Program-made: the position numbers and the translations under genes
The notes under the pieces: generated by a model
Seen by the model: only the letters and a program-made list of their open reading frames with translations
What the model was told of the DNA's origin: nothing
Databases searched by the model: none
Assembly: GCA_943354605.1 (NCBI GenBank)
Contig: CALRCK010000002.1
Coordinates: 135,186 to 199,185 of the forward strand
DNA length: 64,000 bases
Direction: 5' to 3'
Origin: Candidatus Uhrbacteria bacterium
Lineage (GTDB): Bacteria > Patescibacteriota > Patescibacteriia > UBA9934
Part shown: positions 1-64,000 of the stretch, piece by piece
Layout of the letters: each line of letters opens with the position of its first letter
Numbering within the stretch: position 1 is the first letter of the stretch

Positions 1-10
1 GACTCGGTGA

Positions 11-985
11 TCATAGTTGCGGCCACGTAAAGGTATTGAACGCCCACACCGCAAGCGCCTTTGCGTCGTTGAATCGGTCGAGTTTCGAGTGCGCGCCCAA
101 CACCGCAACAAACACTTCGTCTCCATCGTGATCGATCGTGGTAATAAAACAATATCCTGCTTCGGGAATATACCCAGTTTTTCCACCAGTGATTTCGTAC
201 GGCTTCTGATTGAGTAACGAATCAAAAAGCATGTCGGTTGATTGAACGCTGAATACATCGCCACTGACGTGACGAATGGAAAGATGGTCTGACGTCATGA
301 ATTTCGTGAGCACATCTGATTGCTCGGCCTCGCGAAGCAACGGCATCAAATCGCGAGCCGTCGAAACATTACCACTATCAATTCCCGTCACCTCAACAAA
401 CGCGCTCGACGTCATTCCCAGTGCCTTCGCCTTCGTATTCATCGCTGAAATAAAATCGCTATACGACAACCCCGACAATCGCGAGAGCGCCTTCGTTGCC
501 GTGTTATCCGATCCAACAATACTTGCGCCGAGAACATCACGAAGTCTTATACCATCGTTAAAATTCAAATGGACGACCGCTCCCCCAACATAGTCGTCGT
601 CCACAATTTTGACCCACGAATCCAGATCGGGCTTTGTATCAAGGAACACAATCGCCGTCATCAACTTCGTGATACTTCCGATTGACCGAACGTCGTCCGC
701 GTTCTTTGCGAACAACGCGGTACCGCTTTGCGTGTCGGCAACAAATACGCTTTGCGCGTCGGTCACTACGCCGTAGCTGGAAAGATCGGTCTTTTTTGGA
801 GGAAGGAATCGATTCTCCGCAACTGGCAAGGAAATTGGGGTCGATGTCAGCGAAAGCAATGGCGCAGCAAGCGCTTCTGGCGCAGTCGGAATACCGATTT
901 TCCATTCAAGATTCGCCGCATCAACCGGAAGAATCCGCAGGACGGTAAACGCGAGAAGCATTTGTGCGACAACGCGAGAAATCAT
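11..985 (-). CDS. D-alanyl-D-alanine carboxypeptidase (peptidase S11, PBP5/6-like)
   Basis: SxxK (SITK), SDN and KTG active-site motifs in order. N-terminal signal-like segment. ATG at 983-985. Confidence 0.8.
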   Translation of the reverse strand: MISRVVAQMLLAFTVLRILPVDAANLEWKIGIPTAPEALAAPLLSLTSTPISLPVAENRFLPPKKTDLSSYGVVTDAQSVFVADTQSGTALFAKNADDVRSIGSITKLMTAIVFLDTKPDLDSWVKIVDDDYVGGAVVHLNFNDGIRLRDVLGASIVGSDNTATKALSRLSGLSYSDFISAMNTKAKALGMTSSAFVEVTGIDSGNVSTARDLMPLLREAEQSDVLTKFMTSDHLSIRHVSGDVFSVQSTDMLFDSLLNQKPYEITGGKTGYIPEAGYCFITTIDHDGDEVFVAVLGAHSKLDRFNDAKALAVWAFNTFTWPQL

Positions 986-1542
986 ACGGTAGAGGATTCG
1001 GTGGTGAGCGCAGAAAGCAACGCGTCGATCTTTGTATTGCCATGCAGTTCTGCGTAATCGGCAAGCTCGCTCACATTGTGCAAACCGAGATGTCGCAACG
1101 CATCATTCGTAATGCTGTACACCGGCTGAAGCCTCACCTCGTCCTCACTCTCGTCGACCAGTCCTCGCATGAGGAGATTCCGAAGAATCAACGTGCAGTT
1201 GATACCGCGAATCGCCTCAATCTCTGGCTTCGTGATCGGCCCACGATACGCAACAATCGTAAGCGTTTCGAGAGAAGGTCGGGTGAGCTCGGGTTCAATA
1301 TCTTCTTTCGACAAGTTCTCGATTGTTGACGCGAACGACGGATTCGTTGCAAGCGTGATTCCTTCGTCACCGACAACAACATGAATGCCCGACAATTCAT
1401 CGTTGCGCACTGTTGCGAGCTCGTCGACCGCAGCGGCTGCCTCGTCAATCTGACACGAACACGCGTTCGCTAAAAACTTCATCGAGATGGGCTTCGAGCT
1501 TACAAAGAGAATCGCTTCAATTTTTGCCGCCAATTCGGTCAT
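982..1542 (-). CDS. scpB: segregation and condensation protein B
   Basis: ScpB-like winged-helix sequence (EAILFVS...PSLETLTIVAYRGPITKPEIEAIRG). Directly downstream of scpA. Confidence 0.8.
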   Translation of the reverse strand: MTELAAKIEAILFVSSKPISMKFLANACSCQIDEAAAAVDELATVRNDELSGIHVVVGDEGITLATNPSFASTIENLSKEDIEPELTRPSLETLTIVAYRGPITKPEIEAIRGINCTLILRNLLMRGLVDESEDEVRLQPVYSITNDALRHLGLHNVSELADYAELHGNTKIDALLSALTTESSTV

Positions 1543-1544
1543 AT

Positions 1545-1595
1545 GACACTAACTACGTTAGTCGCTAACTTAGTTTGAGGCTAACGAAGTTTGTT
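1545..1595. repeat. tandem array of 13-bp palindrome CTAACTnnGTTAG (3 units, 16-nt period) at -3 to -53 of the scpB start
   Basis: ctaactacgttag-tcg-ctaacttagtttg-agg-ctaacgaagtttg. Confidence 0.75.
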
Positions 1596-2292
1596 CTATT
1601 CGCTCTAAATGAATTTCCGTGCCGTGCGACTCCTGTTTTGCGGTAAGATGACGACGACGGAGCAACTCTAACAACGCCAAAAAGCTTACCACAACTTCAC
1701 GCTTCGTTCCGGCGCCAGCAATCACGTCGCGGAAACGGAGATTCGCCCGGGTCTCGAGCACCGATTTCAATTCATCGATCCGTTCCTCCACCGACTTCGT
1801 GCGTTCCATCGATGTTTCTTGCAACGTAAAGAACGGTTCGAGTCGTTTCAGAATCGAACCGAATGCGTCGCGTAATGCATCGATCGAAATGTTCTTCGCA
1901 GGGTTGAACGATCGCGCGGTTTCACGATTCTTCGTCGCCCGTCGCACAAACATCGCCTTCGCAACGTATCGCTCTTCAAGTTTCACCGCCGCAGCAACAA
2001 ACTCTTGATACAAACGAAGCTGATCTTCGAGTTTTGCAGCGGCCGCGTCCTCTTCATCGATCCGAAGATACGGCATCAGCTCGCAACTCTTCAAATAAAT
2101 CAGACGCGAAGCAATAAGTAAAAAGTCCGCAAGCTCGTCGCTCGGCACGTCGTGCGCTTCAAGATATGCCAAATATTCGTCGGCGACTTTTGCGAGCGAG
2201 ACGGTGGTGATCGGCAAGTTCTTTTCCTCGATAACCTCAAGCAACAGCGCCAACGGCCCAGAAAACCCCTCCTGCTCCACCGAAAATGACAT
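1570..2292 (-). CDS. scpA: segregation and condensation protein A
   Basis: ScpA-like sequence (FSGPLALLLEVIEEKNLPITTVSLAKVADEYL). Track ORF extends to 2406 across a palindromic repeat, so the start was trimmed to the internal ATG at 2290-2292 (MSFSVEQ). Confidence 0.75.
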   Translation of the reverse strand: MSFSVEQEGFSGPLALLLEVIEEKNLPITTVSLAKVADEYLAYLEAHDVPSDELADFLLIASRLIYLKSCELMPYLRIDEEDAAAAKLEDQLRLYQEFVAAAVKLEERYVAKAMFVRRATKNRETARSFNPAKNISIDALRDAFGSILKRLEPFFTLQETSMERTKSVEERIDELKSVLETRANLRFRDVIAGAGTKREVVVSFLALLELLRRRHLTAKQESHGTEIHLERIEQTSLASN

Positions 2293-2316
2293 ATACGGGA
2301 TTGTACATGATTTCTT

Positions 2317-2360
2317 CATCTTCAACCCTAAGGGTTGCCCAACCCTTAGGGTTGAAGATG
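2317..2360. repeat. REP-like paired palindrome CAACCCTTAGGGTTG, copy 1 (perfect 21-bp inverted repeat)
   Basis: catcttcaaccctaagggttg-cc-caacccttagggttgaagatg. Intergenic, between scpA and the cupredoxin gene. Confidence 0.85.
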
Positions 2361-2370
2361 TCATTAGACC

Positions 2371-2400
2371 AAAAACAGGGCTAAAAAGCCCTGTTTTTTC
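2371..2400. terminator. bidirectional rho-independent terminator hairpin
   Basis: aacagggc-taaaaa-gccctgtt flanked by T/A tracts. Sits right after the cupredoxin gene stop. Confidence 0.6.
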
Positions 2401-2417
2401 TTTCAACCCCTAGCGTC

Positions 2418-3248
2418 CTACATCGTCTCTGCGGCGGTAACGACGATTGTTCCGGTCATGTCCGGATGATAGCTACAGTGAAACGTATAAGTTCCCGACG
2501 TACTGAAGCGACGAACAAAGCTCTGTCCCTCCTTCATCGTTCCTGTGCCCCAACTATCGTCGTCTGCCGTAGCAGTATGGCTCACAGCGTCATTATTGAT
2601 GAACTTCATGGTCTGACCAGCGGCAATCGTAAATTGATCACTGTCTCCCCCACCGAACATCATGTTTTCAATGGAGACTTCCGCAAATGCAGTCAACCCC
2701 TTGTCGTCAGTAATCGATGGCGTACCTAATTGAGTTGCCGATGGAACCGACGCTGGTCCAGAAGTGACTGTGGAAAGATCAAGAACATCTCCGATAGTGT
2801 AATTCCCAAAGAATCCATCCGGGACATCGTCAATCATCGTATTCCACTGTGCCCCATACATCCCTTCAGCATCAGTCTCTGTGGAAACCCATCGAAGCAC
2901 CCCGCCTGCCGTCACGAAATATACCTTTGGATCAGAATTGATTTTAATCATCTTCACTCCAGGACGATACGTCACATTTCCACCCATTTGAATTGTTGCG
3001 AGATCCGCATCGCTCAACATTTTTACTGCGGAAAAATCGCTGTACCACGTGAAGTATGTCTTGTCGTTTGGGAATACATACCGGAATCCATCCTCGCCCA
3101 TGTAGTACACCGCAGAGAATGTTGTTCCACGGATCAAATCCCCAGGACTCGCAGCCACTGTCTCTGCGCGAACAAACGCTGAAGGAACAAAGTTCGTAAG
3201 CAGACCAACCATCGCGAATACCGCAAGTGAACGTGATCGAAGATTCAT
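2418..3248 (-). CDS. secreted protein with C-terminal cupredoxin (type-1 copper) domain
   Basis: N-terminal signal peptide (MNLRSRSLAVFAMVGLL). C-terminal H...C-x2-H-x2-M ligand pattern (FHCSYHPDMTG). Track start at 3275 is TTG, so the ATG at 3246-3248 was used. Confidence 0.55.
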   Translation of the reverse strand: MNLRSRSLAVFAMVGLLTNFVPSAFVRAETVAASPGDLIRGTTFSAVYYMGEDGFRYVFPNDKTYFTWYSDFSAVKMLSDADLATIQMGGNVTYRPGVKMIKINSDPKVYFVTAGGVLRWVSTETDAEGMYGAQWNTMIDDVPDGFFGNYTIGDVLDLSTVTSGPASVPSATQLGTPSITDDKGLTAFAEVSIENMMFGGGDSDQFTIAAGQTMKFINNDAVSHTATADDDSWGTGTMKEGQSFVRRFSTSGTYTFHCSYHPDMTGTIVVTAAETM

Positions 3249-3300
3249 ATTAGGGTTAAGCTTAGTTAGTAACAAACTTAGTTAGTCACTAACGTAGTTT
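3249..3300. repeat. tandem 13-bp palindrome array (3 units) upstream of the cupredoxin gene start
   Basis: aagcttagttag-taa-caaacttagttag-tca-ctaacgtagtttg. Confidence 0.75.
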
Positions 3301-3308
3301 GTATGATA

Positions 3309-4622
3309 CTACGGACGCAGTCGCTGCACATCACGCGGGAAGATGGTTGCCTCTTTGACGTTCGCAAGGCCGAGAACGTTTTGCGTCAATCGCTGCAAGC
3401 CAATCGCGAATCCGCCTTCTGGCGGAATGCCGTACTTGTGCATCATCAAGTAGTCCTCAAAATCTGCAACGTTCAATCCTTTATCCACGATGCGCCCCAT
3501 CTGCTCGTCGTACCGATTGATACGCATACCGCCGGACGTAATCTCGCTGCCGAATCCGATGACGTCAAACGTAAGCGTGTTCTCCGGGTTTGCCGGATCA
3601 ACCTTTGCATAGAATGGTCGCTTTGCTGGCGGCCAATCAGTCACGAACACGAATCCGCAGTTGTGGTGCTTCACCGACCACACAGTGGACAACCAGCGTT
3701 CAGCGGCTGGCGAGAGGTCTGGTTCCGATGTCTCATCGACTCCCCCCTCATCACGATACGCCTCGAGCGCCTGTTTCAAGCTTATGCGAGGAAACTTTTC
3801 GCCAAGTGGCGGCAACGTTACTTCAAGAAGTTTGAGCTCGACCGCGCATTCGCGCTCAACCGTTGCGAGCATCTCGCGAATTGCACCCTCTTCAACATCC
3901 ATCACCTCACTCATGTCAGAAACGAAGCCCATTTCAAACTCAAGCTGGTTGAATTCCGTTAAGTGACGCGACGTGGCAAACTTTTCTGCGCGGAACGAAT
4001 ACGACACGCCGTACACGCCCTCATACACGCCCATCGTAATCTGCTTGTAGAGCTGTGCAGACTGCGTAAGTGTTGCTTCGCGGCCGTAATAATCGACCTT
4101 AAAGAATTCCGCACCGCCTTCGCTCGCAGCTCCTGCGAGAACCGGGAAGAAAATTTCTGTGAAGCCCTGCTTTTCCATGAACGAGCGGTAGCCATGAACA
4201 AGCGCGGCCTGCACGCGAAAAATTGCGCGCTGTTTTGGATGACGAAGCGTCACGACGCGATTGTCGAGTAACGTATCAAGATTCGCATCAAGAACCGGCT
4301 TGCCGATTTCGACGGGAACGACATCGACGACCGGCGAAAGCACCTCGAGGCTCTCGACCTGCATTTCGACTTCTTTCACCGACGGATCCTTCGATTTCTT
4401 TTCAACAATCTTTCCAGTCACCGACAGCACTGTTTCGACCTGAAGCCCCTTCAACTGTTCGAGCTGTTCCGCATTCAACACGGTTTGTGCGAGCCCACTC
4501 CGATCTCGGATAATAGCAAAGCCAAACTTGCTCATGTCGCGAAGTGCGTTGAGCCAGCCGGCGATAGTGACGGTTTCGCCGAGCTTTGATGAGAGATCTT
4601 TGATGAGAATTCTATTTTTCAT
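3309..4622 (-). CDS. aspS: aspartyl-tRNA synthetase, archaeal/eukaryotic type (class IIb)
   Basis: Class II motifs (FRAEK..TSRHLTEF). C-terminal GGMRI...YGIPPEGGFAIGLQRL...FPRDVQRLRP matches archaeal-type AspRS. Confidence 0.8.
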   Translation of the reverse strand: MKNRILIKDLSSKLGETVTIAGWLNALRDMSKFGFAIIRDRSGLAQTVLNAEQLEQLKGLQVETVLSVTGKIVEKKSKDPSVKEVEMQVESLEVLSPVVDVVPVEIGKPVLDANLDTLLDNRVVTLRHPKQRAIFRVQAALVHGYRSFMEKQGFTEIFFPVLAGAASEGGAEFFKVDYYGREATLTQSAQLYKQITMGVYEGVYGVSYSFRAEKFATSRHLTEFNQLEFEMGFVSDMSEVMDVEEGAIREMLATVERECAVELKLLEVTLPPLGEKFPRISLKQALEAYRDEGGVDETSEPDLSPAAERWLSTVWSVKHHNCGFVFVTDWPPAKRPFYAKVDPANPENTLTFDVIGFGSEITSGGMRINRYDEQMGRIVDKGLNVADFEDYLMMHKYGIPPEGGFAIGLQRLTQNVLGLANVKEATIFPRDVQRLRP

Positions 4623-4660
4623 AATGAGTAACTTAGTTAGTCAGTAACTTAGTTTCTTTT
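4623..4660. repeat. tandem 13-bp palindrome array (2 units) abutting the aspS ATG
   Basis: gagtaacttagttag-tca-gtaacttagtttc. Starts 1 nt from the aspS start codon. Confidence 0.75.
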
Positions 4661-4663
4661 TCA

Positions 4664-4730
4664 GTCATCCCCGCGCAGGCGGGGATCCAGACCGTTCTGA
4701 ATGATGGATCCCCGCCTGCGCGGGGATGAC
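4664..4730. other. perfect 25-bp GC-rich inverted repeat with a 17-nt loop
   Basis: gtcatccccgcgcaggcggggatcc...ggatccccgcctgcgcggggatgac. Lies between the asnS stop and the aspS start. Confidence 0.85.
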
Positions 4731-4740
4731 CAGAAGTGAA

Positions 4741-6048
4741 TTATGGAGTTGAGCGGCTGAGCATGCGTGGGAAGGCAATGGTTTCGCGAATGTGGTGCAC
4801 GCCAGTGATCCATCGGACCGTTCGCTCAAGACCGATGCCGAAACCGGAGTGTGGCACGCTTCCGTACTTTCGTGTGTTCAAGTACCACTCGTACTCGGCT
4901 AATGGATAATTCCGATCGATAATCTCTTTCTTAAGCGCCTCGTAACTCTCTTCACGCTGACTGCCGCCGATAATCTCGCGGCCTTCTTCTGGTGCAATAA
5001 GATCGGCGCACCTGGCGCGAAGCACGCCGGCGTCGTCCGTGTATCGCTTCATGTAGAACGATTTAATCTCCGCAGGGTAATCTTCGATAAATACCGGAAG
5101 CTGATACTTGTCGCCAAGCGCGATTTCTTCCTCCGTCGACATGTCGCCGAGGAGATCGACGGGCTCGACGGTCAGCTTCTCGTTGTGAAGAATCTTCTTC
5201 GCCTCAGAGTGCTTCAAGTGAACGAATGGTTCGTTGACGATGCGCTCCAAGATCGTCGTATCGCGCTCCAAAATCGCGAGCTCTTGTTTGCAGTTATCAA
5301 GCACGTCTTTGACGATGCGCTTCACCATCTTTTCCTGTACATCCATGTTCATCACTTGGTCGAAGTACGCCATCTCGGCGTCCATCATCCAAAGCTCGCT
5401 CAAGTGATGGCGCGTCTTGCTCTTCTCTGCGCGGAACACTGGACCAAAGTCGTACACTTTTCCAAAGCCCATAATTCCCGCTTCGCTGTAGAGCTGACCA
5501 GACTGCGAGAGATACTTTGGTTCTCCGTAGTAATCCACCTGGAACAACTGCGTGGTATCTTCGCAGCTTGTTGGCTGAATGATTGGGGTATCGAAACGAA
5601 TGAATCCTTCTTCGTGGAAAAACTGTTCGATGGAGAAAAAGACGCGATCACGAATGCGCAGCACAGCCCATGGGGTTTGCGATCGGAGATACAGATCGCG
5701 GTTGTCGAAAAGGAATTCTGGACCGTGCTCTTTCTTTCCGATTGGATAATCCTCTGGTGCAACGTGCACCATCGTGAATCCCGTTCCTTGAATTTCAAAT
5801 CCTGATGGCGAGCGCGGTTCGGCCTTTACGATTCCCTTCACAATGACAGACGACTCAAGACGAACGCCCTGCAACGACTCCCACGATGCCGCGTCGATGT
5901 CGCTTGGCGAGTACACAACCTGAACTCGCCCCGATCCATCACGGAACTGGAGGAAGTAAATTTTGCCGCTGCTTCGAAAATTGTACGCCCAGCCCTTGAG
6001 CTCAACTTCTTGCCCGACCATGGATGCTAACTGTGAAATGTAGGTCAT
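4741..6048 (-). CDS. asnS: asparaginyl-tRNA synthetase
   Basis: Class IIb. C-terminal GGSQREESYEAL...EYEWYLNTRKYGSVPHSGFGIGLER, which is AsnRS-specific. Confidence 0.8.
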   Translation of the reverse strand: MTYISQLASMVGQEVELKGWAYNFRSSGKIYFLQFRDGSGRVQVVYSPSDIDAASWESLQGVRLESSVIVKGIVKAEPRSPSGFEIQGTGFTMVHVAPEDYPIGKKEHGPEFLFDNRDLYLRSQTPWAVLRIRDRVFFSIEQFFHEEGFIRFDTPIIQPTSCEDTTQLFQVDYYGEPKYLSQSGQLYSEAGIMGFGKVYDFGPVFRAEKSKTRHHLSELWMMDAEMAYFDQVMNMDVQEKMVKRIVKDVLDNCKQELAILERDTTILERIVNEPFVHLKHSEAKKILHNEKLTVEPVDLLGDMSTEEEIALGDKYQLPVFIEDYPAEIKSFYMKRYTDDAGVLRARCADLIAPEEGREIIGGSQREESYEALKKEIIDRNYPLAEYEWYLNTRKYGSVPHSGFGIGLERTVRWITGVHHIRETIAFPRMLSRSTP

Positions 6049-6146
6049 AAAAAGAAAATTCGCCTGTACAACGTCACGATTGAATAATCATGAAGCTGTA
6101 CGGGCGAAGTTACTCGCGGTGCCACCGTACTTTTCCGCCAACAGCT

Positions 6147-6245
6147 TTTGGCCGATTTTCGACTCACTCGTCAGAAATTCGCTCACCGTACCGATACGTA
6201 CGCCTCGCGAACGTTCTTCCTCATTCATCGAAACTCTTCGCAAAA
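6147..6245. repeat. structured about 110-nt dispersed repeat, copy F (opposite orientation, between asnS and doc)
   Basis: Contains ttttggccgattttcgact...ccgtaccgatacgtacgcc...catcgaaactcttcgcaaaa, matching the reverse complement of the family consensus. Confidence 0.7.
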
Positions 6246-6373
6246 TCTGTCGCCGAACTCGTTTCTGTTGTATCGATCACTGAATCTAGAAGTTGTTTGC
6301 TCCTAGCGCTCGCTGTCACCACGAACATCAGTGAAATGAGTGTAGCACGAGGGCGAGAACCATTCAAACTTCT

Positions 6374-6784
6374 TTATTCTTGGACAAAAATGATGATTTT
6401 CGCAAATCTCGCCGCAAGATCGATGATGACAGTTTCGGGATCCTGTTTTGTTGACGCGATTTCTTTTGCGAGACGATAGAGCTGACGCCAACCGATCCGA
6501 AGTTCCGCTCGATTCATGTCAAGAAAAATATACAAAATCAGCAGCGCTGAGCGCTTGTTCCCGTCAACAAAATGATGATTCTTGATCACACGATGGAAGA
6601 GTCGCGCGGAAGTAGCAAAGATGTTTCGTCCATCTGGATGCATCGCACACAGTGCGAGATCGGATTCAATAGTAGAGACCCAAACATCATCAATTACCGG
6701 GAGATACGCCTCTAAATTCGAATTCCTTTGAGCGATCTCAATCCAGAGCAACAAATCTCCTGCGCTCGGAAACAGCAACGTCAC
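6374..6784 (-). CDS. doc: Doc (death-on-curing) toxin, Fic family
   Basis: Fic/Doc motif HHFVDGNKRSALL. GTG start at 6782-6784. Confidence 0.75.
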   Translation of the reverse strand: MTLLFPSAGDLLLWIEIAQRNSNLEAYLPVIDDVWVSTIESDLALCAMHPDGRNIFATSARLFHRVIKNHHFVDGNKRSALLILYIFLDMNRAELRIGWRQLYRLAKEIASTKQDPETVIIDLAARFAKIIIFVQE

Positions 6785-6785
6785 A

Positions 6786-6929
6786 TTATTCCTGAGAAAG
6801 TTTCTTCATGGCAGGCCCAAATTTTTTAGCAAATCTCTCCGTGCTTTCACGGAAACGTTTTGTACGAGGGTCTTCGTCAGTTTTTTTCAAAGAAAATACA
6901 GAGAAAATTTTGCCGATAATCTTTTTCAT
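6786..6929 (-). CDS. small ORF (47 aa) immediately upstream of doc; candidate antitoxin
   Basis: ATG at 6927-6929. Translation is MKKIIGKIFSVFSLKKTDEDPRTKRFRESTERFAKKFGPAMKKLSQE. Its stop lies 1 nt before the doc GTG. Not in the ORF track (under 60 aa) and no recognisable Phd/YefM similarity. Confidence 0.3.
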   Translation of the reverse strand: MKKIIGKIFSVFSLKKTDEDPRTKRFRESTERFAKKFGPAMKKLSQE

Positions 6930-6970
6930 ACATTTTCATCCTAACACGATTCACGTCCTATCCAAAATCT

Positions 6971-7639
6971 CTACTTCACCTTCCCCACTCTCTGCATTTT
7001 ATCGATCAACGAAAGCTCTTCAAAACGAACGTGTTTCTTTGCCGCAAATCGCCAGTGGTGTATTGCGACCGCCCAGGCCAGGAGCGTTACCAAGAGCATT
7101 CCAAGAACCTGCTGCCAATGAAATAGCGGATATATTGCCGCATAAATTCCAAGCTCTGCATACGTTCCGTTCCAATACACAAGACCATCAGCAACATCAC
7201 CTTCATGAATCGTGAACCATATCGGAACAATCGTCCACCGATCCTGAACGACAGCTCCATTAACCTCCGCGGAAAGCAGAAGGTCGTCGTACCCAACAGA
7301 CTTTTTCGTGTGAACGTATGTAAGATCAACGACAGTTACCTGAACCTTTTCTGTTGGATGAACCAAAAACGGATATCGCGGAAGCATCGTTACCGTGAAC
7401 ACTGCCGCCATTCCAAAGCCCCATATCACAATCGCCGCCACAGCAACCAGTCGATAAAATCTTCGCTCGCCATCCTTCATCGTCACCATCGTCGATGCAG
7501 GAATTTTTTTGTATAGCGCGTTCAAACGCTCGTTGTGCCGCGCATGACGGCGTTTCAATTGCTGATACCGTACATACGGCAGAATAACGCAGAAGGCAAC
7601 GATAAAAAGCAGAATAACGACGAGGAAAAACTCCTTCAT
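6971..7639 (-). CDS. hypothetical membrane protein
   Basis: Three hydrophobic segments. No recognisable motifs. Start trimmed to MKEFFLVV. Confidence 0.45.
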   Translation of the reverse strand: MKEFFLVVILLFIVAFCVILPYVRYQQLKRRHARHNERLNALYKKIPASTMVTMKDGERRFYRLVAVAAIVIWGFGMAAVFTVTMLPRYPFLVHPTEKVQVTVVDLTYVHTKKSVGYDDLLLSAEVNGAVVQDRWTIVPIWFTIHEGDVADGLVYWNGTYAELGIYAAIYPLFHWQQVLGMLLVTLLAWAVAIHHWRFAAKKHVRFEELSLIDKMQRVGKVK

Positions 7640-7684
7640 ATTGAGCGAGTATATCAAAACTCGACAACAAACGACCTGACCCCT

Positions 7685-8461
7685 TTAGGGTCTCACCGGC
7701 ACCGCCAAGACGCCCGTCCAAAATGGCATGACGATTTCGCCGGGGACGTGGTAGACGTACACGTCGTGGACACATTGGACGAAATCTTCCACCTGCTGAC
7801 CGAGGAGCGGCATGCGCATGAGGGATTCGTACGATTCGTCGCGGCCAATGCGCATCAACGTCACGATTTCCTCGTCCATCGGACGAGCCGAGAACCAATC
7901 TTCAGGATTCTTCTGTACACAATCAGAACACACCAGTCCCCCACGTCCGCCGTGCCAGCGGAATGAAAGTGGGAGAACATTTTTCCGACACGCTAAACAA
8001 TCGTGAAGCTCGACGCCATAGCCGAGGCGGCCAAGCAGTCGAAGAATCGTTGCGCCGAGGACGAAAGCGCTTCTGGTATTTTGAAGTGTGATCTGCGAGT
8101 TTAAAAATCGAACAAGATCAATCACTTCATCGAACAGTTCGGGATCAGCCAAGTCCGGTCGAATCGCCTTGGCCAACATCGCGAATAATGTTTGCGTAAA
8201 CATTCGGTGTTCGAGATTCGTTTGAATCCGATCGAATACTTCGCGTCGTTCCACGCCGATAACAGTCGTCGATCGTGCGCCTTTCACGATTTCGAGCTCC
8301 ACGATCGCGAACGGTTCAAGATGTGCAGCAAGCTTTGCGCGCGGCTTTTGCGCACCACGCCCCACGAATTCAATCAACCCAAATTCCGGCGTTAAGGCGC
8401 TGTACCACCGATCGGATTCTCTCCACGCCGATGAAGTTAATACGATCGCCGTCGTTTTCAT
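7685..8461 (-). CDS. recO: DNA repair protein RecO
   Basis: OB-fold N-terminus and C-terminal Cys4 zinc motif (CLACRKN...CSDC). Confidence 0.75.
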   Translation of the reverse strand: MKTTAIVLTSSAWRESDRWYSALTPEFGLIEFVGRGAQKPRAKLAAHLEPFAIVELEIVKGARSTTVIGVERREVFDRIQTNLEHRMFTQTLFAMLAKAIRPDLADPELFDEVIDLVRFLNSQITLQNTRSAFVLGATILRLLGRLGYGVELHDCLACRKNVLPLSFRWHGGRGGLVCSDCVQKNPEDWFSARPMDEEIVTLMRIGRDESYESLMRMPLLGQQVEDFVQCVHDVYVYHVPGEIVMPFWTGVLAVPVRP

Positions 8462-8475
8462 CGTGCTCCACATAC

Positions 8476-8901
8476 TTATTCCTCCCGTCGCTTTGCGTCG
8501 TCAATCGTGAGCTCAACGTCGCCATCCAGAAATGCTTGGAGAATAATCTGCGCCGCAATCGCGTCTTCCGGCATCTCACTTCCGTATTCCTGTTGCAACC
8601 GACGAGCTTCGGCTGATGTGAATTGTTCGTCAACGACGAATACCGGCATCGATGTCGCGGTCTGTACATCGCGAACAAATTGCTTCGTCAATTCTAGCTG
8701 CGCATCAGACTGATGTGCGTCTGGAATCGGCAAACCGATGACAAGTGCCTCGGCGCCCTCGTCTCGAGCGCGGTTCATGATGGTCGAGATCGCCTTCACT
8801 CCCCCGTCGATATTGCCCATCGGAAACGCCAACCCCGTCTCGTCGTCGCCCGACGCAAGACCGATTTTCTTGAGGCCGAAGTCAATTCCTAAATATTTCA
8901 T
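8476..8901 (-). CDS. ruvX: Holliday junction resolvase-like YqgF/RuvX
   Basis: N-terminal YLGIDFGLKKIGLA motif. Start trimmed to MKYLGIDFG. Confidence 0.8.
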   Translation of the reverse strand: MKYLGIDFGLKKIGLASGDDETGLAFPMGNIDGGVKAISTIMNRARDEGAEALVIGLPIPDAHQSDAQLELTKQFVRDVQTATSMPVFVVDEQFTSAEARRLQQEYGSEMPEDAIAAQIILQAFLDGDVELTIDDAKRREE

Positions 8902-8914
8902 ATTCACAGCTCCG

Positions 8915-8993
8915 TCTTTGCGAGCGTAGCGAAGCAATCTCGGTTCACCCGGATTGCCGCGTCGCGATTACGCTCCTCGCAATGACGGAGTAT
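8915..8993. mobile_element. MITE-like element, copy M3
   Basis: Left arm tttgcgagcgtagcgaagcaatctcgg, right arm cgctcctcgcaatgacgg. Lies between ruvX and the upstream hypothetical gene. Confidence 0.55.
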
Positions 8994-8994
8994 G

Positions 8995-9438
8995 TTATTT
9001 CGCTTCTGGTGACGAAGTGAAATCTGCACGAACCGAAACGCTATTCGATGTAACCGGCATATCTTGTGAGATCACGAGTTTTCCGTCGCCGTTGTCCACA
9101 TGCAGCAGTGCGACGTACGTCAGTCCATCCTCCATTGGTTCCGACGTCAAAATCGTTACCGTCGCATTCTCGCTCGCGGCAATCAATCCGGATGAACCGA
9201 TGATTGGCCCAGGAGCACTCCCAATCGATTTGTGAATCGTCACGAATCCTGGCTTGAGGAGCGTTGCCGTGATATCGGCTTCGCCATTGCCTGGCGCGGT
9301 CGCGGCAATCGAGCTCCCCGTGATTTCAACAGGCCCATAGCTCAACTCTGGCGCAGGCTTGGCGAGATACAAAAACAGACCGATCGCCGCGATGACGATG
9401 AGGAGAATCACGCCGCCAAAAATATCGTCTTTTTTCAT
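8995..9438 (-). CDS. hypothetical membrane-anchored protein
   Basis: One N-terminal transmembrane segment followed by a Gly/Ser/Thr-rich domain. No recognisable motifs. Confidence 0.4.
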   Translation of the reverse strand: MKKDDIFGGVILLIVIAAIGLFLYLAKPAPELSYGPVEITGSSIAATAPGNGEADITATLLKPGFVTIHKSIGSAPGPIIGSSGLIAASENATVTILTSEPMEDGLTYVALLHVDNGDGKLVISQDMPVTSNSVSVRADFTSSPEAK

Positions 9439-9461
9439 AAAAAATTCGAATCGACTTACAG

Positions 9462-9556
9462 ATTCAGTCATCCTGAACGAAGTGAAGGATCTCTCGTATG
9501 TGATCCGGAATTCCCTACGAAGATTCTTCGCTACGCTCAGAATGACTGAGTGAATA
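9462..9556. mobile_element. MITE-like element with about 32-bp imperfect terminal inverted repeats, copy M1
   Basis: Left arm ttcagtcatcctgaacgaagtgaaggatctc and right arm gaagattcttcgctacgctcagaatgactgag flank a 25-bp core. No ORF of its own. Confidence 0.6.
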
Positions 9557-10342
9557 TTACATTGTGACTCCTCGGACTTTCGGTACAGGCGTGAGAATCT
9601 CTGGTCCGCTTGGCAAAATCGCGACAGTCACTTCGAAATGCGCCGCGTCGCTGTTGTCGGCGGTCACAATCGTCCACTCGTCATCAGAAACCTCCACCTC
9701 GTGCGTTCCCGTGGTCACCATCGGTTCGATAGCAATACACATTCCGTCCACGAGCGGCGCTTTTGGAAAATGCTTTCCGCGGAAATTTGGAACATTTGGT
9801 GCCTCGTGCACCTGATGCCCAACGCCATGACCAACGAGTGATTCTACGATACCGTAGCCCTTCGGCACCGCGTCTTCAACGGCCCCAGCGATATCCATGA
9901 CGGTGTTTCCGATGACTGCAGCATCGACGCCAGCCATCATCGAATCGTATGTGATACGAAGCAACGTTGCACGCTCCTTGGTAATCGATCCAATTGGTAC
10001 CGTTACCGCCATGTCTGTACAAAGCCCCTTATACCAGCATCCAATGTCGAGGCCGACGATATCGCCCTCGTCGAGAACGATTTCGCGATTGCCCAAACCG
10101 TGAACCACCTCCTCGTTTCTGGAGATACACACGGTTGCCGGGAAAGGCCGACTCTTTGATCCGTATCCAAGAAACGACGGCGTGCCACCACCAGCCTCAA
10201 TAACGCCGCGAGCAATGTCGTCCAGCTGTTTCATCGTCACGCCCGGCTTTGCGGCGTCAACCGCAGCCTGTAACGCCCTTGAAAGCAGTGCGCCGCCTTC
10301 ACGCATCGCCTGAATTTCTTCTTTCGTCTTAATATTCGCCAT
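9557..10342 (-). CDS. map: methionine aminopeptidase type I
   Basis: MetAP fold with metal ligands D..D..H..E..E. Sits at the end of the r-protein cluster together with adk, as is typical. Confidence 0.9.
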   Translation of the reverse strand: MANIKTKEEIQAMREGGALLSRALQAAVDAAKPGVTMKQLDDIARGVIEAGGGTPSFLGYGSKSRPFPATVCISRNEEVVHGLGNREIVLDEGDIVGLDIGCWYKGLCTDMAVTVPIGSITKERATLLRITYDSMMAGVDAAVIGNTVMDIAGAVEDAVPKGYGIVESLVGHGVGHQVHEAPNVPNFRGKHFPKAPLVDGMCIAIEPMVTTGTHEVEVSDDEWTIVTADNSDAAHFEVTVAILPSGPEILTPVPKVRGVTM

Positions 10343-10361
10343 ATTTTTTTCTTTCTTCCCA

Positions 10362-10447
10362 ATCCGTCATTGCGAGGAGAATGTAATCATTCAACGCGGC
10401 AATCTTGGCTCACCTAGATTGCTTCGCTACGCTCGCAATGACTGAAG
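10362..10447. mobile_element. MITE-like element, copy M2 (degenerate)
   Basis: Ends gtcattgcgag...ctcgcaatgac. Right arm gattgcttcgctacgctcgcaatgactga. Lies between map and adk. Confidence 0.55.
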
Positions 10448-10452
10448 TCTCA

Positions 10453-11019
10453 TTAACACCCGCCCTGTAGTGTACAAATTCCGTAAATACGATCAGCAAC
10501 TTCCTCAACCGTGCCAACGCCGTCAACTTCGCGAACCAATCCTAGCGAACGGTAATTGTTAATCATTGGTTCCGTATCCTGATCATAAATCTCGAGACGA
10601 CGGCGAATCGCTTCTGGCGTGTCGTCCGTTCGATGCTCGGTGCGGGATCGGTGCGCAATACGCTCGATGGAGACTTCACGAGGAACTTCGATGACGATAA
10701 CCGCAGTTGGCTTGTCGTGTTCAGCATACGCCTCGTATTGATCCTGGTTCCGAGGGAAACCATCCAGAATGTATCCATCCGCACAATCTGGTTTATCAAG
10801 ACGAGCACGAAGCACTTCCGCGACAACTTTTCCTGGCACAAGCTCCCCCTTTGCCTGGATGGCACGGATACGCTCCGCGAGATCGTCTGTTCCGGCTGCA
10901 GCGTCACGAAGCAGTTGCCCCATGGAAAACTGCGGGATTCCAAGACGCGCCGCCAAAATCACCGCCTGTGTTCCCTTCCCGCATCCCTGTGGTCCGAGCA
11001 GAAAGATTCTATGAATCAT
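10453..11019 (-). CDS. adk: adenylate kinase
   Basis: P-loop LLGPQGCGKGTQA and GYILDGFPRN. Start trimmed to MIHRIFLLG. Confidence 0.9.
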   Translation of the reverse strand: MIHRIFLLGPQGCGKGTQAVILAARLGIPQFSMGQLLRDAAAGTDDLAERIRAIQAKGELVPGKVVAEVLRARLDKPDCADGYILDGFPRNQDQYEAYAEHDKPTAVIVIEVPREVSIERIAHRSRTEHRTDDTPEAIRRRLEIYDQDTEPMINNYRSLGLVREVDGVGTVEEVADRIYGICTLQGGC

Positions 11020-11073
11020 AGGACTAATACAGGGGAAAGCGTACAGGATTTCACCCAAGCTCGCAACGACATT

Positions 11074-11108
11074 TCAACCCTTAGCGTTGACCGACCCTTA
11101 GGGTTGAA
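11074..11108. repeat. REP-like paired palindrome, copy 2 (opposite orientation)
   Basis: tcaacccttagcgttgaccgacccttagggttgaa. Between secY and adk, followed by a terminator hairpin. Confidence 0.8.
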
Positions 11109-11112
11109 AAAA

Positions 11113-11142
11113 GAAAAACACCGAATTCCCTCGGTGTTTTTC
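11113..11142. terminator. terminator hairpin after secY
   Basis: aacaccga-attccc-tcggtgtt followed by ttttc. Confidence 0.55.
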
Positions 11143-11169
11143 AAAAATGATTCTCGACCCTCAGCTTTC

Positions 11170-12426
11170 TTACACGTCGTACGCTCTCATGGTTAATTGA
11201 GATTGGACCTGCTTGACGATGTCGATCACCACGGAGACAACGATGATCATGGACGATCCGCCGACCGCGAGGTTCTGGTTGCCAGTGAAGCCCTGAACAA
11301 CGTTTGGAAGAATGGCGATCGTTGCAAGGAAGAATGCGCCGGAGAGCAACAAGCGGTTCATCACCCACTGCAAATACTTCGTGGTCTGTTCACCGGGGCG
11401 AACGCCTGGAATAAATCCACCCTGCTTCTGCAAGTTCTCCGAAATCTGTTCTGGACGGAACACAATCGAAGCGTAGAAGAAGGTAAAGGCGAACACGAGG
11501 ACGAAGTAAAGCACTGCGTGAACGGTGTTATTTTGGAACGTCACCACCATCCATTGTGCAATGTCGCGGATCACCTGCGTGCGAGCCTGGGTGAAGAACT
11601 GCGCCAACAATGGAGGAAGGACGACAATGGAAAGCGCGAAGAGAATTGGAATCATTCCACCAATGTTCAAACGAAGCGGCAATGACGACTGCACCTTGCC
11701 CGACATCTGTCCGCCGCCTCGAGCGTACTGAACCACAATGTTTCGCTGACCCTCGGTCACGATAACCACACCAACGATCGTAATCACCGCGAGTGCAACA
11801 AAGAGCGCAATGCTCAGCATGTCACCAGAGTTGTATGTTGCGGCAGCCTGTGCAATAGCGCCAGGAAGGCCGGCCATAATACCTGCAAAGATGAGGAGCG
11901 AAATACCATTTCCCATTTTACGTTCCGTCGCCAATTCACCAAGCCACATGAGGAAAATGGTTCCTGCAGCCATGGAAATCAACGCGAAAATCAATTGCAA
12001 TCCGGTCAAATGAATACCAAGCTGTTGCTGAGTTTCAATCAAGCGCAACACACCGTATCCCTGCAAAAACGCGAGAGGAACCGTGGCGAAACGTGTGTAA
12101 CGATTGATGCGCTGGCGGCCCTGCTCTTCTTTCTGCATTTCTTCCAAACTTGGGAAGATCATTCCCAGCAACTGGAAGATAATTGACGACGTAATATACG
12201 GAGAGACGCCGAGTGCAACAACGGAGAAGTTCTTCAGCGTGCCTCCCGAAAACATGTTCAAGATGCCCAAAAACTGGTTTCCTTCCAAAATGGAAGACAA
12301 CCCCGACGCATCAATACCCGGAACCGGAATGTGCGCCGCCACGCGGAACACCACAACCACAAAGACGATGAACAGGAGCGCATTACGGAGTTCCGGAATG
12401 CGGAAGATGCGTTTCAGGGTTTCCAT
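11170..12426 (-). CDS. secY: preprotein translocase subunit SecY
   Basis: Ten transmembrane segments with typical SecY N-terminus. Follows rplO. Confidence 0.9.
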   Translation of the reverse strand: METLKRIFRIPELRNALLFIVFVVVVFRVAAHIPVPGIDASGLSSILEGNQFLGILNMFSGGTLKNFSVVALGVSPYITSSIIFQLLGMIFPSLEEMQKEEQGRQRINRYTRFATVPLAFLQGYGVLRLIETQQQLGIHLTGLQLIFALISMAAGTIFLMWLGELATERKMGNGISLLIFAGIMAGLPGAIAQAAATYNSGDMLSIALFVALAVITIVGVVIVTEGQRNIVVQYARGGGQMSGKVQSSLPLRLNIGGMIPILFALSIVVLPPLLAQFFTQARTQVIRDIAQWMVVTFQNNTVHAVLYFVLVFAFTFFYASIVFRPEQISENLQKQGGFIPGVRPGEQTTKYLQWVMNRLLLSGAFFLATIAILPNVVQGFTGNQNLAVGGSSMIIVVSVVIDIVKQVQSQLTMRAYDV

Positions 12427-12439
12427 ATTTGGGAAGAAA

Positions 12440-12877
12440 CTATGCGTTAACAGTACCGCCGGCCTTGGTGATCTTTTCCGCAGCTGATGCAGAAACGGTG
12501 CAGTTCTTTACGGTAACCGCGACAGTGATCTCTCCGTTTCCGAGAATCTTCACTGGAGCGGACTTGCTCAACACCAACCCCTTCTTTGCAAGAGTGACCG
12601 GTGTGACGTATTCGCCCGCAATGTACTTTGAGGCAATAGACTGAAGATTCACCGCCTGTACCTTTGCCGCAAGCGACGTGAATCCGCGCATCTTTGGCGT
12701 TGCGAGCATGAGGCTTCGCATACCAAGGCGCTTCAAGCCACCAACACCAGAACGAGCGCTCTGACCTTTTTGTCCGCGGCCAGCCGTGGTGCCACGCGAT
12801 CCCAAGCCGCGACCAACGCGACGCTTGTTCCGCTTTGCGCCAAGTGCTGGGCGAAGGGTTGAAAGAGAAATACTCAT
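12440..12877 (-). CDS. rplO: 50S ribosomal protein L15
   Basis: Gly/Arg-rich L15 sequence. Directly after rpsE with no rpmD between them. Confidence 0.9.
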   Translation of the reverse strand: MSISLSTLRPALGAKRNKRRVGRGLGSRGTTAGRGQKGQSARSGVGGLKRLGMRSLMLATPKMRGFTSLAAKVQAVNLQSIASKYIAGEYVTPVTLAKKGLVLSKSAPVKILGNGEITVAVTVKNCTVSASAAEKITKAGGTVNA

Positions 12878-12878
12878 A

Positions 12879-13514
12879 TTAGGCGGTAATCACTGGAGCA
12901 GCTTCTGGCTTGCGCAATGCGACAAGAGCCAAGAACGTTGCCTTTGCGTTGTTAATTTTGTTGCTTGAACCCATCAGCTTCGAAACAGCGTTTGGTACAC
13001 CAGCAAGTTCCAAGACCATACGCGCAGGACCGCCGCACTTGAGTCCAGTACCCTGTGGAGCTGGCTTCAAGAGCACGATTGCCGCAGCGAACTTCCGCTG
13101 AATTTCGTGTGGAATGGTTTCCTTCACCAATGGAACGGTCACCATATTCTTCTTTGCCTGACGGAATGCCTTTTCGACAGCCATCGCGACGTCGGCACCC
13201 TTTGCAACGCCGAATCCCACGCGGCCACGGCGATCACCGATGACCAAGCTTGCGCGGAAACGCATGCGCTTTCCACCTTTTGTCACACGAGTGACGCGAG
13301 CAAGTTCGAGAATTTTCTGCTCGAATTCGCGTGGCTCACGGTCGTCACGACGACCGCCACGTGCCCCACCCTTACCGCGAGCGTCTCCGCCGCGATTCCC
13401 GCCTTGGCCTGGACGACCACCACGACCTGCTGCTGCACCGCGATTGGCGCCGAATGCTGGTCGTGCAGCTCCGGTTGCTGCTCCTGGCACTGTTGTTTTT
13501 GGAGAGTCGGTCAT
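12879..13514 (-). CDS. rpsE: 30S ribosomal protein S5 with Gly/Arg-rich N-terminal extension
   Basis: S5 dsRBD and C-terminal domain, preceded by about 60 aa of G/R-rich low-complexity sequence. Confidence 0.9.
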   Translation of the reverse strand: MTDSPKTTVPGAATGAARPAFGANRGAAAGRGGRPGQGGNRGGDARGKGGARGGRRDDREPREFEQKILELARVTRVTKGGKRMRFRASLVIGDRRGRVGFGVAKGADVAMAVEKAFRQAKKNMVTVPLVKETIPHEIQRKFAAAIVLLKPAPQGTGLKCGGPARMVLELAGVPNAVSKLMGSSNKINNAKATFLALVALRKPEAAPVITA

Positions 13515-13517
13515 AGG

Positions 13518-13877
13518 TTAGAACTGAAGTCCGTTCGTGCGACATGCATCCGCAATCGCAGCGACACGACCGTGATAAAGATACGAACCGCGATCAAAGG
13601 TGACCGAAGTGATTCCGAGCGCCTTTGCTGCTGCCGCAAGAGCGACACCAACGTTTGCTGCTCGAACCAGAGGCTTGTCGGCCTTTGGCATCTTCACGTC
13701 CGACGCCGAGCACAACGTCTTTCCGATATCGTCGTTCACCAACTGGGCACTAATGTGCTTGCTGGAACGGAAGACGGTGAGACGAGGTCGCTCCGCAGTG
13801 CCATGAATTTTTGCGCGAGTCCGGAGAGCGCGGCGCGCTTTTCCGTGACGTTTCGCGAGGATATTCTTTCGCAACAT
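13518..13877 (-). CDS. rplR: 50S ribosomal protein L18
   Basis: L18 family by sequence and by position in the operon. Confidence 0.9.
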   Translation of the reverse strand: MLRKNILAKRHGKARRALRTRAKIHGTAERPRLTVFRSSKHISAQLVNDDIGKTLCSASDVKMPKADKPLVRAANVGVALAAAAKALGITSVTFDRGSYLYHGRVAAIADACRTNGLQF

Positions 13878-13886
13878 AGAGAGGGA

Positions 13887-14438
13887 TTATTCGCTCTTCG
13901 ACGCCTTACCAGCCTTACGACGAATAATTTCGTCGGTATAGCGGAAACCCTTGCCCTTGTATGGCTCAGGCTTTTTCTGTGAACGGATCTCTGCGGCGAT
14001 CTTTCCCACAAGCGCAGCATCTGCTCCGCTGATGGTCAGAACGTTCGCGTCAATCTTTGCGGTGATTCCTGCTGGCAACACGAATTTTACATCGTGAGAG
14101 AAGCCAAGAGAAAGCACAAGTGTCGTTCCCTGCACGTTCATTTTGAATCCGACACCGTTCAATTCCAGGGCTTTGACGTATCCTTCGGATACTCCCTTCA
14201 CCATCTGCGCAATGAGTGCGCGCATGGTTCCCCAAATTGCACGATCGTCGCGATCTGGATCGACGACGGTAACGTTAATCTGCGAAACACCTTCTTCGGT
14301 GGAAAGCGTTGCGGCGGCATGTGGGTGAAGCACGAGCGAAAGCTCGCCCTTTGGTCCTTTTGCGGAGACGGTGTTTCCTGCGATGGTCGCAGTCACACCG
14401 GCTGGCAAGAAGACTGGTTTTTTTCCAATGCGAGACAT
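13887..14438 (-). CDS. rplF: 50S ribosomal protein L6
   Basis: Starts MSRIGKKPV. Two repeated L6 domains. Confidence 0.9.
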   Translation of the reverse strand: MSRIGKKPVFLPAGVTATIAGNTVSAKGPKGELSLVLHPHAAATLSTEEGVSQINVTVVDPDRDDRAIWGTMRALIAQMVKGVSEGYVKALELNGVGFKMNVQGTTLVLSLGFSHDVKFVLPAGITAKIDANVLTISGADAALVGKIAAEIRSQKKPEPYKGKGFRYTDEIIRRKAGKASKSE

Positions 14439-14439
14439 A

Positions 14440-14835
14440 TTAGTAGATTTCGCAGATAAGTTCACCGCCCAAGCGACGCTTGTGCGCTTCTTTGTTCGTC
14501 ATCAATCCGTTTGGTGTCGAGAGAATCGAGCAACCCTGTCCGGATCGGACGCTACGCAAGTTGTCTGCCTTCACGTACACGCGAAGACTCGGCTTGCTCT
14601 TTCGAACGATAGATGCAATTGCTGGCTCGCCGCTCTCGCGATACGCAAGGCGAACACGCAGCATTGGTTTTGCACCATCCTGGAACGTTTCAACAGCTAC
14701 AAGATATCCCTCCTTTTCGAGGATCTTCGCCATTGCGAACTTCATTTTAGACATCGGCATCTCAACGGTCACCGCACGCGTCATGGATGCGTTACGGATT
14801 CGGGTGAGCATGTCGGAAATTGGATCGGTCATCAT
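14440..14835 (-). CDS. rpsH: 30S ribosomal protein S8
   Basis: Starts MMTDPISDMLTRIRNA. Confidence 0.9.
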   Translation of the reverse strand: MMTDPISDMLTRIRNASMTRAVTVEMPMSKMKFAMAKILEKEGYLVAVETFQDGAKPMLRVRLAYRESGEPAIASIVRKSKPSLRVYVKADNLRSVRSGQGCSILSTPNGLMTNKEAHKRRLGGELICEIY

Positions 14836-14839
14836 AGGA

Positions 14840-15025
14840 TTACCAGCTTGCTTTTCGTACGCCCGGGATCTCACCTACGTTCGCAAGTTCACGGAAACAG
14901 ATACGGCACAGGCCAAAGGCTCGCATGAAGAAGCGCTTACGGCCGCAGCGCCAGCATCGATGGACGACGCGTGTGCTGAACTTTGGCGTCTTCGCCGACT
15001 TTGCGATTTGATTCGTCGTTGCCAT
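14840..15025 (-). CDS. rpsZ: 30S ribosomal protein S14 type Z (zinc-binding, 61 aa)
   Basis: Short S14 with a C-x2-C...C-x2-C zinc motif. Confidence 0.85.
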
Positions 15026-15028
15026 AGC

Positions 15029-15577
15029 TTATTTCTGTTGCTTGGAAGCGAACGGGAATCCGATCGCTTTGAGAAGGGCGATGCCTTCTTCGTGGTTCTT
15101 TGCAGTCGTAGTGATCGTCACCTGGAGTCCGTGGAGCGACTCCACTTCATCTGGATGAATTTCCGGGAACGCGATGTGTTCCGTAAATCCATAGTTGAAG
15201 TTGCCCTGGCTGTCGACGGCAGACTCAGGAATACCGCGGAAGTCACGGATACGCGCGAAGGCGATGTTCGTGAGCTTCGTGAGGAAGTCCCACATACGCT
15301 TGCCGCGAAGCGTCGCCATCACTCCAACCACCATACCCTCACGAACCTTGAATCCTGCAATGGACTTCTTCGCTTTCGTGCGGACAGGTTGCTGACCAGT
15401 GATGCGACGGAAGGTTTCAACCACTACGTCAGCGAACTTGGCATCCTTTCCTTTCCCGAGTCCAGCGTTGATCGTCACTTTCGTGATGACTGGTGTCTCG
15501 TGAACGTTCGTGTAGCCAAATTCCTTTCGGAGCGCCGGTCCAACGGTCGTCTTCATTTGTTCTTGGATATTCTGCAT
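15029..15577 (-). CDS. rplE: 50S ribosomal protein L5
   Basis: L5 family by sequence and operon position. Confidence 0.9.
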   Translation of the reverse strand: MQNIQEQMKTTVGPALRKEFGYTNVHETPVITKVTINAGLGKGKDAKFADVVVETFRRITGQQPVRTKAKKSIAGFKVREGMVVGVMATLRGKRMWDFLTKLTNIAFARIRDFRGIPESAVDSQGNFNYGFTEHIAFPEIHPDEVESLHGLQVTITTTAKNHEEGIALLKAIGFPFASKQQK

Positions 15578-15578
15578 A

Positions 15579-15902
15579 CTAATCGATTTGTGTCACGCCC
15601 TTCTTGGTTCGAAGAACGCGCACTTTTTGCTGCCGTCCATCTTTGGTGATGAACGAATAGCCCACACGACCTTTTTTTCCACCTTCACCGATCACCGCAA
15701 CTCGCGATGCTGGAAGTGGTGCGTTGAACGTGACGCGCTGACCAGCAGCAGTCTTTCCCTTCGCCTTGATGTGCTTCACCGCTTGGTTCACACCATCAAC
15801 GACGACGAGTTCACGTGCTGGGAACGTCTGAATGACCTTTCCCTCTTTTCCTTTATGTTTGCCCGCAATGACGCGGACATTGTCTCCGGTTTTGATTTTC
15901 AT
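15579..15902 (-). CDS. rplX: 50S ribosomal protein L24
   Basis: KOW motif (MKIKTGDNVRVIAGKHKGKEG). Start trimmed to that internal ATG. Confidence 0.85.
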   Translation of the reverse strand: MKIKTGDNVRVIAGKHKGKEGKVIQTFPARELVVVDGVNQAVKHIKAKGKTAAGQRVTFNAPLPASRVAVIGEGGKKGRVGYSFITKDGRQQKVRVLRTKKGVTQID

Positions 15903-15912
15903 AGGAGAGGAT

Positions 15913-16284
15913 TTAGAGGACTTCAGGAGCGAGAGACACAATCTTTGTGAACCCTTCTGCACGCAACTCGCGGGCAATTGGTCCAAAGATACGTGTTCCC
16001 TTCGGCTCTTTTGAAACGCGGTTAATGATGACGCCCGCATTTTCGTCGAAACGAATGTAGGAGCCGTCCTTTCGGCGAACTTCCTTTCGTGTACGGACGA
16101 TAACGGCGTGAACCACGTCGCTCTTTTTGACCATTGTGTGTGGAGCAGCCTGCTTCACAACGGCAGTCACGACGTCGCCCAAACGAGCGTACCGCTTTTT
16201 GTAGCCGCCGAGGACACGAATGACTTGGAGTTGTTTTGCGCCGGTGTTATCGGCGACACTCATCATGGATCGATGTTGCAACAT
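15913..16284 (-). CDS. rplN: 50S ribosomal protein L14
   Basis: L14 sequence (VADNTGAK...). Confidence 0.9.
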
Positions 16285-16295
16285 ACAAAGTCAGG

Positions 16296-16592
16296 TTACG
16301 CTTTTGGCGTTGAAACAACGCGGAAACGCTTTCGTGCCGAAAGCGGACGCGTCTCTTCAATAGTCACCGTGTCACCCTCGTTTGCGGTCATCGCTTCATC
16401 GTGCGCCATGAACTTGGTGCTGACGATGTAGCGCTTTCCGTATTTTGGATGAACCTCTGTACGGTCAATCCGAACGACAACCGTTTTTGGCGTTTTGTGC
16501 GCCGAAACAACCACGCCAGTAAAACGGCGGTGCATTGTTGTTTTGGAAGCTGTTGGTTGTTCAGCTTTTGGTGATGGGGTTTTAGTTGCCAT
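16296..16592 (-). CDS. rpsQ: 30S ribosomal protein S17
   Basis: S17 OB fold with a short N-terminal extension. Confidence 0.85.
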   Translation of the reverse strand: MATKTPSPKAEQPTASKTTMHRRFTGVVVSAHKTPKTVVVRIDRTEVHPKYGKRYIVSTKFMAHDEAMTANEGDTVTIEETRPLSARKRFRVVSTPKA

Positions 16593-16595
16593 ACG

Positions 16596-16763
16596 TTAGA
16601 GGCTTGTGATCGCGGAGCGCTGTGTCTCCAAGCGAGCGATACGTTTCTTGGTCTCACGAACGGTGCGAACTGCGCGCAACTGACCAACGGAAAGTTTGAG
16701 TGTCATGTCACGGAGCTTGGCGCGTTCCTCAGCAATCATTGCCAAGAGCTCTTTTGCGTTCAT
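16596..16763 (-). CDS. rpmC: 50S ribosomal protein L29
   Basis: Starts MNAKELLAM...LRDMTLKL. Start is uncertain; the track ORF extends to 16811 and would overlap rplP. Confidence 0.7.
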   Translation of the reverse strand: MNAKELLAMIAEERAKLRDMTLKLSVGQLRAVRTVRETKKRIARLETQRSAITSL

Positions 16764-16794
16764 ACCCGCGAATTCGTTCTTTGGAGGCATATGC

Positions 16795-17208
16795 TTAGGT
16801 TCGAGTGACAATCTTCGTCTTTACTGGAAGTTTGTATGCTGCGAGACGGAATGCTTCTTGAGCAATTTCCGGAGTCACACCATCCATCTCGAACATCACG
16901 GTGCCGGCGCGAACTGGTGTCATGTAGTAATCGACACCACCCTTTCCCTTACCCATTGGCGCTTCAGCACCATGGTTGGTGACTGGGTGATCTGGGAAAA
17001 TGCGGATCCAGATTTTTCCACCACGTTTGATAGCACGGGTCATTGCACGACGCGCGGCCTCAATTTGTCGGGCAGTAACCCATGCCTCGGTGATGGCCTT
17101 GAGTCCGAATGAGCCAAAGGCCACATCCGTTTTTTGCGTCGCCAAGCGGTCGCCGGTTGTTCGGCGCTTGTGCCACTTGCGGTATTTCATTTTTTTCGGA
17201 AGCAACAT
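16795..17208 (-). CDS. rplP: 50S ribosomal protein L16
   Basis: L16 family by sequence and operon position. Confidence 0.9.
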
Positions 17209-17224
17209 ACGAGGATATCAATTC

Positions 17225-17938
17225 CTATGACCGTGCGCCGCGGCTTGGCGCGGGACGATGCTCTGCGGACTCAGTTTGTGCCTGTGCCTCTACCGCTGCG
17301 CCGAACACGTCGCCGCGATAGATCCAAACCTTCACACCAATCACTCCGAAAATCGTGTTTGCGCGCACGCGAGCAAAGTCGATGTCGGCACGAAGGTTGT
17401 GCAAAGGAATGCTGCCGTTCGCAATCGTTTCCGTTCGTGCGATTTCCGAACCGTTCAAACGGCCAGAAAGCGTGAGTTTCACACCTCGCGCGCCGCCCTT
17501 CATGACGCGCTCGATTGCCATTTTCATGGATCGGCGGAATGGAAGACGTTGCTCAATTTCACGAGCGATCTGGTCGCCAATGATCTGCGCAGACATTGTT
17601 GGACGAGAAACTTCTTCGACGTTGATATTCAACGTCACGCGCTGTCCGCGGTAGAACTCCTTCGAAAGCTTCTTCTTCAACTCCTCGATTCCTGCACCAG
17701 CGCGGCCGATGATGACACCAGGCTTTGCGGCACGAATCGTGATCGTAACGCGCTTTGGTGTGCGATCGATACCGATCGAGTCCAAACCGACGTCACGAAG
17801 CGCTTTGCGCAAGTATTCACGGATGTTCACGTCCTCTTTCAACGAAGACACGAACTGCTTTCCACGAGCGAACCACTTCGAGTCCCACGTGTAAATCGTG
17901 GAAAGACGGAAGACTTTTGGATTGACTTTATGACCCAT
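17225..17938 (-). CDS. rpsC: 30S ribosomal protein S3
   Basis: KH and S3 C-terminal domains. Confidence 0.9.
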   Translation of the reverse strand: MGHKVNPKVFRLSTIYTWDSKWFARGKQFVSSLKEDVNIREYLRKALRDVGLDSIGIDRTPKRVTITIRAAKPGVIIGRAGAGIEELKKKLSKEFYRGQRVTLNINVEEVSRPTMSAQIIGDQIAREIEQRLPFRRSMKMAIERVMKGGARGVKLTLSGRLNGSEIARTETIANGSIPLHNLRADIDFARVRANTIFGVIGVKVWIYRGDVFGAAVEAQAQTESAEHRPAPSRGARS

Positions 17939-17941
17939 AGG

Positions 17942-18283
17942 TTAGGTGGTGATTTTTGGCGAGACCACAACGTGGATGTGCGACATTCGATGACGAATTG
18001 GCGTCGCGCGACCCTGTGCACGTGGAGCAAACCGTTTAATCTTTGGGCCTTCGTCGACCCAGGTCTTCACAACAACGAGCGTTGAAGGATCAAGCTTTGC
18101 GTTGTTCGTTGCGTTTGCAACGGCAGAGTTCAATGCCTTCAAAACCGTTCGTGCTGCGAGCTTTGGGGACACCATGAGCTGGCGACGAGCTTCGTTCACC
18201 GACTTGCCACGAATCAACCCCACGACAAGACGAGTCTTGCGAGGTGCGATTCGGATAAATTTTGCGACCGCTTTGACTTCCAT
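17942..18283 (-). CDS. rplV: 50S ribosomal protein L22
   Basis: Starts MEVKAVAKFIRIAPRKTRL. The track ORF is extended upstream across rpsS and was trimmed. Confidence 0.8.
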   Translation of the reverse strand: MEVKAVAKFIRIAPRKTRLVVGLIRGKSVNEARRQLMVSPKLAARTVLKALNSAVANATNNAKLDPSTLVVVKTWVDEGPKIKRFAPRAQGRATPIRHRMSHIHVVVSPKITT

Positions 18284-18293
18284 AATATTTGGA

Positions 18294-18623
18294 CTAGCGA
18301 GCAAGTTTCTTTGCAGCCGGTGCTGCGGCTGCTGGAGCCGGTGCTGCCGCAGGAGCAGCTGCTGCAGCCTTTCCTGCGTGACGAACGAACTTTCGCGTGA
18401 GCGAGAATTCTCCAAGCTTGTGACCAACCATGTTTTCCACCACACGGACCTGAACAAATTCGCGTCCGTTGTGTACACCGAAGGTGAATCCCACCATTTC
18501 CGGAGTAATTGTTGAGGCACGCGCCCATGTCTTGATGACTGTTTTGTCGCCAGCGCGAAGATTCGACACCTTCTTTGCGAGCTTTGGATCAACGAAAGGA
18601 CCCTTTTTGAGACTTCGTGGCAT
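18294..18623 (-). CDS. rpsS: 30S ribosomal protein S19 with Ala/Pro-rich C-terminal tail
   Basis: Starts [12 protein letters not shown]. Carries about 25 aa of poly-Ala/Pro at the C-terminus. Confidence 0.9.
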
Positions 18624-18627
18624 AGGA

Positions 18628-19476
18628 TTACGCGTTACGCTTCACGTGCTGTCGGCGGCGAACAATGAACGCATTCGATGGCTTCTTGCTCTTGCGGGTC
18701 TTCACACCGAGCGCCTTCTTTCCCGTTGGCGTCTTTGGCGATGGCATACCGATCGAGTTTCGTGCCTCTCCACCTCCGTGTGGGTGATCCACTGGGTTCA
18801 TCGCCTTTCCACGAACGGTTGGACGAACGCTTCGGTGGCGCATACGGCCAGCCTTTCCCCATCGCACCAAGCGCCAATCTGGATTGGACACGGTTCCGAT
18901 GGTTGCGAAGCATGCCTTTAACACCATGCGGACTTCACCGGATGGAAGACGAAGCGTTGCGCGCTCACCTTCAATTGCGAGAAGTTCTGCTGCAACACCC
19001 GCGCCGCGAACCATCTTTCCACCGCGACCTGGTTCAAGTTCGATATTGTGAACTTGCATACCAACCGGAATCTTTTCGAGTGGGAATCGGTTTCCCATTG
19101 CTGGCTCACCGCGCTCCTTTGAGGAAACGATAGTCATGCCAACTGTGAGACCGAGTGGAGCAAGAACGTAGCGCTTTTCTCCGTCTGCGTAGGCAAGGAG
19201 AGCAATACGTGCACCGCGGTTTGGATCGTATTCAATCGTCTGAACCTTCGCTGGAATGTCGTACTTCTCGCGCTTCCAATCGATGAGACGAATGTGGCGC
19301 TTTGCACCACCTCCACGATGACGAACGGAAATATGGCCAGACGCGCCACGACCCGCCATCTGCTTCTGGGAAACCAAAAGCGATTTTTCTGGCGATGTCG
19401 ATGTGACGTCGGCGAACGACTGAACGCTCGACGTGCGGCGTCCTGCAGTTGTTGGTTTGTATTGGATGATTGGCAT
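18628..19476 (-). CDS. rplB: 50S ribosomal protein L2
   Basis: Starts [14 protein letters not shown]. Confidence 0.9.
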
Positions 19477-19480
19477 ACGC

Positions 19481-19879
19481 TTAGACAACAGGTGCAAAGA
19501 CGTCGATCGTCGTTCCTGCTGGCAACGAGATCATCGCTTTCTTGAAACTCTTGAGGTGTCCATTGGACTTTCCAAAGTGCATTGCACGTGGGCGAACGGT
19601 GATGACGTTTACCTTCACCGGGGTGACTCCGTACAACTCCTTAAATGCCTGCTTTACCGCAACACGAGTTGCAGAAAGTGCGACGCGGAAAACCATAACG
19701 TTGCTGCTTGAAAGCATCGCGGTCTTTTCCGTAACCATTGGTGCAAGAAGTGTGTCGGTTGCAAAACGGGAAAGCGACTTCAATGCAGGTGCAGCTGATA
19801 CTTCAGCAACAGCCTTCTTTGTCGTCTTCTTCGCCGGCTTTGCGACAACCTCAACTTCAGTTGTTGATTTCTTTGGCAT
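19481..19879 (-). CDS. rplW: 50S ribosomal protein L23 with Lys/Ala-rich N-terminal extension
   Basis: L23 core ([12 protein letters not shown]...) preceded by about 35 aa of K/A-rich sequence. Confidence 0.8.
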
Positions 19880-19882
19880 ACG

Positions 19883-20515
19883 TTACGCGCTAAACGTTTG
19901 AACCATCGATGCGATGGCAGCTTGCGAAGCGACGATTGTTCGGTACTTTGCCGCATCGCGAACGTTCAAGCTCTGAGCGTGAATGGTGGTGGTCTTTGGC
20001 AAGTTCTTCGCTGCGCGCTTCATGAGAATGTCATCAGCGGTCACCACGATAAGCGCAGAGCCACGAGCACCAGGAAGTGCTGCGCGCATTTGCGCAACAA
20101 ACTTTGTTTTTGCTTCTGGGAAACCAAAGTCTTCCACCGCAATAAACGCACCGTCCTGAAGCTTGTCGGTGAGCACCATCGCAAGCGCCGTGCGCTTCGT
20201 CTTTTTGTTGAGTTTCACTGAGAAATTGCGCTCAGCAAGCGGGCCGTGCGTGACACCTCCACCCACCCAAATTGGTGAACGGGAAGATCCATGACGTGCA
20301 CGACCGGTTCCTTTCTGCTTCCATGGCTTCTTTCCACCACCGGAAACCTGGCTTCGGTCTTTGGTATGTGCCAAGACAACGCGAGAGTTTGCTTCTTGCG
20401 CGACGATCACGTCGTGAATAAGGTTGCTATTTGGCTGCACCGCAAACAATGCGTCGGGCAACGTGACCGTGCCGGCATCCGCACCTTTCCAATTGTAGAG
20501 TTTTACTTGAGCCAT
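19883..20515 (-). CDS. rplD: 50S ribosomal protein L4
   Basis: L4 family by sequence and operon position. Confidence 0.9.
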   Translation of the reverse strand: MAQVKLYNWKGADAGTVTLPDALFAVQPNSNLIHDVIVAQEANSRVVLAHTKDRSQVSGGGKKPWKQKGTGRARHGSSRSPIWVGGGVTHGPLAERNFSVKLNKKTKRTALAMVLTDKLQDGAFIAVEDFGFPEAKTKFVAQMRAALPGARGSALIVVTADDILMKRAAKNLPKTTTIHAQSLNVRDAAKYRTIVASQAAIASMVQTFSA

Positions 20516-21126
20516 ACATTTCCTTCAGTTGCGAGAATAGTCACGAGGCTTCCACGGCTCCCAGGGACTGCGCCCTTAATTCCGATCATGTTCTTCTCCG
20601 TATCAATCGTCATCACCTCGAGGTTCTTGACCGTGACACGATCGCTTCCCATTCGGCCGGCCATGCGCATGCCCTTGAACACACGCTGGATACCACCGGC
20701 TCCGATGGAACCCGACTTACGCTCTTGGTCCTTATGACCGTGAGTTCGTGGGTGACCATGGAATCCGTGGCGCTTCACGACACCCTGGAAACCGCGGCCC
20801 TTTGAAGTGCCGACGATGTTCACGGTGTCACCGACTGCGAATGCCGAAACCGTGATTGCGGTGCCGCGCTCTGCGGTTTCACCGTCTGCAAGAGGAAACT
20901 CTCGCAACGTTCGGAATGTTCCAAGGTCTCCCGTCACTCCAGCTTCCGCTTTGGTGACGTTGGTGGTTTTGTCGAAACCGACAACCATCACGGAACGACC
21001 CTGAACGTTGTTTCGAACGGCGACGACCACCGAAGGCTCTGCTTCGATCAGCGTCACTGGCACCACCGACCCATCTGGTCGGAAGACCTGTGTCATGGCG
21101 ATTTTCTTTCCGAGAAGAACTTTCAT
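20503..21126 (-). CDS. rplC: 50S ribosomal protein L3
   Basis: L3 family by sequence and operon position. Confidence 0.9.
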   Translation of the reverse strand: MKVLLGKKIAMTQVFRPDGSVVPVTLIEAEPSVVVAVRNNVQGRSVMVVGFDKTTNVTKAEAGVTGDLGTFRTLREFPLADGETAERGTAITVSAFAVGDTVNIVGTSKGRGFQGVVKRHGFHGHPRTHGHKDQERKSGSIGAGGIQRVFKGMRMAGRMGSDRVTVKNLEVMTIDTEKNMIGIKGAVPGSRGSLVTILATEGNVWLK

Positions 21127-21440
21127 AGAATCTTTCGTTCATGCGCGAGGCAGCGGAACGGTATTAAGTAAGGGCCCTTTGAACGAAAAAACCAGAAGCT
21201 TCGCGATACGGCGAAAAACTTCTAGCTCAAAACAACGAACGGATACGCATAGGAGATGCGCGAGTGTTGATTGAGTTTTTTTATCGTTGAAAAGAGGTCT
21301 CCTGAACTCCTCACGAAGCATCAAGAAGGTTTTTCGCAAGCGAATCTTTCTTCTCGGTTCGATGTTGGAGTGTGTGCAGTGGGAACTGCGATGAAACCGT
21401 CTGTGAGAGATGATCTCGTCGCAGTTTCCACTGCAGTGAA

Positions 21441-21776
21441 TTACATTTTGATTTCGATGTCGACGCCAGCCGGAAGGTTCAAGCTCATGAGCGCATCAAT
21501 CGTCCGTTCCGTTGGACTCACAATGTCGATCAGGCGTTTGTGGACACGCATCTCGTACTGATCGCGAGACTGCTTGTCAATAAACGTTGAGCGGTTCACC
21601 GTGAAGCGACGAACCTCTGTTGGCAAGGGAACCGGGCCAAGAACCTCTGCTCCACTGCGCTCAGCCGTCTTGATGATGGTCTGTGTTGCGGTGTCGATCA
21701 CCTTGTGATCGTACGCACGAATCTTGATACGAATTCTCTGCTTCACGTCTTCTTTTGTTTTTGCTGCGTCGGTCAT
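21441..21776 (-). CDS. rpsJ: 30S ribosomal protein S10
   Basis: S10 family by sequence. Separated from rplC by about 315 bp of non-coding DNA. Confidence 0.9.
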
Positions 21777-21803
21777 AGTGAAAAGGGCGATGTCTGAAAC
21801 AGA

Positions 21804-21845
21804 GGAAGGCAGACGTTGTTGCGTTCTGCCTTCATGTTCTTTTTC
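21804..21845. terminator. hairpin between tuf and rpsJ (attenuator/terminator-like)
   Basis: gaaggcaga-cgttgttgcgt-tctgccttc followed by a T-rich run. Confidence 0.45.
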
Positions 21846-21850
21846 AAGAA

Positions 21851-23038
21851 TTATTCAATAATTTTTACCACGATACCTGCGCCAACCGTGCGGCCACCCT
21901 CGCGGATAGCAAAGCGCATCTTCTCTTCGAGTGCGACTGGGTTGATGAGCGTCACGATGCCGTTCACCTTGTCTCCTGGCATCACCATCTCTGTGCCTTC
22001 TGGCAAGACGATTTCACCAGTCACGTCGGTGGTACGGATGTAGAACTGTGGCTTGTAGCCCTTGAAGAATGGCTTGTGGCGTCCACCCTCTTCCTTGGTC
22101 AAGGCGTAAATTTCAGCCTCGAACTTGGTGTGTGGCTTCACGGTTCCTGGCTTTGCAAGCACCTGACCGCGCTCAACATCTTCCTTCTTCACACCGCGGA
22201 GAAGAACTCCAGCGTTGTCGCCAGCCATACCCTTATCAAGCGACTTGTTGAACATTTCGATACCAGTCACCGTGGACTTGATAGTGTCCTTGATACCGAC
22301 GATTTCGACTTCGTCACCAACAGTACAGACACCGCGCTCGATACGACCGGTCACGACAGTTCCACGTCCTTCAATAGAGAAGACGTCTTCCACTGGCATG
22401 AGGAATGGCTTGTCGAGTTCGCGCACCGGCTGTGGGATGTAGCTGTCCAATGCTGCGAGCAAGTCGCGGATTGGCTGTGCTTCTGGACCGGTTGGGTTTT
22501 CAAGTGCTTTCACGGAAGATCCGCGGATCACTGGAACGGCGTCGCCAGGGAAATCGTACTTCTTCAAAAGGTCGCGAACTTCCTGCTCAACGAGGTCGAT
22601 GAGTTCTGGATCGTCAACCATGTCAACTTTGTTCAAGTAGACGATGATCGAAGGAACACCAACCTGCTTTGCGAGAAGAATGTGCTCGCGCGTCTGTGGC
22701 ATTGGACCGTCAGCAGCGGAAACGACGAGAATCGCGCCGTCCATCTGTGCAGCACCCGTGATCATGTTCTTCACGTAGTCTGCGTGTCCTGGACAGTCCA
22801 CGTGTGCGTAGTGACGGTTTGCCGTCTCATACTCACAGTGTGCGGTCGAAATGGTGATACCACGTGCCTTGGATTCTGGCGCCTTGTCGAGGTCGTTAAT
22901 ACCCTTCTTTTGCGCGGTGTTTCCCATTGCAGCAGCCACTGCCAAAATTGCAGCGGTTGTGGTGGTCTTCCCGTGGTCGACGTGACCAATGGTGCCGACG
23001 TTCACGTGCGGCTTTGTGCGGTCAAACTGTTCTGCCAT
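21851..23038 (-). CDS. tuf: elongation factor Tu
   Basis: GHVDHGKTT and DCPGHADY G-domain motifs. Full-length EF-Tu. Confidence 0.95.
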
Positions 23039-23165
23039 ACGAAGAAATTATGCGGGCATTCCGTGTGCGGAATACTCAGCGAGTGAGTGAGAGTTTCGGT
23101 AAATAAATGTGGCGAGAGTGTAGCAAAACCAGGAAAATCACGCAAGTCCGCTTATGCACGGCGGG

Positions 23166-23645
23166 CTAATCGATCTGTTCAAGGTAGAACTCTTCCTCCC
23201 CTCCTTCGCTCCGACTTGACTTCTTTTTGACGACTTCCCGAGGCTTTTCGACATTTTTCTCTTGCTCCTGTGTTTTGGGCACCTCTACCGGCGCCTGCCA
23301 AAGACTCTTCAGCGCCTCCTCGTCGATATCCGCCTCGTCGAAAGCCTCATCCGTAACCTCAGCGGCGATTTCTTCGGACAGCTCGATCATCGCCTCAGCC
23401 TCCTCCTCAACCCCACTCATAGGCGCCCCCGACCTCGCCCGACCATCGCCATACACCGGCAAATCAATCCCCTCATCGCTAAATGTCCCCTCCCCAGGCC
23501 CAAACGCCTGATCGATAAGCGCTTCGTACTCCTCCAGCGGCAAAATCACCATTGGCTCGCCTCCCCCAGCCTCGTCCGTCACAATCAGCCGATCGCCCGT
23601 TCTCCGGGCCAACCGCAACAGTCGAGGAATGTGATTGATCGCCAT
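23166..23645 (-). CDS. hypothetical acidic protein
   Basis: About 160 aa with a very D/E-rich C-terminal half. The N-terminus (RLIVTDE...PMVILPLEEYEAL) weakly resembles Phd/YefM-like folds. No adjacent toxin gene. Confidence 0.4.
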   Translation of the reverse strand: MAINHIPRLLRLARRTGDRLIVTDEAGGGEPMVILPLEEYEALIDQAFGPGEGTFSDEGIDLPVYGDGRARSGAPMSGVEEEAEAMIELSEEIAAEVTDEAFDEADIDEEALKSLWQAPVEVPKTQEQEKNVEKPREVVKKKSSRSEGGEEEFYLEQID

Positions 23646-23791
23646 ATGCAGCCATCTTAGGAAGTGTGGGAGCAAAGGGCAAGGGGCGTTAGAGCTTTTT
23701 TGGACTTTTCTTCTAGAAAATGCTAAAATGTTTGGTCCGATCTCAAACCGGCCTCAGGCCAAGGAAGTGACTCGTGCGTTTTCCTCAAATC

Positions 23792-24037
23792 ATGAACCTC
23801 CTCGTGGCCATCGCCGGCTTCCTGAACGCCGGCGGGATCGCCCTACAGGCCGCGCAGATCCTCTAAACCCGGGACGTCAGCGGGATCTCGCTTCCGATGT
23901 TCTGCATGTTCCTATTCATCCAGATCATTTACGCCATCCGGGGAATGCAGAACAAGGACATGATGATGGCACTCGGGATGTGCGCATCTGCGATCGCGAA
24001 CATCACGGTCATGCTCCTCGTCCTCACCTACCGCTAG
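23792..24037 (+). pseudogene. SemiSWEET/PQ-loop-like small membrane protein interrupted by an in-frame TAA
   Basis: Reads MNLLVAIAGFLNAGGIALQAAQIL*TRDVSGISLPMF...VMLLVLTYR. That is three hydrophobic helices with an (L/P)Q-loop motif, typical of SemiSWEET, with a TAA at 23864-23866 where a Lys or Gln codon would be expected. Confidence 0.35.
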
Positions 24038-24157
24038 CTCGCCCCGCGCGAAATCGACAAGCCCCAACTCGGGAGCCCGTCGTCTCGACGCGGGGTTTGT
24101 CGTTGACGCACAGCGCCGAACCTCCGTAAGAGATTCGGCGCGCGTCGGACGTCGTGA

Positions 24158-24193
24158 TTCAACCCTTAGGGTTGGTCAACGCTAAGGGTTGAC
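24158..24193. repeat. REP-like paired palindrome, copy 3
   Basis: ttcaacccttagggttggtcaacgctaagggttgacc. Intergenic. Confidence 0.8.
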
Positions 24194-24197
24194 CAAT

Positions 24198-24530
24198 CTA
24201 GATCAGCCCGAGGAGGTGCTCGGCCACGGTGCAGACATAGTGGCAGAGCTGGTCCTGCCAGATGGTCTTGATCACCTGCTTGCCCTTCAGCTCGTCCACC
24301 GTGGCGTGGAGCGCCATGTGGATGAGAAGTCCGTACCACGTGATGTGGAACCCGGGCACCGCCGCGAGGAGCATGAACGGGCTCGCCTGCGTCACGACGT
24401 GGTAGAACAGCACTTCCTTGCTCTTCGCCTTCTCCATCGCCATCCACGCGCTCTGGAACGCGAAGTCGCCGATGTTGTGGCACGCGAAAAGGACTGTGAG
24501 GTACTGCCAGAGTTCGAGCGGACTGGTCAT
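24198..24530 (-). CDS. hypothetical small membrane protein
   Basis: About 110 aa with three hydrophobic segments and a conserved-looking HNIGDF...HxxxH pattern. Start trimmed to the ATG at 24528-24530. Confidence 0.4.
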   Translation of the reverse strand: MTSPLELWQYLTVLFACHNIGDFAFQSAWMAMEKAKSKEVLFYHVVTQASPFMLLAAVPGFHITWYGLLIHMALHATVDELKGKQVIKTIWQDQLCHYVCTVAEHLLGLI

Positions 24531-24688
24531 GGAACACCTCCTGTGTTGAGTGTCCGCTGTGAGTATCTGTCCACAACCACAATGTGCCGAGAGCATCTGT
24601 CGTCATGCACGACGACAGTAATTGCGCATCTGTCGTCCATCACGACAACACATTGACTTCTGCTCTCTGCACGCTATCGTAATGATGT

Positions 24689-25450
24689 ATGCATATGTCC
24701 TCTTCAAAGGAACTCAATCGCGCACTCGTCGCGTTTGGATTTGACGAGAAGGAAGCGCATCTGTACCTCGCCGGCATTGAGCTTGGCGAAGCAACGGTGC
24801 TTGAGCTTTCGCGGCTCACAAAACTTCCGCGCACAACGCTGTATCCAGTTCTTGAAAGTTTGTGCCGGCGTGGATATTTCCGATTAAAAAATTTGCAAGG
24901 ACGAAAAAAGTTCGTCGCAAACCCTCCTGATTTGTTCATCAAGCATCTCGCCGACCGCCAAGAAAAATTTCGTGAAATTCTTCCGCTCTTCGAAGCGATC
25001 AAAGCAAACGATCCCGAATCCGTCGGCGTCACCATCTACGAAGGCACTGAGGGATTCAAACAATTCTGGCAACAAATCTTCCGCTCCGGCGTAAAGGAAT
25101 ATTGTTTGCTCACCACCGGCGTGCACATGCTCGACTACGTCAAAGAACCGTATCTCATGAAGCAAATTATTGCCGAGCGCATGAAACGCGGAATCCGCAG
25201 CCGTCAACTCATCATCGAAACCGCAGAATCAAGAAAATTTATTCGACGTGATTCCATCGAGCTTCGCGAATCACGGTTCCTCCCACCAAATATCAATATC
25301 CCTGCAACAATGTTACTGTTCGGCAACGACGTCGCATTCGTCACCACCCGTAAAGAAAACTCCGTGATCCTTGTCACGAGTGGTGATGTTTCGGTGACAC
25401 TTCGCACGATGTTCGAACTTCTGTGGAGCTGCGCAAAATCGACGACATAA
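24689..25450 (+). CDS. TrmB-family transcriptional regulator
   Basis: N-terminal winged HTH (LYLAGIELGEATVLELSRLTKLPRTTLYPVLESL) followed by a TrmB-like C-terminal domain. Confidence 0.65.
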   Translation: MHMSSSKELNRALVAFGFDEKEAHLYLAGIELGEATVLELSRLTKLPRTTLYPVLESLCRRGYFRLKNLQGRKKFVANPPDLFIKHLADRQEKFREILPLFEAIKANDPESVGVTIYEGTEGFKQFWQQIFRSGVKEYCLLTTGVHMLDYVKEPYLMKQIIAERMKRGIRSRQLIIETAESRKFIRRDSIELRESRFLPPNINIPATMLLFGNDVAFVTTRKENSVILVTSGDVSVTLRTMFELLWSCAKSTT

Positions 25451-25491
25451 CAAAAACAAAATCGACGCCGAAGTCGATATTTGTAGAAAAC

Positions 25492-26331
25492 TTACAACAA
25501 AGATCGCTTAATAGCTGCCGCTTCCTCTTCCTCTTCTCTCAGCTTTGCGACCCGAATCGCCTCTCGCCGAGCCTTCTCCGTATGAATCTTTTCATCATTT
25601 TCTTGCGCGACTTCGGCAGCAAGCCGTTGTTGTGTTATTGGATTCTCAAGAATATTAGCGGAAACATCAAACTTAGCTTTATTCAAAATTTGGATAGTTT
25701 TTGAAGATTCTTCAATCAACTTTTCTGAATATTCGATATCAAGCTGATTTGAAGGTGTTCCCTTGAAATTTTTTTGTTCGCTTAAAATACTACGAGTTCT
25801 TGTTAAGTTTTCAGTCGCCGCTTCTAATGCAACGTTTATCATTGGCAAAAGTTCTGCTCCAAAAGTTTTATAGACCTCTTCATAATCAAGCTCCACAAAC
25901 GCTTCAGCAAGTATGTACCCGCCTTGGCTCGTTTCAAGCGCTCGTTCCGCACGATCCATATCAGCGCCCCGTCCATGTAAGCCTTTATCAAAATTGTCTA
26001 CCATGTTCTGAACGACTTCGCTCAAGTCATAATATCTTTCACCCCTCCACGAAGATCCATCCTCCCGTCCTTCAATTGCCTTCTTTTTCGCAGCCTTCTG
26101 AGCAAGCTCAGTCCAACCCGTAAGTAAAAAACCATCACGAAGTGCCCTGCCTACCTCTTGCATATTCTTATCTTGTTTCGCCTTCATGCCTTCCTGTCGC
26201 GCTCTCACAATACCCCCAACTAGTGAACCCTGCTCCTCAATTTCAGCGCTAGAAAGTGGAACCTTCCTTCCTACAAATGTATTTCCAGTCTCCGTTTCGA
26301 TTTTGTCGATAACGATTTTGTCAAACTTCAT
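25492..26331 (-). CDS. hypothetical protein (AT-rich, about 279 aa)
   Basis: Coherent ORF ending in a coiled-coil-like K/E-rich C-terminus. No recognisable motifs. GC clearly below the local average. Confidence 0.5.
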   Translation of the reverse strand: MKFDKIVIDKIETETGNTFVGRKVPLSSAEIEEQGSLVGGIVRARQEGMKAKQDKNMQEVGRALRDGFLLTGWTELAQKAAKKKAIEGREDGSSWRGERYYDLSEVVQNMVDNFDKGLHGRGADMDRAERALETSQGGYILAEAFVELDYEEVYKTFGAELLPMINVALEAATENLTRTRSILSEQKNFKGTPSNQLDIEYSEKLIEESSKTIQILNKAKFDVSANILENPITQQRLAAEVAQENDEKIHTEKARREAIRVAKLREEEEEAAAIKRSLL

Positions 26332-26457
26332 AAATACAATCAAAATACTTCGACTTATCTTTCATCAATTATCATCCATGTAAGCCTTTGCAGCAAAAGG
26401 GATTGGGGATAACAAAACGAGCTCAATGCGAGCTCGTTTTGTATTGGAACGATGTAT

Positions 26458-28545
26458 TTATTTTCCCTGACGCGCTTCGACGATGGTCTTTTGCACGTTC
26501 GTTGGCACTTCCATGTACTGACCGAACTCCATGGAGTAGCTTGCGCGTCCTTGGGTCATCGATCGGAGCGATGTGGAGTAGCCAAACATTTCTGCAAGTG
26601 GAACAAGAGCTTTCACGAACTTGATATTTCCGCGGTCGCCCATTTCCTGAATCTGTCCGCGCTTTCCGTTCAAGTCGCCGACGACGGATCCCATGAATTC
26701 GTCTGGAGTAACCGCTTCCACCTTCATCATTGGCTCAAGCAACACTGGTTTTGCGTTCTTGACGGCTTCCTGGAATGCCATGCTTCCTGCCATCTTGAAG
26801 GCTGCTTCGTTGGAGTCCACATCGTGGTAGCTTCCGTCGAACACCGTCACCTTGATGTTGATGAGTGGGAATCCAGCAATCGCACCGCGATCCATGGATT
26901 CACGCGCACCTTTTTCAATGGCTGGAATGTATTCGCGAGGAATGGATCCACCCTTTGTTTCTTCAAAGAACTCGAAGTTCTTTGCGTCTTCGCCGGTGTT
27001 TGGCTCCACACGCAACCAGCAGTGTCCGTACTGACCACGTCCACCAGACTGCTTGATGTACTTTCCTTCGCCTTCTGCCGCAGCACGAATCGTTTCGCGG
27101 TACGCAACTTGTGGGCGACCCACGTTTGCTTCCACGCCGTATTCGCGCTTCATGCGGTCCACCATAATTTCCAAGTGGAGTTCTCCCATACCAGCGATAA
27201 TCGTCTGGTTGGAATCGGCATCCGTGTGCACGTGGAATGTTGGATCTTCTTCCTTAAGCTTCTGCAGCGCAACACCCATCTTTTCCTGGTCAGCCTTTGT
27301 CTTTGGCTCAAGTGCTTGAGAGATAACCGGCTCTGGGAAGGTAATGGATTCAAGAATCACTGGATGATCCGCGTCGCACAACGTGTTTCCCGTTGTGGTA
27401 CTCTTCAAACCAACGGCTGCGGCGATTTCTCCAGCAAACACCTCCTCAACGTCCTCGCGGCTGTTTGCGTGCAAACGGACGATACGAGAAATACGCTCCT
27501 TGTCTCCAGTGGTGGTGTTCAACACGTATGTTCCCGCCTTGATCGATCCTGAGTACACACGGAAAAACGCGAGCTTTCCAACGAATGGATCTGCCGCAAT
27601 CTTGAAGGCGAGTGCCGCAAACGGTGCGTCGTCCTTTGGTGGGCAGGCGATGAGCTCTTCGTGATCGTCTGGATTGAATCCGGTGATTGGTGGGACGTCG
27701 AGTGGCGATGGCAAGTAGTCCACAACTGCGTCGAGCATCTGCTGAACGCCTTTATTCTTCAAGGCAGAGCCGCAAAGAATTGGGAAGATTTTCAACGAGA
27801 CCACCCCCTTACGAAGCGCAACCTTCAGTTCTGGAACAGGAATTTCTTCGCCGGCAAAGAAGCGGTCGAGCAATGCCTCGTCTTCTGCGACGATCGCCTC
27901 AACCAAGTTCTTGCGATATTCGTCTGCCTTTTCTTTGTACTCGTCTGGAATTTCGATTTCGTCGACCACCTTGCCCATGTCGTCCTTATAGATGAACGCC
28001 TTGCGCAAGAGCAGGTCGATGATTCCGACGAAATTACTCTCGGTTCCGATTGGCAACTGAATTGGATATGCGTTTGGTGCCAAGCGCTTCCGGATGGAAT
28101 CAACGTCTTTGTAGAAGTCGGCACCGGTACGATCGAGCTTGTTGATGAAACACACGCGAGGAACTTTGTACTTGTCGGCCTGATGCCAAACCGTCTCAGA
28201 CTGTGGCTCCACGCCAGCAACGCCGTCGAACACGGTTACGCCGCCGTCGAGCACACGAAGCGAGCGCTCCACTTCCACGGTAAAGTCCACGTGGCCAGGG
28301 GTGTCGATGATATTAATACGGTGATCCTTCCAGAAACACGTGGTCGCAGCAGCCGTAATGGTGATACCGCGCTCCTGTTCCTGCTCCATCCAGTCCATGG
28401 TTGCTTCACCTTCATGCACTTCACCGATCTTGTGCTTCTTACCAGTGTAGTACAACACGCGCTCCGTTGTGGTGGTCTTTCCCGCATCGATGTGCGCAAT
28501 GATTCCGATGTTCCGAACCCGTTCCAATGGATAATCACGTTGCAT
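26458..28545 (-). CDS. fusA: elongation factor G
   Basis: Starts [35 protein letters not shown]. Five-domain EF-G. The track's N-terminal extension was trimmed because it reads across a repeat element. Confidence 0.95.
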
Positions 28546-28591
28546 AAGAAAAAAATGTAGACGTTTGAGAAGAATGACAAAGAGTTTTCTG

Positions 28592-28700
28592 TTTGCGACG
28601 AGTTTCGATGCGCGGCGAGCGAAGCTTCCGAGACGTACTTCTCGGTACGTTGAGGAAGTTCGCGATGGCGCAAGTCGAAAATCGGCCAAACAGGAAAGCC
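28592..28700. repeat. structured about 110-nt dispersed repeat, copy A (between rpsG and fusA)
   Basis: Shares ...AGTTTCGATG...GAGACGTAC-loop-GGTACGTTGAG...AAGTCGAAAATCGGCCAAA with five other loci. Outer stem gcgaagcttcc/ggaagttcgc. Confidence 0.8.
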
Positions 28701-28702
28701 GT

Positions 28703-29170
28703 CTATCGGGCCAAGTGAGCGAACGCACGGTTAGCCTCAGCCATACGCTGCACATCGAGTTTCTTCTTCACTGCATCGCCTTCGTTCTTGCTTGCTGCAA
28801 TCAATTCTTCCGCAAGCTTCTCGCACATTGGGCGACCCTTCTTTCCGCGAGCCGCCACGAGAATCCAGCGATACGCCAACGCATACCGACGATCGCCACG
28901 CACTGGCATTGGCACCTGGTAGTTTGCACCACCAACGCGCTTCGATTTTACCTCAACTGCTGGAGTGACGTTCTTGATTGCGGTGTCGAAGACTTCCAAT
29001 GGATCTGCCTTTGTTTCTTCCGCAATAATGTCGAATGCATCGTACACAATGCCGCGAGCGATGCTCTTCTTTCCACTTTCCATGACGTAATTGACTAACT
29101 TGGCAACCAAAACGCTCCCGTATTTTGCATCAGGAGCGAGATTGCGCTTTGGAGCGGCTTTACCACGCAT
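28703..29170 (-). CDS. rpsG: 30S ribosomal protein S7
   Basis: Starts [18 protein letters not shown]. Confidence 0.9.
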
Positions 29171-29261
29171 ATTATATTTCTTTTGGCGACACCGTTTTGC
29201 TTCCCACGTGGATGTGGTACTCGGCATCTTTGATTAAATTGGACCGAACTGAAGTGACGAG

Positions 29262-29378
29262 GCTTTTGCATTTGAGCCTAGTTTCGATGCAGGACGAGCA
29301 AAGGTCGCGAGGCGTACTTCATGTGTACGTTGAGCGACTTTGCGATGTCCTAAGTCGAAAATAGGCCAAATGCAAAAG
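29262..29378. repeat. structured about 110-nt dispersed repeat, copy C (between rpsL and rpsG)
   Basis: Same family. Inner hairpin GCGTAC-TTCATGT-GTACGT. Outer stem caaaggtcgc/gcgactttg differs from copy A but stays complementary. Confidence 0.75.
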
Positions 29379-29384
29379 TCTCAA

Positions 29385-29822
29385 TTATTTCTTTTTTACG
29401 GCGCCTTTCTTTGGGCGCTTGGTTCCGTACACCGAACGGCTGCGGTTGCGACCTTCAACGCCGGAAGCGTCGTACCGACCGCGGACGATGTGGTAGCGAA
29501 CACCTGGCAAGTCCTTCACACGTCCGCCACGGATCATGACGATAGAGTGCTCCTGAAGGTTGTGACCTTCACCTGGAATATATGCGGTGACTTCCGTACC
29601 GTTCGAAAGACGGACACGAGCCACTTTACGCAAAGCCGAGTTTGGCTTTTTTGGAGTCATGGTAGTGACCTTCACACAAACGCCACGCTTGAATGGTGCG
29701 CCCTTGCGAAGGATGGTTTTCTTGCGGTGCAAGGAATCCAACGTGTACTGCATCGCAGGCGAAGCACTCTTGTTCTTCGCTTTTGTGCGACCCTTTCGGA
29801 GAAGTTGATTGATTGTTGGCAT
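29385..29822 (-). CDS. rpsL: 30S ribosomal protein S12
   Basis: Starts [12 protein letters not shown] and contains KKPNSALRK, with a C-terminal basic tail. Confidence 0.95.
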
Positions 29823-29979
29823 AGTTCAGCGCCTTCTCACATCGAGAACGCCCTATTTAAAAGTGACAAAAGCCTACCACAAGCCAAAAAATGGGTCAAC
29901 GAAATCGCCTGGACAACGCCGGGAATCTTTGACAAAACCCCCTTCCGCCCACAGAATCCTCAGCACACAGGAGTTTCTC

Positions 29980-30411
29980 ATGCCCGATCATAACCCCGTT
30001 CACGTCGCCGTCGAAACCATGATGGCGGCCCAAAAGCTCTCCCAGAGCGCTGTCGCACAAAAAACCGGCATCCATCGGAACTTCATCATCGATATCCTCA
30101 GGGGGAAGGTTCCGAGGGTACGCGATGGCGCGAAGTTCGCCGACGAGGACCCGCGCTATGCCAAGCTCGCAGCCGGCCTCGGCCTGGATGTCGCGCCATT
30201 CGTGGCAATGGCCAAACGCGAACAACAACGCCGTGCCCGGGCGACGCCAGAAAGCGAAGAATCTCGGGAAACGGGAGTGAAGCGAACACGGACGGGCGGG
30301 ATCTCGGTGCATATCTCCGGTTCAACACTCGAGTTGACAAACGTCGTCCTCGCCTTCGATATCCCCGAGGGCCGGGTGACGATCAGCATCCAGCCTCATC
30401 CGAAGCCATGA
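29980..30411 (+). CDS. putative HTH (XRE-like) DNA-binding protein
   Basis: HTH-like segment LSQSAVAQKTGIHRNFIIDILRGK. GC-rich. Start trimmed to MPDHNPVH. Confidence 0.4.
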   Translation: MPDHNPVHVAVETMMAAQKLSQSAVAQKTGIHRNFIIDILRGKVPRVRDGAKFADEDPRYAKLAAGLGLDVAPFVAMAKREQQRRARATPESEESRETGVKRTRTGGISVHISGSTLELTNVVLAFDIPEGRVTISIQPHPKP

Positions 30412-30468
30412 CCCCACGCAGCCGCCAACCGATCGCTCACAGAGAGCCGTCGCAAGGCGGCTTTTCTG

Positions 30469-30506
30469 TTTCAACCCTTAGGGTTGGTCAACGCTAAGGG
30501 TTGGCC
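30469..30506. repeat. REP-like paired palindrome, copy 4
   Basis: ttcaacccttagggttggtcaacgctaagggttggcc. Between the HTH gene and the M50 protease gene. Confidence 0.8.
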
Positions 30507-30509
30507 GAC

Positions 30510-31190
30510 CTACCCTCCAAAATACATCCCCAATAATCCCCCGCAAGAGGATCCGATCAGGTGGTCGCAGCCGAGGAAGGATGCGATTTGGATGAAATAG
30601 AATGGATCATATGGCGTCATGAGGGCGATCATGACGAGAACGAGCATGATGCGGGAACCATTGATTTGTAACCAGCGCGCGATCCATTCGTAGCCAGTTC
30701 GATAGGTGATGACGTCCACGAGCTTCGATCCGTCGAGGGGATGCACCGGAATCAGGTTGAACACCAAAAGTAAAAGATTCACCAATACGGACAACACAAG
30801 GAACGCGCCAAGCATCGTATCCATGCGAACAATCTCAGTTTCAAGGAAAATTCGGAACAGCATCGCAGCAATCGTAGCCATGATAAGGTTCGCGATTGGA
30901 CCAGCAAGCGCGATCAACAATCCATCCTTCAGGGGCGACTTCAAATTTCGCGGATCAAACGGCACTGGTTTTGCCCAACCGAATCCGATGGTGACGAGCA
31001 TCAGAAACCCAAGTGGGTCGATATGCGACAACGGGTTGAGCGAAAGTCTGCCGAATTTTTCCGCCGTATCGTCACCCCGCCACTTCCCCACAATGGCATG
31101 CGCAAACTCGTGCACCGTTAACGCAATAATCAGCGCCGTCAACCAGACGAACGCGAGCATTGGAGTAGTGAAAAAAAGTTGTAACAACAT
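30510..31190 (-). CDS. peptidase M50 family membrane zinc metalloprotease
   Basis: HEFAHA (HExxH) inside a transmembrane helix, LNPLSHIDPLG, NLIPVHPLDG. Start may be at the internal ATG near 31160. Confidence 0.65.
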   Translation of the reverse strand: MLLQLFFTTPMLAFVWLTALIIALTVHEFAHAIVGKWRGDDTAEKFGRLSLNPLSHIDPLGFLMLVTIGFGWAKPVPFDPRNLKSPLKDGLLIALAGPIANLIMATIAAMLFRIFLETEIVRMDTMLGAFLVLSVLVNLLLLVFNLIPVHPLDGSKLVDVITYRTGYEWIARWLQINGSRIMLVLVMIALMTPYDPFYFIQIASFLGCDHLIGSSCGGLLGMYFGG

Positions 31191-31235
31191 ATATTTGTAG
31201 AGACGACCCGGCGAGTCGTCTCAAAATCACATCAA

Positions 31236-32531
31236 TCACGACGCAGTCACATTCGCACCGACCGCCTTCAGCTTCCCGTAAAGATCTTCATATCCACGCT
31301 CGAGATGTTCAAATCCGCTGAGCGTCGATTCGCCGTCGGCGACCAATGCGGCAATCACGCACGCCAATCCGGCGCGAATATCGAGGAGCTCCGTGGTGAC
31401 TCCGTGGAGCGGCGTCGGACCTTTAATAATCGCGGAGTGCTTGTGGTTGTGATCCTTAAAGCGACACGCAACCTCGCCAAGACACGTATCGAACAACGTG
31501 ATATCTGCGCCCATCTCTTTCAACACATCGGTATACCCGAATCGCTCCTCGTACACGGTTTCGTGAATCACCGATGTTCCTTCGGCCTGCGTCATCGCCA
31601 CAAGGAACGGTTGCTGCCAATCAGTCATAAAGCCCGGATGGGTATCGGTTTCAATCTGAATTCCTTTGTACTTCGCAGCTCCTTTGAAAAGAATTCCGTT
31701 CTCGCGAACTTCGTAGTCGCCGCCAATGAGACGAACCGCATTCAAAAACGTCACCATGTCGCGATGCACGGCACCTTCGCAAAAAATCTCACCACGTGTC
31801 GCCAGCGCCATACTCGCAAAGCTCGCAGCCTCCATTCTGTCTGCAACCACAGTGTGCTCGCAGCCATGAAGCTTCTCTACGCCAATAATTTCGATGTGAC
31901 GACCAGCGCCAAGCTCGATGATGGCGCCCATCTTTTGGAGCATCATAATGAGCTCAATAATCTCTGGTTCGATCGCGGCATTCTTAATGACGGTTCGGCC
32001 CTTTGCGAGCACGCCAGCAAACAGTGCGGTCTCCGTGGAACCGACCGACGGATACGGTAAATCGATCACCGCACCTTTCAATCCATTCGGCGCTTTGGCG
32101 TGATAGCCCTCAGCATCAATTTCGATGATGGCGCCCATGGCCTCAAGCGTATCGATATGAAAATTCACCGGACGTGGACCGATCTTGTCTCCCCCAAGTG
32201 AGGGCACAAATGCCTCGCCAGTGCGATGAAGCAAGGGGGCAAGCGCCAAAATCGACAGACGATTCTTCCGCGACAACGACATCGCCGACGACGACGCGAT
32301 CGTTGCAACACGAATCTTCAGCGTGTGATCAACGAGATCGGTTGTCGCACCGAGCGTCGTCACCAACTCACGCGCGATCTCCGACTCCTTCTGCAGTGGA
32401 ATATTGTGTAACATCACCTCCCCATCCGTTAACACACTCGCAATAATCATTTTTGATGCCGCATTTTTTGCCCCCGCAATCTTCACCGATCCTTTCAAAG
32501 GCTTCCCACCAACAATTTTCATCATGTTCAT
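31236..32531 (-). CDS. murA: UDP-N-acetylglucosamine 1-carboxyvinyltransferase
   Basis: Contains KIVGGKPLKGSVKIAGAKNAA. Full-length EPT fold. Confidence 0.9.
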   Translation of the reverse strand: MNMMKIVGGKPLKGSVKIAGAKNAASKMIIASVLTDGEVMLHNIPLQKESEIARELVTTLGATTDLVDHTLKIRVATIASSSAMSLSRKNRLSILALAPLLHRTGEAFVPSLGGDKIGPRPVNFHIDTLEAMGAIIEIDAEGYHAKAPNGLKGAVIDLPYPSVGSTETALFAGVLAKGRTVIKNAAIEPEIIELIMMLQKMGAIIELGAGRHIEIIGVEKLHGCEHTVVADRMEAASFASMALATRGEIFCEGAVHRDMVTFLNAVRLIGGDYEVRENGILFKGAAKYKGIQIETDTHPGFMTDWQQPFLVAMTQAEGTSVIHETVYEERFGYTDVLKEMGADITLFDTCLGEVACRFKDHNHKHSAIIKGPTPLHGVTTELLDIRAGLACVIAALVADGESTLSGFEHLERGYEDLYGKLKAVGANVTAS

Positions 32532-32615
32532 AGATGAAAGAAGTGTAAAGCGAAAAGTAAAAAGTTGAAAGTCAAACACAAAACCGCTCCTGCACGGAGC
32601 GGTTTTGATGTGGAA

Positions 32616-33083
32616 CTAGACTCCTTCACCAAAGTGGAAACGATCGGTAAGCTTTTCGTACGTGAAGAGCTCCTCATCCTTGAAGAAGCGCTTAATTTCG
32701 ACAGCAGACGCCTCAAGAGAATCCGATGCGTGCACCATGTTACTTGGCATGTTCATGGAGAGGTCTGCGCGGATGGTTCCGGCGTCGGCCTTCCGTGGGT
32801 TTGTTGCGCCAACAACCTTGCGAACCTCCTCAATAATCTCGATGCCTTCGTACACGATTGCGACCACCGGGGTTGAACGCATGTACTGTACCAATGACGG
32901 GAAGAATGGCTTATCCTTGATGTGGTTGTAGTGCTCAGTGAGCGTCACTTCGTCCAAGTGCGCCATCTTCATGGCCACCATTTTCAAGCCCTTTCGCTCA
33001 AAACGGGAAAGAATTTCGCCAACAAGCTCGCGTTGCAATGCATCTGGCTTAATGAGCACCAGCGTTCGCTGAATATCTGCCAT
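32616..33083 (-). CDS. ndk: nucleoside diphosphate kinase
   Basis: Contains RTLVLIKPDALQRELVGEILSRFERKGLKMVAMK and the active-site NMVHASDS. Confidence 0.9.
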   Translation of the reverse strand: MADIQRTLVLIKPDALQRELVGEILSRFERKGLKMVAMKMAHLDEVTLTEHYNHIKDKPFFPSLVQYMRSTPVVAIVYEGIEIIEEVRKVVGATNPRKADAGTIRADLSMNMPSNMVHASDSLEASAVEIKRFFKDEELFTYEKLTDRFHFGEGV

Positions 33084-33188
33084 AGAATTTGGGCTAAGAT
33101 TTGCGGAGAGTGTACGGGAAAGTTCAAAAACAGGCAAGAACGAACAGAAGACCCGCCGCGCGTAGCGACAGGTCTCCCGGGCGTCGTG

Positions 33189-33836
33189 TCATGAACCGAC
33201 AACGGTGAGCGGAACAACGTGATACCTGGCCACGAAGGCGCGAAGGGCCGCGAGAGCAGGCCGGCCCACAGCGCTCACATGCTTCGTCTCTGCCGCGATC
33301 TCCCTGCACGACTGAACGAATTCAGAGAACGAGCTCTCGCGAATGCTCGAGTTGGGGATGGACGCGATCGCTGCGGCAGCGAAATCGAACCGACCGATGC
33401 GAAGGAAGTAATTCTTCCACAGCACCGCAACCTCCGCACGCTGTTCGTGGCCACCAAGTTGGTACCGCGGGTTAGCCATGAGCATGCCCATCGCGGAGAG
33501 ATGACTCTCAACCTCGGCGCGCTCTTCGGCAGAGGCTGCGCCAAGAAATCCGACGATTGCTGCACGAGTATGGAACACCATTGCCGCAGTCTTCCGTACA
33601 TCCGCTCCCCCATCACGACTTCCGTCACGCTCCAGCCGTGCGAGACGGTCGATGAAGATATCGAGAATCTGCAGATTGGAGGCCAGCCCTGGCATCTCGA
33701 AATCCTGGAGGAAGTTCGACATCCGAACGAACTCCTGAACTTCTGCCGGCGTCAGTTGCAAACGCCGCATATGCCAGTGCACACGCGCCAACCAGAGAAC
33801 AGAACACAGCAGCATCAGACCAGCGAAGAATGTCAT
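33189..33836 (-). CDS. hypothetical protein (GC-rich, N-terminal transmembrane segment)
   Basis: Coherent ORF of about 215 aa with GC near 60 percent. No recognisable motifs. Confidence 0.4.
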   Translation of the reverse strand: MTFFAGLMLLCSVLWLARVHWHMRRLQLTPAEVQEFVRMSNFLQDFEMPGLASNLQILDIFIDRLARLERDGSRDGGADVRKTAAMVFHTRAAIVGFLGAASAEERAEVESHLSAMGMLMANPRYQLGGHEQRAEVAVLWKNYFLRIGRFDFAAAAIASIPNSSIRESSFSEFVQSCREIAAETKHVSAVGRPALAALRAFVARYHVVPLTVVGS

Positions 33837-33902
33837 TGGGAACCCCCAGAAGTGATGGTATTGCCTTGAGCAACGTATCAAAAATCTTAAAAACTGTAAA
33901 AA

Positions 33903-36257
33903 TTACTGGTGTATCTCAACAACAGAATCCGTCACGGCAACACAAATATCGCCCATCTGATCCGTGCGGAAGATCTTTGCCCCGACCGATTCCAATCGAC
34001 CGATCGTAAACGGACTTGGATGGCCGTAATGGTTATCGGCTCCCACCGAAATAATCGCGTATTCCGGCTTCAGCATTTCCAGAAAATCGAGACTCGACGA
34101 CGTGTCGCTGCCGTGGTGGCCAACCTTGAGGACGTCGACGTGACCGATGTCGCCGAGTTGTGCCTCGACCTCGGCTTCTGCATCGCCAGTAAAGAGCATT
34201 TTCTTTTCGCCAACGGTGAGAAGCGCGACAACAGATCGAGCATGGACGTTCTCAGCGGTGAGGTCGGTGGTGGCGTCGGGAGGCCAGAGCATGCTCAACG
34301 TCGAGTCCGAACCGAGCAACCAAGATTGCTTCGCTGCGCTCGCAATGACGGAATTCGATTCCGATTTCGCAGAATCGAACGCCTCGGCCGAAGCCGCGGA
34401 GTACGCCATGCCGTTGTCCACGATCTCATTAACGGAATGTGTTGCGATGAGATCAATGAGTCCGTTGATGTGATCGGCGTGCGGATGCGTGGCAATAATC
34501 GCATCGAGGTGCCGCTCCCATGGAAATCGCACCGTCGAAAGTTTCTCCACCATACCAAAACGCGTTGGCCCGCCGTCGATGACGATGTCGCGATCCGCGC
34601 CGTCCAAATAGATGCCGTCGCCTTGTCCAACGTCAAACACCCACACATGAACACCGTTCGTGTTCCATCGTTCGCCGTGAATTCCGATGATGCCGATGTT
34701 TACGATGAATAACAGGATGAAGGCACCAACCATGAATCGAATATGTTCCCAATGCCAGGAATCGAGGCTGCGTTCGAATGCTGGATGAAGCTTGCGAATC
34801 ATCGATGCGGCGGTGGCTAGTCCGATCATTGAAACAATCACTGCGATCGATGGCGGAATCGGCACAGAGGCAAATGGGATTCGGGCAAAAGCTCCGATAA
34901 TGCCAGTCATCGAAACCAAAGCAGTCCATGCGGGAAGCGCGACCCAGACTCCGATCTGCGGAATGATCGACGAGACCAGAATCGATCCCGCACCAAATGC
35001 CATAGCAAACGGAATAAACGGCAGCACGAGCATGTTCACGAATGGCGCGACAACGGAGAGCGAGCCGAATGAAACAAGTGTAATCGGAAGAGTTGAGATC
35101 GTTGCAGCAAGCGTTGACGCGAGTGACTCACGAACGCCGAACGATGATGGAATCCTTTTCAAGAACGGAGCAATCCGATCGGTGAGCACAATCAAGCCGA
35201 TTGTCGCAGCAACCGAAAGCTGAAACCCAACATCATCTCGCAACAATCGTGGTTCGACGAGAAGCATGACGGCAACGGTGAGCGCGATGATATTTCGCGG
35301 CGACGTGTGGCGGCCAATATGTCGTGATGTCAGCGCAAGAACACCCATCACTCCAGCACGAATTACCGCAGCACCGGCGCCGGCGATGATGACGAATCCG
35401 CCGATCATCAACACGATGATTGGAAACGCTTGTCGTCGATACAATCCCAGCGTCACGAGAAGAATCAACGCGAGGTCGGCAACAACGGCCACGTTGTATC
35501 CGCTTGCCGCAACAATGTGACTCGTCCCCGTCTCACGAAACGCCGTCTTCCACGTTTCCGAAAACGAATTCTCCCCCATCAATAAACCGAGGAGAAGCGT
35601 TGCCTGTGGCTCCGGAAGCATTGATCGAACGCGTTGGTCGATTAACTCGTGAATCGCACCGATCGTCATGTAAAATTCGTCGCCAATCGACGGCCCAGCT
35701 GGCGCAAACGTAAATGGTGCGCTTGATACTCGACAAATCGCGTAAATCGATTTCGCCGCAAGGAACCGATCGTATGCAAAGCCATCGAACGGCTGCGGCT
35801 CCTCCAAAACACATGACGCGCGGATTCTTTCACCGATCTTCCCCACCGACGATATCGGTGCGTCGATAAGAATGCGATCGGATCTTGCCGGATTCGATGG
35901 CGCCTCAATCGATAGCAGATCGACCGTATACGTCACGCCGTCATCTTTCAGATCGGCGCCGATGATACGGCCCTCAACCACAACAATCTTCCCCACCTCG
36001 TTCGCAATCGAATTCGTCCCAGGCCCAACGCTCCAATATCGTCCAACACCGATGAGGATCCCAGTCGCGAACATGCCAACCAAAAGCGCCCGATCCCTTT
36101 GCGGAATCGAACGCGTCAACCAAAACACTATTCCAAGGAATCCAATCGCGGCGATCACGATCGGCGCAATTGGCAACCAGGACGCGAAAGCAATTCCCAC
36201 GCCAATCCCAACACAAACAAGAAACAGGATCAAACTTAGCGACGATCCGATCTTCAT
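33903..36257 (-). CDS. comEC: DNA internalization-related competence protein ComEC/Rec2
   Basis: Polytopic membrane domain plus a C-terminal metallo-beta-lactamase domain (ATHPHADHINGL, VGHHGSD). Confidence 0.85.
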   Translation of the reverse strand: MKIGSSLSLILFLVCVGIGVGIAFASWLPIAPIVIAAIGFLGIVFWLTRSIPQRDRALLVGMFATGILIGVGRYWSVGPGTNSIANEVGKIVVVEGRIIGADLKDDGVTYTVDLLSIEAPSNPARSDRILIDAPISSVGKIGERIRASCVLEEPQPFDGFAYDRFLAAKSIYAICRVSSAPFTFAPAGPSIGDEFYMTIGAIHELIDQRVRSMLPEPQATLLLGLLMGENSFSETWKTAFRETGTSHIVAASGYNVAVVADLALILLVTLGLYRRQAFPIIVLMIGGFVIIAGAGAAVIRAGVMGVLALTSRHIGRHTSPRNIIALTVAVMLLVEPRLLRDDVGFQLSVAATIGLIVLTDRIAPFLKRIPSSFGVRESLASTLAATISTLPITLVSFGSLSVVAPFVNMLVLPFIPFAMAFGAGSILVSSIIPQIGVWVALPAWTALVSMTGIIGAFARIPFASVPIPPSIAVIVSMIGLATAASMIRKLHPAFERSLDSWHWEHIRFMVGAFILLFIVNIGIIGIHGERWNTNGVHVWVFDVGQGDGIYLDGADRDIVIDGGPTRFGMVEKLSTVRFPWERHLDAIIATHPHADHINGLIDLIATHSVNEIVDNGMAYSAASAEAFDSAKSESNSVIASAAKQSWLLGSDSTLSMLWPPDATTDLTAENVHARSVVALLTVGEKKMLFTGDAEAEVEAQLGDIGHVDVLKVGHHGSDTSSSLDFLEMLKPEYAIISVGADNHYGHPSPFTIGRLESVGAKIFRTDQMGDICVAVTDSVVEIHQ

Positions 36258-36261
36258 AAGA

Positions 36262-36307
36262 CTAACTTAGTTTGTCGCGAACTAAGTTAGTCACAAACTT
36301 AGTTCGT
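36262..36307. repeat. tandem 13-bp palindrome array (3 units) between the leuS stop and the comEC start
   Basis: ctaacttagtttg-tcg-cgaactaagttag-tca-caaacttagttcg. Overlaps the leuS stop codon. Confidence 0.75.
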
Positions 36308-38623
36308 TGATGCTACAACAAAATTCACCAACTTCCCCTTCACCACAATCGTCTTTTTCGGTTCGTCGATGACGTACTTCGCCACATTCTCGTCAGCACG
36401 CGCCATCCTCACAATCGTCTCTTCAGCTTCATCAGCCGCAATCACGATCGTCCCACGCAACTTTCCGTTCACCTGCACCGCGATTTCAATAGTGTCGTCC
36501 TTCAGCATCAACGGATCAGCGACCGGCCATTCCTGTTCTTCCACGAATCCTGTTCCGCCAAGCTGCTCCCACATTTCGTTTGCGACGTGTGGCGCGAATG
36601 GAACAAGTACACGCAAGAACGTTTTCAACGATTCCTTGGTAATCGCACCCTTTTCCTGCACCACATTCACAAACATCATAAGTTGCGCAACGGCGGTATT
36701 GAATCCAAATCCCTCAATGTCACCCGAAACTTTCGCGATCGTCTTGTGCAACATCTTCGTCACCTCAGCGTCTTCAGCGTCGGCAACCTTCTCGCTCATG
36801 CGAATCGCCTTGTCCAAGAATCGTCGCACGCCGATCACACCATTTGTATTCCATGGTACAGGCTCCTCAAACGGGCCCATAAACATTTCATACACCCGAA
36901 GCGTGTCAGCACCGTGCTCGTTCACAATTTCGTCAGGATTCACCACATTCCCCTTCGATTTCGACATCTTCGTTCCGTCCTCGGCCATAATGAGGCCATG
37001 GCTATGACGACGTGCATATGGCTCACTTGTTGGAACGTACCCGCGATCGAACAAAAACTTATTCCAGAAACGTGAATACAATAAATGGAGAGTGGTGTGC
37101 TCCATGCCGCCGTTGTAGATATCGATCGGCATCCACTGCTTTAATGCCTCTTTTGACGCGAATTCCTTGTCGTTGTGCGGATCGGTGTATCGGAGGAAAT
37201 ACCAACTCGATCCCGCCCAGTTTGGCATCGTGTCCGTTTCGCGTTTCGCTGGCCCGCCACACTGAGGACATTTCGTGTTCACGAAGCTCTCAATATTCGC
37301 CAGTGGCGATTCACCATTCTCCGTTGGCTGATAATTCTCAACAGTTGGTAAAATAACTGGAAGCTCTTCCGTTGGCACCGCAACCCAACCGTCCTTCTCG
37401 CAGTGCACCAACGGAATCGGCTCCCCCCAATAGCGCTGTCGGGAGAAGACCCAATCGCGAAGTTTATATTGCACTTTCTTTCGACCACCGGCCTTCTCAA
37501 CGGCCTCATCAAACGAAACGAGAGGTCGATCAACGCTTGGCAAGTTCATCACCTCAGCAAATGCACGATCGCGCTCATCGTGTTGCGGCACTGCCATAAC
37601 CGCGCCAGTTCCGTAGTGACCGAGGACATAATCCGCAATCCACAATGGAACCTTCTCGTTGTTCACTGGATTGATGACGAACGCGCCGGTGAATACTCCT
37701 GTCTTCTCTTTCGTTTCGTCGCCACGCTCAATATCGGTTTTCGATTTCACCGATGCGATGTATGCGTCAACCGCACTTCGCTGTTCCGTTGAAACAATCG
37801 ACGCAACCAGCGGATGTTCCGGCGCAAGCACAACGTATGTCACACCAAAAATCGTATCGGGGCGCGTTGTAAAAACAGTAATAATTCCCGACGGAGATTC
37901 TTCGCTTTGCTCAGAATGACTAATCCGGAAATCAATCTCCGCGCCTTCGCTGCGCCCAATCCATTCTTCCTGCTGTTTCTTGATTTTCGGTAAATAGTTC
38001 ACGCTGTCGAGATCGGAGAGCAAGCGGTCTGCGTATTTGGTAATCGCGATCATCCACTGCGACTTCATCTTCTTTTCCACCGTCGTTCCACAGCGCTCGC
38101 ACTTTCCCGCAATCACTTCCTCGTTCGCGAGTCCGCACAAATCTTTTGGACACCAATTGATCGCCATTTCCGCTTTGTATGCGAGTCCGGCCTTAAAGAA
38201 TTCCAAAAACATCCACTGCGTCCATTTGTAGTACGCAGGATCTGTCGTGTTCACCTCGCGGCTCCAGTCAAAACTAAAGCCCATGGACTGGAGTTGGCGA
38301 CGAAACGTATCAATGTTTGTCTGCGTAAAGGTTCCGGGATGATTTCCGGTTTTGATCGCGTAGTTTTCTGCTGGCAAACCGAATGCATCCCAACCCATTG
38401 GGAACAACACGTTCTTGCCCTCCATACGGCGCTTTCGCGCAAGAATGTCCATCGCGGTGTAGCTTCGTGGGTGACCAACGTGAAGCCCGGCACCCGATGG
38501 ATACGGGAATTCCACGAGCAAATAGCACTTTTCCTTCGGCGAATCATTCTTTGCTTCAAAAACACCCTCGTCTATCCACCGCTTCTGCCACTTTCCATCG
38601 ATACTCTTGTGGTCGTACGACAT
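36299..38623 (-). CDS. leuS: leucyl-tRNA synthetase
   Basis: HVGHPRSY (HIGH) and KMSKSKGN (KMSKS) motifs. Confidence 0.95.
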   Translation of the reverse strand: MSYDHKSIDGKWQKRWIDEGVFEAKNDSPKEKCYLLVEFPYPSGAGLHVGHPRSYTAMDILARKRRMEGKNVLFPMGWDAFGLPAENYAIKTGNHPGTFTQTNIDTFRRQLQSMGFSFDWSREVNTTDPAYYKWTQWMFLEFFKAGLAYKAEMAINWCPKDLCGLANEEVIAGKCERCGTTVEKKMKSQWMIAITKYADRLLSDLDSVNYLPKIKKQQEEWIGRSEGAEIDFRISHSEQSEESPSGIITVFTTRPDTIFGVTYVVLAPEHPLVASIVSTEQRSAVDAYIASVKSKTDIERGDETKEKTGVFTGAFVINPVNNEKVPLWIADYVLGHYGTGAVMAVPQHDERDRAFAEVMNLPSVDRPLVSFDEAVEKAGGRKKVQYKLRDWVFSRQRYWGEPIPLVHCEKDGWVAVPTEELPVILPTVENYQPTENGESPLANIESFVNTKCPQCGGPAKRETDTMPNWAGSSWYFLRYTDPHNDKEFASKEALKQWMPIDIYNGGMEHTTLHLLYSRFWNKFLFDRGYVPTSEPYARRHSHGLIMAEDGTKMSKSKGNVVNPDEIVNEHGADTLRVYEMFMGPFEEPVPWNTNGVIGVRRFLDKAIRMSEKVADAEDAEVTKMLHKTIAKVSGDIEGFGFNTAVAQLMMFVNVVQEKGAITKESLKTFLRVLVPFAPHVANEMWEQLGGTGFVEEQEWPVADPLMLKDDTIEIAVQVNGKLRGTIVIAADEAEETIVRMARADENVAKYVIDEPKKTIVVKGKLVNFVVASTN

Positions 38624-38683
38624 ATGCCGCACATCGTATCGAATTGTAAGCAATGTGGGAAGAAACATGTACAATGCAGGAAT

Positions 38684-39265
38684 ATGGACGTCGTGAAGTC
38701 ACTCCACAAGCTCCAAACCGCCCTGAACATCATTCTCGTCATCTGGGCAACGGTCATCATCGGGTTCGCATTACCGATCGATCATAAATATCACGGTGGA
38801 TGGATCTTCGGCTTAGCGTGGTTCCCGATTGTGCTTTTCGCAACCATCGAAATTGTGACGACGGCAAGGCTCCCAAAACGATTTTTTCCGGCATTCATCA
38901 CCTTCGTAGTGCCATTCATTTTCATCGGTATCAACGTCTTCCGGGGAACAAACGTCAGTATTGAAAACTTCGTCGTACAAACCGCAATGTTGCAATTCAC
39001 CGCAAGCATGCTTGCATTCGCTCTCCAAGCCGCCGTCTTTCCGTTCGTTTACGGAACCGCACAACACACGAAGAACTTTTTCCAAGAAGAAGCGCTCCCC
39101 CAACTCTTCGGTGCCGCGCTTGGACTGGGAGTGTGTTGGTTTGCGTTCAGCTTCCTTCTCACGTACAGCGTCATTACTCCAGCCGATCTTCCACTGATCA
39201 TCGTCGGAATCCTCCAGGGCGGAATCAATCTCGGACAAACACTTTACAAATCTCGCTACGAATAG
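38684..39265 (+). CDS. hypothetical membrane protein
   Basis: Five to six hydrophobic segments. Divergent from leuS. The track ORF starts inside leuS and was trimmed to the ATG at 38684. Confidence 0.5.
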   Translation: MDVVKSLHKLQTALNIILVIWATVIIGFALPIDHKYHGGWIFGLAWFPIVLFATIEIVTTARLPKRFFPAFITFVVPFIFIGINVFRGTNVSIENFVVQTAMLQFTASMLAFALQAAVFPFVYGTAQHTKNFFQEEALPQLFGAALGLGVCWFAFSFLLTYSVITPADLPLIIVGILQGGINLGQTLYKSRYE

Positions 39266-39281
39266 AGGTCCAAAAACACGT

Positions 39282-39313
39282 GTGCCCGCCTGCTCTCATC
39301 GAGCTGGCGGGCA
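39282..39313. terminator. hairpin between convergent gene ends
   Basis: gtgcccgcc...ggcgggcac. Confidence 0.45.
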
Positions 39314-39357
39314 CCGTTCGTCCGTGTCAGTCACCGATTCTCGACAGAGTGCCCCGT

Positions 39358-39888
39358 TCAAAATCGACCGGAGAGTCGTCGGATCACCGCAGCGTCGCTC
39401 GACGCACGAATCGTCGAGATAGCGAAACCGATCGCGAAATCGACAACCGCCTCGCTCCGGTGAATCAGCAGGCCGATCTGCTCATGGGTCATCGTGCCCA
39501 CGGAACCGTCAGCAAAGCCGAAGCGCAACCCCAGGTAGTGCCAGGCAGCAGGGTCCGCCACATGCCGACGAAGAAGCGCGAACGCCGCCGCACGAGAAGA
39601 CTCGGTCCACGCCGACCGCAACACGCCCCCGTAGCGCTCGGCCACGAATGCCGGGAAGTGGTCCCAGTAGCCCGCGACGATGTCTTCCGCGATTCCTGCC
39701 GTAGACACCTGGTCGGCAAACATTGCCCACAGCGCATCCGCCGACGGAATCTCCGGAAGAACGTCGGTCCGAGGGCCGAAGATCTCGGTGAGGCAGCGTT
39801 CGAGCGGATCGTCGGGGCGAACAGCGCTCGCAAGAAGAAGGGCGCGAACGCCCTCCACGTAGGGACGGAAATTCGTATCCAGGGCCAT
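39358..39888 (-). CDS. hypothetical protein in GC-rich islet
   Basis: About 176 aa from the ATG at 39886-39888. GC near 65 percent. No recognisable motifs. Confidence 0.35.
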   Translation of the reverse strand: MALDTNFRPYVEGVRALLLASAVRPDDPLERCLTEIFGPRTDVLPEIPSADALWAMFADQVSTAGIAEDIVAGYWDHFPAFVAERYGGVLRSAWTESSRAAAFALLRRHVADPAAWHYLGLRFGFADGSVGTMTHEQIGLLIHRSEAVVDFAIGFAISTIRASSDAAVIRRLSGRF

Positions 39889-39968
39889 TGGGAAAACCTC
39901 GAAACCGCGGGGAAGGAAATGCGGCCCGCTATTATTAGCCGAAATATAGCGTTTTGTCCAAAATCTGC

Positions 39969-40911
39969 TATGCTCCGCACCATGTCCTTCTCCCTCCCCC
40001 AAGACCTGATTGATCGGCTCGAAGACCAGTTTGGCGCCGCAAAAGCACGCCAAGCCGTCATGGGAATGACGAGCCGCTACGTGACGCTTCGCGTGAACAC
40101 GCTTAAATCCAACGACGCGGAGATTATGGAAATCTTCCGCCAAGAGCTCATTCAGTTCGAACGCGCGAAGAGGTTACCGCATGCGTTCATCGTCAAAAAC
40201 CGAAAGGCGAAGGAACTCCTCAACCACCAGATGTGCCTGAGCGGCCTCGTGTATTTGCAGGGCCTCACATCGATGCTGCCACCGATCGTCCTCGATCCAA
40301 AACCAAACGAATCGATTGCGGATTTTTGCGCAGCGCCGGGGAGTAAAACGAGTCAGATGGCGGCGATGATGGAAGGGAATAGGCAGTTGGAAGTAGGCAG
40401 TAGGCCGAACATTTCCGCGTTTGAACCAAACTTTGTTCGCTATCAAAAACTCCACAACACGCTGAAGATCCAGGGGGCTGAATTCGTCAAAACGCAACAA
40501 ATCGACTCCACAAAACTTGGCGCAATGATGCCGGAAGCGTTCGATAAAATCCTCCTCGACGTTCCCTGCTCTGCCGAAGGACGTATCGATGCGGACGACG
40601 ATCGTTCTTTCGAGACGTGGGGCGACGCAACACACCAAGCGTACCCCGAGCTTCAACGCCGACTCTTTTCCTCGGCCGTTGCAGCGCTCAAACCCGGCGG
40701 CACACTTGTGTATTCCACCTGTACCCTCGACCCGAACGAAAACGAACGCATGATCAACTGGGCGCTCAGCGAGTTTCCCAATCTCACCGCCGAGTCGATC
40801 AATCTCCCATTCCCCGGCATCGTCCACAAAAGTACAAAATCCACCACCCTTTTGCCAACCAAACTGTACGAGGGATTTTTCGTGGCGAAGATGATGAAAA
40901 CGAACCGATAA
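39969..40911 (+). CDS. rRNA cytosine-C5 methyltransferase (RsmB/F, NOL1/NOP2/Sun family)
   Basis: SAM-binding FCAAPGSKT, catalytic LLDVPCSAEG and TLVYSTCTL. Confidence 0.8.
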
Positions 40912-40939
40912 GCTACAGTACACATGCCCAGGAGTTCCC

Positions 40940-41446
40940 GTGACCATGCTCTTCGTTCCGATCGCGCCAACCACTCAGATCGCGCTCAATACCGATCGAG
41001 AAACCGTTACGATCGTTCACATCTTCCCGCTCAGCTTGGACGTCGCCAATGTCGTATCGAGCTTCGCAAACAAGGCCCAGGGTCTTGTGATCACTCGCGT
41101 CACTCTTCCGACGGTGGATCTCCTCGCGCTCGCGTCGCTCATCAACGAACACGTTCCTCGATCGGAACGCTACGGTCCGCGAGGGCCGTTCCAGCAAACG
41201 GGCGTGACGATGGACATCGACCTCCTCAAGTGTACCCTCGGCCTGATGCGGGGCCTCACCGCAGATGAACGCCATGGCACAGACGAGGTCCGAACGTTCA
41301 CCCACGCTGTCAGAGAAGACTGTCAGATCGTTGCCTTCGTAGTGACGTTCGCACGAGCGCACGACATCGCGGTCACGATCGACATGGTGGCGCCAAAGAT
41401 CCTTCAGACTCTCGCCGAACAGCTTCCGGACGTTCAGCCGGGCTAG
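40940..41446 (+). CDS. hypothetical protein in GC-rich islet
   Basis: Balanced composition, in contrast to the R/E/D-rich antisense frame. Followed by a GC hairpin at 41481-41508. Confidence 0.35.
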   Translation: MTMLFVPIAPTTQIALNTDRETVTIVHIFPLSLDVANVVSSFANKAQGLVITRVTLPTVDLLALASLINEHVPRSERYGPRGPFQQTGVTMDIDLLKCTLGLMRGLTADERHGTDEVRTFTHAVREDCQIVAFVVTFARAHDIAVTIDMVAPKILQTLAEQLPDVQPG

Positions 41447-41480
41447 CAGTCCGCGGCCCCTACGCACGCCACAACGAGAC

Positions 41481-41520
41481 GCCGCCGGCCCCTGTGGGCT
41501 GGCGGCGTTCCTGTTTCCGG
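41481..41520 (+). terminator. GC hairpin plus T-rich tail after the GC-islet ORF
   Basis: cgccgccggccc-ctgt-gggctggcggcg followed by ttcctgtttcc. Confidence 0.5.
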
Positions 41521-41557
41521 AGAATCGCGTACACTTGGATTATTACAAATCCAATCT

Positions 41558-42097
41558 ATGGAAACGTATCTTCGTCAAAGCACCGTCGACCCGCTCCGGG
41601 AAGGAAAGTTGCTTGGGATCTTCTACGGTCTTTTTGGCCTTATTTTTGCAAGCATCGTGTTGTGGTTCATCCATCGCGGCGACATTCCCCTCGAATTCGC
41701 CACTCCAATTGATAAAGTTGCCGGCGCGTTTGGACTCATGACATTATGCGTACCGTTTCTTTTTGCAAAAATATGTCTTTCCATTCAACCGGTCATAAAA
41801 ATCACCATCGCCGATGACACGATCTCCTTTGAAAAAACCGATAAAACGATAACAACAATTCCCTGGAACACGATTCTTGATGTATCGAAAACCATATCCA
41901 TGGGACGTTATTCCAGGGGAAACATCGTACAGAATTCAATCCTGGTCGTCTATCGAGACCCACAAGGGAAAAAGTGCAGAATTGGCGGATCTGAACCTGC
42001 GTGGATACAGCAAGAAAATCACCGTGTCGTTACCGGAGAAGCATTACGAGAAACCCTTCGAAAACTCTGGCGAACAAAAATAAGGAAAACACCATAA
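41558..42097 (+). CDS. hypothetical membrane protein
   Basis: Two N-terminal transmembrane segments plus a soluble domain. Immediately upstream of rarA. Confidence 0.5.
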   Translation: METYLRQSTVDPLREGKLLGIFYGLFGLIFASIVLWFIHRGDIPLEFATPIDKVAGAFGLMTLCVPFLFAKICLSIQPVIKITIADDTISFEKTDKTITTIPWNTILDVSKTISMGRYSRGNIVQNSILVVYRDPQGKKCRIGGSEPAWIQQENHRVVTGEALRETLRKLWRTKIRKTP

Positions 42098-42098
42098 C

Positions 42099-43346
42099 AT
42101 GGACCTTTTCGATTCCATCCTCACCCAACCATCCGCAAACACGCCGCTCGCGGAGCGGATGCGGCCAAAAACGCTCGAGGAATTCGAGGGGCAGCAGGAT
42201 GTGATTGGGCCGGGTTCGCCGCTCTACACGGCGATCGTTTCCGATGACGTTCCGAGTCTGATGCTTTGGGGGCCGCCGGGAACAGGAAAGACGACGCTCG
42301 CACACATTGTTGCGACGATGACGAAGGCACGATTTGTTCCCTTCTCTGCCGTTGGCGGAAGCGTCAAAGATGTCCGAACCATCATCGACCAGGCGGAAAC
42401 CGATCGAAAATATTACAAACGGAAAACAATCCTTTTTGTTGACGAGATTCATCGGTTTAACAAAGCGCAACAAGACGCGTTTTTGCCGTCGGTAGAAAAC
42501 GGAACGATTATTCTCATTGGTGCAACCACTGAGAACCCATCCTTCGCCGTGAACGGCGCGCTGCTTTCGCGTTCTCGCGTCATCGTCCTCAAACAACTGG
42601 AGCCGGAATCGATCATAAAGATTCTCAAACGCGCGATCACCGACAAAGAACTCGGCCTCGGCACAGAAAACATCGTGATCGACGAGGACGCGATCGGCAT
42701 GCTTGCGAATTTTGCGAACGGCGATGCACGATCGGCGCTCAACACACTCGATCTTGCGGTGAAGACATCAAGGGGCGCACCAATCACCACCGATCTCATT
42801 AAAACCGCGCTCACAAAAAGCCATTTGCATTACGACAAAGACGGCGAAGAGCATTACAACATCATCTCCGCGCTCCACAAATCCATGCGGGGGAACAATG
42901 CGAACGCGGCACTGTATTGGATGGGACGAATGCTGCTTTCCGGGGAAGATCCTCGATACGTCACGCGTCGACTCATTCGGTTCGCGAGCGAAGACATCGG
43001 ACTTGCCGATCCGAATGCGCTGGTTCAGGCCATTGCCGCACACGATGCCGCACAAATGATCGGCATGCCGGAATGCTCGGTTAATATTGCGCAATGTGTG
43101 GCGTACTTATCGAAAGCGCCAAAATCGAATGCGCTTTACACCGCGTGGCAGTCCATTTCCGACGACATCCAAAACCTTCCGAACGAACCGGTTCCAATTC
43201 ACCTTCGGAATGCTCCAACCAAACTCATGAAGGATCTCGGCTACGGCAAAAACTACAAATACACGCCAAATTTCAAAAACGCAGAGGATGCGAGGCAGGA
43301 GTATTTACCAAAGTCGCTCAAGGCAAAAAAGTATTTTTTAGACTAA
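42099..43346 (+). CDS. rarA: replication-associated recombination protein A (AAA+ ATPase)
   Basis: Walker A LWGPPGTGKTTLA, Walker B LFVDEIHRFN, and the MgsA C-terminal domain. Confidence 0.9.
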   Translation: MDLFDSILTQPSANTPLAERMRPKTLEEFEGQQDVIGPGSPLYTAIVSDDVPSLMLWGPPGTGKTTLAHIVATMTKARFVPFSAVGGSVKDVRTIIDQAETDRKYYKRKTILFVDEIHRFNKAQQDAFLPSVENGTIILIGATTENPSFAVNGALLSRSRVIVLKQLEPESIIKILKRAITDKELGLGTENIVIDEDAIGMLANFANGDARSALNTLDLAVKTSRGAPITTDLIKTALTKSHLHYDKDGEEHYNIISALHKSMRGNNANAALYWMGRMLLSGEDPRYVTRRLIRFASEDIGLADPNALVQAIAAHDAAQMIGMPECSVNIAQCVAYLSKAPKSNALYTAWQSISDDIQNLPNEPVPIHLRNAPTKLMKDLGYGKNYKYTPNFKNAEDARQEYLPKSLKAKKYFLD

Positions 43347-43372
43347 CTAAGTTAGTCCCAAACTTAGTTTAA
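43340..43372. repeat. tandem 13-bp palindrome array (2 units) between the convergent rarA and ABC exporter stops
   Basis: gactaactaagttag-tcc-caaacttagttta. Overlaps the rarA TAA. Confidence 0.7.
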
Positions 43373-45139
43373 TTTCTGTTTTTCCCAAAGCTCGAAGAAC
43401 CGACCGCGTTTGTTGTACAGATCGGTAAATGATCCCGATTCGATGATGCGGCCACCTTCAAGCACAAGAATGCGATCCATTTCCTTAATTGTCGTGAGTC
43501 GATGAGCAATAACAAGAGCGGTGACATTCTTAAAGAAGACATGAAGTGAATCCTGGATCTTTTCTTCGGATTCTACATCGAGATGCGACGTTGCTTCGTC
43601 GAGGAACAGCACGTCCGGCTCTTTGAACACGGCTCGAGCGATTCCGACGCGCTGGCGCTCACCACCAGAAAGCTTTACCCCCTTCTCACCAATCGCAGTC
43701 TCGACACCATAGGGTAATCGATAGAGGAACGAGGTGACGTGCGCGATGTTTAACGCCTTCTCGAGCGCTGCGTCGTCGTTCTTCTTTGGATTTGCGAGAA
43801 GAATATTCTCACGCAGTGAAAGGTTGAACACTTCGGTTTCCTGCAACACGACCGTCGCCTTTTGGTAATACGAGCTCTTCTTAATCGATCGCAAAGGCAC
43901 GTCATCTACGAGAATCTCACCAGTGTAATTTTCGTTTTCTTTCAGCAACAACTTAAACAGCGTCGATTTCCCTGCGCCAGATAATCCAACGAGCCCAAGA
44001 CGCTCGCCGCGATGCAGATCAAACGAAATATTGTGCAGTACCTCATCTCCGCCGTAGGAAAACGAAAGATTCCGCACGGAAATTATTTTCCAATCTTTGG
44101 GAAAATTCCGCGTTGCGTCGCGACCATCGAGGAACGATTCAATACTCAACAATTCTTGCATGCGCGCAACAGCAAGCTTTTGCATAATAAAGTCCTGAAC
44201 GGTGTCTGAAAAACTTGATGCACAGTCAATAACACGCCCAAAATAAAAGTTGAAGATAATGAGGAAACCTACGCCATACGTACCGCGGAGAATTCCAAGC
44301 GCAATCACAAGAACCACAACCATGCGGAAGGTAATAGAGTACGCGCTCAGCACAACAGCCTGACTCTGAAAACGATAAATCCGCTCTTGTACACGGTTAA
44401 AAACATCGTTCGCGGCTCCCTGAACGCGGCCCATCAATCCAGCGCTCATATTCAACACCTTGACGGTACGAATGTTATTCACCCCCTCAAACATCACACC
44501 ATTGAGCTCTTCTTCCTTCGCATTGACCTGCTGCGCAGCAATGCGCGCCTTCTTGATTAATTTTTGATTGATTGCAATGTACGACAACAAAAATATTGCT
44601 GTCACAGCGGCGATAAATCGATCGGTGATACCAATCATCACCACGGTTCCAATAAAAATGACGATCATCTCAATGGTGCCATTAATCCAAATCCGCATGA
44701 GTCGATCGATGGCGTCACCACCACGATCGAGACGCTTCAATTTATTCCCCGCATTTTCACGCTCGTGCCACGCCATGTCGAGCGCAAAAAGCTTTGTCAT
44801 CGACGCATTCTTTGCATCCAACGCAGCACGCTCTCCAGCTCCAAAACCATACTTTCGTGCAAAATACTGACCGAATATTTTGAGAATCATTGACACCACC
44901 CAACCCGCAAACAACCACCAAAGCATCGTCAATGGCTCCCCCGCCTTCCACGACACGCAAAAGGTGAGAATCGTCGCAAGAACCCATGCGGGATACAACC
45001 ACGCAACATCTGAGATAAAACGTGATGCTGTTCCAAGAATCACTTTACCTTTATACGGCGAAAGAAAATGCCACACATCTCGAAAGAGCTGTGTGGTGGT
45101 GTAGTTTTTCTCGAAGACCTGTTCTTTTGTATCGGTCAT
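43364..45139 (-). CDS. ABC transporter, fused permease/ATP-binding (MsbA-like exporter)
   Basis: Six-helix transmembrane domain, Walker A GLSGAGKST, LSGGERQR signature, Walker B LFLDEATS. Start trimmed to MTDTKEQ because upstream track sequence crosses a repeat. Confidence 0.85.
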   Translation of the reverse strand: MTDTKEQVFEKNYTTTQLFRDVWHFLSPYKGKVILGTASRFISDVAWLYPAWVLATILTFCVSWKAGEPLTMLWWLFAGWVVSMILKIFGQYFARKYGFGAGERAALDAKNASMTKLFALDMAWHERENAGNKLKRLDRGGDAIDRLMRIWINGTIEMIVIFIGTVVMIGITDRFIAAVTAIFLLSYIAINQKLIKKARIAAQQVNAKEEELNGVMFEGVNNIRTVKVLNMSAGLMGRVQGAANDVFNRVQERIYRFQSQAVVLSAYSITFRMVVVLVIALGILRGTYGVGFLIIFNFYFGRVIDCASSFSDTVQDFIMQKLAVARMQELLSIESFLDGRDATRNFPKDWKIISVRNLSFSYGGDEVLHNISFDLHRGERLGLVGLSGAGKSTLFKLLLKENENYTGEILVDDVPLRSIKKSSYYQKATVVLQETEVFNLSLRENILLANPKKNDDAALEKALNIAHVTSFLYRLPYGVETAIGEKGVKLSGGERQRVGIARAVFKEPDVLFLDEATSHLDVESEEKIQDSLHVFFKNVTALVIAHRLTTIKEMDRILVLEGGRIIESGSFTDLYNKRGRFFELWEKQKLN

Positions 45140-45175
45140 AGAAGAAATGATATCAGAAATGACTTTGGCGCTTTT

Positions 45176-45300
45176 ATTCGCGACCAGTTTCGATGAAGAT
45201 CGAGGAAAGCTTCTGAGACGTACTTCTTGGTACGTTGAAGAAGTTTCCGATGATCTGAATCGAAAATGGGCCGAAGAAATGCGCCAAAAGGAAAGCCGGC
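45176..45300. repeat. structured about 110-nt dispersed repeat, copy B (upstream of the ABC exporter)
   Basis: Same family. Outer stem ggaaagcttct/agaagtttcc is compensatory relative to copy A. Confidence 0.8.
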
Positions 45301-45620
45301 CGAGCTCTAGATGCAACTGACACCCCTTCGTAAGAGGTCGCCATCTGGTGTTGCAACGAACTCGGCCGGACAGTACCGCGCGTGATGCCATGAGACCGCT
45401 CCCCAGTGGTCTGTACATTCGACGCCGCGCGCGACGTGGTAGCCCATTACTGACTGGGCAAAAAGGACGGGTCCTTCAATCGTCTCGGAACCTGAGGTTG
45501 AAAGGAAGTTCAAAGCCGCAACGAGAGACCCGCTCGTTGAGCCTATCAAATATCGCCAATCCCCTCAAACCGCAAGCCCCGAGGTTTTCCCCCGGGGCTC
45601 CGTAGCGTTTGTGCTGCCTG

Positions 45621-46160
45621 TCAACGGTCCCGATACTCCGCGAGGAGCACCGCCGCCGCCCCCACAGCGTCTACCATGGTGTATGCCTCGTGAAGGCTCC
45701 CGTAGCCGAAGCCGCGGCGGACGACGTCCTCCAGGAGCACGCGAAGTGCTGCGAACTCCACGCGGTCCACCAGGATGATGGGCCGATCCGCGGGAATCTG
45801 CCCAAGAAGCTTCCGTGAAATCACGTCGAGCACCTCGAACATCGTTCCGATGCCGCCGGGCAGCGCCACGTAGGCGTCGCCCAGGTCGATGAGCATCTTC
45901 TGCCGAAGCGCGAGTTCGTCGAACTCCACGCGTTCCGTGAACGCGTTGTGCCCGGGCGGGTAGCGCTCCGCATTTAGGAGCACGCCGTGCACCTGACCGC
46001 CAGCTTCCATGGCGCCCTCGCACAGCGCACGCATCATGCCAGGGCCACCACCGTTCACGCAGGTGAATCCAGCGCCGGCAAGGATGCCGCCGAAGTGTCG
46101 CGCAGTCCGAAGGTGGAAGGGACTAGAGGGAGAAGATCCGCAGAACACCGTTACACGCAT
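45621..46160 (-). CDS. LOG family protein (cytokinin riboside 5-prime-monophosphate phosphoribohydrolase-like)
   Basis: Contains GGGPGMM and PGGIGTMFE motifs. GC-rich. Confidence 0.7.
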   Translation of the reverse strand: MRVTVFCGSSPSSPFHLRTARHFGGILAGAGFTCVNGGGPGMMRALCEGAMEAGGQVHGVLLNAERYPPGHNAFTERVEFDELALRQKMLIDLGDAYVALPGGIGTMFEVLDVISRKLLGQIPADRPIILVDRVEFAALRVLLEDVVRRGFGYGSLHEAYTMVDAVGAAAVLLAEYRDR

Positions 46161-46496
46161 GGATCACCGAATGTTGAAGGAACCGAACAGAAAAAGGGAG
46201 CTGACGGGAAGGGCACTAGTGGGATACACAACAATCGTCGTCGGTACACCAGCACTATTACCCTCCCCGCCAGCAGCACGCCGCTAGAACAGCGCGCCCG
46301 ACACTGAACAAACCGCTTACGAGGAGGAACGTTCAGTGGCAGAGGAATTGCGAGGCCTTGTATGCGTCCTGGCCGCAAGAGTCGTCGGAGCGGTGCCCAT
46401 GAGAGCCCGCGAGGAGACGCGACGGTCTTTTCCAAAACGCACGAAGGCCAAGCAATGGGAGATACGGTATACGAAAATATGAAAATTCGCCAGGAG

Positions 46497-47414
46497 TTAC
46501 TCCTGAGCCTCGATCCACCGCTCCGCATCAAGCGCGGCCATACAGCCGGTTCCGGCGGCGGTTACGGCTTGGCGATACACGTGGTCTGCAACGTCGCCAC
46601 ACGCAAAAATGCCCGGGATATTCGTCGCGGTGGATTTGGACGGGAGCATAATGTAGCCTTTTTCGTCGAGATCGATGAGGCCTTTAAACATTGCGGTGTT
46701 CGGCTTGTGGCCAATCGCCATAAAAATTCCGTCGCACGCGATAGACCCATCTTCGCCACTGACGACATTTCGTGTTCGCAGGCTCGTCACGTGGTCGTCG
46801 CCAAGAATTTCCTCGATCGTCGTGTTCATAACAAACGCGATCTTTGGGTTGTTCTTCGCCTTGTCGATCATGATTTTCGATGCGCGAAAATCTTCGCGAC
46901 GATGAACGATGGTTACTTTGTTCGCAAAACGCGTGAGGAATGTCGCCTCCTCCATTGCCGTGTCTCCCCCACCAACCACCACAATCTCTTTTCCACGGAA
47001 GAAAAATCCGTCACACGTTGCACACGCGGAAACACCCTTGCCCTGTAATCGCTCTTCGCCGGGAACGCCAAGCCACATCGCCGATGCGCCAGTGGCGATG
47101 ATAACCGTTTTCGTTTCAATCGAGCGTGTTGCGGTTTTTATCGTGAACGGCGATGAGGTTCCGATCACCTCTGTCACAACATCGTCGATGAACTCCGTAC
47201 CGAATCGCAAAGCCTGCTTCTTGAGCTTCTCCATCAGCTCTGGACCAAGCACGCCATCAGCCTCGCCCGGCCAATTCTCAACATCGGACGTGAGCGTTAA
47301 TTGCCCACCGGGCTGCAACCCCGCAATCATCATTGGGGAAAGATTGGCGCGTGCTGCATAAATCGCCGCAGTATAGCCCGCAGGACCAGAACCGATAATG
47401 ACGACATTTTTCAT
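46497..47414 (-). CDS. trxB: thioredoxin-disulfide reductase
   Basis: Redox-active CATC, two Rossmann motifs (GSGPAG, GGGDTA). Confidence 0.9.
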   Translation of the reverse strand: MKNVVIIGSGPAGYTAAIYAARANLSPMMIAGLQPGGQLTLTSDVENWPGEADGVLGPELMEKLKKQALRFGTEFIDDVVTEVIGTSSPFTIKTATRSIETKTVIIATGASAMWLGVPGEERLQGKGVSACATCDGFFFRGKEIVVVGGGDTAMEEATFLTRFANKVTIVHRREDFRASKIMIDKAKNNPKIAFVMNTTIEEILGDDHVTSLRTRNVVSGEDGSIACDGIFMAIGHKPNTAMFKGLIDLDEKGYIMLPSKSTATNIPGIFACGDVADHVYRQAVTAAGTGCMAALDAERWIEAQE

Positions 47415-47441
47415 AAAACCGATAGGTCGAATAAGGCCTAT

Positions 47442-47753
47442 TTACAGGTGTCGTGCAACGCGTTCCGCAAGAACGTCTTTCGTCATTGCTCCAGCAAACT
47501 GCTCCACCACTGCTCCACCTTTCATGACCATAAATGTTGGAATGGAGAGCACATTGTATCGCTGCGCCAAATCTGGTGCTTCGTCCACATTCACCTTTAC
47601 CACGAGAACTTCTGGATGCTCGTTGCCGTATGCTGCGATTGTTGGTTCCATCATCTTGCACGGTCCACACCACGGCGCCCAAAAATCAATCAATACCGGG
47701 GACGACGACTGCAACACGACCGCATCAAAATTCGATGAATTGAGTTCTTGCAT
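47442..47753 (-). CDS. trxA: thioredoxin
   Basis: Contains WAPWCGPCK. Confidence 0.9.
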   Translation of the reverse strand: MQELNSSNFDAVVLQSSSPVLIDFWAPWCGPCKMMEPTIAAYGNEHPEVLVVKVNVDEAPDLAQRYNVLSIPTFMVMKGGAVVEQFAGAMTKDVLAERVARHL

Positions 47754-47839
47754 ATGAAGGAAAGGTTATAGGTTATAGGGGTTAGGTTTTAGTGAGGCGA
47801 CAACTAAAACCTAAAAACTATCCACTAAAACCTTTATAT

Positions 47840-49873
47840 TTATTTCGCTCCCTCTACACTGAGCGTTCGAGCATGAAGCTCTTCGGTGTAGGCTTCAAGA
47901 ATATCCCCGATTTCAATTTTTGTCTTGCCCACAAAACTCAATCCACAATCTTGGCCCGCAAGCACATCCTTTACCGCAGATTTTCCGCTTTGGAGCGCCT
48001 CAATCTTTCCTTCTCCCACAATCTTTCCATCGCGAAGCACGCGAACAATCGCGTTCGGAATAAGCTTCCCTTTCTTCACCTTTGCACCAACAATGTGGCC
48101 TTTGTCGGTTTTCTTAAACAGCGCGAGCACTTCGGCAACACCAACTTCCGTGTGGATCTTTTCAGACGGAATGAGCTTTTTCAAGCGCTCGACCGTGTTT
48201 TCGAAAAGCTTATAAATGACCGAGTATTCCTCCACAGCAATGTGCTTATCGCGAGCAAGTTCGTGTGCGGCTGGCGTTGGCTTCACGTTGAACGCAAGGA
48301 CGACGGCGTTTGCCGCTTCTGCACGCAATACTTCAGCATCCGTAACATTTCCAAGTCCTTTCCCGACAATGGTCAGCCCAACATATGGGTTATCGACCTT
48401 CTCGAGCATACCGATAATCGCTTCGAGCGATCCAAGCATGTCGGCCTTCACAAACACGTTGAGCACGGCCTTGCTGCCGTCTTCCTTCACCTCTTCTTCC
48501 GTTTGATTCGTCGCCTTCACCGTCATCTGGCCAACCGCACTCTTCTTTGTGGCCTGCGACTTAATGGTTTCAAGTTCTGCTGGGTTCTCTGGCACCTCCA
48601 AAATATCACCAACCGAAGGTGCCTCTTTGAATCCAAGAATCATCACTGGCGTGGACGGAGGAGCTTCCTTCATCGCTTTGCCGTCGAACGCCTTCATAGC
48701 GCGAACGCGACCGTAATTGACGCCGCGAACCGACAACGTGTCTGAAGCACGAAGCGTTCCCGCCTGAACAATAATCGTCGCAACAGGGCCCTGGCCCTTG
48801 TCCACGTGCGATTCAATGATGGTTCCGATGGCTTTGCGATTTGGGTTTGCAACAATGTGTTCCTTTTCCAAATCGGCAACAAGCAACACCATGTCGAGGA
48901 GCTGATCGATGTTTGCACCCGTTTTTGCGGACACTGGCACACAAATCGTTTTGCCACCCCAGTCTTCTGGCGTTAATCCAAGTTCGCCAAGCTGGCTCTT
49001 CACGAGCTCGATGTTTGCGCCCGGCTTATCCATCTTGTTGATAGCAACGACGAACGGAAGCTTCGCGGCCTTAATGATATCGATTGCTTCGCGAGTTTGC
49101 GGACGCATACCGTCGTCTGCAGCAATGACGAGAATCGCCACGTCGGCAACCTTTGCACCACGCGAACGCATCACGGTGAACGCTTCGTGACCAGGAGTGT
49201 CGATGAACGTGAGCATCTTTCCATTCTTTTCCACCTGATATGCACCAATATGCTGCGTGATGCCTCCAGCTTCCGTGTCGATAACACGAGTCTTACGGAT
49301 GGTGTCCAAAATAAGCGTCTTCCCATGGTCAACGTGTCCCATGACAACGATAACCGGCGGACGAGCAACCTGGTCTTCCGCGTGCTGCGATTCCTGTTCC
49401 TTCACTTCGGCCATGCGGTCAGCCGCGTGAGCATCTACAGATTCGTCGGCCGATTCCATCGGCTCGGTGATGAATCCAAGATCCTCCGACACGATCGACG
49501 CCGTCTCGTAATCGATGCGCTCGTTCAAGCTAGCCAAAATACCCGCCTTCATCAGCTCCTGCATGACTTTCGCCACCGGCATGTTGAGCGCAACCGCAAA
49601 TTCGCGCACGGAAAGCGTTGGGGGAATTTTCACCTTTGGCGCGTCGCCAGACTTCACTTTCTCCTTGAGAAGCATCTGCGCCTTTTGGTTCTCCATCTTT
49701 TGCTGGAGGTATTGGCGTTTCTTGTATTCCTGCCACGCGTTCATGATGCGGCCAGCGTCGCGATCGGGAATTTTGATAGCCTTACCACCAATATCAAAAC
49801 CAAGCTCCGGCAGCTTGGAACGTAATTCCTCAGTAGAAACCCGCAACCGGCGGGCAAGTTCAGAGATGTTCAT
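47840..49873 (-). CDS. infB: translation initiation factor IF-2
   Basis: G-domain ([17 protein letters not shown]) and C-terminal beta-barrels. Start trimmed to MNISELARRL. No nusA or rbfA adjacent. Confidence 0.95.
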   Translation of the reverse strand: MNISELARRLRVSTEELRSKLPELGFDIGGKAIKIPDRDAGRIMNAWQEYKKRQYLQQKMENQKAQMLLKEKVKSGDAPKVKIPPTLSVREFAVALNMPVAKVMQELMKAGILASLNERIDYETASIVSEDLGFITEPMESADESVDAHAADRMAEVKEQESQHAEDQVARPPVIVVMGHVDHGKTLILDTIRKTRVIDTEAGGITQHIGAYQVEKNGKMLTFIDTPGHEAFTVMRSRGAKVADVAILVIAADDGMRPQTREAIDIIKAAKLPFVVAINKMDKPGANIELVKSQLGELGLTPEDWGGKTICVPVSAKTGANIDQLLDMVLLVADLEKEHIVANPNRKAIGTIIESHVDKGQGPVATIIVQAGTLRASDTLSVRGVNYGRVRAMKAFDGKAMKEAPPSTPVMILGFKEAPSVGDILEVPENPAELETIKSQATKKSAVGQMTVKATNQTEEEVKEDGSKAVLNVFVKADMLGSLEAIIGMLEKVDNPYVGLTIVGKGLGNVTDAEVLRAEAANAVVLAFNVKPTPAAHELARDKHIAVEEYSVIYKLFENTVERLKKLIPSEKIHTEVGVAEVLALFKKTDKGHIVGAKVKKGKLIPNAIVRVLRDGKIVGEGKIEALQSGKSAVKDVLAGQDCGLSFVGKTKIEIGDILEAYTEELHARTLSVEGAK

Positions 49874-49952
49874 GGCCAAGAGTGTACTGTACGAACGGCT
49901 TTGGAGCAAGAAATGGCTGAGGATTGCAAGAAAGTGTATTTGCATCTACCGC

Positions 49953-50216
49953 ATGAACACACATGGTGACGGCATGCCTCACGACTGTACCTGCACTCAC
50001 GGCGCCTCTGATCGCTACTGTTCTCTCCACGGCGAAGACCCGCACACCGATCGTCTCAACCGCGAGCGGCGCCTTCTCGACACTCTCGGTCCGGAGCAGC
50101 GAGCGGAGGCGATCGAGGCCCTCTACGGCAAACGGCCGCAGGAGCCTGCTCGAGCGCCGGACTGCCCGAACTGCCGTCCTGGCAATCCGTGCGAGGCACA
50201 CGCTGGGTCCTTCTGA
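49953..50216 (+). CDS. small Cys/His-rich hypothetical protein
   Basis: 87 aa, GC-rich. Contains DCTCTH...YCSLH...CPNCRPGNPCEAH. Confidence 0.3.
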   Translation: MNTHGDGMPHDCTCTHGASDRYCSLHGEDPHTDRLNRERRLLDTLGPEQRAEAIEALYGKRPQEPARAPDCPNCRPGNPCEAHAGSF

Positions 50217-50283
50217 CCCCTGAACCAGGCGTTGTCATCGCCCACGCGCCGCGATCCTACGCCAAGGGTCGCGGTCGTTCGTT

Positions 50284-50478
50284 TTATCCAGTAAAACTCT
50301 CGACCGACAATCCACTCTGTTTAATGATGTGGTGCAGGGTCCCAATTCGGAAATCCTTCGTATGATACGGAACAACGAGGACAATCGATTCCCGAACGTA
50401 CTTTCGATGGCTGCCTTTTTGAGAAATCAAACGGAATCCTGCTTTTTCTAAAATACGGATCACGTCTTTTGGCTTCAT
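50284..50478 (-). CDS. hicA: HicA-family mRNA interferase toxin
   Basis: Reads MKPKDVIRILEKAGFRLISQKGSHRKY...VPYH..KDFRIGTLHHIIKQSGL. Track ORF extends upstream; trimmed. Confidence 0.65.
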   Translation of the reverse strand: MKPKDVIRILEKAGFRLISQKGSHRKYVRESIVLVVPYHTKDFRIGTLHHIIKQSGLSVESFTG

Positions 50479-50500
50479 CGGGAGAAGATGAACCATACAC

Positions 50501-50743
50501 TTATGCAACAACACTGACACCAGCAAGAATGACACGCGGTGAAATTTTCTTCTGCAACCGTTTTGGCGCGCCTTCAAGATAGAGTCCCGCGGCTTCCTGA
50601 ATATTCTCAAGCGCCTCCTCGAAGGAGTCGCCCTCTGAAACACAGCCTGGCAATTCAGGAATGGTGACTGTATATCCGCCAACGTTCCCGTCCTCCTCGA
50701 AAACCGCGGTAAATTGACGAACGGCTTGGATACGTTTCTTCAT
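50501..50743 (-). CDS. hicB: HicB-family antitoxin (UPF0150)
   Basis: Contains YTVTIPELPGCVSEGDSFEEALENIQEA. Directly upstream of hicA. Confidence 0.6.
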   Translation of the reverse strand: MKKRIQAVRQFTAVFEEDGNVGGYTVTIPELPGCVSEGDSFEEALENIQEAAGLYLEGAPKRLQKKISPRVILAGVSVVA

Positions 50744-50787
50744 ACGCTCCTAACAATATCAGGAATCGATTTGAGCGAAAAGTAGGG

Positions 50788-51372
50788 CTATTTCGTAAAC
50801 CGATTCTGCATGTGCATCGAGGCGTGCATGAAATCGATAATATCTTTCGTGATGTCGATCGGTACGCGGTTCGTCCAAATTTCTTTGTACCACACCGACG
50901 AATCGTTCTTCCAAAATTCGCACACGGGTGTTTCCGACTCGTGATACAGTTTTAATCGCGCATCAACAACGTGAGCTTGGTCGTCGTGCCTGCCACGAAC
51001 TTTCAAACGGTCGCGAACGTCGTCGTCGGAAAGCATCAAGTGCACAACGTGAGTTGGATGATCGAACGAAAGATAGGTCTCGAGCTTGTCGAGTGATCGC
51101 GTATATCCGTTCAGGATGTAGCCATTCTTGCAGCTCTCGTCTGCCAAGCGTTCCTTCACCAACCGCGTCACAATCTCCTCCGGAACCATTTCGCCCCGCG
51201 ACATGTAGCCAGCCGCGGTAATACCGTCTGGCGTCTGTTTCACAATTTCTGATCGGAGCAACCCACCCATCGAGATCGATGGAATGCCGAACGTTGCCGA
51301 AAGCACTGCGGCGTGGGTATCCTTGCCTGATCCTGGTGGGCCACACAACACAATTTTGACGGGAGAATTCAT
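50788..51372 (-). CDS. adenylate kinase-like nucleoside monophosphate kinase (divergent second paralogue)
   Basis: P-loop VLCGPPGSGKDTHA and an Adk-like core. The NMP-binding motif is altered (GYILNGYTRS in place of G(F/Y)xLDGFPRT). Short LID of the RGRHDD type. Confidence 0.65.
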   Translation of the reverse strand: MNSPVKIVLCGPPGSGKDTHAAVLSATFGIPSISMGGLLRSEIVKQTPDGITAAGYMSRGEMVPEEIVTRLVKERLADESCKNGYILNGYTRSLDKLETYLSFDHPTHVVHLMLSDDDVRDRLKVRGRHDDQAHVVDARLKLYHESETPVCEFWKNDSSVWYKEIWTNRVPIDITKDIIDFMHASMHMQNRFTK

Positions 51373-51386
51373 ACGCCACGTATTCT

Positions 51387-51830
51387 ATGCCAGAACCGCA
51401 ATCTGAAAAAGCAATGGTCGTTGTTGGCGTCATCGTCAAAGACCGCAACGTCCTTCTTGTCCAACGACAAACCATCGAATCTGGTGAAAATCATGCCTTG
51501 CTCCATTGGGTGTTTCCTGGCGGAACGATCGAAGCTGGAGAAACCGAAGAAGACGCGCTCTGGCGAGAAGTTCTGGAGGAAACCGGATGCGTCGTGGAAA
51601 CCGCAACACACATCGACACGCGTCGGCATCCAGAATTTCCTGTTGTTATCAGTTACTTTCTGTGTGCAGCAAAAAACGATGAGCACTACACATTCAAGAC
51701 GGACGAAATTCGAGAACTCCGCTGGGTGCCCATCGACGACATCAAAGAATACTTCACCAGTAGCCTCAATCCCGCGGTTGAGTCGGTACTTCAAACCCTC
51801 AAAGAACATGCCCTTCCTCCTCATCGATAA
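51387..51830 (+). CDS. NUDIX hydrolase
   Basis: Nudix box GGTIEAGETEEDALWREVLEETGC. Confidence 0.75.
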   Translation: MPEPQSEKAMVVVGVIVKDRNVLLVQRQTIESGENHALLHWVFPGGTIEAGETEEDALWREVLEETGCVVETATHIDTRRHPEFPVVISYFLCAAKNDEHYTFKTDEIRELRWVPIDDIKEYFTSSLNPAVESVLQTLKEHALPPHR

Positions 51831-52515
51831 ACCCGCAAGCATCACCAGCCACGATGTTGTAGACCGCGTCCGCAACATTACCGGCGAGCGCACCGTTGGC
51901 CACGCCGGCACCTTGGATCCGTTTGCAACGGGGATGTTGATTCTTGGCGTTGGGCGAGACTCGACGAAGCACTTGAATACATTTCTTGGCATGGGAAAGA
52001 CGTATGAGGCGATTATTCGACTTGGCGAAAGCTCGACAACGCTCGACCCCGAAGGGGAGATCACGATGGTCGGCGGCACAGATCTGACCCCGGCCGCGAT
52101 CGAAGAGGCGATGAAAAATCTTACGGGCGACATCCTTCAAATCCCGCCGATGCATTCCGCAATCAAAATCGGTGGCCAAAAACTCTACGATCTCGCGCGA
52201 AAAGGAATCGAGATCGATCGCCCACCACGGCCGGTGACGATTTCGCGGTTCGAGGTAATGGGATCGGCGAATTCAAAGACGGCCCAGCGGGCCGTCTCTA
52301 CGGTACCGTTCGACCTCCACGTCGTCATCGACTGCTCCTCGGGAACCTATATTCGCGCCATCGCTCGAGATCTTGGGGAGAAGCTCGGCACCGCCGGGTA
52401 CCTTACCCAGCTCCGCCGAACCGCAATCGGACCGTATGGAATCGATGCCGCAACCCCACTCAACGAGATTACCCCTGAAAACTGGGGATCGTTGGCGAAA
52501 AAGCTGGTGCCGTGA
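51808..52515 (+). CDS. truB: tRNA pseudouridine(55) synthase
   Basis: Contains LLIDKPASITSHDVV and GHAGTLDP, with the catalytic Asp. Start trimmed to MPFLLIDKP; overlaps the NUDIX gene by 23 nt. Confidence 0.85.
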   Translation: MPFLLIDKPASITSHDVVDRVRNITGERTVGHAGTLDPFATGMLILGVGRDSTKHLNTFLGMGKTYEAIIRLGESSTTLDPEGEITMVGGTDLTPAAIEEAMKNLTGDILQIPPMHSAIKIGGQKLYDLARKGIEIDRPPRPVTISRFEVMGSANSKTAQRAVSTVPFDLHVVIDCSSGTYIRAIARDLGEKLGTAGYLTQLRRTAIGPYGIDAATPLNEITPENWGSLAKKLVP

Positions 52516-52665
52516 TACGCTCAAAACGTAAATCTTGATGACCTTGTCCGATTCCAACCGCACACGAACTCTGGGTATGATCTCGACGTTGCTGAATACA
52601 TCCTTGAACCATCGCACAAGCAAAGGCTAGGGCCTTTGTTTTGGAATTCGGCTGGGTGACTCCGT

Positions 52666-54222
52666 ATGCCTATCGTTCTTACCGCTATCCTCGCGATTGT
52701 CGCAGGAGGCGCCATTGGATACTTCGTTCGTGACGTTCGTGGAAAACAGATTGCTGGGAGCGCAGAAGCCCGTGCGGAAGAAATCTTGAAGAAGGCTCGC
52801 GCCGAAGAGGATCGCATCGCGCAAGAAGCAAAAAATCGTGAGCAGCAACTACTGCTTGATGCGAAGGAACGCGCGATGAAGATCATTGAGGACGGCAAGC
52901 GCGAGCTCGCCTTCCATGAAACCGGGCTCAAGGAAGCACAGAGTCGAATCGCCGACCGCGAACGTCGTTTTGATGAAACATTGCTCGACTTTGAAAACAA
53001 GAAGACAAAACTCGAGGAAGACAAGGAGAACCTCGCACTCGCAAAAACTGATGTCGCAAAGCTCCACGACGAGGCGTTCGCAAAACTCCAATCGGTTGCC
53101 GAAATGACGAAAGAGGCTGCAGCAGAAGTCCTCTTCAAGCGCATTGAGGAAACCGAAACTGACGCGATGCTTTCACGGATCCGCAAAATGGATCAGATCA
53201 GTGAAGACGCGGTGGAAGCAAAGGCGCGCAACGTGCTTTCCTTGGCCATCAGCAAGTTTGCGAGCAGCCAGGTGGTTGATGCCACCACAACATTCGTGGA
53301 TCTTCCGAGCGACGACATGAAGGGCCGCATCATTGGAAAAGAAGGCCGCAACATCAAGACCCTCGAGCACCTTACGGGCTGCGAACTCATCATCGACGAC
53401 ACGCCAAACTCCATCACGATCAGCGGATTTTCCCCTGTACGGAGACAGGTTGCGAAGCGTGCACTGGAAGCATTGTTGAAGGACGGCCGCATTCAGCCTG
53501 CAAAGATCGAAGAAGCGATCAACGCCGCAAAACAGGAACTCGCGAAGGACATGCGCAAGGCCGGTGAAGACGCGTTGTACGAACTTGGCATTCCCGTCCC
53601 AAGCATCGATCCAAAACTCGTCGCGATTCTCGGTCGTTTGAAGTTCCGCACAAGCTACGGACAAAACGTTCTCCAGCACTCCATTGAAGTCGCCCGCCTC
53701 TCCGGCATGATGGCGGAAGAGCTTGGTGCGGATGTGTTCATCTGTAAAAAAGGTGGACTCTTCCACGATATTGGAAAGGCCGTGGATCATGACATGCAGG
53801 GTGCACACCCACAGATTGGCTACAACATCATGAAAAAGTTCGGGTTCGCAGAGGAGCTGTGCTATCAATCGATCGCTCACCACGAGGACAAGCCGCGAAC
53901 TCTGGAAGGCGTCATCGTGAAAGCGGCCGATGCGATCAGCGGCGCTCGCCCTGGCGCACGTCGCAACAGCCTTGAGGAATACCTCCAGCGCTTGCAAGAC
54001 CTTGAAATGACGGCATCCGGGTTCCCTGGCGTGGAAAAGGTATACGCCATTCAGGCTGGCCGCGAAGTTCGCGTGTTTGTGCAGCCAGGAGTCGTTGACG
54101 ACCTCGCGGCACACAATCTTGCCCGCGATATTGCCAAGAAGATTGAGGCAGACCTTACCTACCCTGGCGAAGTTCGCGTGACGATTATCCGCGAAACCCG
54201 AGTCACCGAATACGCCCGATAA
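52666..54222 (+). CDS. rny: ribonuclease Y
   Basis: N-terminal transmembrane segment, coiled coil, KH domain (GRIIGKEGRNIK) and HD domain (HxxxD...H). Confidence 0.9.
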   Translation: MPIVLTAILAIVAGGAIGYFVRDVRGKQIAGSAEARAEEILKKARAEEDRIAQEAKNREQQLLLDAKERAMKIIEDGKRELAFHETGLKEAQSRIADRERRFDETLLDFENKKTKLEEDKENLALAKTDVAKLHDEAFAKLQSVAEMTKEAAAEVLFKRIEETETDAMLSRIRKMDQISEDAVEAKARNVLSLAISKFASSQVVDATTTFVDLPSDDMKGRIIGKEGRNIKTLEHLTGCELIIDDTPNSITISGFSPVRRQVAKRALEALLKDGRIQPAKIEEAINAAKQELAKDMRKAGEDALYELGIPVPSIDPKLVAILGRLKFRTSYGQNVLQHSIEVARLSGMMAEELGADVFICKKGGLFHDIGKAVDHDMQGAHPQIGYNIMKKFGFAEELCYQSIAHHEDKPRTLEGVIVKAADAISGARPGARRNSLEEYLQRLQDLEMTASGFPGVEKVYAIQAGREVRVFVQPGVVDDLAAHNLARDIAKKIEADLTYPGEVRVTIIRETRVTEYAR

Positions 54223-54289
54223 ATGAAATGCTTGACGCTCCTCAGAAATTCCGCTAAGATAAGCGCATTCATTTGACCTTACGTTTTCT

Positions 54290-54580
54290 ATGAATAAGGC
54301 AGAACTCGCGCTTCGTCTTTCAGAAAAGCTTGGGGTGCCAAAGAAATCCGCTGAGGATATTGTGGAAGCCTTCGAGGCCATTGTGACGGCGGCCCTCTTG
54401 AATGGCGACGAAGTCACCATCGCAGGGTTTGGCACATTCTCGGCCCGAACACGCTCGGCTCGCATGGGAGTGAATCCACGAAACCCAAGCGAAAAGATCC
54501 AAGTTCCTGCGGTTCGCGTGCCAAAGTTCAAGGCCGGAAAGGCCCTGAAGGACGCGCTCAAGGGCAAATTGGTGAGCTAA
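54290..54580 (+). CDS. hup: DNA-binding protein HU
   Basis: HU/IHF fold, including GFGTF...R..R.G.NP. Confidence 0.9.
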   Translation: MNKAELALRLSEKLGVPKKSAEDIVEAFEAIVTAALLNGDEVTIAGFGTFSARTRSARMGVNPRNPSEKIQVPAVRVPKFKAGKALKDALKGKLVS

Positions 54581-54651
54581 TCCCGAAAATACAATGCCGA
54601 TCGTCCATAATCTGGACGATCGGCATTGTATTTAACCCTCCTGCACTCGGG

Positions 54652-55755
54652 CTAGAGCCCTGGAAAAACATCCATATACTTGGGAAGATCAATTATTCGG
54701 AGACCGGATGGTGGAATATTCTTCTGAATTTGCAAATCTGGATACCGCGAGCTGAGAAGCATGGAAACACACTCTCCAAGCGTCCCCTCCTTTTTCCAAG
54801 AGGCTTCACGAAAATCTGTATAAGATTGAATTCCAGTCTTCTCCTGATGTACCAAAATCCTTGGAATTAATACCATCTTTGGATCACTTTCCTTTCCTCC
54901 AAACTTCATCCAATACTTTTCAAAAAAGCTCAAAATTTCAGTACATTCCTCGTCCGTAAGATTCCGATACGACTTGTGTTCCGCAATGAAAGATTCATCT
55001 TTGGTTCTATTCTTCTGAATCCAGGCTTCAAGATTTCTCCGAGCTGAAATGTGGTCACGTTTATGAAATGCTTTTTTATCGTATGGCGGAGTAAGTCCGA
55101 TATGCCAACCTTCACAAACAAACTGAGCAAACCACTCCGGCGATACAACGCCGTAACGATATATGGAATCTACGTTATCGCCGATCGATGTTTTTCCTTC
55201 GCTATTAATATCTCCCCACCCTAAGAGCATCGGTGTACCAACGGCTCGGCCGATATCCATGATCCGTCGTAATTCACCCCAATCCCATGCCCTGGTCTGT
55301 GGATCAAGCCCGTGCTCACGAATAGATTCGGTAAAAAAACCGTTGAACGAATGAAATACGAAGCCGTTCCTAAAAAATCTCTCATGAATATATGAGACGA
55401 TCGCATTCGACGAATCATCATCTCGAACTCCCTGAATGCCGATCTCTTGGGCTATCAGCTGAACAAGTAAGGGGCTCGTCTGTTTTCGTCGTTCGTAGTC
55501 ATTTTGAAGAGACGACTCAGCCTTCTTCAATTCCTGGAGATATGAGGAAACGCTGGTTGCATTTGGAAAAAGAATCCAAAATTCAACAATCAATCCAATC
55601 AAAAGCTCGCGAAACTTTTCGGGAAATTCACGAATAATCTCAAGTGTTTCGGGCGAGTTGAGGAGCGCGGTGAGTTGGCGCTCCTGAACTTCCCTTTCTG
55701 AAACGGTTTCTTCGCGAAGATCTCCAGCAGCTTCAAAAGTCATAGAACTGATCAT
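54652..55755 (-). CDS. hypothetical protein (AT-rich islet next to tRNA-Lys)
   Basis: 367 aa coherent ORF with GC near 42 percent. No recognisable motifs. Confidence 0.5.
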   Translation of the reverse strand: MISSMTFEAAGDLREETVSEREVQERQLTALLNSPETLEIIREFPEKFRELLIGLIVEFWILFPNATSVSSYLQELKKAESSLQNDYERRKQTSPLLVQLIAQEIGIQGVRDDDSSNAIVSYIHERFFRNGFVFHSFNGFFTESIREHGLDPQTRAWDWGELRRIMDIGRAVGTPMLLGWGDINSEGKTSIGDNVDSIYRYGVVSPEWFAQFVCEGWHIGLTPPYDKKAFHKRDHISARRNLEAWIQKNRTKDESFIAEHKSYRNLTDEECTEILSFFEKYWMKFGGKESDPKMVLIPRILVHQEKTGIQSYTDFREASWKKEGTLGECVSMLLSSRYPDLQIQKNIPPSGLRIIDLPKYMDVFPGL

Positions 55756-55764
55756 CAGGAAATT

Positions 55765-55971
55765 CTACGGCGTGAGAACGAAAATCTTTGTGGCAAAGTA
55801 GGTGATAATAAGCGCAATACCAATACCCATCACTGCAAGAACCACATTCAAAACAGCTCGCGCATCTTTGTCGTCGTTAATGAAGCCGAAGAAGATATAC
55901 GCCGCGAAGCCGATGATCAAGAGAAGTGGAAAGCCGGTCAACACAATGCCGGCAAGAAGAAGCATGGACAT
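55765..55971 (-). CDS. small two-transmembrane hypothetical protein
   Basis: 68 aa from the ATG at 55969-55971. The track ORF runs into the tRNA and was trimmed. Confidence 0.35.
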   Translation of the reverse strand: MSMLLLAGIVLTGFPLLLIIGFAAYIFFGFINDDKDARAVLNVVLAVMGIGIALIITYFATKIFVLTP

Positions 55972-56027
55972 ATTGCGTATAGTATAGCAAAAAAGAAAAC
56001 GACCTCCAAAAAGAGAGATCGTGTTCT

Positions 56028-56102
56028 GGTGCACCGGGCGGGATTCGAACCCACGACCAAGTGATTAAGAGTCACCTGCTCTACCGCTGAGCTACCGATG
56101 CA
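56028..56102 (-). tRNA. tRNA-Lys (anticodon CTT)
   Basis: Manual fold of GCATCGG acceptor, GCTC/GAGC D-stem, GGTGA-CTCTTAA-TCACT anticodon arm, TTCGAAT T-loop and encoded CCA. Confidence 0.8.
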
Positions 56103-56109
56103 TGGTTGA

Positions 56110-56215
56110 ACTTCCTCATTTCGCCCATTTTCGACTTGCTCCTCGACGATATCGACGACGTACCGAGAAGTACGTCTTGACGATCCCGTCTTCGTCGCGC
56201 ACCGAAACTGGTCTG
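56110..56215. repeat. structured about 110-nt dispersed repeat, copy D (opposite orientation, between the two tRNAs)
   Basis: Reverse complement matches the family (ttcgcccattttcgacttgc...cgtaccgagaagtacgtct...gcgcaccgaaactgg). Confidence 0.7.
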
Positions 56216-56302
56216 AAATGAGAGCGTTCAACGCCAGCAATGATGCACAATTTTTTGACCCGGGTCAAGAAAACGAGTACTATTGCGTCGTTCAGTGGAT
56301 AT

Positions 56303-56379
56303 GCGGGCATAGCTCAGTTGGATAGAGCATTTGGCTTCGAACCAAAGGGTCGGGGGTTCGAGTCCCTCTGCTCGCACCA
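56303..56379 (+). tRNA. tRNA-Arg (anticodon TCG)
   Basis: Manual fold of GCGGGCA acceptor, D-arm GCTCAGTTGGATAGAGC, anticodon loop CTTCGAA, T-loop GGTTCGAGTCC and encoded CCA. Followed by a terminator hairpin. Confidence 0.8.
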
Positions 56380-56380
56380 T

Positions 56381-56415
56381 AAAACGAGGAACCACATCGG
56401 TTCCTCGTTTTATTT
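56381..56415 (+). terminator. rho-independent terminator after tRNA-Arg
   Basis: aaaacgaggaacc-acatc-ggttcctcgtttta-ttt. Confidence 0.7.
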
Positions 56416-56426
56416 GAATCCTTCGC

Positions 56427-57119
56427 CTACCACCCCTTCTCCTTCAGTGCATTCGCGGCGGCGGAAATTTGGGCTTCTTGTTTGCTGGTTCCTTCGCCCT
56501 TTGCAACAAGATCTTTGCCAAGGTACGCGCCCATAATGAACGTCTTTTGATGATCTGGTCCGGACTCCTCGAGAACCTTGTAACTTGGCGTGATCGACAA
56601 TCGGGACTGCGCCGCTTCTTGGAACTTACTCTTTGGATCGATATACGAACGCTCCGCAATGATGTCGCCGAGCTTAGAGACAACGTGTTTCAAGATGAAT
56701 TCTTTCGACAAGTCCCAACCAAAGTCTAAGTAGATCGCACCGATAATCGCCTCCATCGCGTTCGCAAGAATGTATCGGCGCGCCTTGCTGTTGGAATCCT
56801 TCTCCTCGCCGCGCGACAGATACAAATACGGCTCGATGCCGATGTTCTGACCAATCACCGCAAGGCTGTCGCCATTCACGATGGACGACCGCCATGTTGT
56901 CAGCTCGCCTTCTGGATTCTCGTACGTGGTGTACAAATATTCTGTCACGACAAGCTCGAGAACAGCATCGCCAAGGAACTCCAAGCGTTCGTTATGCGCC
57001 AATGGAAAGTCGGGATGCTCGTTCAAATACGAACGATGCACCACGGCCTGTTCAAGATGCCCGCCGGGTTTCAAAGGAATGTTCAAAATTTTTGCGAGTG
57101 CGGCAATGTCTTTCTGCAT
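56427..57119 (-). CDS. rnc: ribonuclease III
   Basis: RNase III signature ERLEFLGDAVLELVVTEYLY plus a C-terminal dsRBD. Confidence 0.9.
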   Translation of the reverse strand: MQKDIAALAKILNIPLKPGGHLEQAVVHRSYLNEHPDFPLAHNERLEFLGDAVLELVVTEYLYTTYENPEGELTTWRSSIVNGDSLAVIGQNIGIEPYLYLSRGEEKDSNSKARRYILANAMEAIIGAIYLDFGWDLSKEFILKHVVSKLGDIIAERSYIDPKSKFQEAAQSRLSITPSYKVLEESGPDHQKTFIMGAYLGKDLVAKGEGTSKQEAQISAAANALKEKGW

Positions 57120-57121
57120 AC

Positions 57122-57619
57122 TTATTCAACATCAGTCTGAGACGCGGCAGCGCCGGCGTCTCTACGAGTTTCTCGTTCCACGTCGGCCTGTTTCTTTTCC
57201 CCCTTTGCAGCCATGTCCTTCAAAATTGCTCCAAGCACGCCGTTCACAAACTTTCCGGACGCCTCTCCGCCAAACTTCTTCCCCAGCTCAATCGCTTCAT
57301 TAATCGCCACCTTCGACGGGATGGATTGATCGAAGCGCAGCTCATACACACCAAGTCGGAGAATGTTTCGATCGATGATGGTGATCGAATCCACGGTCCA
57401 GTTCGGCATGAAGGTATTGATCGTGGTGTCAATCTCGGGCAGACGGTTGATAATCTCGCCAACCTGTTGCTCAACGTATCCCCCGTCGTCGAACTTGGGT
57501 GCGAATTCTTCGCGAACCAACGCAACAACTTCCGGAAGCCGTATCGCCTCCTTTCCGCGAAAATCCCATTCGTAAAGAACTTGCATGGCCATTGTACGAG
57601 CCAGGTGGCGATTCGACAT
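57122..57619 (-). CDS. nusB: transcription antitermination factor NusB
   Basis: Contains RHLARTMAMQVLYEWDF. Start trimmed to MSNRHLAR. Confidence 0.8.
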   Translation of the reverse strand: MSNRHLARTMAMQVLYEWDFRGKEAIRLPEVVALVREEFAPKFDDGGYVEQQVGEIINRLPEIDTTINTFMPNWTVDSITIIDRNILRLGVYELRFDQSIPSKVAINEAIELGKKFGGEASGKFVNGVLGAILKDMAAKGEKKQADVERETRRDAGAAASQTDVE

Positions 57620-57681
57620 AGATTGCTGAGAGTATACCGAAAACACCAAGGCCCGCCAAACGGCAGGCCTTGTGTTGAAAT

Positions 57682-57945
57682 TTACTCGTGGTTGTGACCT
57701 TCGTGACCCTTCATTTTCTTTGCTGGAGCCTTCTTGACCGTCTTGGCAATAGCCTTCTTTACCTCTGCAGCGCCCTGCTTTGCGACGTTGCGATCGCCGT
57801 ACGCTCCGCAGTTCTTACATGCGCGGTGTGGCAAGAGAATCGCCTCACACTTTGCACATACTGCAACCTGCTGTGGTTTGAGAGCGTGGTGGGAGCGGCG
57901 TCGGCGAACCTTGGAACGTGAGCTTCGGAATGACGGCAATGGCAT
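57682..57945 (-). CDS. rpmF: 50S ribosomal protein L32 with Lys/His-rich C-terminal extension
   Basis: L32 core with C-x2-C...C-x2-C, followed by a KKAIAKTVKKAPAKKMKGHEGHNHE tail. Confidence 0.85.
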   Translation of the reverse strand: MPLPSFRSSRSKVRRRRSHHALKPQQVAVCAKCEAILLPHRACKNCGAYGDRNVAKQGAAEVKKAIAKTVKKAPAKKMKGHEGHNHE

Positions 57946-57971
57946 AAACGATATTTATAGGATTTCTTTAT

Positions 57972-58072
57972 TTGCGACAAATTTGGGTGCGCGACGAGAA
58001 AAGCTTTCGAGACGTACGTATTGGTACGTTGAGAAAGTTTTCGATGTCGCAAGGCCAAAGTTGGCCAAATAA
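57972..58072. repeat. structured about 110-nt dispersed repeat, copy E (upstream of rpmF, bordering the GC-rich islet)
   Basis: Same family. Outer stem gaaaagctttc/gaaagttttc is compensatory. Confidence 0.8.
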
Positions 58073-58142
58073 AGGAATCCGTGAATGCGCAAAGAGTAGC
58101 CAAATATCCAATTGACGTCAAGCCAGAAATAGGGCTATTCTC

Positions 58143-59483
58143 TTGCACCGGCGCAACCGCGCAGGCAGCAAGAAACCCAGAAACCCGGACATTCCCGTGA
58201 TCGACCCGACCGAACGCCGTTCCCCGCTCTTCACCACACTCCTCCCCACCTCGCTCTACGCGGTTCTCGCCAACGTCGATGCGAACGGCAATCTGCCGTC
58301 CGCAGACAGCGGCGGCACCCAGGGCGGCGTCATCTTCCTCCCGGACGGGAACTGCGAGGCCCTCGGGACGAACCTCTGGATCGTCCGCCACGGCACGCGC
58401 CACGTTCCGGAAGGGAAAACGCTCCAGATCTACGCGCCGGGCAACCACCTGGCGAAGGAGATCGGCGGGAACGCGGAGCAGAACCCGTGGTTCGACCAGT
58501 ACGGGGCGCCCTCGCTCGTGGTGTCCGCATTCGAATCCGGTATCACCGGCGCGGACCGCGCCATGGCGCAGGCCATGGCGGACGAGCTCAGCGACATCGA
58601 ATACATGCACGCACTCGACGCGTGCAGCAACGAGATGCTGGCGCATGCGCTCTACACCGACCTACGCGAGCACGTGTCGCTCGAGGAACACCTCGCGAAC
58701 ATCCACGAACTCGAAGGGTTCGCGGACGCGAGCAGTGGCACGATGGGCGACGAGATCCGCGAGTTTCTCGTCGCGATGCGCAATCCGCGCGACAAGATCG
58801 GCCGCTACAACGTGTACCGCAAGGTGCTCATCGTGCGCGCCGTTCAGCGTCGGGCCAAGGGCATCGTGACGGACAAACTCGATCGCGTGCAAGAAATCGT
58901 CGCGGCCCAGAACGCCACGGCGATGTACATCGGCGACGTGGAGCGTTTGGCCGGACGTGCCGCAAGCGTGCTCACCGACAAGCAGCCGTGGTGGACGAGC
59001 AACGGCATCCTGCCGAGCGTCGATCAACACATGCGCCGCAAGTTCGCGAACCGCCTGCGGGGCTACGTGGCCAGTCTCGAATGCATCTACGCCAACCCGT
59101 TCCGTCCGTGGGCAGCCCTCGCGGCGTACCGCATGAACGCGATGGTGATGGGGCTGGAGACGGACCGCTTCCAGGACATCGGCTCCAACTCCGATCACGC
59201 CCGGGGGTACCTGCAGGCGATGCGCGTCCAGGAACGCGTGTCGCGGGGGGTCATGTCGGTTCGGCAAGACGGTGGCATGAGCGCGGCGCATGACGCGCTC
59301 GCTCACGCCATCGACTGGTCGCTGCAGACAGCACCTCGCCTGCGCATCTCCACCGCGAACGTGCGAGAGATCGTTCATGAGAGCCAGGTTGGGCAGCGTA
59401 CCGGGTCCAAGGCGCGGCGGATCGAGGCCTTGCGCAACGTAGAGTGGAACCTGATGGCCGTTGGCGTCGCGCACGCGGCGTAG
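58143..59483 (+). CDS. hypothetical protein encoded in a very GC-rich islet (about 67 percent GC)
   Basis: It is the only frame with protein-like composition across 58.1-59.5 kb. No recognisable motifs. The listed start is TTG; the true start is uncertain (GTG at 58197 or later). Confidence 0.45.
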   Translation: MHRRNRAGSKKPRNPDIPVIDPTERRSPLFTTLLPTSLYAVLANVDANGNLPSADSGGTQGGVIFLPDGNCEALGTNLWIVRHGTRHVPEGKTLQIYAPGNHLAKEIGGNAEQNPWFDQYGAPSLVVSAFESGITGADRAMAQAMADELSDIEYMHALDACSNEMLAHALYTDLREHVSLEEHLANIHELEGFADASSGTMGDEIREFLVAMRNPRDKIGRYNVYRKVLIVRAVQRRAKGIVTDKLDRVQEIVAAQNATAMYIGDVERLAGRAASVLTDKQPWWTSNGILPSVDQHMRRKFANRLRGYVASLECIYANPFRPWAALAAYRMNAMVMGLETDRFQDIGSNSDHARGYLQAMRVQERVSRGVMSVRQDGGMSAAHDALAHAIDWSLQTAPRLRISTANVREIVHESQVGQRTGSKARRIEALRNVEWNLMAVGVAHAA

Positions 59484-59504
59484 ACGGAACACGACGACAA
59501 CACG

Positions 59505-59545
59505 GACGGCCAGGCAACCCTCGGGAAGCCTGGCCGTCATGCGTT
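59505..59545. terminator. bidirectional terminator between the GC-islet ORF and the LysM protein gene
   Basis: acggccaggc-aaccctcgggaag-cctggccgt followed by a T-tract. Confidence 0.6.
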
Positions 59546-59546
59546 T

Positions 59547-62003
59547 CTATTTCTTTTTTTCCTTTTCTTTCGCAGCCTTCATCGCCTGAATCTCCCGCAT
59601 CGCACTATCGAAGGAAACAATCGCGCCAACCGGAATCTTCTTCGCTTGGTCCTCGGAAAGTCCGTTTTCCTGCAGCGTCATGTTTTTCAATCGCGTAATG
59701 CGCGGCGTGCTCCAATTGAGTCCGTTCTCACGCAACATGTGGTGAAGAATCTTATAAATCCATTCCCCCTTTGCCATCACGTGCTGCGTATTGCCTTCTC
59801 GAGGAATATCCTCGTAGGCTTTTGCTGGAACAGATTCGTACCCTGGTCCTGTCGATCCCGCAATCCAGCTTGGTGCGGATTCCGCATGCTGCTGAGCAAT
59901 AGACTGCGAAACATCGTGAGGCTGGTGCTCCACTGAACTAGGAGCTCCGTATGCCGGATGCTGCAATGTCGGCGGCATTTTTCCTTCCATCGCATCCAAC
60001 ATTGAATCCACCGACGCGAGATGAATCGTTTGCCCAATCTGAAGGGTGTCCCAATCCACGCCAGGATTTTCCAAATCGGCGTAATGTTTTAACGTCATGA
60101 TCTTCTCGTGCGTCGGCCGCAATCCCCGATCGTGAATCTTTTCACTGAGCACTTTCCACAACGTTTCACGAGGTGCGACAATATGATCGGTGTTCGGCGC
60201 TTCGGCATGCGTCGCGATTGCTGGTCCCGCGCCCTCTGTGTCTTTGTCGCCTTCACGATCAACGCCAAACGATTCCGACGATCCGTCGTCGATCGTTGGG
60301 TTTTCAAGTGCGCCAGCCACGATATGCGAAGGGTCCGAGTCATTCTCACCGAGCTCGTGAAGTGCAATTGCACCAGCGCCCGCAACAGCACCAAGCCCGG
60401 CAACACCAGCAAACAGTGCGCGAATCTTTGCGCCTGGTGTACGAAGCTGCTTGGACCACCACCCCTCAGGCGCTTCCGAAATAGGTTCTCGTGGAGCATC
60501 CGATGCCGGATGAAGCGCCTCGTGGAGGTTTCGCAAACGTTCCGCATCTCGTTCGCGCTGTTCAGCACGTTGAAGGAGACGTTCACGAGCGCCCTGTATT
60601 GCCACAATGTGCGAACGATCCGCGTTGTTCTCGTAATCCAATCCCTGCATCACTTTCGCAAATGCGTGTTCAACATCTTCCGCAGTAGCGTCGAACGCAA
60701 CGCCAAGCCATTCCTCTGGAGTCTGTTCTCGCACCGATGCTCGTTCAGGGAGAACGTTTGCCATTCGGCCGTGATGCGTTGGAATATCCGAAAAGTCCTC
60801 TTCAGGAGTCGCGACCAGAGGCTTGTGCTCTGGATGCGCCGCGAACCACGCATTCAAGGCTTCAATCCGCGCTTTCACGATAATGAGTTGCGGAATCTCG
60901 TCCGCAACATCGGATTGACTGTCCTCCGACTGCAACGTATCCATCGCGGCAATCACCTCGGGAGACAACGGTCCACGCAACGACTCCACTGAATGCCCCG
61001 TCATCAACGCCAACGACTCAAGAACATCTTCCTCAACTTGGTGGAGCATTTCCAAAATCTCCTGACGATTTTCTCGGGTTTCATTTACGTCGTGTTCTGC
61101 TGCCCTACGACGAGCAACGTCCACACGGTCCTGGAAGCTTTTTTGGATGATGGGGAGTTGCTCGGCAATAATACCGAGCCCTTGCGGATTACCTTCGTAT
61201 GTTTCAACTGTTGCAGGGGGCACATGAGACGATGCCGGAGTTGTCCCAGGATCAGAATGAAAAATATCGCTTTTTTCACCTTTATCATCTGGAACAATAA
61301 ATTCTGAATCCAAATCTCTTGCATCACGAGCATTGCTGTGCGATGGCATGTCCTCTAATTCAGATAACGCACGCGAAGGCGCCTTCGGGGGCTCAAGAGG
61401 TACCGACAATATCTGAACATGCTCCTCAAGCTCGGCACTTCGTTCAGAAGAGATACCCTTTTTCTGCTTTTCACGCTTGTACCACGCCAAAATCTGTTCC
61501 CAAGTCATTGTCCTATTTCGTTGAGCGTTTCCCAACGCTAAACGTTCGAGCATGCGCGAGGTTCGATCCACGCCGGGCGCCTGTCCATGAATACTTTTTG
61601 GGAGAAGCCGAAGAACTGTTTCCAATCGCTCAGAACGTCGTCCAAACTTTTTCTGCGCTTGCGTGATGAGATGCTCAAGAAATCCAAGAACAGCCAATTC
61701 GTGTTCATGCTCTGGTGTTGATTCCCAATGTCCATCCGGACCATGTCCGGCTTCCTGCCTGTCACGCATCAAAAAATACCGCTGACGAGCTCTTCCCCAA
61801 ATAGGATCCGCAAACGAAGGGTGTTCCTTGACCATTCGATCAAATCGGCGCTGTGCTTCACCGTTGCGTCGTTCTGCCTCGGTCATTCCTTTATGAAACT
61901 CCGCGTCTAATCGCAAAAACACCTCTGGAGCATCGCGCCTCGATCTCCCCCCAGGAGGCGTGTTCCCAGGAGTGAGTAATTCTTTCATGGACATATTGCA
62001 CAC
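59547..62003 (-). CDS. large hypothetical membrane-anchored protein with two C-terminal LysM-like domains
   Basis: 818 aa. Acidic, low-complexity N-terminal half, one transmembrane segment (IRALFAGVAGLGAVAGAGAIAL), then two about 50-aa segments matching the LysM pattern (...TLWKVLSEK...LQIGQTIHL and ...EWIYKILHHM...IPVGAIVSF). Confidence 0.5.
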   Translation of the reverse strand: MCNMSMKELLTPGNTPPGGRSRRDAPEVFLRLDAEFHKGMTEAERRNGEAQRRFDRMVKEHPSFADPIWGRARQRYFLMRDRQEAGHGPDGHWESTPEHEHELAVLGFLEHLITQAQKKFGRRSERLETVLRLLPKSIHGQAPGVDRTSRMLERLALGNAQRNRTMTWEQILAWYKREKQKKGISSERSAELEEHVQILSVPLEPPKAPSRALSELEDMPSHSNARDARDLDSEFIVPDDKGEKSDIFHSDPGTTPASSHVPPATVETYEGNPQGLGIIAEQLPIIQKSFQDRVDVARRRAAEHDVNETRENRQEILEMLHQVEEDVLESLALMTGHSVESLRGPLSPEVIAAMDTLQSEDSQSDVADEIPQLIIVKARIEALNAWFAAHPEHKPLVATPEEDFSDIPTHHGRMANVLPERASVREQTPEEWLGVAFDATAEDVEHAFAKVMQGLDYENNADRSHIVAIQGARERLLQRAEQRERDAERLRNLHEALHPASDAPREPISEAPEGWWSKQLRTPGAKIRALFAGVAGLGAVAGAGAIALHELGENDSDPSHIVAGALENPTIDDGSSESFGVDREGDKDTEGAGPAIATHAEAPNTDHIVAPRETLWKVLSEKIHDRGLRPTHEKIMTLKHYADLENPGVDWDTLQIGQTIHLASVDSMLDAMEGKMPPTLQHPAYGAPSSVEHQPHDVSQSIAQQHAESAPSWIAGSTGPGYESVPAKAYEDIPREGNTQHVMAKGEWIYKILHHMLRENGLNWSTPRITRLKNMTLQENGLSEDQAKKIPVGAIVSFDSAMREIQAMKAAKEKEKKK

Positions 62004-62065
62004 ATTTTATCACAAGAAAACTTCCCCATCATGAGGAAGCTTTCTATACACACCCGCCCAACAAT

Positions 62066-64000
62066 TTACTTTTCATTCTGCTCCGCTGTCGCCCCCGCAA
62101 CCACGGTTGCCGTAGCAACCATGTCGCCTGCTTGCTTGAAGCGCATCACTCGTACTCCTTGCGTTGCACGACCGATAACAGACACGGATGTCACCGACGT
62201 GCGAATGATCTGTCCGCCTTGCGACATGATGAGTAAGTCGCGCGAGTCTTCCATTTCTGTAACGTACGCACACACGAGCTTTCCTGTTTTTGCGGTAATT
62301 TGTGCCGTCTTGATTCCGGATCCGCCACGGCCCTGAATGCCGTATTCCTCGATATCCGTTCGCTTTCCGTACCCATTTCCCATAATCGTGAGAAGCTGCC
62401 GACCTTCTTTCTGCGCTTCGGCAGTGATCACTTCCATGCCGATAATCTCGTCGTCGCCCTTCAGCTTCATGCCACGAACGCCAGCTGCAACACGGCCCAT
62501 CGCACGAACGTCATCCTCGTCAAAACGAATAGACATTCCATTCATCGTCGCCAACATCACCTGGTCCTTGCCGGTGGATGTTCGGACCCACTGCAAGTTG
62601 TCACCGTCATTCAGCTTGATCGCTATCAACCCCGACTTTCGCACGTTCTCAAAATCTTCAAGTTTTGTTTTCTTAATGGTTCCGCGATTCGTCACCATCA
62701 TGATGTACTTTGCACCAAGTTGCTTTTTGAGATTGCCAACGAGCACCGATGTGACCTTCTCACCTGGTCCAAGCTCGAGGAAGTTCACGATCGCCTGACC
62801 CTTTGCCGTACGCGATGCTTCTGGAATATCGTACGCCTTCAAACGGAACACCCGGCCACGAGACGTGAAGAACATCATATCTTCATGCGTCGTCGCAGAG
62901 TAGATTGCTTCGATCGCATCTTCTTCTTTCGTGGTAAGACCGATAACGCCTTTTCCGCCACGAACTTGCTGCGTGAATGTGTCTGGCGGAAGGCGCTTGA
63001 TGTATCCGTCTTTCGTCATCATAACGACCGCTGGAACGTCTGCGATAATGTCTTCCATCGAAAATTCCTTCACGCCACTCTTCACAATCTTTGTTCTACG
63101 TTCGTCACCAAACTTTTCTGCAAGCTCGACAAGCTCACCACGCAACACAGCGAGCAATTTCTTTTCGCTCTTCAAAATAGCCTCAAGAGCTTCCTTAATT
63201 TTCATCTTCTCTGCGTACTCTTGTTCAATTCGTAATTGCTCCAGGTTTGCCAATGCCTGCAAGCGCATTTCCAAAATCGCGATCGCCTGACGTTCGCTCA
63301 TGGAGAATTGCTTCATGAGGTTTACGCGTGCTTCATCCTTGTCCTTCGATTTCTTAATGGTGGCAATCACCTTGTCGATGTTCGCAAGCGCAATACGTAA
63401 ACCATCCAAAATATGCAGACGATCGTCGATGCGAGCAAGGTCGTATTCCGTACGACGTCGTACAACCACCTTTCGATGCTTGATGTGCTCTTCCAAAATT
63501 TGCTTCACGTTCAACACGCGAGGCTGAATGCCGTCCACTAGTGCGAGCATGTTGTAGTGGAACGTGGTTTGCAGCTGCGTCGCCTGATACAACCGGTTGA
63601 GCACCTTTCGTGGATATGCATCTTTTTTCAACTCGATAACGATGCGAACGCCTTCTTTGTTGCTCTCGTCGCGAATGTCCTTAATACCCTCAAGCTTCTT
63701 TTCACGAACAAGATCGGCAATCTTTTCAATAAGCGAGCTCTTATTCACCAGATACGGAATTTCCGAAACAATAATGGACGACGCATCCTTTTTGCCTTCC
63801 ACAATATCCACCTTTGCGCGGACGACGACTCCCCCACGGCCCGTGGCATATGCTGCGCGCAAATCGTTTGCGCCGTACACAATGCCGCCGGTTGGAAAAT
63901 CTGGACCAGGCATCACTTCCACAATCTCGTCGATGGACGTGTCGGGATTATCGATGAGCTTCAAAATTGCCGTGCTGATTTCCTTCACGTTGTGCGGAGG
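62066..64000 (-). CDS. gyrA: DNA gyrase subunit A (C-terminal part; the 5' end of the gene is beyond the window)
   Basis: Contains EVMPGPDFPTGG and a GyrA-box-like QQVRGGKG in the beta-pinwheel C-terminal domain. The ORF continues past position 64000. Confidence 0.9.
   Translation of the reverse strand, partial: PPHNVKEISTAILKLIDNPDTSIDEIVEVMPGPDFPTGGIVYGANDLRAAYATGRGGVVVRAKVDIVEGKKDASSIIVSEIPYLVNKSSLIEKIADLVREKKLEGIKDIRDESNKEGVRIVIELKKDAYPRKVLNRLYQATQLQTTFHYNMLALVDGIQPRVLNVKQILEEHIKHRKVVVRRRTEYDLARIDDRLHILDGLRIALANIDKVIATIKKSKDKDEARVNLMKQFSMSERQAIAILEMRLQALANLEQLRIEQEYAEKMKIKEALEAILKSEKKLLAVLRGELVELAEKFGDERRTKIVKSGVKEFSMEDIIADVPAVVMMTKDGYIKRLPPDTFTQQVRGGKGVIGLTTKEEDAIEAIYSATTHEDMMFFTSRGRVFRLKAYDIPEASRTAKGQAIVNFLELGPGEKVTSVLVGNLKKQLGAKYIMMVTNRGTIKKTKLEDFENVRKSGLIAIKLNDGDNLQWVRTSTGKDQVMLATMNGMSIRFDEDDVRAMGRVAAGVRGMKLKGDDEIIGMEVITAEAQKEGRQLLTIMGNGYGKRTDIEEYGIQGRGGSGIKTAQITAKTGKLVCAYVTEMEDSRDLLIMSQGGQIIRTSVTSVSVIGRATQGVRVMRFKQAGDMVATATVVAGATAEQNEK

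Follow-up and report, generated by a model that had tools for sequence, protein, structure and literature searches.

The tandem palindromic arrays of the window (the whole 64-kb stretch of DNA that was analysed) most probably form a REP/BIME-like family of extragenic palindromes belonging to a Patescibacteria REP-RAYT system, a reading to which we assign a probability of about 0.8. REP-RAYT systems present a debated instance of a 'replicator within a genome' that persists over long times by vertical inheritance, and most work on them concerns Proteobacteria; the available portions of the literature describe them mainly in Proteobacteria, Cyanobacteria and Bacteroidetes. Elements of this kind are known, and Patescibacteria appear to be a new phylum for them: the literature searched yielded no report joining RAYT or REPIN with Patescibacteria.

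Arrays in the window and at related loci

Thirteen units of CWAACTWAGTTWG are present in the 64-kb window, grouped into five arrays of 3, 3, 2, 3 and 2 units (Table 1). The pattern CTAACTNAGTTAG occurs seven times with at most one mismatch, against 0.02 expected from shuffles, and up to three mismatches recover all 13 units. The five arrays had been reported in an earlier note on this DNA, with coordinates that proved right to within a few bases, and the 16-nt period described there is exact for all 13 units. Four arrays lie, as it had said, close to the ATG of a minus-strand gene (scpB, the cupredoxin-like gene, the AspRS-type synthetase gene and comEC). About 94% of the window is open reading frame and all five arrays fall at gene boundaries; with so much coding sequence, any intergenic element abuts a start or a stop codon, and closeness to an ATG follows from the size of the gap. 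Two arrays had been said to overlap the stop codons of upstream genes (leuS and rarA), and this count has to be raised, as the stops of four genes lie inside arrays: scpA in array 1, leuS in array 4 and, in array 5, rarA together with the ABC-transporter gene that converges on it. Array 5 has no start codon nearby. Taken together, the arrays are tied to stops no less than to starts.

Table 1. Repeat features of the window, numbered from its first base.
Feature	Span	Units	Sequence	Neighbouring genes
Array 1	1549-1593	1549-1561, 1565-1577, 1581-1593	CTAACTACGTTAG tcg CTAACTTAGTTTG agg CTAACGAAGTTTG	between scpA and scpB; scpA stop 1570-1572 within array; scpB ATG 1542 (minus strand) 6 nt off
Array 2	3257-3301	3257-3269, 3273-3285, 3289-3301		between 437-aa AspRS-type synthetase gene (stop 3309) and cupredoxin-like gene; array end 8 nt before cupredoxin-like ATG 3248 (minus strand)
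Array 3	4628-4656	4628-4640, 4644-4656		5 nt upstream of 437-aa AspRS-type synthetase ATG 4622 (minus strand)
Array 4	36262-36306	36262-36274, 36278-36290, 36294-36306		leuS stop 36299-36301 within array; comEC ATG 36257 (minus strand) 4 nt off
Array 5	43343-43371	43343-43355, 43359-43371		between convergent rarA (plus strand, stop 43344-43346) and ABC-transporter gene (minus strand, stop 43364-43366)
Family 2, site 1	2324-2353		CAACCCTWAGGGTTG	
Family 2, site 2	11076-11105		CAACCCTWAGGGTTG	
Family 2, site 3	24161-24190		CAACCCTWAGGGTTG	
Family 2, site 4	30473-30502		CAACCCTWAGGGTTG	
Inverted pair		4667-4686, 4708-4727	ATCCCCGCGCAGGCGGGGAT	between the two synthetase genes, preceding array 3

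The lack of a Shine-Dalgarno (SD) sequence at the arrays, also remarked upon earlier, is real and is not special to them, GGAG-type motifs being rare upstream of genes throughout the window. Very few window genes carry GGAG, GAGG or AGGA within 20 nt upstream, many starts are preceded by an A/T-rich AAT-ATG, and the organism appears to be SD-poor. An anti-SD or translation signal was rejected as an explanation of the arrays, since in a genome that is SD-poor throughout the missing SD at the arrays is uninformative.

Proteins of the window are found on metagenome contigs of Logan and ENA, and their close homologues carry a Patescibacteria annotation. A pattern scan for two units, using one genome per species, gave matches in two Patescibacteria metagenome-assembled genomes (MAGs) and in CAYMYA01 (L007), a 14-kb contig of a MAG labelled Gammaproteobacteria, which is syntenic with the window at 57-92% aa identity. 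A scan of metagenomes added 38 further loci; some 23 of these belong to the same kind, and groundwater was the main source. Loci such as L006, L009, L015, L019-L021, L026, L029-L033, L038, L039 and L047 were set aside as unrelated because of a C/G centre, a location inside long ORFs or a different composition. Loci L003-L047 were found through the motif, and the conservation of its core across them is therefore partly circular.

Thirty distinct arrays (73 units) were pooled, comprising 19 of two units, ten of three units and one of five. Across the 73 units, positions 3-6 (AACT) and 8-11 (AGTT) hardly vary, in part through ascertainment, and the variable positions are 1, 2, 7, 12, 13 and the spacer. 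The unit had been described as a near-perfect palindrome, which does not fit single units: they are imperfect, with positions 2 and 12 complementary in 29% of the 73. In its common two-unit form, CAAACTnAGTTAG-nnn-CTAACTnAGTTTG, the array makes a 29-bp palindrome centred on the 3-nt spacer, often with A-runs and T-runs outside it. Spacers vary (TCA, TGA, TCG, CCA and others), and orientation relative to neighbouring genes or transcription is not fixed.

On the related contigs, nearly all arrays that can be placed between called ORFs are intergenic. At co-directional junctions the upstream stop very often lies in the first unit, typically as AAC-TAA, giving a C-terminal Asn, and the next ATG follows 4-24 nt past the last unit. 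Arrays that contain stops also lie at convergent junctions (array 5 of the window, L004 and L046), and there is occasional divergent or 3′-terminal placement (L005, L028, L045), L005 being far from any start codon. Overall, 15 of about 23 adjacent stops are inside the first or last unit, and, depending on the locus, the array is separated from the ATG by as little as 4 nt or by more than 100 nt. According to the available portion of one study (PMC3733652), REPs are found for the most part downstream of coding regions, between ORFs that are unidirectional or convergent; to that extent the distribution of the arrays is the published REP distribution, and unlike that of a promoter or ribosome-binding element.

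Locus L013 carries two nearly identical two-unit arrays (275-303 and 1403-1431), 1128 bp apart, whose left flanks are the same over about 25 nt. They stand in front of two paralogous genes in tandem (303 and 282 aa; no Pfam match), one array before each gene, and the pair may reflect a duplication that carried its array along.

The RAYT gene beside the arrays

Locus L045 contains a 208-aa ORF with arrays on both sides, one of which supplies its last ~13 codons. The protein matches Pfam Y1_Tnp (PF01797) above the cut-off (E = 1.6e-10), and its best NCBIfam model is REP_Tyr_transpos, at 44 bits, below the 80-bit equivalog cut-off. Homologues number 776 at E <= 1e-10, and those with a named source come from Patescibacteria lineages. 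Further genomic contexts were fetched by exact protein identity, with the motif unused: P0007 led to L048/L049, P0006 to L050/L051 (in a MAG shared with L007), P0004 to L052 and P0005 to L053. Arrays of two to three units occur on both sides of the RAYT gene in L045, L048/L049, L050/L051, L052 and L053, and are the sole arrays in those 4-15-kb loci. The RAYT gene is the only recurrent gene neighbour of the arrays; no DNA-binding protein gene recurs. Its setting, between a divergent peptidase S8 gene and a TPR gene (S8 <-> RAYT -> TPR), is conserved in all five contexts, and TnpB is not present in the contexts examined. From this conserved synteny and the missing TnpB, the RAYT gene looks to be single-copy at the examined loci.

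An AlphaFold2 model of the protein (mean pLDDT 88, from a 27-sequence alignment) finds as its top PDB fold match 4ER8_A, the structure of E. coli TnpA-REP in complex with a REP hairpin (E = 9e-8, TM 0.76 on target, 160 of 165 residues). The IS608, ISDra2 and IS200 transposases rank behind it, aligned over ~110-130 residues. A sequence-only PDB search with the protein did not reach 4ER8, which was recovered by the fold search. The motifs NH[FY]H (the HUH motif) and YIH[RL]NP are invariant in all members examined. A Y...NP signature characterises class-2 TnpA-REP proteins, as opposed to the Y....Q of IS200-type enzymes (Quentin et al. 2018, PMC6006769), and YIH[RL]NP fits the class-2 form. By its Pfam and NCBIfam matches, its motifs and its predicted fold, the protein is a Y1/HUH enzyme of the RAYT type.

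No RAYT homologue is encoded within the 64-kb window. One homologue, P0002, is 80% identical to the RAYT of L052 and 62% identical to that of L045, and its record is one contig of 212,070 bp (NCBI, Logan, ENA). The same length, as that of the longest contig, and the same set of sources are also recorded for the ScpB, AspRS, RarA and ComEC proteins of the window; a search with the neighbouring S8 peptidase listed no contig of this length. From these matching contig records P0002 appears to lie on the window's own contig, outside the window.

More distant RAYT genes are flanked by variant repeats. The RAYT of L053 (56% identity) has a variant core that is not self-complementary, with AACCTAGTT upstream and AACTAGGTT downstream, inverted relative to each other across the gene. 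Because this core is not self-complementary, the inversion between the flanks is visible, as has been described for RAYT genes. The RAYT of L054 (45% identity) has GTCGAAGCTAAGCTTCGAC on both flanks, and that of L055 (39% identity) is flanked by tandem pairs of CAGGGCTWAGCCCTG with a 22-bp period. The centre CTNAG (CTAG in L053) is common to the Patescibacteria RAYT lineages examined. The variants at these three loci are evidence, at the level of sequence, that repeat and RAYT co-evolve. In L055 a REP copy, CAGGGCTTAGCCCTG, is located inside an Uhrbacteria-type RAYT gene (10174-10188); for subclass 2.4, REP insertions within tnpA-REP genes have been reported (PMC6006769).

Close relatives and the alternative readings

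Two populations close to the window genome (86-97% aa identity) were retrieved through their AspRS, RarA and S8-peptidase proteins. Their identity to the window proteins is 97% for the second synthetase, 96% for AspRS, 94% for SecY and RecO, 93% for RarA, 91% for ScpB, 90% for LeuS and 87% for ComEC. On the basis of shared contig records, L056 and L060 (236,793 bp) were taken as one genome, and L063 and L064 (311,883 bp) as another. At the syntenic locus (L056, L064) a gap of 72 nt separates the TPR gene from the S8 gene, and no RAYT gene lies in it. No family-1 array is present in 86.7 kb of the two relatives, where 6.8 would be expected at the density of the window (Poisson P ~1e-3); 'RAYT-less' refers here to the syntenic locus and the 87 kb covered.

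Examination of the individual junctions gives the same picture. The scpA and scpB genes of L060 overlap (GTATGA; ATGA type) and are array-free; those of L007 also overlap in the ATGA manner without an array, and array 1 of the window behaves as an indel of ~55 bp relative to both, adding nine codons to scpA. L060 has a 32-nt gap without the motif at the AspRS|cupredoxin junction, and TAA-T-ATG with nothing between at the junction of the two synthetase genes. The leuS/comEC/rarA region of L063 has no array, including the sequence after the leuS and rarA stops. The motif is missing from all five orthologous junctions of these close relatives (86-97% aa identity). Absence from orthologous promoters in close relatives is what the earlier note had named as counting against a regulatory role, so that this role is refuted on the note's own terms. 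Of the three explanations it had offered, a small site-specific repeat was near the mark, and operator arrays and promoter elements are unsupported. Since the arrays are missing in such close relatives, the neighbouring housekeeping genes function without them, and since RAYT and arrays are absent together, gene and repeats come and go together.

In L052 the array-RAYT-array cassette lies between two 34-bp direct repeats (3580-3615 and 4388-4422), each a terminator-like hairpin (GGAAACAAAAGAACGGTACCyACAGGCAyCGTTC). L056 and L064 have a single copy of the hairpin in the same TPR|S8 gap (~9930-9990), an empty site, which suggests either that the cassette was lost by recombination between the 34-bp repeats or that it was inserted with duplication. 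The clade is a natural experiment, near-identical genomes having either the cassette and arrays or an empty site and no arrays, and it makes the dependence of the repeats on RAYT, and their cost or benefit to neighbouring genes, testable.

More distant relatives that are RAYT-positive, L007 and L046, share array positions with the window. L007 has arrays at two of three window junctions, where flanking genes share 57-77% aa identity: one at the AspRS|cupredoxin junction and one, of three units, at the junction of array 3. L046 (75% aa identity) has an array at the same convergent rarA junction. At these shared junctions the core is kept and the variable positions have changed; both loci were found through their arrays and are unusable for estimating how frequently junctions are shared. 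There are two possibilities, either that the arrays are ancestral and were cleanly removed in RAYT-less lineages, or that insertion occurred repeatedly at preferred junctions. Seamless excision is a property of this enzyme family.

These comparisons bear on the other explanations of the arrays. It is unlikely that they are primarily host RNA or DNA punctuation (mRNA-end hairpins, attenuation of read-through or insulation of translation), to which the link with RAYT is secondary. The tie to stop codons (15 of ~23 in a first or last unit) would suit such a function, as would the presence of arrays at the same junctions in L007 and L046, where identity in the flanking proteins is no more than 57-77%, and the accessible part of the literature reports that E. 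coli REPs act as 3′UTR elements; however, the closest relatives keep the same genes without arrays. Strong RNA folds are predicted for array 4 of the window (-21 kcal/mol, z = -3.1) and for L004 (-21 kcal/mol), but fold energy is not conserved, with array 3 reaching only -7.3 kcal/mol and array 1 folding no better than shuffles (z = +0.2). A uniform RNA hairpin was rejected on the same grounds, as z ranges from +0.2 to -6 and stability is not the conserved property. No sense-strand U-tract follows the arrays and a terminator scan does not flag them, while canonical GC-rich terminators exist elsewhere in the same genome. Intrinsic terminators were likewise discarded, the stems being AT-rich and arrays 1, 2 and 4 having no T-run on the sense side. 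A role at the level of the host, as RNA hairpin or punctuation, is possible, and the data can be accounted for without it.

Operator or roadblock sites for a dimeric regulator that binds tandem palindromes cooperatively, in the manner of MetJ, ArgR, Fur or the phage stoperators, would account for the conserved core AACTNAGTT, the strict 16-bp phase and the 2-5 tandem copies. The AGTTWG-N3-CWAACT register is the half-site spacing typical of helix-turn-helix dimers. We nevertheless hold this to be very improbable: the arrays neighbour housekeeping genes of unrelated function, they are also found between convergent genes and behind terminal ones, close relatives have none at the orthologous junctions, and the recurrent neighbour is RAYT only, with no gene for a DNA-binding protein. 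Mycobacteriophage stoperators and start-associated sequences are 13-bp motifs in tiny intergenic gaps that overlap stops or lie upstream of starts. These are asymmetric, single, oriented along transcription, repressor-bound and phage-borne, whereas the units here are palindromic, tandem and unoriented, and belong to a cellular genome.

Less probable again is a role as promoter elements, or as elements of translation initiation, for genes that are leaderless or lack an SD. In the window, four arrays stop 4-8 nt short of an ATG, the units include TAnnnT hexamers and the genome is poor in SD motifs; against this, a sigma-70 scan of positions 1-9000 finds nothing at arrays 1-3, the distance to the ATG varies from 4 to more than 100 nt across loci with no fixed orientation, array 5, L004, L005 and L046 have no downstream start, and close relatives do without the arrays. 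A sigma-70 promoter was also rejected by hand inspection, TTGTCA-N17-TAACTT being found only on the strand opposite the genes.

DNA-uptake signals for natural competence (compare the DUS and USS of Neisseria and Haemophilus) can practically be dismissed: the lineage has ComEC, and uptake sequences in other bacteria often form inverted pairs after genes, but isolated units are not enriched here (12 single cores with at most one mismatch against ~24 expected), and the motif occurs only as phased arrays and not within genes. A CRISPR array was discarded because the 13-nt units and 3-nt spacers differ from the 23-47-nt repeats and unique spacers of similar length in those loci. Rfam identifies only two tRNAs in the window, a literature string search for the motif gave chance matches only, and viral contigs gave no match to it.

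A candidate REP-RAYT mechanism and its relation to known systems

Under the REP-RAYT reading, a single-copy, chromosomally fixed HUH/Y1 tyrosine transposase homologue (RAYT) would recognise the single-stranded DNA hairpins of the palindromes. One unit could form a 5-bp stem with a TNA loop, and two adjacent units a 13-bp stem with a 3-nt loop. Cutting and rejoining by RAYT at such hairpins may copy, extend or remove units and arrays, and the copies that survive would be those in harmless places, in the few bases from stop to start or between convergent stops. TAA and TAG triplets in each unit would allow upstream reading frames to enter the first unit and stop there. This mechanism is carried over from the homologous TnpA-REP of E. 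coli and from the transposases of IS200/IS605, and it is from these analogies that we infer the binding and cleavage of array sequences by RAYT and the route by which arrays would spread or be lost.

The E. coli REP/BIME elements are likewise short, multi-copy extragenic palindromes in regular clusters between unidirectional and convergent genes, and the E. coli RAYT (TnpA-REP/YafM, 4ER8), the best fold match of our predicted model, is a Y1/HUH protein whose gene is flanked by repeats. The system described here departs from the textbook REP in several respects. Its unit is 13 nt long (16-nt period) versus ~35 nt in E. coli, is AT-rich and self-complementary, each unit being a palindrome, and is repeated in strict 16-bp tandem. 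None of the units is flanked by a classical REP head (GT[AG]G, or CGTC), so that the GTAG head of E. coli REPs is lacking. Further departures are the shared CTNAG centre (CTAG in L053) and extremely tight packing, in which arrays overlap stop codons and abut start codons. The enzyme also differs from class-2 RAYTs, with F-E in place of W-Q and only ~16% identity to 4ER8.

The REPIN-RAYT systems of Pseudomonas (Bertels & Rainey; PMC3116915, PMC5581495) offer a close parallel, in that a RAYT, there single-copy and vertically inherited and here apparently so, is accompanied by cognate repeats, the lineage-specific repeat sequence co-varies with RAYT, and repeats are gone where RAYT is gone. Two-unit arrays form a hairpin as a REP doublet does. 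Pseudomonas REPINs consist of two inverted REPs of ~25 nt with a longer spacer, whereas the units here are head-to-tail, with a 3-nt spacer and up to five copies, and their orientation is undefined because the core is self-complementary (except for the L053 variant). With the TnpA of IS200/IS605 elements (IS608, ISDra2) the protein shares the HUH/Y1 fold, and those enzymes recognise hairpins of single-stranded DNA; unlike them, it has no TnpB, does not look multicopy, occupies a conserved chromosomal position, has Y...NP where they have Y....Q, and its repeats are dispersed without the gene.

A stronger form of the proposal, which we regard as possible and rather doubtful, is that these proteins make up a RAYT subclass of the Patescibacteria's own (NHFH, F-E for W-Q, YIHRNP) with CTNAG mini-hairpin repeats, and that the arrays have been co-opted as intercistronic punctuation. 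If co-opted, with stops in every frame and a hairpin, they would affect coupling, read-through or the mRNA ends of housekeeping genes. On the main reading, REP repeats are tolerated even where a genome is ultra-small and streamlined and leaves hardly any DNA between genes; they fit so closely there that stop codons are provided by the repeats and start codons adjoin them. For annotation, this is a warning against taking every conserved palindrome just upstream of a start in a compact genome for an operator or a ribosome-binding signal.

The window also contains a second family of tandem palindromes, CAACCCTWAGGGTTG, built like the main family, with a 17-bp period, two units per site and a CTNAG centre (Table 1). 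It has nine matches in the window against 1.2 expected. Over both units and the spacer, the sites at 24161 and 30473 barely differ in sequence, and two copies occupy the space that separates a GC-rich terminator hairpin from the start codon after it. The family is absent from the sequence of the RAYT-less relatives, and it is probably a second REP class.

Array 3 is preceded by an unrelated, GC-rich inverted pair of ATCCCCGCGCAGGCGGGGAT, 21 nt apart, whose two members are the sole copies in the window. The pair is absent from the same junction in L007 and L060 and looks like another small palindromic insertion; its stem resembles type I-E CRISPR repeats only superficially.

Two gene calls of the window probably have a wrong start codon. 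The 278-aa scpA call includes a terminator hairpin and a family-2 array (window 2291-2406, minus strand); its start is likely mis-called, as conservation with L007 begins near the ATG at 2291. The 684-aa ABC-transporter ORF (43364-45418) probably starts at an internal Met, judged against L046.

Follow-up and report, generated by a model that had tools for sequence, protein, structure and literature searches.

What kind of element has entered the compact operon described below, leaving inverted repeats between consecutive genes, and how did arms of the same repeat come to be translated inside two proteins? The window (the whole 64-kb stretch of DNA that was analysed) has a G+C content of 52%, and its LeuS and Map relatives belong to the Patescibacteria, near Candidatus Uhrbacteria. 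It contains the operon tail ruvX-DUF7282-map-adk (8476..11019, minus strand), downstream of secY and the ribosomal-protein cluster. A sequence-only reading had proposed that three intergenic copies of a MITE-like inverted-repeat element lie in this tail, with single arms in frame inside comEC and leuS. The three copies are real, and their limits were refined to those of M1, M2 and M3 in the following list:

7685-8473, minus strand: recO, at the same operon end as ruvX
8476-8901, minus strand: ruvX, in the operon tail that received M1-M3
8914-8986: M1 (GTC...GAC), long-loop head-to-head dimer between the stop of the DUF7282 gene (8995) and the start of ruvX (8901)
8995-9438, minus strand: gene of a DUF7282 membrane protein, in the same operon tail as map and ruvX
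9467-9546: M2, a head-to-head dimer of long-loop arms, 10 nt past the map stop codon
9557-10342, minus strand: map, in the operon tail that received M1-M3
10366-10442: M3, a head-to-head dimer of long-loop arms, 10 nt past the adk stop and 23 nt before the map start
10453-11019, minus strand: adk, in the operon tail that received M1-M3
11170-12426, minus strand: secY, upstream of adk, at the end of the ribosomal-protein/secY operon

M1-M3 measure 73-80 nt, carry their tags outside and begin 8-10 nt after a stop codon in each case. The inverted repeat of M1 extends to 8910-8990, with GTCTTTGCGAGCGTAGCGAAGCAATC as the left arm and GTCATTGCGAGGAGCGTAATCGCGACGCGGCAATC (reverse complement) as the right one, and that of M2 extends to 9463-9550, with arms GTCATCCTGAACGAAGTGAAGGATC and (reverse complement) GTCATTCTGAGCGTAGCGAAGAATC; M3 and M1 (reverse complement) are 85% identical over 52 nt. 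The arm quoted in the sequence-only reading gave 2 matches at no more than 3 mismatches, against 0.00 expected from 100 shuffles. The dimers were predicted to fold with -35 to -48 kcal/mol (z -3.3 to -7.1), the two strands being about equal; the values were -48.3 kcal/mol and z -7.0 for M1, and z -5.4 / -7.1 for M2. Rfam at its gathering threshold recognised only two tRNAs and no family for these elements, and at a relaxed threshold the region 8850-10500 gave a chance mir-384 match alone. Nothing relevant to the arm DNA strings or to the peptide strings was found in the literature, most subscription journals being outside the coverage of the search.

A further repeat, absent from the sequence-only reading and different in type from M1-M3, is located at:

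4664-4730: head-to-head dimer of the classical CGTC-1 / SRM type, flanked by two tRNA-synt_2 genes (at 3309-4622 and at 4741-6048)

Its arms, GTCATCCCCGCGCAGGCGGGGATCCAG, consist of an 8-bp stem, a 4-nt loop and a CCAG tail, and its tags lie outside. As ssDNA, a single arm was predicted to fold with -9.7 kcal/mol (z -4.8). This dimer is a textbook CGTC-1 representative of the CGTC-tagged REPs, repeats with a CGTC, TGTC or CCTC tag, stems starting with AT and a predominant arrangement in head-to-head dimers, which are found <20 nt after ORFs and carry a CCA tail in most alphaproteobacterial copies (PMC3733652). Their groups CGTC-1 to -4, which include dRS3 of Neisseria and RPE-4/RPE-6 of Rickettsia, have 8-9 bp stems and 4-5 nt loops, and in-frame copies have been described in tRNA synthetases and in a Wolbachia ComEC, with 'no dedicated transposase' (PMC3733652).

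This CGTC-tagged REP superfamily, also called NTS or Ssn-related motifs (SRM), includes the repeats of the window described here, namely the three dimers M1-M3, the one at 4664-4730 and the arms inside comEC and leuS. The CGTC/TGTC tag, the stem starting with AT and the head-to-head dimers with variable spacers (M1-M3 and 4664-4730) were all found, as were copies located just after the 3' ends of ORFs (M1-M3) and in-frame intragenic copies in a tRNA synthetase and in ComEC. However, M1-M3 and the intragenic arms differ from the published CGTC-tagged REPs in having a 5-bp stem and a loop of 11-21 nt, so that the 8-9 bp stem and 4-5 nt loop are found only at 4664-4730. In addition, half of the window arms have an AGTC tag, the encoded peptides are VIASEAKQS, VILSEAKNL and VILNEVKDL instead of the published VIPAKAGI, VIPGLDPGI and VIPWLDHGI, and Patescibacteria were not reported as hosts (PMC3733652).

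The anatomy of these long-loop arms can be related to what is known of the nuclease that recognises their sister families. Ssn is the name of the cd10448 family; SsnA of N. meningitidis recognises the NTS CGTCATTCCCGCGMAVGCGGGAATCYRG exclusively in the form of ssDNA, which it binds and cuts a few nt upstream of GTC, the GTC being important for cleavage and the C after the palindrome for binding, and each Ssn homologue has its own specificity (PMC11893778). The long-loop arm follows the same plan, with an unpaired (C/T/A)GTC tag, a palindrome starting with AT and a C immediately after it, but its palindrome is made of a covarying 5-bp stem around the long loop, whose conserved 11-12 nt form is GAGCGNAGCGA(A). 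All 8 long-loop arms of the window present HGTC directly 5' of the palindrome, the AT-start stem and C directly 3' of it; the tag is CGTC in 4/8 and AGTC in 4/8, and the stems are ATTCT/AGAAT, ATTGC/GCAAT and ATCCT/AGGAT. Other genomes were scanned with a pattern in which the first 21 nt of the arm were fixed and the second half of the stem was left free. This second half matched in 131 of the 143 arms selected by the pattern, nearly always with C as the next base: where the variable stem positions were GC, GCAAT followed in 89/94 arms, and where they were CT, AGAAT followed in 42/47. Partner arms, which lie outside the search pattern, showed a perfect 5-bp self-complement in 101 of 176 cases, against 2.4% of shuffles, and comprised at least 7 stem variants. 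Since a single long-loop arm as ssDNA gave a marginal hairpin (-1.6 to -2.7 kcal/mol) that did not exceed shuffled sequences in stability, it is this covariation that argues for the 5-bp stem.

The published SRM pattern, HGTCWYN(0-2)YYVSBRHN(0-5)WNVSBRGN(0-2)RNCYNB (PMC11893778), fitted the arm at 4663-4690, and it did not match any of the 8 long-loop arms of the window or any of the 143 found in other genomes. The long-loop arms are thus a new sub-family outside the published pattern. As a large sub-family, present in many phyla, is invisible to that pattern, the censuses of Ssn targets based on it are incomplete, and so is the catalogue of Ssn specificities available to ssDNA biotechnology.

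Complete elements from other genomes were 62-124 nt long, their tags lay at the outer ends and their centres varied; position -1 was C in 55, T in 35 and A in 5 of the 95 that were collected. Their terminal inverted repeats and small size fit classical MITEs derived from the insertion sequence of a DDE transposase. However, target-site duplications, a check proposed in the sequence-only reading, were not recognisable at M1-M3, where the flanks merely lengthen the inverted repeat by 1-4 nt, nor were they found at the borders of 90 of those 95 elements. In the arm-bearing loci listed there was no associated insertion sequence, and the arms also occur as autonomous single units. We therefore give practically no credence to classical MITEs or, for the intragenic arms, to chance similarity, because those arms match at 24-25 of 25-26 nt with 0.00 matches expected. 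The description as MITE-like holds in so far as these are non-autonomous inverted-repeat elements, and fails in the sense of terminal repeats with target duplications, the unit being a tagged hairpin arm.

The suspicion that the repeat is widespread was borne out, since the exact 21-nt arm pattern was present at at least 120 loci (at least 14 phyla) of a species-representative genome set. At least 120 IMG/VR contigs, which may include host flanks of prophages, contained it as well. According to the record titles, the bearers include Alpha-, Gamma- and 'Delta'-proteobacteria, Nitrospirota, Nitrospinota, Chloroflexota, Acidobacteriota, Bacteroidota, Ignavibacteria, Fibrobacter, Planctomycetota, Verrucomicrobiota, Omnitrophota, Bacillota, Abditibacteriaceae and Gracilibacteria. 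The arms are near-identical across many of these phyla. Their presence in Patescibacteria and in at least 14 phyla is new; neither Patescibacteria/CPR hosts nor in-frame intragenic copies are mentioned in the work on NTS/SRM (PMC11893778). Within Patescibacteria the family is patchy, since 80 syntenic loci around more distant Map homologues contained no arm.

The two single arms placed in frame inside comEC and leuS by the sequence-only reading were confirmed at the following positions:

34324-34349, minus strand: single arm GTCATTGCGAGCGCAGCGAAGCAATC, in-frame VIASAAKQS, in the metallo-beta-lactamase domain of ComEC (gene 33903-36257, minus strand)
37896-37920, minus strand: single arm GTCATTCTGAGCAAAGCGAAGAATC, in-frame SHSEQSEES, in LeuS (gene 36299-38623, minus strand), just before TVFTTRPDT

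The two arms have different histories. For comEC, the idea of a simple recent insertion did not survive the alignment of orthologues, because VIAS..QS was retained in every ComEC orthologue examined, down to 58% identity. In more distant ComECs the arm aligns to a native beta-strand (VIASAAKQSWLL vs v.v.aGd.i.l). Its position on a native strand and its presence in orthologues down to 58% identity point to an old event of the replacement type. The arm is identical at 27/27 nt in the L124 orthologue, the rest of the gene being 79% identical (P = 0.002), whose L123 counterpart has an arm eroded through the internal loss of 6 nt.

In LeuS, on the contrary, the segment is a lineage-specific insertion, as had been suspected. 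The window reads F-RISHSEQSEESPSGI-ITVFTT where orthologues 87-94% identical read F-(V/A)(V/I)(D/E)GSSEK-ITVFTT, VVEGSSEK or AVDGSSEK occupying the position of RISHSEQSEESPSGI. Among the orthologues compared, the arm was shared only with P0010/L125, and L125 (86.6% identical) is more distant from the window than the insertion-free P0002 (93.8%). Here again the arm was more conserved than its gene (35/36 nt identical in P0010/L125 against 78%, P = 0.0016). Both intragenic arms thus show a nucleotide-level conservation that exceeds that of the genes around them, which suggests that translated arms are more than decaying relics. The same LeuS codon carries other arm variants in L345 (AGTCATCCTGAGCGTAGCGAAGGAAC) and L346 (GCCCATCCTGAACGAAGTGAAGGATCTCTC) and a full dimer in L344. 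L124 and P0024 have an unrelated palindrome, CCCCTCCTTACGAAGGAGGGG, at this codon. Compared with L123, which is the closest orthologue, the window segment represents a net gain of 21 nt, and filled and empty sites differ by +18 and +3 nt. The empty site, GTCGTC|GAAGGATC, already possesses both arm ends; its sequence is GTCGTCGAAGGATC. The LeuS event is not a clean insertion of a whole arm. The hot spot in LeuS, with its arm-like empty site, is described here for the first time.

Palindromic elements of Rickettsia, according to Ogata and co-workers in 2000, are reportedly read in frame inside housekeeping proteins at sites tolerant of change on the surface. The intragenic arms resemble them in being palindromic repeats translated within housekeeping proteins. 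However, RPE-1 is about 100-150 nt long, whereas translation here extends only over a single arm of 25 nt or, in one relative, over a dimer, and in the present case one codon of LeuS has been hit repeatedly in different lineages.

The intergenic copies were also compared with relatives of the window in which the operon is conserved, namely L206/L207 (87% identity in Map) and L210 (84%). The lengths of the spacers were as follows:

adk-map spacer: 110 nt in the window, 8 nt in L206/L207, 4 nt in L210
map-DUF7282 spacer: 118 nt in the window, 30 nt in L206/L207, 5 nt in L210
DUF7282-ruvX spacer: 93 nt in the window, 176 nt in L206/L207, 1 nt in L210

M2 and M3 are absent from L206/L207, and M1-M3 are all absent from L210. 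As the LeuS segment is missing in close relatives too, M1-M3 and this segment are lineage-specific gains of the window's lineage. Even CPR genomes of about 1 Mb are colonised by these repeats, which have entered the most conserved operon as well as LeuS and ComEC. The DUF7282-ruvX spacer of L206/L207 carries an unrelated GC-rich palindromic insert.

These comparisons bear on the possibility that the host retains the elements chiefly for the use of their RNA or DNA structure, with mobility being incidental. They could act as intercistronic stabilisers or processing sites of the mRNA, or as ssDNA-restriction marks controlling the recombination of incoming DNA. The three dimers located 8-10 nt past stop codons of one operon, their strong folding on the mRNA strand and the nucleotide-level constraint on the intragenic arms are in agreement with such roles. 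In addition, REPs have been proposed as mRNA stabilisers (PMC3733652), and in Neisseria, where the system restricts incoming transforming ssDNA, the NTS repeats modulate natural transformation (PMC11893778). However, in close relatives the same operon does without the elements, its spacers being 1-30 nt long. In addition, the two strands do not differ in how well they fold, and Ssn does not bind RNA (PMC11893778). We consequently regard a primary role as host structures as quite improbable.

How the arms spread was approached through the genes that accompany them. In the 64-kb window there is neither an ssn nor any other GIY-YIG gene, and Pfam recognised no transposase, Y1_Tnp included, among its approximately 40 ORFs; the roughly 80 kb of close relatives that were examined contained none of these genes either. 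All-versus-all clustering was applied to 2,454 ORFs from 120 listed arm-bearing loci. A small GIY-YIG protein (PF01541) of about 95 aa was the sole non-generic recurrent family, the others being ABC ATPases, kinases and SDRs. In five phyla an ssn-like GIY-YIG ORF of the cd10448 type lies exactly between two inverted long-loop arms, in the arrangement arm-ssn-arm:

L026: Gracilibacteria
L038: Planctomycetota
L111: Bacillota
L119: Omnitrophota
L211: Planktothrix plasmid (Cyanobacteria)

In L038, L111 and L119 the left arm stops 9-13 nt before the ATG and the right arm starts 0-7 nt past the stop codon. The association was also evident when homologues were picked by protein alone. Arms of the CGTC type flanked 8/10 diverse plasmid homologues, and a bracketing inverted repeat was present around 41/51 homologues of viral contigs, against 4/47 displaced controls. 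Examples among the plasmid homologues are the Planktothrix plasmid, with long-loop arms, and an Azospirillum copy inserted between sufB and sufC. Selection by the arm gave a different picture, the gene being carried by 4/120 genomic and 1/120 viral loci among those listed; in the viral contigs a GIY-YIG gene adjacent to an arm was found in 0/120, the single carrier having it in a non-adjacent position.

The proteins beside long-loop arms in the five phyla share 50-58% mutual identity, and 37-51% with proteins associated with CGTC-1/3. The L038 protein is 44% identical to a gonococcal SsnA homologue (E = 2e-26), the closest solved structure to the arm-associated proteins is that of UPF0213 BH0048 (1ZG2), and such GIY-YIG proteins have been classed as prokaryotic Slx1-like (Dunin-Horkawicz et al. 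2006). In 50-kb windows round three plasmid homologues, most arms adjoin the ORF. A Rhizobium plasmid carries two ORF-less dimers that match the ORF-bearing unit in their arms and in about 20 and about 35 nt of subterminal sequence; where that unit has its 285-nt ORF, they have about 25 nt. As the link between GIY-YIG proteins and these repeats was already established by Chenal et al. 2025 (PMC11893778), who noted that the NTS-ssnA-NTS layout resembles an insertion sequence, the association found here is an independent confirmation and not a discovery; CGTC REPs have been known since 2013 and their Ssn nucleases since 2025. The derivation of ORF-less dimers from the ssn unit by deletion is an addition to the published work. 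The likeness to the NTS/SRM system therefore includes the HGTC-palindrome-C plan, the arm-ssn-arm unit in five phyla and the single-domain protein of about 95 aa, but the long-loop arms differ in missing the SRM pattern, in their weak single-arm hairpin and in that their pairing with ssn is known from sequence, the gene being absent from the window.

REPINs mobilised by RAYT, or by a Y1 (HUH) transposase of the IS200-IS605 type, follow a similar logic. Both systems have tagged hairpins, inverted doublets that replicate as a unit, an enzyme gene in single copy with repeats on either side, ssDNA substrates and no target duplication (Bertels & Rainey 2011; Nunvar 2010; Ton-Hoang 2012). However, the tag is GTAG and the enzyme an HUH Y1 transposase there, whereas YGTC and GIY-YIG are found here. 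Together with the missing Y1_Tnp domain in the window ORFs, the lack of a recurrent transposase in the 120 listed arm loci, and the finding by Di Nocera et al. of no RAYT flanked by CGTC repeats (PMC3733652), these differences make a mobilisation by such transposases very improbable.

We consider it probable that the repeats of the window are copies of the CGTC/SRM superfamily, M1-M3 and the intragenic arms being in its long-loop sub-family, and that they spread in trans by an ssDNA route using an Ssn nuclease. By analogy with the sister families (PMC11893778), the arms would be bound as ssDNA by a cognate GIY-YIG Ssn of about 95 aa and cut a few nt 5' of GTC. In other genomes the long-loop arms and ssn form the arm-ssn-arm unit, and ORF-less dimers are versions of it with an internal deletion. 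The ORF-less dimers and single arms of this genome would have spread in trans by the ssDNA route without duplication of the target, the nuclease being presumably encoded elsewhere in the genome or formerly present. Their landing places are about 10 nt past stop codons in the compact secY-adk-map-ruvX operon and, occasionally, in frame in tolerant loops of proteins. The consequences in the window are new intercistronic hairpins, 7-9 extra or replaced residues in LeuS and ComEC, and the false start of a gene call described below. Since Ssn has been shown to cleave, and its role in Neisseria is to restrict incoming ssDNA, we infer rather than observe that it mobilises the arms.

This last point leaves room for a different order of events, in which ssn is a passenger or homing parasite of pre-existing dimers and the arms are copied by a host process, such as template switching or ectopic gene conversion primed on microhomology. 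The LeuS site speaks for it, because GTC and GAAGGATC, the two ends of an arm, are already present in the empty allele, the filled alleles resemble an 18-nt 'fill-in' more than the insertion of a whole arm, and differing arm variants occupy one codon across lineages. The identity of intragenic arms while their genes diverge is also what concerted evolution predicts, most listed arm-bearing loci have no ssn nearby, and what has been documented for Ssn is nuclease and restriction activity, not transposition (PMC11893778). However, the protein sub-family tracks the arm family across phyla, as indicated by the identities given above (50-58% against 37-51%), the ORF-less dimers resemble deletion derivatives in the subterminal sequence that they have in common with the ORF-bearing unit, and Ssn is encoded in 81% of genomes with >200 SRM (PMC11893778). 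All this renders a passenger role of ssn unlikely, in favour of the spread in trans by means of an Ssn nuclease. The repeated hits on the LeuS codon and its arm-like empty site provide a concrete handle on the copying of these repeats.

A more far-reaching proposal, which we put forward tentatively and regard as possible but doubtful, is that the long-loop arms and their own Ssn clade constitute a distinct selfish arm-ssn-arm element, horizontally transferred, now active in Patescibacteria and many other phyla, and possibly phage-borne. If so, ssDNA integration would take place at sites that mimic the arm ends (GTC...GAAGGATC), which would explain the repeated LeuS hits, and intragenic arms would be retained at the nucleotide level as nuclease or recombination sites. 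The arms might then act as ssDNA-restriction marks in essential genes of naturally competent, DNA-scavenging CPR bacteria.

Finally, the effects of the arms on annotation were studied, since the sequence-only reading supposed that the repeat is routinely mis-annotated as protein. The peptide ...ILNEVKDLS...RFFATLRMTE, which it had placed on M1, is in fact the tail of a plus-strand ORF at 9359-9553 that crosses M2. The public gene call available for the ENA contig ERZ27280315:k141_241213 (148.9 kb), which contains the window, does not include the plus-strand ORFs over the elements, and at the places on PGAP-annotated plasmids the overlap with a CDS was 0/9. A search with composite arm translations against 5.8 billion proteins gave 4 candidates with shared words and 1 hit, so that it was too insensitive for motifs of 9 aa. 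On the other side, that hit is a 60-aa ENA protein consisting entirely of arm translations, and the public gene call starts the DUF7282 gene at the ATG of the terminal ATGAC of M2, giving a protein of 158 aa where relatives have 150-152 aa. This 11-codon N-terminal extension is spurious. The data lend little weight to the claim that mis-annotation is routine. Besides creating false start codons, the arms yield odd 'insertions' in marker proteins used for phylogeny and break metagenome assemblies, as in the Logan contig L122, which ends inside M2.

The LeuS allele without an insertion reads GTCGTC followed directly by GAAGGATCGTCGG (site in the LeuS relative L123, compared with window 37880-37930), and in this empty site the GTC and the 3' end of the arm, GAAGGATC, are both already there. 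The filled alleles differ from the empty one by +18 nt and +3 nt, not by one whole 25-nt arm. The presence of both arm ends in the empty site, together with these length differences, points to possible filling by microhomology-guided copying or by site mimicry. In addition, the codon position that carries the arms is occupied in L124 (LeuS 10001-12313) and in the protein P0024 by an unrelated perfect palindrome, CCCCTCCTTACGAAGGAGGGG, which is translated as PLLTKEG. It would seem that the LeuS loop directly before the TVFTTRPDT block of the editing domain acts as a sink for palindromic insertions in general.

Units bearing ssn, the gene of a GIY-YIG nuclease of about 95 aa, were found in other genomes. 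In the Planctomycetota locus L038 (~4950-5650), a host sequence of at least 38 nt, TTGAACGTAAGCTATAACTGGTTAAAAGAGCTTGTCGA, is present on either side of the arm-ssn-arm unit, and the copy of one flank extends as an ORF reading into the left arm. This flanking repeat, which distinguishes the unit from the duplication-free short dimers, resembles a long target duplication or the footprint of a repair event. In plasmid AZO_p3 of Azospirillum lipoferum 4B (255397-255903), the ssn gene has a dimer of the classical CGTC-tagged family, CGTC-1, on each side, and the unit is inserted in the suf operon, between sufB and sufC. [quoted passage not shown] Both 'fusions' might have arisen when arm-ssn-arm units inserted into host genes and were read through.

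In the public gene call, the DUF7282 protein encoded between the long-loop dimers M1 and M2 starts at an ATG within the terminal ATGAC of M2 (window 9438-9471; L121 2972-3448). By this start it gains 11 residues, MTESVSRFEFF, which are absent in its relatives (158 aa versus 150-152 aa). An independent assembly of the M2 locus, Logan contig ERR5863123_63190 (2974 nt), terminates within M2; short-read assemblies are probably broken by these repeats. In the 87%-identical relative, the M1 site holds a different, GC-rich insert of 176 nt (L206 4993-5168 / L207 3978-4153) with long internal complementarity, GGTGGCACCGAAGGAGGCCCCCATGGGG...CACCCCGATGGGGTCTTCGGTGAC.

A fourth repeat element of the window, unlisted in the sequence-only reading, was also identified:

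4664-4730, classical CGTC-1/SRM (Ssn-related motif) head-to-head dimer, GTCATCCCCGCGCAGGCGGGGATCCAG...

This dimer separates neighbouring paralogous tRNA-synt_2 (AspS/AsnS-like) genes (3309-4622 and 4741-6048); therefore, this small genome holds two arm families together.

Five large ORFs (367, 267, 446, 818, and 640 aa) occupy window 54652-63988, the last at 62066-63988; a Pfam scan of the first four gave no match for any of them. Elsewhere, an ORF with a HicA toxin domain (50284-50682) adjoins the second adenylate-kinase-like gene (50788-51372), and a weakly PhdYeFM antitoxin-like ORF (23166-23675) neighbours tuf.

Follow-up and report, generated by a model that had tools for sequence, protein, structure and literature searches.

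The window analysed here, the whole 64,000-nt stretch of DNA, carries fusA and tuf separated by a gap of exactly 3,419 bp (23039-26457). On one side lies the rpsL-rpsG-fusA unit and on the other tuf with rpsJ and the S10 cluster. The features are, in coordinate order:

21441-21776, minus strand: rpsJ
21851-23038, minus strand: tuf (EF-Tu, 395 aa), right backbone anchor
23117-23145, minus strand: tuf promoter-like block (TTGCGT at 23140-23145, 17 nt, TGC-TACACT; -10 at 23117-23122)
23166-23645, minus strand: X, conserved acidic protein of 159 aa, backbone gene with a Phd/YefM-like N-terminal domain and a predicted disordered acidic tail
23654-23682, minus strand: X promoter-like block (TTGCCC at 23677-23682, 17 nt, TAAGAT at 23654-23659), ending 8 nt before the ATG
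23792-24037, plus strand: SemiSWEET-like pseudogene, 81 codons, TAA at 23864-23866, GC3 0.89 (cargo of slot B, between DUF3307 and X)
24158-24193, unstranded: REP-like palindrome doublet, CAACCCTTAGGGTTG / CAACGCTAAGGGTTG, in slot B between the SemiSWEET frame and DUF3307
24198-24530, minus strand: DUF3307 small membrane protein, 110 aa (PF11750, 40 bits against a cut-off of 23; phrog_2470 "membrane protein")
24593-24651, unstranded: palindrome pair, two GCATCTGTCGTC copies that each start a palindrome, in the divergent TrmB/DUF3307 intergenic region
24689-25450, plus strand: TrmB-family winged-helix regulator, 253 aa (PF01978, 39.9 bits against a cut-off of 25.6)
25461-25478, unstranded: terminator-like hairpin where the 279-aa gene and TrmB converge, a terminator-like site on the minus strand
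25492-26331, minus strand: 279-aa orphan protein, AT-rich (GC3 0.37), helical, with a conserved N-terminal beta-hairpin (cargo of slot A, between fusA and TrmB)
26412-26442, minus strand: fusA terminator-like hairpin, 13-bp stem with an A-tract before and a U-tract after
26458-28545, minus strand: fusA (EF-G, 695 aa), left backbone anchor, closing the rpsL-rpsG-fusA unit
28703-29170, minus strand: rpsG
29385-29822, minus strand: rpsL

Every open reading frame (ORF) that an earlier note had described in this gap of about 3.4 kb is present at the same coordinates. The structured repeat that it had placed 5' of fusA is likewise real, a hairpin element of ~120 nt with four copies within the window. 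One overlapping ORF (23635-24129, 164 aa) gave no family match in a profile search and appears to be a gene-calling artefact. A ComEC-type competence gene lies ~7.5 kb from the gap, inside the window.

We compared the gap across a clade set of eight genomes, window included, that have one shared backbone and in which EF-G is 83-98.6% identical to that of the window; all the relatives (L-numbers below) are metagenome assemblies, in which strain mixtures could blur junctions. In comparisons with L083, L090, and L092, backbone homology breaks off at ~26404-26411 and is regained at 23684-23686, which leaves a variable part of 2.7 kb (23686-26403). The two breakpoints coincide with the fusA terminator hairpin and with the -35 of the X promoter-like block. 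The hairpin (-19.8 kcal/mol, z = -8.4; equalled by none of 200 shuffled sequences) is kept in L083, L090, L092, L174, and L176, consistent with a role as an intrinsic terminator. The X block is kept in L083, L090, L092, L176, L178, and partly L180, and the sequence upstream of it is unrelated; the tuf block, with a conserved 5' leader hairpin downstream of it, is nearly invariant in seven clade genomes, and its flanks vary. Both blocks match the Escherichia coli consensus poorly (7-8 of 12 positions) and were missed by a consensus scan; it is their conservation that suggests a promoter role. Folding of the X-tuf spacer revealed no terminator-like structure (z = -0.1). Given a strong terminator-like hairpin after fusA and a conserved promoter-like block before tuf, read-through from fusA is unlikely ever to have been needed by tuf in this clade. 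The islet falls exactly between the fusA hairpin and the X block and so would occupy a spacer between transcription units, where extra DNA would leave expression of the essential genes undisturbed.

The acidic protein encoded next to tuf, previously taken for accessory cargo, proved instead to be a backbone gene. Backbone homology includes it, and tuf lies at most 800 nt downstream of X in 56 of 57 metagenome loci, with fusA at most 800 nt upstream in 51 of 54; these counts come from 80 loci retrieved by two peptide patterns of one subfamily, and since the 80 include near-duplicates, they overstate the independent support. Median gaps around X in these loci are 102 nt on the tuf side and 132 nt on the fusA side, and in distant Patescibacteria weak but collinear X matches are found directly upstream of tuf. 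The X family (528 clusters, every one unannotated) is confined to Patescibacteria and is not universal across the phylum: in loci from Kaiserbacteria, Saccharibacteria, Gracilibacteria, and Campbellbacteria, no X was seen ahead of tuf. In Patescibacteria that carry X, the usual local order is fusA-X-tuf, so the premise that fusA abuts tuf fails here. Since X is not cargo, the variable segment measures 2.7 kb and not 3.4 kb.

The TrmB and DUF3307 genes are divergently transcribed and occur as a pair in the gap of six of the eight clade genomes. TrmB homologues of 62-90% identity lie inside the fusA-tuf gap of L083, L174, L176, L178, and L180; DUF3307 adjoins TrmB in these five and in L181, and is GC3-rich in all. 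TrmB identity (90, 85, 84, 72, and 62%) broadly tracks EF-G identity (95.5, 92.7, 94.2, 89.4, and 83.2%). The presence of the pair in six genomes, down to 62% TrmB identity, indicates that it is old. One Uhrbacteria genome has the same divergent pair elsewhere, adjoining polA. Shared gene order in relatives, which the earlier note had named as the sign of an ancestral arrangement, is thus found for three of the five gap genes: TrmB, DUF3307, and the acidic protein keep the same order down to 83% EF-G identity.

Where a REP copy had been reported between DUF3307 and TrmB, we find instead a local pair of palindromes that occurs nowhere else in the window; GCATCTGTCGTC has just two matches in the 64 kb, both in this intergenic region. 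The first palindrome is CTGTCGTC-N6-GACGACAG at 24597-24618, and the second, at 24630-24651, is imperfect. L083, in which the region is 83% conserved, has one extra unit. These palindromes are likely to be an operator, a better reading than REP.

The fusA-X interval holds different cargo in each of the eight clade genomes, distributed over two slots where the pair is present:

Window: 279-aa ORF in one slot; REP doublet and SemiSWEET pseudogene in the other
L083: higBA with 268-aa and 347-aa proteins in one; 163-aa and 91-aa proteins with REP in the other
L174: one slot empty; a 327-aa protein in the other
L176: 179-aa protein, LMWPc, 346-aa protein, and nucleotidyltransferase in one; two small ORFs in the other
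L178: 94-aa protein in one; the other empty
L180: RHH, 85-aa, 272-aa, and 116-aa proteins in one; a 133-aa protein in the other
L090 and L092: TrmB/DUF3307 pair apparently lost; kinase, GNAT-like protein, and 123-aa protein, or nucleotidyltransferase and 234-aa protein

Cargo is shared among these genomes in a mosaic fashion: proteins of L176 resemble one of L083 (346 and 347 aa, 85%), one of L090 (130 and 123 aa, 72%), and one of L092 (380 and 364 aa, 63%). In distant genomes the slot between fusA and X holds pilin-like proteins (L003) or a 962-aa surface protein and a NUDIX protein (L099), with X and tuf still together; they are also together in L007, where the 5.6 kb upstream of X contain no fusA.

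The 279-aa protein has no match in Pfam, the search proposed for it earlier, nor in NCBIfam, PHROG, or PADLOC, and its AF2 model (mean pLDDT 75) gave no meaningful fold match. Its family has just two other representatives among 1.84 billion proteins, and a homologue with 52% identity occupies the same slot of L083. The SemiSWEET-like frame does contain the in-frame stop described for it. It can be aligned from end to end with the solved structures of SemiSWEET transporters (4x5m and 4qnc) and has three predicted helices over its 81 codons; unlike them, it has a premature TAA at codon 25 and LQ in place of the PQ motif, and it scores far under family cut-offs (27 bits against 80 for NCBIfam SemiSWEET_2). 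The frame is a decaying pseudogene and is absent from all seven relatives.

REP/RAYT systems have been described mainly in Proteobacteria. The REP-like doublet of slot B is one of four in the window (the others at 2321, 11073, and 30470), and like those systems it consists of 15-nt palindromes in doublets dispersed over intergenic regions. In the relative L083, a Y1_Tnp (RAYT-like) gene carrying an HUH-type motif (NHFHF) has a doublet on each side, and the fusA-tuf islet of that genome contains a third. Unlike REP/RAYT systems, the 64-kb window has no RAYT gene; L090, L092, L174, L176, L178, and L180 have no REP doublets.

The mosaic of GC-high and GC-low sub-segments reported for the gap is real, in GC and GC3 calculated over windows and ORFs. 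Mean GC3 of the window ORFs is 0.572 (SD 0.075). The 279-aa ORF has the lowest value of 63 ORFs, and the GC minimum of the whole 64 kb (38.8%, 400-nt windows) falls at 25450; DUF3307 (GC3 0.93) and the SemiSWEET frame stand at the other extreme, all other ORFs having 0.87 or less. The pieces of the gap have different histories and more than one event is needed, as had been proposed from this mixed composition. However, the high GC is no sign of a separate acquisition of DUF3307: across the seven genomes examined its GC3 ranges from 0.68 to 0.93, and one of these is an Uhrbacteria genome of 40% GC in which it lies away from tuf; since it is GC3-rich in every relative, its composition is no evidence of recent transfer.

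We consider it probable that the fusA-tuf interval comprises three layers of different age, two of them forming a flexible islet beside backbone gene X. The first would be X itself, kept between fusA and tuf across a large part of the phylum. The second, the TrmB/DUF3307 pair with its palindromic repeats, would have become established in the fusA-X interval of the clade ancestor, with vertical inheritance since. The third would be the cargo of the two slots, where one to four small genes would be gained, lost, or replaced; which individual changes were gains and which were losses is inferred. Turnover likely proceeds by ordinary inter-strain recombination following DNA uptake, with the highly conserved genes on either side as anchors, and deletions and REP/RAYT activity likely contribute. 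The accessory insertion originally proposed between fusA and tuf holds for part of the gap, which is flexible over eight genomes with a shared backbone and differing cargo; X, TrmB, and DUF3307 are not recent insertions.

An account with no new acquisitions, in which the clade ancestor had a large islet and all differences arose by deletion and decay, seems to us unlikely. Since L176 carries a near-superset of its relatives' cargo, including homologues of genes found singly in L083, L090, and L092, much of the pattern could come from differential loss alone; the SemiSWEET gene is decaying, and genome reduction is typical of the Patescibacteria phylum. However, the 279-aa family, the SemiSWEET frame, higBA of L083, the 327-aa gene of L174, and the kinase and GNAT-like gene of L090 have no counterpart in L176, and the 279-aa gene and SemiSWEET frame are compositional extremes of the window. 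REP doublets are confined to the window and L083, and the same slot holds unrelated genes in distant lineages.

It is more doubtful still that all 3.4 kb, with the acidic protein, were acquired as accessory DNA by at least two recent insertions into a formerly contiguous fusA-tuf. Such insertions would account for the strongly mosaic composition, for the adjacency of fusA and tuf in Saccharibacteria and many non-CPR bacteria, and for the lack of several gap genes in L090 and L092, the relatives with the most similar backbone. They are contradicted for three of the five gap genes, given the constant position of X beside tuf, the synteny of TrmB/DUF3307 to 62% identity, and the high GC3 of DUF3307 everywhere.

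Site-specific targeting of the fusA-tuf spacer by a self-mobile element, whether an integrative island, a transposon, or a prophage remnant, is not indicated, and we regard it as very improbable. Breakpoints are identical in several genomes, DUF3307 matches a phage "moron" membrane-protein family, the L083 lineage has a RAYT-type transposase with REPs, and toxin-antitoxin pairs (higBA, RHH) occur in relatives' islets. Against this, Pfam, PHROGs, and PADLOC revealed no mobility genes among the gap ORFs, none of the eight islets contains an integrase, recombinase, or transposase, no flanking direct or att repeats were found around the gap, and three cargo genes have no close relatives in the viral collection; breakpoints at a terminator and a promoter-like block would be explained by selection on expression. 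A chimeric join is scarcely credible even for a metagenome-assembled genome with such abrupt changes in composition, since other assemblies reproduce the junctions exactly (ENA k141_36444, identical over the whole gap including the SemiSWEET-frame TAA; Logan ERR5863123, identical from fusA to DUF3307) and relatives from other samples have the same scaffold.

The flexible islet is an ordinary, known kind of genome variation, here a long-standing flexible slot in an ultra-small Patescibacteria bacterium. Known insertions between translation-machinery transcription units likewise comprise a few unrelated genes at a terminator/promoter junction between otherwise collinear, highly conserved units whose order is preserved. 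The window differs in that the junction lies inside what is one operon in E. coli (rpsL-rpsG-fusA-tufA), in its patescibacterial lineage, and in that the slot is occupied in eight of eight clade genomes, with turnover between close relatives. In groundwater Patescibacteria, islands predicted by composition over whole metagenome-assembled genomes are small and transfers are mostly within the phylum; natural competence is reported, comEC is proposed as a transfer route, and tuf and rpsL are among the translation genes flagged in acquired regions (PMC12455944). Neither the present locus nor its shared breakpoints nor the X gene is described in that study, and in contrast to prediction by composition, comparative synteny here reveals that DUF3307, one part of the DNA with odd composition, is old.

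A more interesting by-product than the islet, itself of modest interest, is X, an uncharacterised gene that precedes tuf across much of the phylum. The protein has a pI of 4.2 and 25% D+E. In its AF2 model, residues 1-50 have a pLDDT of 78-89, and the best Foldseek matches are YefM and Phd; these 50 residues superpose on Phd/YefM antitoxins (PF02604; 2a6q, 3hry, 6l8e) with an rmsd of ~2 Å over 47 columns, in a predicted alpha-beta-beta-alpha arrangement followed, as in the antitoxins, by a long disordered C-terminal region. The Pfam search that had been suggested for the acidic protein gave PF02604 matches for 39 of 107 X members, all below threshold. Unlike Phd/YefM, X lacks the first beta-strand of the fold and an adjacent toxin gene, its constant neighbour being tuf, and its tail is much longer, acidic, and has conserved motifs of its own.

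On the minus strand, rpsL, rpsG and fusA are followed by a gap of 3,419 bp and then by tuf, rpsJ and the S10 cluster. An earlier note had read this gap as an accessory insertion of about 3.4 kb splitting tuf from the rpsL-rpsG-fusA operon. The open reading frames (ORFs) it listed in the gap are all present, exactly where it placed them; in minus-strand order the locus comprises:

29385-29822 (-): rpsL
28703-29170 (-): rpsG
26458-28545 (-): fusA, followed by the gap
25492-26331 (-): 279-aa ORF
24689-25450 (+): TrmB-type regulator
24198-24530 (-): DUF3307 gene
23792-24037 (+): SemiSWEET-like frame with a TAA inside it at 23864-23866
23166-23645 (-): X, an acidic protein of 159 aa (pI 4.2, 25% D+E)
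21851-23038 (-): tuf, followed by rpsJ and the S10 cluster

Since ENA contig k141_36444 is identical to the window over the entire gap, and a Logan contig (ERR5863123) is identical from fusA through the DUF3307 gene, a chimeric join is unlikely. A scan of 185,579 species genomes with EF-Tu found best matches of 72-78% identity and no close relative among the matches; the top-ranked ones come mostly from Parcubacteria, Magasanikiibacteriota, Kaiserbacteria, and unnamed Patescibacteria, together with many unrelated phyla. Seven relatives from metagenome assemblies (L083, L090, L092, L174, L176, L178, and L180; with the window, eight clade genomes) were reached through the homologue of the 279-aa protein, closer X homologues, and TrmB homologues. 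They have a wider backbone in common, with genes for ComEC, NDK, EPSP synthase, an M50 peptidase, rpsL, rpsG, and fusA on one side of the gap and tuf and S10 on the other, and EF-G, for those with fusA covered, shows 83-98.6% identity to that of the window.

The most interesting item that we found is X, the conserved, unannotated gene in front of tuf. A profile search places it in a family of 528 clusters, every one of them labeled hypothetical and lacking a Pfam domain, and the hosts are Patescibacteria lineages in every case where the source names an organism. We retrieved 80 metagenome loci with the X subfamily alignment, a sample skewed to one subfamily and holding some near-duplicates. 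tuf lies within 800 nt downstream of X in 56 of the 57 loci whose sequence extends 800 nt or more on that side, and fusA lies within 800 nt upstream in 51 of the 54 that extend 1 kb or more on the other. The median spacers on the two sides of X are 132 and 102 nt. Despite the sample bias the pattern is unambiguous: fusA-X-tuf is the standard order wherever the X family exists, and X is backbone rather than cargo. The premise that fusA normally abuts tuf is therefore wrong for this lineage, and rpsL-rpsG-fusA-tuf, the operon model taken from E. coli, is the wrong null for Patescibacteria.

The N-terminus of X also gives weak but perfectly placed tblastn matches at five loci from distant Patescibacteria, in each case right before tuf. 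Their ORFs at this spot share an N-terminal (K/R)TGDR(I/L)(I/V)-x9-12-(M/L)-x3-YE, a central W-x-I-P motif, and an acidic C-terminal motif of the form xx(Y/F)(L/F)E. X does not extend to all Patescibacteria: No family member was found upstream of tuf in the Kaiserbacteria, Saccharibacteria, Gracilibacteria, and Campbellbacteria loci examined. Among the distant loci, the space between fusA and X holds two pilin-like proteins in L003 and a 962-aa surface protein with a NUDIX hydrolase in L099, so that this slot has been filled independently with unrelated genes in distant lineages. In a third, L007, the 5.6 kb upstream of X contain no fusA; further upstream are trmD and the enolase gene. X-tuf is unbroken in all three. 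In one Patescibacteria genome (L008, 8658-11185), the genes directly before tuf are those that close the alpha operon, rpoA and rplQ, and not fusA or X; where tuf stands with respect to the ribosomal clusters thus varies across the phylum.

DNA homology between the window and three of the relatives (L083, L090, and L092) stops at 26404-26411 and restarts at 23684-23686. The left breakpoint falls just beyond a hairpin that follows fusA (13-bp stem with flanking A- and U-tracts, -19.8 kcal/mol, z = -8.4) that is kept in most relatives. At the right one a conserved block begins, TTGCCC-17 nt-TAAGAT, which ends 8 nt before the start codon of X. From these breakpoints we place the variable islet at 23686-26403 (2.7 kb), between what appear to be a terminator and a promoter-like element. 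Of the insertion proposed earlier, flexible cargo from multiple events is upheld, but its extent is 2.7 kb and not 3.4 kb, X being backbone. The eight clade genomes have eight different contents between the same breakpoints and core flanks, which makes the fusA-X islet a flexible genomic islet of known kind. We found no integrase, recombinase, or transposase among the gap ORFs of the window and the seven relatives, no direct repeats bracketing 23686-26403, and no tRNA at the islet (the sole tRNAs of the window are at 56027-56379). PADLOC and PHROGs searches of the gap ORFs returned nothing except a "membrane protein" phage family for DUF3307, and viral-contig scans for the 279-aa protein, DUF3307, and the repaired SemiSWEET were all empty.

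The islet has an old core. The divergent TrmB and DUF3307 genes occupy the fusA-tuf gap in six of the eight clade genomes (the window, L083, L174, L176, L178, and L180; in L176 the gene caller skipped DUF3307, which we recovered with tblastn). The identities of TrmB to the window copy (90, 85, 84, 72, and 62%) broadly parallel those of EF-G (95.5, 92.7, 94.2, 89.4, and 83.2%), as vertical descent predicts. In an Uhrbacteria genome, L181, the same pair adjoins polA (TrmB 52% identical), which argues that TrmB/DUF3307 is a two-gene module; it probably settled in the fusA-X spacer in the clade ancestor. In L090 and L092 the pair has been lost or replaced. Gene order in relatives, the comparison suggested in the earlier note, supports the insertion reading in part: Three of the five gap genes lie in the same order, the outcome that the note named as refuting an insertion, and the cargo of the slots differs from genome to genome.

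The mosaic of GC-high and GC-low segments is real. Third-position GC (GC3) has a mean of 0.572 (SD = 0.075) over 63 non-overlapping ORFs of the window; the 279-aa ORF has the lowest value of the 63 (0.37), and the DUF3307 gene (0.93) and the SemiSWEET-like frame (0.89) lie above all other ORFs. The 400-nt window with the lowest GC in the 64 kb begins at 25450. As a sign of acquisition, however, high GC fails for DUF3307, which is GC3-rich (0.68-0.93) in all seven carriers irrespective of overall genome GC, in one of them even though the divergent partner TrmB has a GC3 of 0.30. The seven genes are:

Window: 24198-24530
L083: 12871-13203
L174: 7510-7842
L176: 7512-7841
L178: 7508-7834
L180: 7505-7840
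L181: 4347-4682

The composition is a property of the gene itself and not a sign of recent import. Since DUF3307 is an outlier in every relative, composition is not diagnostic of an island here, and odd composition inside a ribosomal and elongation-factor cluster of these CPR bacteria is not by itself evidence of recent transfer. The high GC3 of DUF3307 also yields long spurious ORFs in other frames or on the other strand, which gene callers at times annotate instead; this artefact masked DUF3307 in the gene calls of L176 and of one assembly of the L083 lineage. We rejected ORFs of 146 and 155 aa over DUF3307 as by-products of this kind. Two further GC3-rich ORFs lie in GC-rich patches elsewhere in the window, at 58143-59483(+) (0.87) and 45621-46160(-) (0.77); these may be more islets or more anomalies of the DUF3307 type.

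The regulator has the N-terminal winged helix of TrmB proteins (PF01978, residues 15-80, 39.9 bits against a cut-off of 25.6). It scores only 14-22 bits against the NCBIfam models TrmB, TrmBL1, and TrmBL2 (cut-offs 500-650), matching in the N-terminal part only, and lacks the full-length sugar-sensing architecture of the archaeal TrmB equivalogs. The 160-nt region between TrmB and DUF3307 contains two copies of GCATCTGTCGTC, each opening a palindrome of the type CTGTCGTC-N6-GACGACAG, and is conserved in L083 with one unit more. The motif occurs nowhere else in the 64-kb window, and the palindrome pair is a putative operator of the TrmB regulator. A REP copy had been reported at this spot; the palindromes are instead local, and because the motif is confined to this intergenic region within the window we reject their reading as REP elements.

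On either side of the old core are two variable slots, slot A between fusA and TrmB and slot B between DUF3307 and X.

Contents of the islet in the eight clade genomes
Window: slot A, 279-aa orphan; slot B, REP doublet and SemiSWEET pseudogene
L083: slot A, higB, higA, 268-aa homologue of the orphan, and 347-aa protein; slot B, 163-aa lipoprotein-like protein, 91-aa protein, and REP doublet
L174: slot A, empty; slot B, 327-aa protein
L176: slot A, 179-aa protein, low-molecular-weight phosphatase, 346-aa protein, and aminoglycoside-nucleotidyltransferase-like protein; slot B, two small ORFs
L178: slot A, 94-aa protein; slot B, empty
L180: slot A, RHH protein and 85-aa, 272-aa, and 116-aa proteins; slot B, 133-aa protein
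L090 (no TrmB/DUF3307 pair): 123-aa protein, P-loop kinase, and GNAT-like protein
L092 (no pair): 234-aa protein and nucleotidyltransferase

Cargo is shared in a reticulate manner: The 347-aa protein of L083 and the 346-aa protein of L176 are 85% identical, a 123-aa protein of L090 and a 130-aa protein of L176 72%, and a 364-aa protein of L092 and a 380-aa protein of L176 63%. This pattern fits a mixture of differential loss and inter-strain exchange.

The 279-aa protein of the window has one homologue (52% identity) in a collection of 5.8 billion proteins and two other representatives among 1.84 billion in an exhaustive HMMER search. The HMM check proposed in the earlier note found no match for it in Pfam, and NCBIfam, PADLOC, and PHROGs gave none either. 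Its structural model, built from two sequences (mean pLDDT 75), has a beta-hairpin followed by long helices, and a Foldseek comparison with solved folds returned generic helical bundles and designed proteins only. The solved SemiSWEETs 4x5m and 4qnc align with the whole length of the SemiSWEET-like frame, but SemiSWEET transporters have an intact ORF of ~80-100 aa and a PQ motif, and this frame has neither: It carries a TAA at codon 25, where the solved proteins have R or M, and LQ in place of PQ. It scores 27 bits against SemiSWEET_2 (cut-off 80) and 17.8 against MtN3_slv (cut-off 23.7), is absent from the seven relatives, and is a pseudogene. Reassignment of the stop codon was rejected, since the other genes of the window are full-length under table 11 and the PQ motif is degraded too; we know of no reassignment of TAA in bacteria. 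A 164-aa ORF laid over the frame in one annotation (23635-24129) has no family match and is presumably an out-of-frame artefact of high GC3.

The locus thus combines shared breakpoints, an old core, and variable slots. Most probably the islet lies in a spacer between transcription units that tolerates extra DNA, and turnover would proceed by homologous recombination once DNA has been taken up; the conserved flanks, which are 87-90% identical in nucleotide sequence between clade genomes, are ideal anchors for it. The window has a ComEC-type gene ~7.5 kb from the islet. In groundwater Patescibacteria, competence, small islands in large number, and transfers that involve tuf and rpsL are described (PMC12455944), and small multigene insertions between concatenated translation operons in Proteobacteria (PMC6735719). 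The islet is of modest interest: as a slot with exact boundaries that is used again and again in a region otherwise without variation, and with conserved flanks that make good anchors, it is convenient for tracking strain-level gene flux in metagenomes.

Across all seven clade genomes that we compared, the X-tuf spacer keeps a near-invariant block, TTGCGT-17 nt-TGC-TACACT, and behind it a short hairpin that is also conserved; the flanks of the block vary between them. Neither the block before X nor the one before tuf matches the E. coli consensus well; a consensus scan missed both, and they were found by alignment. A terminator or large leader structure in this spacer was rejected, as folding is no better than in shuffles. 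The conserved block before tuf and the fusA hairpin suggest three transcription units (rpsL-rpsG-fusA, X, and tuf-S10), in which case tuf would be independent of read-through from fusA; the cluster appears to be split accordingly, its first junction tolerating cargo. The X mRNA is possibly leaderless, since its promoter-like -10 ends just 8 nt before the ATG. In the tuf leader (23039-23165(-)) a hairpin of 8 bp, AUUCCG-CACA-CGGAAU, is conserved ~20 nt ahead of the start codon, and no obvious purine-rich Shine-Dalgarno is readable before the ATG.

An AlphaFold2 model of X, built from a 107-sequence alignment, has a confident alpha-beta-beta-alpha domain at residues 1-50 (pLDDT 78-89) and a disordered acidic remainder. 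Among PDB structures, Foldseek ranks YefM and Phd proteins in the first three places (probability 0.80-0.95, rmsd 2.0-4.7 Å), with E only 0.4-0.8 over about 47-54 aligned columns. Together with matches to PF02604 in 39 of the 107 family members (E ≤ 0.01, sub-threshold), these results predict a Phd/YefM-like fold for the N-terminal domain. X does not qualify as a Phd/YefM antitoxin, however. The HMM search of X, also proposed earlier, gives 22.6-22.7 bits against PF02604, under the Pfam cut-off of 29.8; solved antitoxins show no sequence match (the family profile against PDB sequences gave a single match, at chance level); and no cognate toxin gene lies beside X, whose neighbors are tuf downstream (56/57) and fusA upstream (51/54). 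X thus resembles these antitoxins in its predicted fold and differs from them in having no adjacent toxin gene.

The acidic tail contains the conserved motifs W-x-[IA]-P and [DE][DE]xx[YF][LF]E. The tight X-tuf linkage persists even in genomes where fusA is no longer nearby or where other genes have entered upstream, which argues for a functional coupling of X and tuf. Tentatively, X might be a translation-linked dimeric factor, Phd/YefM-like and specific to a large part of the Patescibacteria, that would repress the X and tuf-S10 promoters or bind EF-Tu or the ribosome through its acidic tail; we found no earlier description of such a factor. Doc, the classical partner of Phd, is a kinase of EF-Tu, which is a lead only. 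Patescibacteria are already known for unusual ribosomes. X is the more valuable lead of this locus: Its family is unannotated and runs to hundreds of members, and it sits in a gene neighborhood that is among the most conserved in bacteria, a setting that makes it a candidate for a component or regulator of translation peculiar to this lineage.

Dispersed repeats occur in and around the locus. REP elements are short dispersed intergenic palindromes, often in doublets, and the window has four such doublets (CAACCCTTAGGGTTG) in 64 kb; L083 has others:

Window 2321-2356: REP-like doublet
Window 11073-11108: REP-like doublet
Window 24158-24193: REP-like doublet
Window 30470-30505: REP-like doublet
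L083 4698-5364: REP-like doublets
L083 14311-14346: REP-like doublet

In L083 a PF01797 (Y1_Tnp) gene with an NHFHF motif (4751-5311) has a doublet on either side, at 4707 and 5279, which is a RAYT-like arrangement; another doublet lies inside the fusA-tuf islet. At the spot of the L083 gene the window holds just the 30470 doublet; tblastn found no Y1_Tnp gene in the 64 kb, and the sequenced loci of the other six relatives contain no REP doublets.

A second variable slot lies directly upstream of rpsL, in the M50 peptidase-rpsL interval of the relatives. It contains a GC-rich HTH_3-like ORF in the window (29980-30411(+)), the RAYT and a 95-aa ORF in L083, a Ham1-like protein in L090, a dCMP deaminase in L174, and a radical-SAM protein with a 117-aa ORF in L180, and is empty in L178.

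The structured repeat reported upstream of fusA ("copy A") is real, and is one of four copies of a dispersed hairpin element of ~120 nt:

28575-28700 (-): just upstream of fusA
45160-45285 (-): within the 5' part of a 684-aa ORF (43364-45418)
57954-58079 (-): just upstream of the L32 gene (57682-57945)
56108-56233 (+): just upstream of tRNA-Arg

The element has no match in Rfam at the gathering threshold. RNAalifold predicts 42 base pairs over the four copies, 21 of them with compensatory double changes, around a perfect core ACGTAC-N6-GTACGT, and in L083 the copy lies instead between rpsL and rpsG (6332-6433).

Follow-up and report, generated by a model that had tools for sequence, protein, structure and literature searches.

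A hairpin repeat of about 125 nucleotides with a conserved centre and variable ends in Candidatus Uhrbacteria

REPINs are doublets of REP sequences that form hairpins and are mobilised by RAYT transposases (PMC3116915, PMC3337134). Compensatory changes are common in these hairpins, for which an asymmetric intermediate with a 5′ tail has been proposed (PMC3116915). Rickettsia palindromic elements (RPEs) are found fused into the tmRNA and M1/RNase P RNA genes, and the targets of another palindromic repeat, YPAL, adjoin dyad symmetries (PMC2229807). In Neisseria, Correia/NEMIS is a hairpin repeat of ~100-155 bp that is co-transcribed with its neighbours and whose RNA hairpin is a substrate of RNase III (PMC2649163). 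Here we describe a hairpin-forming element of ~125 nt from Candidatus Uhrbacteria and compare it with these systems. Its hosts belong to the CPR/Patescibacteria, which have genomes of ~1 Mb, very short intergenic spacers and few recognised mobile elements.

The window, by which we mean the whole 64-kb stretch of DNA that was analysed, contains six copies of the element. A covariance model built from these copies and run without filters over the whole 64 kb returned exactly six hits, with scores of 97-135 bits (E 1e-22 to 1e-31), against a best score of 26 bits for unrelated sequence and 15-52 bits for the reverse strands of the six copies. An earlier note on this DNA had reported six loci sharing conserved boxes, two of them inverted, and had proposed a covariance model as a check. 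All six are present where it placed them, and the boxes are common to all six once copies A and E, the two on the minus strand, are aligned from that strand. The loci were right; their true limits are longer, since each copy is a rod hairpin of ~119-130 nt from base to base.

The contexts previously assigned to the six copies (rpsL/rpsG, rpsG/fusA, tRNA-Lys/tRNA-Arg, doc/asnS and the upstream regions of rpmF and of the ABC exporter) are all correct. Copy A (6134..6257, minus strand, 111 bits) lies in sense orientation within the T-box leader of asnS, flanked by the antiterminator and by a short specifier stem with AAC-A in its loop; it has orthologs in related loci L039, L005, L016 and L020. 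Copy B, the copy originally flagged (28576..28703, plus strand, 129 bits), fills the rpsG-fusA spacer antisense to the operon and extends at its right end into the stop codon of rpsG (28703-28705). Copy C (29259..29382, plus strand, 130 bits) is likewise antisense to the operon, in the rpsL-rpsG spacer, with its right end 2 nt from the rpsL stop codon and an ortholog in L001. Copy D (45164..45288, plus strand, 135 bits) is placed antisense ~25 nt upstream of the start codon of the ABC exporter (45139). Copy E (56105..56232, minus strand, 97 bits), which has an ortholog in L003, is in sense orientation between a promoter-like site (TTGACC-17-CATCAT at 56268-56240) and tRNA-Lys (56101-56027), which begins 3-4 nt beyond the right end of the copy. 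Copy F (57960..58080, plus strand, 133 bits) is antisense in the rpmF 5′ leader, and its left end is ~14 nt from the rpmF start codon (57945).

Every copy folds as one long imperfect rod, which measures 119-130 nt from base to base in all but one copy. For copy B, the predicted folding energy is -61.7 kcal/mol as RNA (z = -6.0) and -35.6 kcal/mol as DNA (z = -5.6). The foot of the rod, whose ends read TAGRAC...GTYCTA, is an outer helix of 16-17 bp with the consensus TAGRACTTTCTCATTTG / CAAATGAGGAAGTYCTA, highly variable and compensated to the last base. Above it follow a bulged C and an A·G mismatch (at times switched to G·A), a 3-bp helix and a G·A mismatch. Next comes the boxed 7-bp helix TTTCGAU / GUCGAAA, in which the 5′ box pairs with the 3′ box and which is closed by a conserved U·G. 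In copy B the 5′ box is AGTTTCGATG (28601..28610, plus strand), ending in the first G·A internal loop, and the 3′ box is AAGTCGAAAATCGGCCAAA (28672..28690, plus strand); the boxes of copy F carry the compensated change TTTGG/CCAAA. The 2x2 loop above the boxed helix is a tandem G·A in most copies and is followed by two variable helices, one of which has a bulged G. This helix, GCGAAGCTTCC / GGAAGTTCGC in copy B (28619..28663, plus strand), had been taken for the outer stem (gcgaagcttcc/ggaagttcgc); it is actually a middle helix, and the further covarying helix of 16-17 bp lies beyond the boxes. It encloses a second tandem G·A loop and, above that, an invariant apical stem, (G/A)CGUAC / GUACG(U/G), whose variable loop has 6-7 and rarely 8 nt (ACGTAC-TTCTCG-GTACGT at 28633-28650 on the plus strand of copy B). 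Across an alignment of 58 copies, the apical pairs CG/GC/UA/AU/CG are found in 58/58 apart from one compensated UA, and the boxed helix (pairs 26-32 with 110-116) is nearly invariant. Conservation falls from the apex and boxes, which are invariant, to the termini, which are the most variable part, with up to 6 pair types in columns of the outer helix.

The stems had been said to differ between copies while remaining complementary. Alignment and folding of the six window copies (MAFFT and RNAalifold) bore this out, with changes on both sides in 25 of 48 pairs, and the covariation persists when more copies are included. Among 58 copies, 94.0% of cells are paired compared to 78.3% in shuffles, and double changes occur in 39 of the 48 pairs compared to 22.4 in shuffles; the observed values were reached by 0 of 500 shuffles. 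Sliding the 3′ partners by 1-3 columns reduces pairing to 35-42% of cells. In 49 non-orthologous copies, aligned without fitting to the model, double changes occur in 33 of 44 pairs. With an invariant apex, invariant loops and boxed helix, and compensation in the other helices, the element is conserved in the manner of a folded single strand.

This pattern is also specific to one strand. The sense strand folds with a mean of -63.0 kcal/mol versus -46.8 kcal/mol for its complement and is the more stable of the two in 57/58 copies, although both strands still fold well. Wobble cells are G·U in 254 instances versus A·C in 25, and the internal loops are all purine-rich on the sense strand. The ratio of G·U to A·C and the purines of the loops are the same in copies that are sense and in copies that are antisense to host genes. 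Because these strand-specific features are kept whichever way the host gene is transcribed, the constraint does not come from the host transcript, and this orientation-independent asymmetry excludes a simple account by cis-regulation or mRNA stability. Cis-regulation of translation operons, one of three readings offered in the earlier note, is not supported by the occurrence of copies in both orientations with a strand-fixed fold or by the absence of copies B and F from the same operons of close relatives. A cis-regulatory leader would have a fixed orientation and position relative to its gene and would be kept wherever the operon is, neither of which is seen here.

Sequence from related Candidatus Uhrbacteria/Patescibacteria assemblies contains at least 58 copies. 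A pattern made from the apex and 3′ box matched 43 loci in one scan of GTDB species representatives, of which 38 were confirmed by the model. These 38/43 genome matches are all from MAGs of Candidatus Uhrbacteria or 'Patescibacteria group' type and none is viral, in agreement with the suggestion that the family is lineage-specific. A few of the MAGs are labelled 'uncultured Gammaproteobacteria'; they are 84-90% identical to, and syntenic with, Uhrbacteria MAGs. The window is itself syntenic with Uhrbacteria MAGs at ~75-98% identity. Matches in a metagenome scan came mostly from Hainich groundwater contigs, plus a few others, and the sole match in a scan of viral contigs was a chance one according to the covariance model. 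The element is confined to a narrow clade of tiny-genome groundwater/freshwater Candidatus Uhrbacteria. Related genomes were sampled as pieces of 8-14 kb, so that the number of copies per genome, apparently in the tens, is a rough guess; the strict pattern matches twice in one 284-kb contig versus five times in the 64-kb window. The family also includes a divergent subfamily (L038:3799, L038:4013, L032:6318 and L011:3067) that keeps the apex and G·A loops but has different boxes, as well as two internal-deletion derivatives (L011:70-169 and L002:3638-3708).

The earlier note could match the element to no family. Rfam contains none for it either, at the gathering threshold (window and 18 loci) or at E <= 1 with permissive filters (three copy-bearing regions). 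The sole Rfam alignment that touches a copy is a sub-threshold T-box placed on the asnS antiterminator, which borrows CGAUGAA of copy A as a surrogate base of Stem I. A literature search for MITE or REP families in CPR/Patescibacteria found nothing relevant.

Both flanks of every copy were matched against the 524 kb examined, and at eight loci a copy present in one genome corresponds to an empty orthologous site in a relative. The rpsG-fusA spacer filled by copy B is only 18 nt long when empty (L001), and the rpmF leader that holds copy F is empty in L003. Conversely, L003:6814, whose downstream ORF we read as NusB from its translation only, is filled where the window is empty (~57625). The copy at L009:2315 was inserted into a stop-start spacer of 3 nt (empty in L043), and L010:6430 and L018:2414 are empty in L033 and L050 respectively. 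Two further cases concern RNase P RNA: L029:6586 lies within it and is empty in L041, and L041:1922 lies just 3′ of it and is empty in L029 and L037. Without an insert, RNase P RNA scores 97.6 bits over the full model (L041); with one, it scores 61.6 bits and is misaligned (L037).

The junctions of these insertions are asymmetric. The right junction is sharp, and at the left junction 4-12 bases, A/T-rich, are extra or replaced. No consistent direct repeat was seen at the junctions in the eight filled/empty comparisons. The terminal trinucleotides covary as inverted repeats (TAG/CTA, CAG/CTG, GAG/CTC, AAG/CTT) and are therefore part of the stem; a target-site duplication, including one of TA, was rejected on the same grounds, as inverted and not direct repeats are what covary. 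Among 72 loci there was no strain-level polymorphism with near-identical flanks, and given the lack of such a presence/absence pair each empty site could formally be a precise deletion. The element is mobile or at least dispensable. Of the readings offered earlier, the REP/MITE-like one is supported by the eight empty sites, the insertion in RNase P RNA and the deletion derivatives, and the cis-regulatory one is not supported. Our preferred reading, to which we give a probability of roughly 70%, is that of a non-autonomous, non-coding hairpin mobile element resembling REPINs, RPEs, Correia and ERIC, propagated as a folded single strand by an enzyme encoded elsewhere and joined to its targets in a polar manner.

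The genomic contexts of the wider family allowed us to examine this polarity. All four arrangements of neighbouring genes occur, with the element in both orientations; between co-directional genes, roughly 20 copies are antisense and 10 sense by a hand reading of the table. None of ~60 copies lies inside an ORF. Instead, copies occupy tiny intergenic spacers and 5′ leaders or flank genes for tRNA, 23S, tmRNA and RNase P RNA; those found within a structured RNA (RNase P RNA and the T-box leader) are in sense orientation. The 30 neighbouring ORFs include S9, L10, RpoB, NusG, S15, MraW, FtsA and SSB, as well as an aminoacyl-tRNA synthetase, QueA, HrcA and surface proteins. About a third of the distinct loci touch a stable RNA gene, and here the right end faces the RNA gene in 15 of 15 cases, eight of them upstream sense copies and seven downstream antisense copies. 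In the upstream set (tRNA-Lys for copy E and its L003 ortholog; L032, L035, two in L038, L027 and L011:70; 23S in L024), the right end is 3-7 nt from the mature 5′ end. The downstream set comprises tRNA-Leu in L023, tRNA-Val in L035 and L032, tRNA-Arg in L038, tmRNA in L011, 23S in L024 and RNase P RNA in L041. At the five tRNA/tmRNA junctions of this set that were read, the hairpin starts directly after the encoded CCA or ACC 3′ end; L024:1903 is at 10 nt from the 23S 3′ end as placed by Rfam, and L041:1922 abuts the 3′ end of RNase P RNA. Two other ideas about these sites were rejected: 3′ tails of CCA or AAA as marks of addition to RNA 3′ ends are too weak a signal (4 and 5 of 49), and two copies around one tRNA or 23S do not form a giant processing stem, their facing arms being non-complementary on inspection (L035, L024).

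One hypothesis for this polarity is that the element spreads through its sense-strand RNA, copied from the right (3′) end with the 3′-OH of an abundant stable RNA as primer or with end-to-end template switching from the 5′ end of such an RNA. Such a rule would explain the polarity in 15/15 cases, with downstream antisense copies flush with CCA/ACC at the five tRNA/tmRNA junctions read and upstream sense copies 3-7 nt away. It would also explain the untemplated-looking bases of the left junction and an RNA-type conservation that is independent of host-gene orientation. The phylum is already rich in reverse transcriptases, and if the hypothesis were true, the element would be a bacterial SINE-like retroposon. 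We regard this specific route as a distinctly unlikely one.

Orthologous copies provide a view of the element as it evolves in place. They are usually more conserved than their flanks, which are partly coding (88-98% versus 70-90%), and in all orthologous comparisons taken together pairing is kept by 43 single changes and broken by 38, and a further 32 changes are compensated doubles. The RNase P inserts of L029 and L037 differ by 5 compensated doubles and 0 breaks. However, these inserts switch between stem variants that are common in the family (…CTTCT/AGAAG… versus …CTCGC/GCGAG…), so that gene conversion or replacement by another copy is as likely as stepwise compensation. In two ortholog pairs, E/L003 and L010:3967/L033:50, the copies resemble each other less than the flanks do, which suggests replacement at these loci too. 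The earlier argument that compensatory change indicates selection on structure and not a recent burst is therefore only partly upheld: pairing is under selection, but because orthologs often swap family-common stem variants, part of the covariation reflects subfamily structure or gene conversion.

The conservation and compensation in place could be attributed to the host, if it retained the element as a portable processing or stability module, for example an RNase III site in polycistronic transcripts and in pre-tRNA/rRNA, in a compact genome without other processing signals; mobility would then be secondary. Consistent with such a module, the L029/L037 comparison contains no breaks, the third of distinct loci noted above touch tRNA, 23S, tmRNA or RNase P genes, and many others are by genes of translation and transcription (S12/S7/EF-G, L32, S9, S15, L10/rpoB, NusG and, at L003:6814, the putative NusB). 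Additionally, RNase III is encoded in the window itself (rnc, 56427-57119), and both strands fold well. Yet the G·U pairs and purine-rich G·A loops persist regardless of which strand the host transcript carries, two of the window copies (B and F) are missing from the same essential operons in close relatives, and the RNase P RNA insert is present in some genomes and missing in a close relative. We consider a host-retained module unlikely.

A second possibility is that the copies are a family of independently transcribed sRNA genes, trans-acting or protein-binding, with rods of the Y-RNA or 6S kind. The RNA-like conservation, with invariant apex and loops, covarying helices and a much more stable sense strand, would be expected of such genes, and hexamers resembling a promoter precede copy E and its L003 ortholog, ending 7-10 nt short of the left end, with similar ones before L032:6035. 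No conserved promoter or terminator accompanies the element, however, and its flanks are unrelated. By inspection there is no internal sigma-70 promoter on either strand, and no conserved small ORF was found in the element. A/T-rich strings resembling a -10 box are frequent in the left flanks, at positions that are not fixed and not in all copies. The clear upstream promoters belong to the downstream tRNA or other gene and are present at empty sites too, on which basis a portable promoter in the left flank was also rejected. Moreover, copies abut the 5′ and 3′ ends of tRNAs, overlap stop codons and sit within RNase P RNA. Taken together, an sRNA gene family is very unlikely.

The remaining alternative is a substrate for an integron-type or other site-specific recombinase. 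Integron attC sites are folded single-strand substrates of 57-141 nt in which structure and not sequence is conserved and strand choice depends on bulged bases. Much like attC, the Uhrbacteria element is an imperfect palindrome, similar in size (~125 nt) to chromosomal attC/VCR repeats, with conserved structure, bulged bases and a strand-specific fold. Against this likeness, its ends carry no R''/R' consensus (RYYYAAC...GTTRRRY), its copies stand alone among housekeeping genes, in either orientation, and not in same-orientation cassette arrays, and there is no integrase among the neighbours. That the element is an attC-type site is barely credible.

We therefore return to the preferred reading, a non-autonomous hairpin element moved as a folded single strand. 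Under this model, a trans-acting enzyme would recognise the folded sense strand, as ssDNA or RNA, and then copy or move the element. Only copies that keep the hairpin would leave descendants, which together with conversion between copies would produce the covariation. Joining would be precise at the right (3′) end, with a preference for the foot of structured RNA genes, and imprecise at the left end, with 4-12 extra or replaced A/T-rich bases. Where the duplex of ~55 bp is co-transcribed, in either orientation, RNase III and RNase P would probably remove or trim it; trimming of this predicted kind would explain why the element is tolerated in essential operons and in the flanks of pre-tRNA and rRNA.

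Several observations count against this reading. No transposase, reverse transcriptase or integrase is encoded by the 30 neighbouring ORFs, and in the 524 kb a weak search for Y1/HUH-like ORFs (tblastn with RAYT and IS200 TnpA queries) gave only chance matches within unrelated genes. Full-length copies bearing a transposase, of which the repeats might have been remnants, are absent from the same 524 kb, where no orphan box or apex motif that would mark an autonomous long or split version was found outside the known copies. Second, the conservation of orthologs and their compensation are unexpected of a purely selfish, decaying element, unless there is conversion or host selection. Third, there is no replication-strand bias of the sense strand (21 versus 25 on the G-rich and C-rich strand), unlike IS200/IS605-type single-strand transposons; by GC skew the whole window belongs to one replichore, in which both orientations nevertheless occur. 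Finally, variable termini with a conserved centre are unlike both classical MITEs and REPINs.

What makes the family of interest is that a structured element of 125 nt has colonised the most essential loci of its hosts, namely the S12-S7-EF-G operon, the rpmF leader, the flanks of stable RNAs, RNase P RNA and a T-box. For annotation, it lowers the Rfam scores of RNase P RNA and can pass for a riboswitch or leader. The insertions are also a natural test of the helical additions that RNase P RNA and a T-box tolerate, and presence or absence of copies is a possible strain-typing marker for Uhrbacteria. The strict polarity of its ends at structured RNA genes, combined with the lack of a target duplication, makes it a tractable hairpin element, and discovery of the enzyme that mobilises it could reveal a new single-strand recombinase or retro-copying activity.

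Among the known systems, REPINs share with the Uhrbacteria element a short, non-coding, extragenic and dispersed nature, two arms that form one long hairpin, as ssDNA or RNA, with compensatory changes between them, and persistence with vertical inheritance within a lineage; their 5′-tailed asymmetric intermediate recalls the imprecise left junction. However, in REPINs the REP 16-mers at the ends of the arms are most conserved and the spacer is variable, which is the reverse of the situation here. They also have a known RAYT, a Y1/HUH transposase whose single-copy gene usually has REPINs on its flanks, whereas no RAYT/Y1 gene was found in the weak search of the 524 kb, and they number hundreds of copies in proteobacterial hosts, compared to apparent tens per genome in a CPR host. 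RPEs, which are palindromes of ~100-150 bp in a reduced genome, are similarly tolerated in functional RNA genes and do not all have TA ends (PMC2229807). They are best known for in-frame insertion in protein genes, in contrast to the ~60 Uhrbacteria copies, none of which is in an ORF, and polarity at the ends of RNA genes has not been described for them. As the phyla differ, no sequence relationship is expected.

Correia elements are also hairpin-forming repeats whose presence differs between related genomes (PMC2649163). They have conserved terminal inverted repeats of 26 bp, a TA target duplication, an IHF site and outward promoters, none of which is seen in the Uhrbacteria element. RNase III processing of the Correia kind may nevertheless apply, given a predicted near-continuous duplex of ~55 bp in either orientation and an rnc gene in the window. 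ERIC/IRU and YPAL/RU-2 of enterobacteria resemble the element as imperfect palindromes of ~127-168 bp in transcribed intergenic regions and in either orientation, and YPAL makes target duplications of 3-26 bp (PMC2229807), whereas none is detectable here. The choice of dyad symmetries by YPAL is comparable to the position of the Uhrbacteria element at the base of stems in tRNA, rRNA and RNase P RNA. Neither ERIC nor YPAL resembles it in sequence, and for neither has an end polarity of 100% at stable RNA genes been reported. Integron attC sites have a variable centre, unlike the conserved one seen here. Classical MITEs, whose conserved terminal inverted repeats are shared with a transposase-encoding parent IS, are likewise short, non-coding and multi-copy with presence/absence polymorphism, but the Uhrbacteria element shows no target-site duplication and its inverted-repeat ends are variable. 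As a hairpin repeat, the element is of a kind already known; it is new in that we found no such family described in CPR bacteria and no Rfam entry for it. Two of its features are of particular interest, its strict polarity at the ends of structured RNA genes and an RNA-like conservation in which the centre is conserved and the ends vary.

The RNase P RNA of related Uhrbacteria, found in three pieces of related genomes (here designated by L numbers) at L037 1272-1900, L029 ~6200-6800 and L041 1499-1923, scores under the Rfam gathering score of 100 bits. It reaches 97.6 bits without the insert (the copy of the ~125-nt element inside the gene in L029 and L037), whereas with the insert it reaches 61.6 bits, and here the model misaligns the right arm of the element (UGAGGAAGUUCUG) as the P4 strand GAGGAAAGUCCG. 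The RNase P RNA gene in these Uhrbacteria will be missed or misplaced by automatic annotation.

Both L037 and L041, together with L008, L011, L013, L015, L016, L027, L034 and L043, come from MAGs whose deposited label is 'uncultured Gammaproteobacteria' (CAYMYA, CAZVBP, CAYHKX and CAYROW). The comparison of orthologous flanks covered CAYROW (L043, L041) and CAYHKX (L016) and shows synteny with Uhrbacteria/Patescibacteria MAGs, at flank identities of 84-90% for L043 and 70-92% for the others (L041, L016). The ~125-nt element is present in 4/4 of these MAGs, and their Gammaproteobacteria label is probably wrong.

A conserved 38-nt hairpin (CCCGTGTACCGACATCGTATCACGATGCGGTGCACGGG), which may be a terminator or processing site, lies 3′ of rpsO (S15) and ahead of an NYN-domain gene, both at a site filled by the element (L018 2542-2600) and at its empty ortholog (L050 ~2485-2530). 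The insertion point in L018 is between the S15 stop codon and this hairpin. At L024 1740-5218, two copies in inverted orientation bracket the 23S rRNA gene (2041-5075, minus strand), both immediately outside its own processing stem. The 5S follows the copy downstream of 23S, and no 16S gene is found in the 8 kb of L024 examined. Window 56240-56283 holds the divergent promoter-like sites of tRNA-Lys (minus strand) and tRNA-Arg (plus strand), which share a single palindromic -35 region, TTGACCCGGGTCAA.

Near asnS, a second hairpin repeat, unrelated to the element, occupies window 4663-4733, flanked by asnS and an ORF with its end at 4622. Its arms are GC-rich and 26-27 bp long (GGTCATCCCCGCGCAGGCGGGGATCC), with a 15-nt loop and a predicted fold of -62 kcal/mol. 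Inverted pairs of these arms are also present in L021 and, twice, in L005.

The T-box leader of asnS itself (window ~6052-6352, minus strand) escapes Rfam at the gathering score, where it gives a sub-threshold match of 25 bits (E 8e-4). Along this strand, the parts of the leader are a promoter-like TTGAAT-17-TACACT; a short stem with the Asn codon AAC and a following A in its 7-nt loop, CAAACAA; the element's copy A (6134-6257); the T-box/antiterminator GGUGGCACCGCG (6097-6127); and a terminator that carries a U run. The 33-nt T-box/antiterminator core has no differences in L005, L016 and L020 and one base changed in L039; outside it, the leaders are alike, not identical. In its short stem with AAC-A in a 7-nt loop, the leader resembles 'ultrashort' T-boxes.
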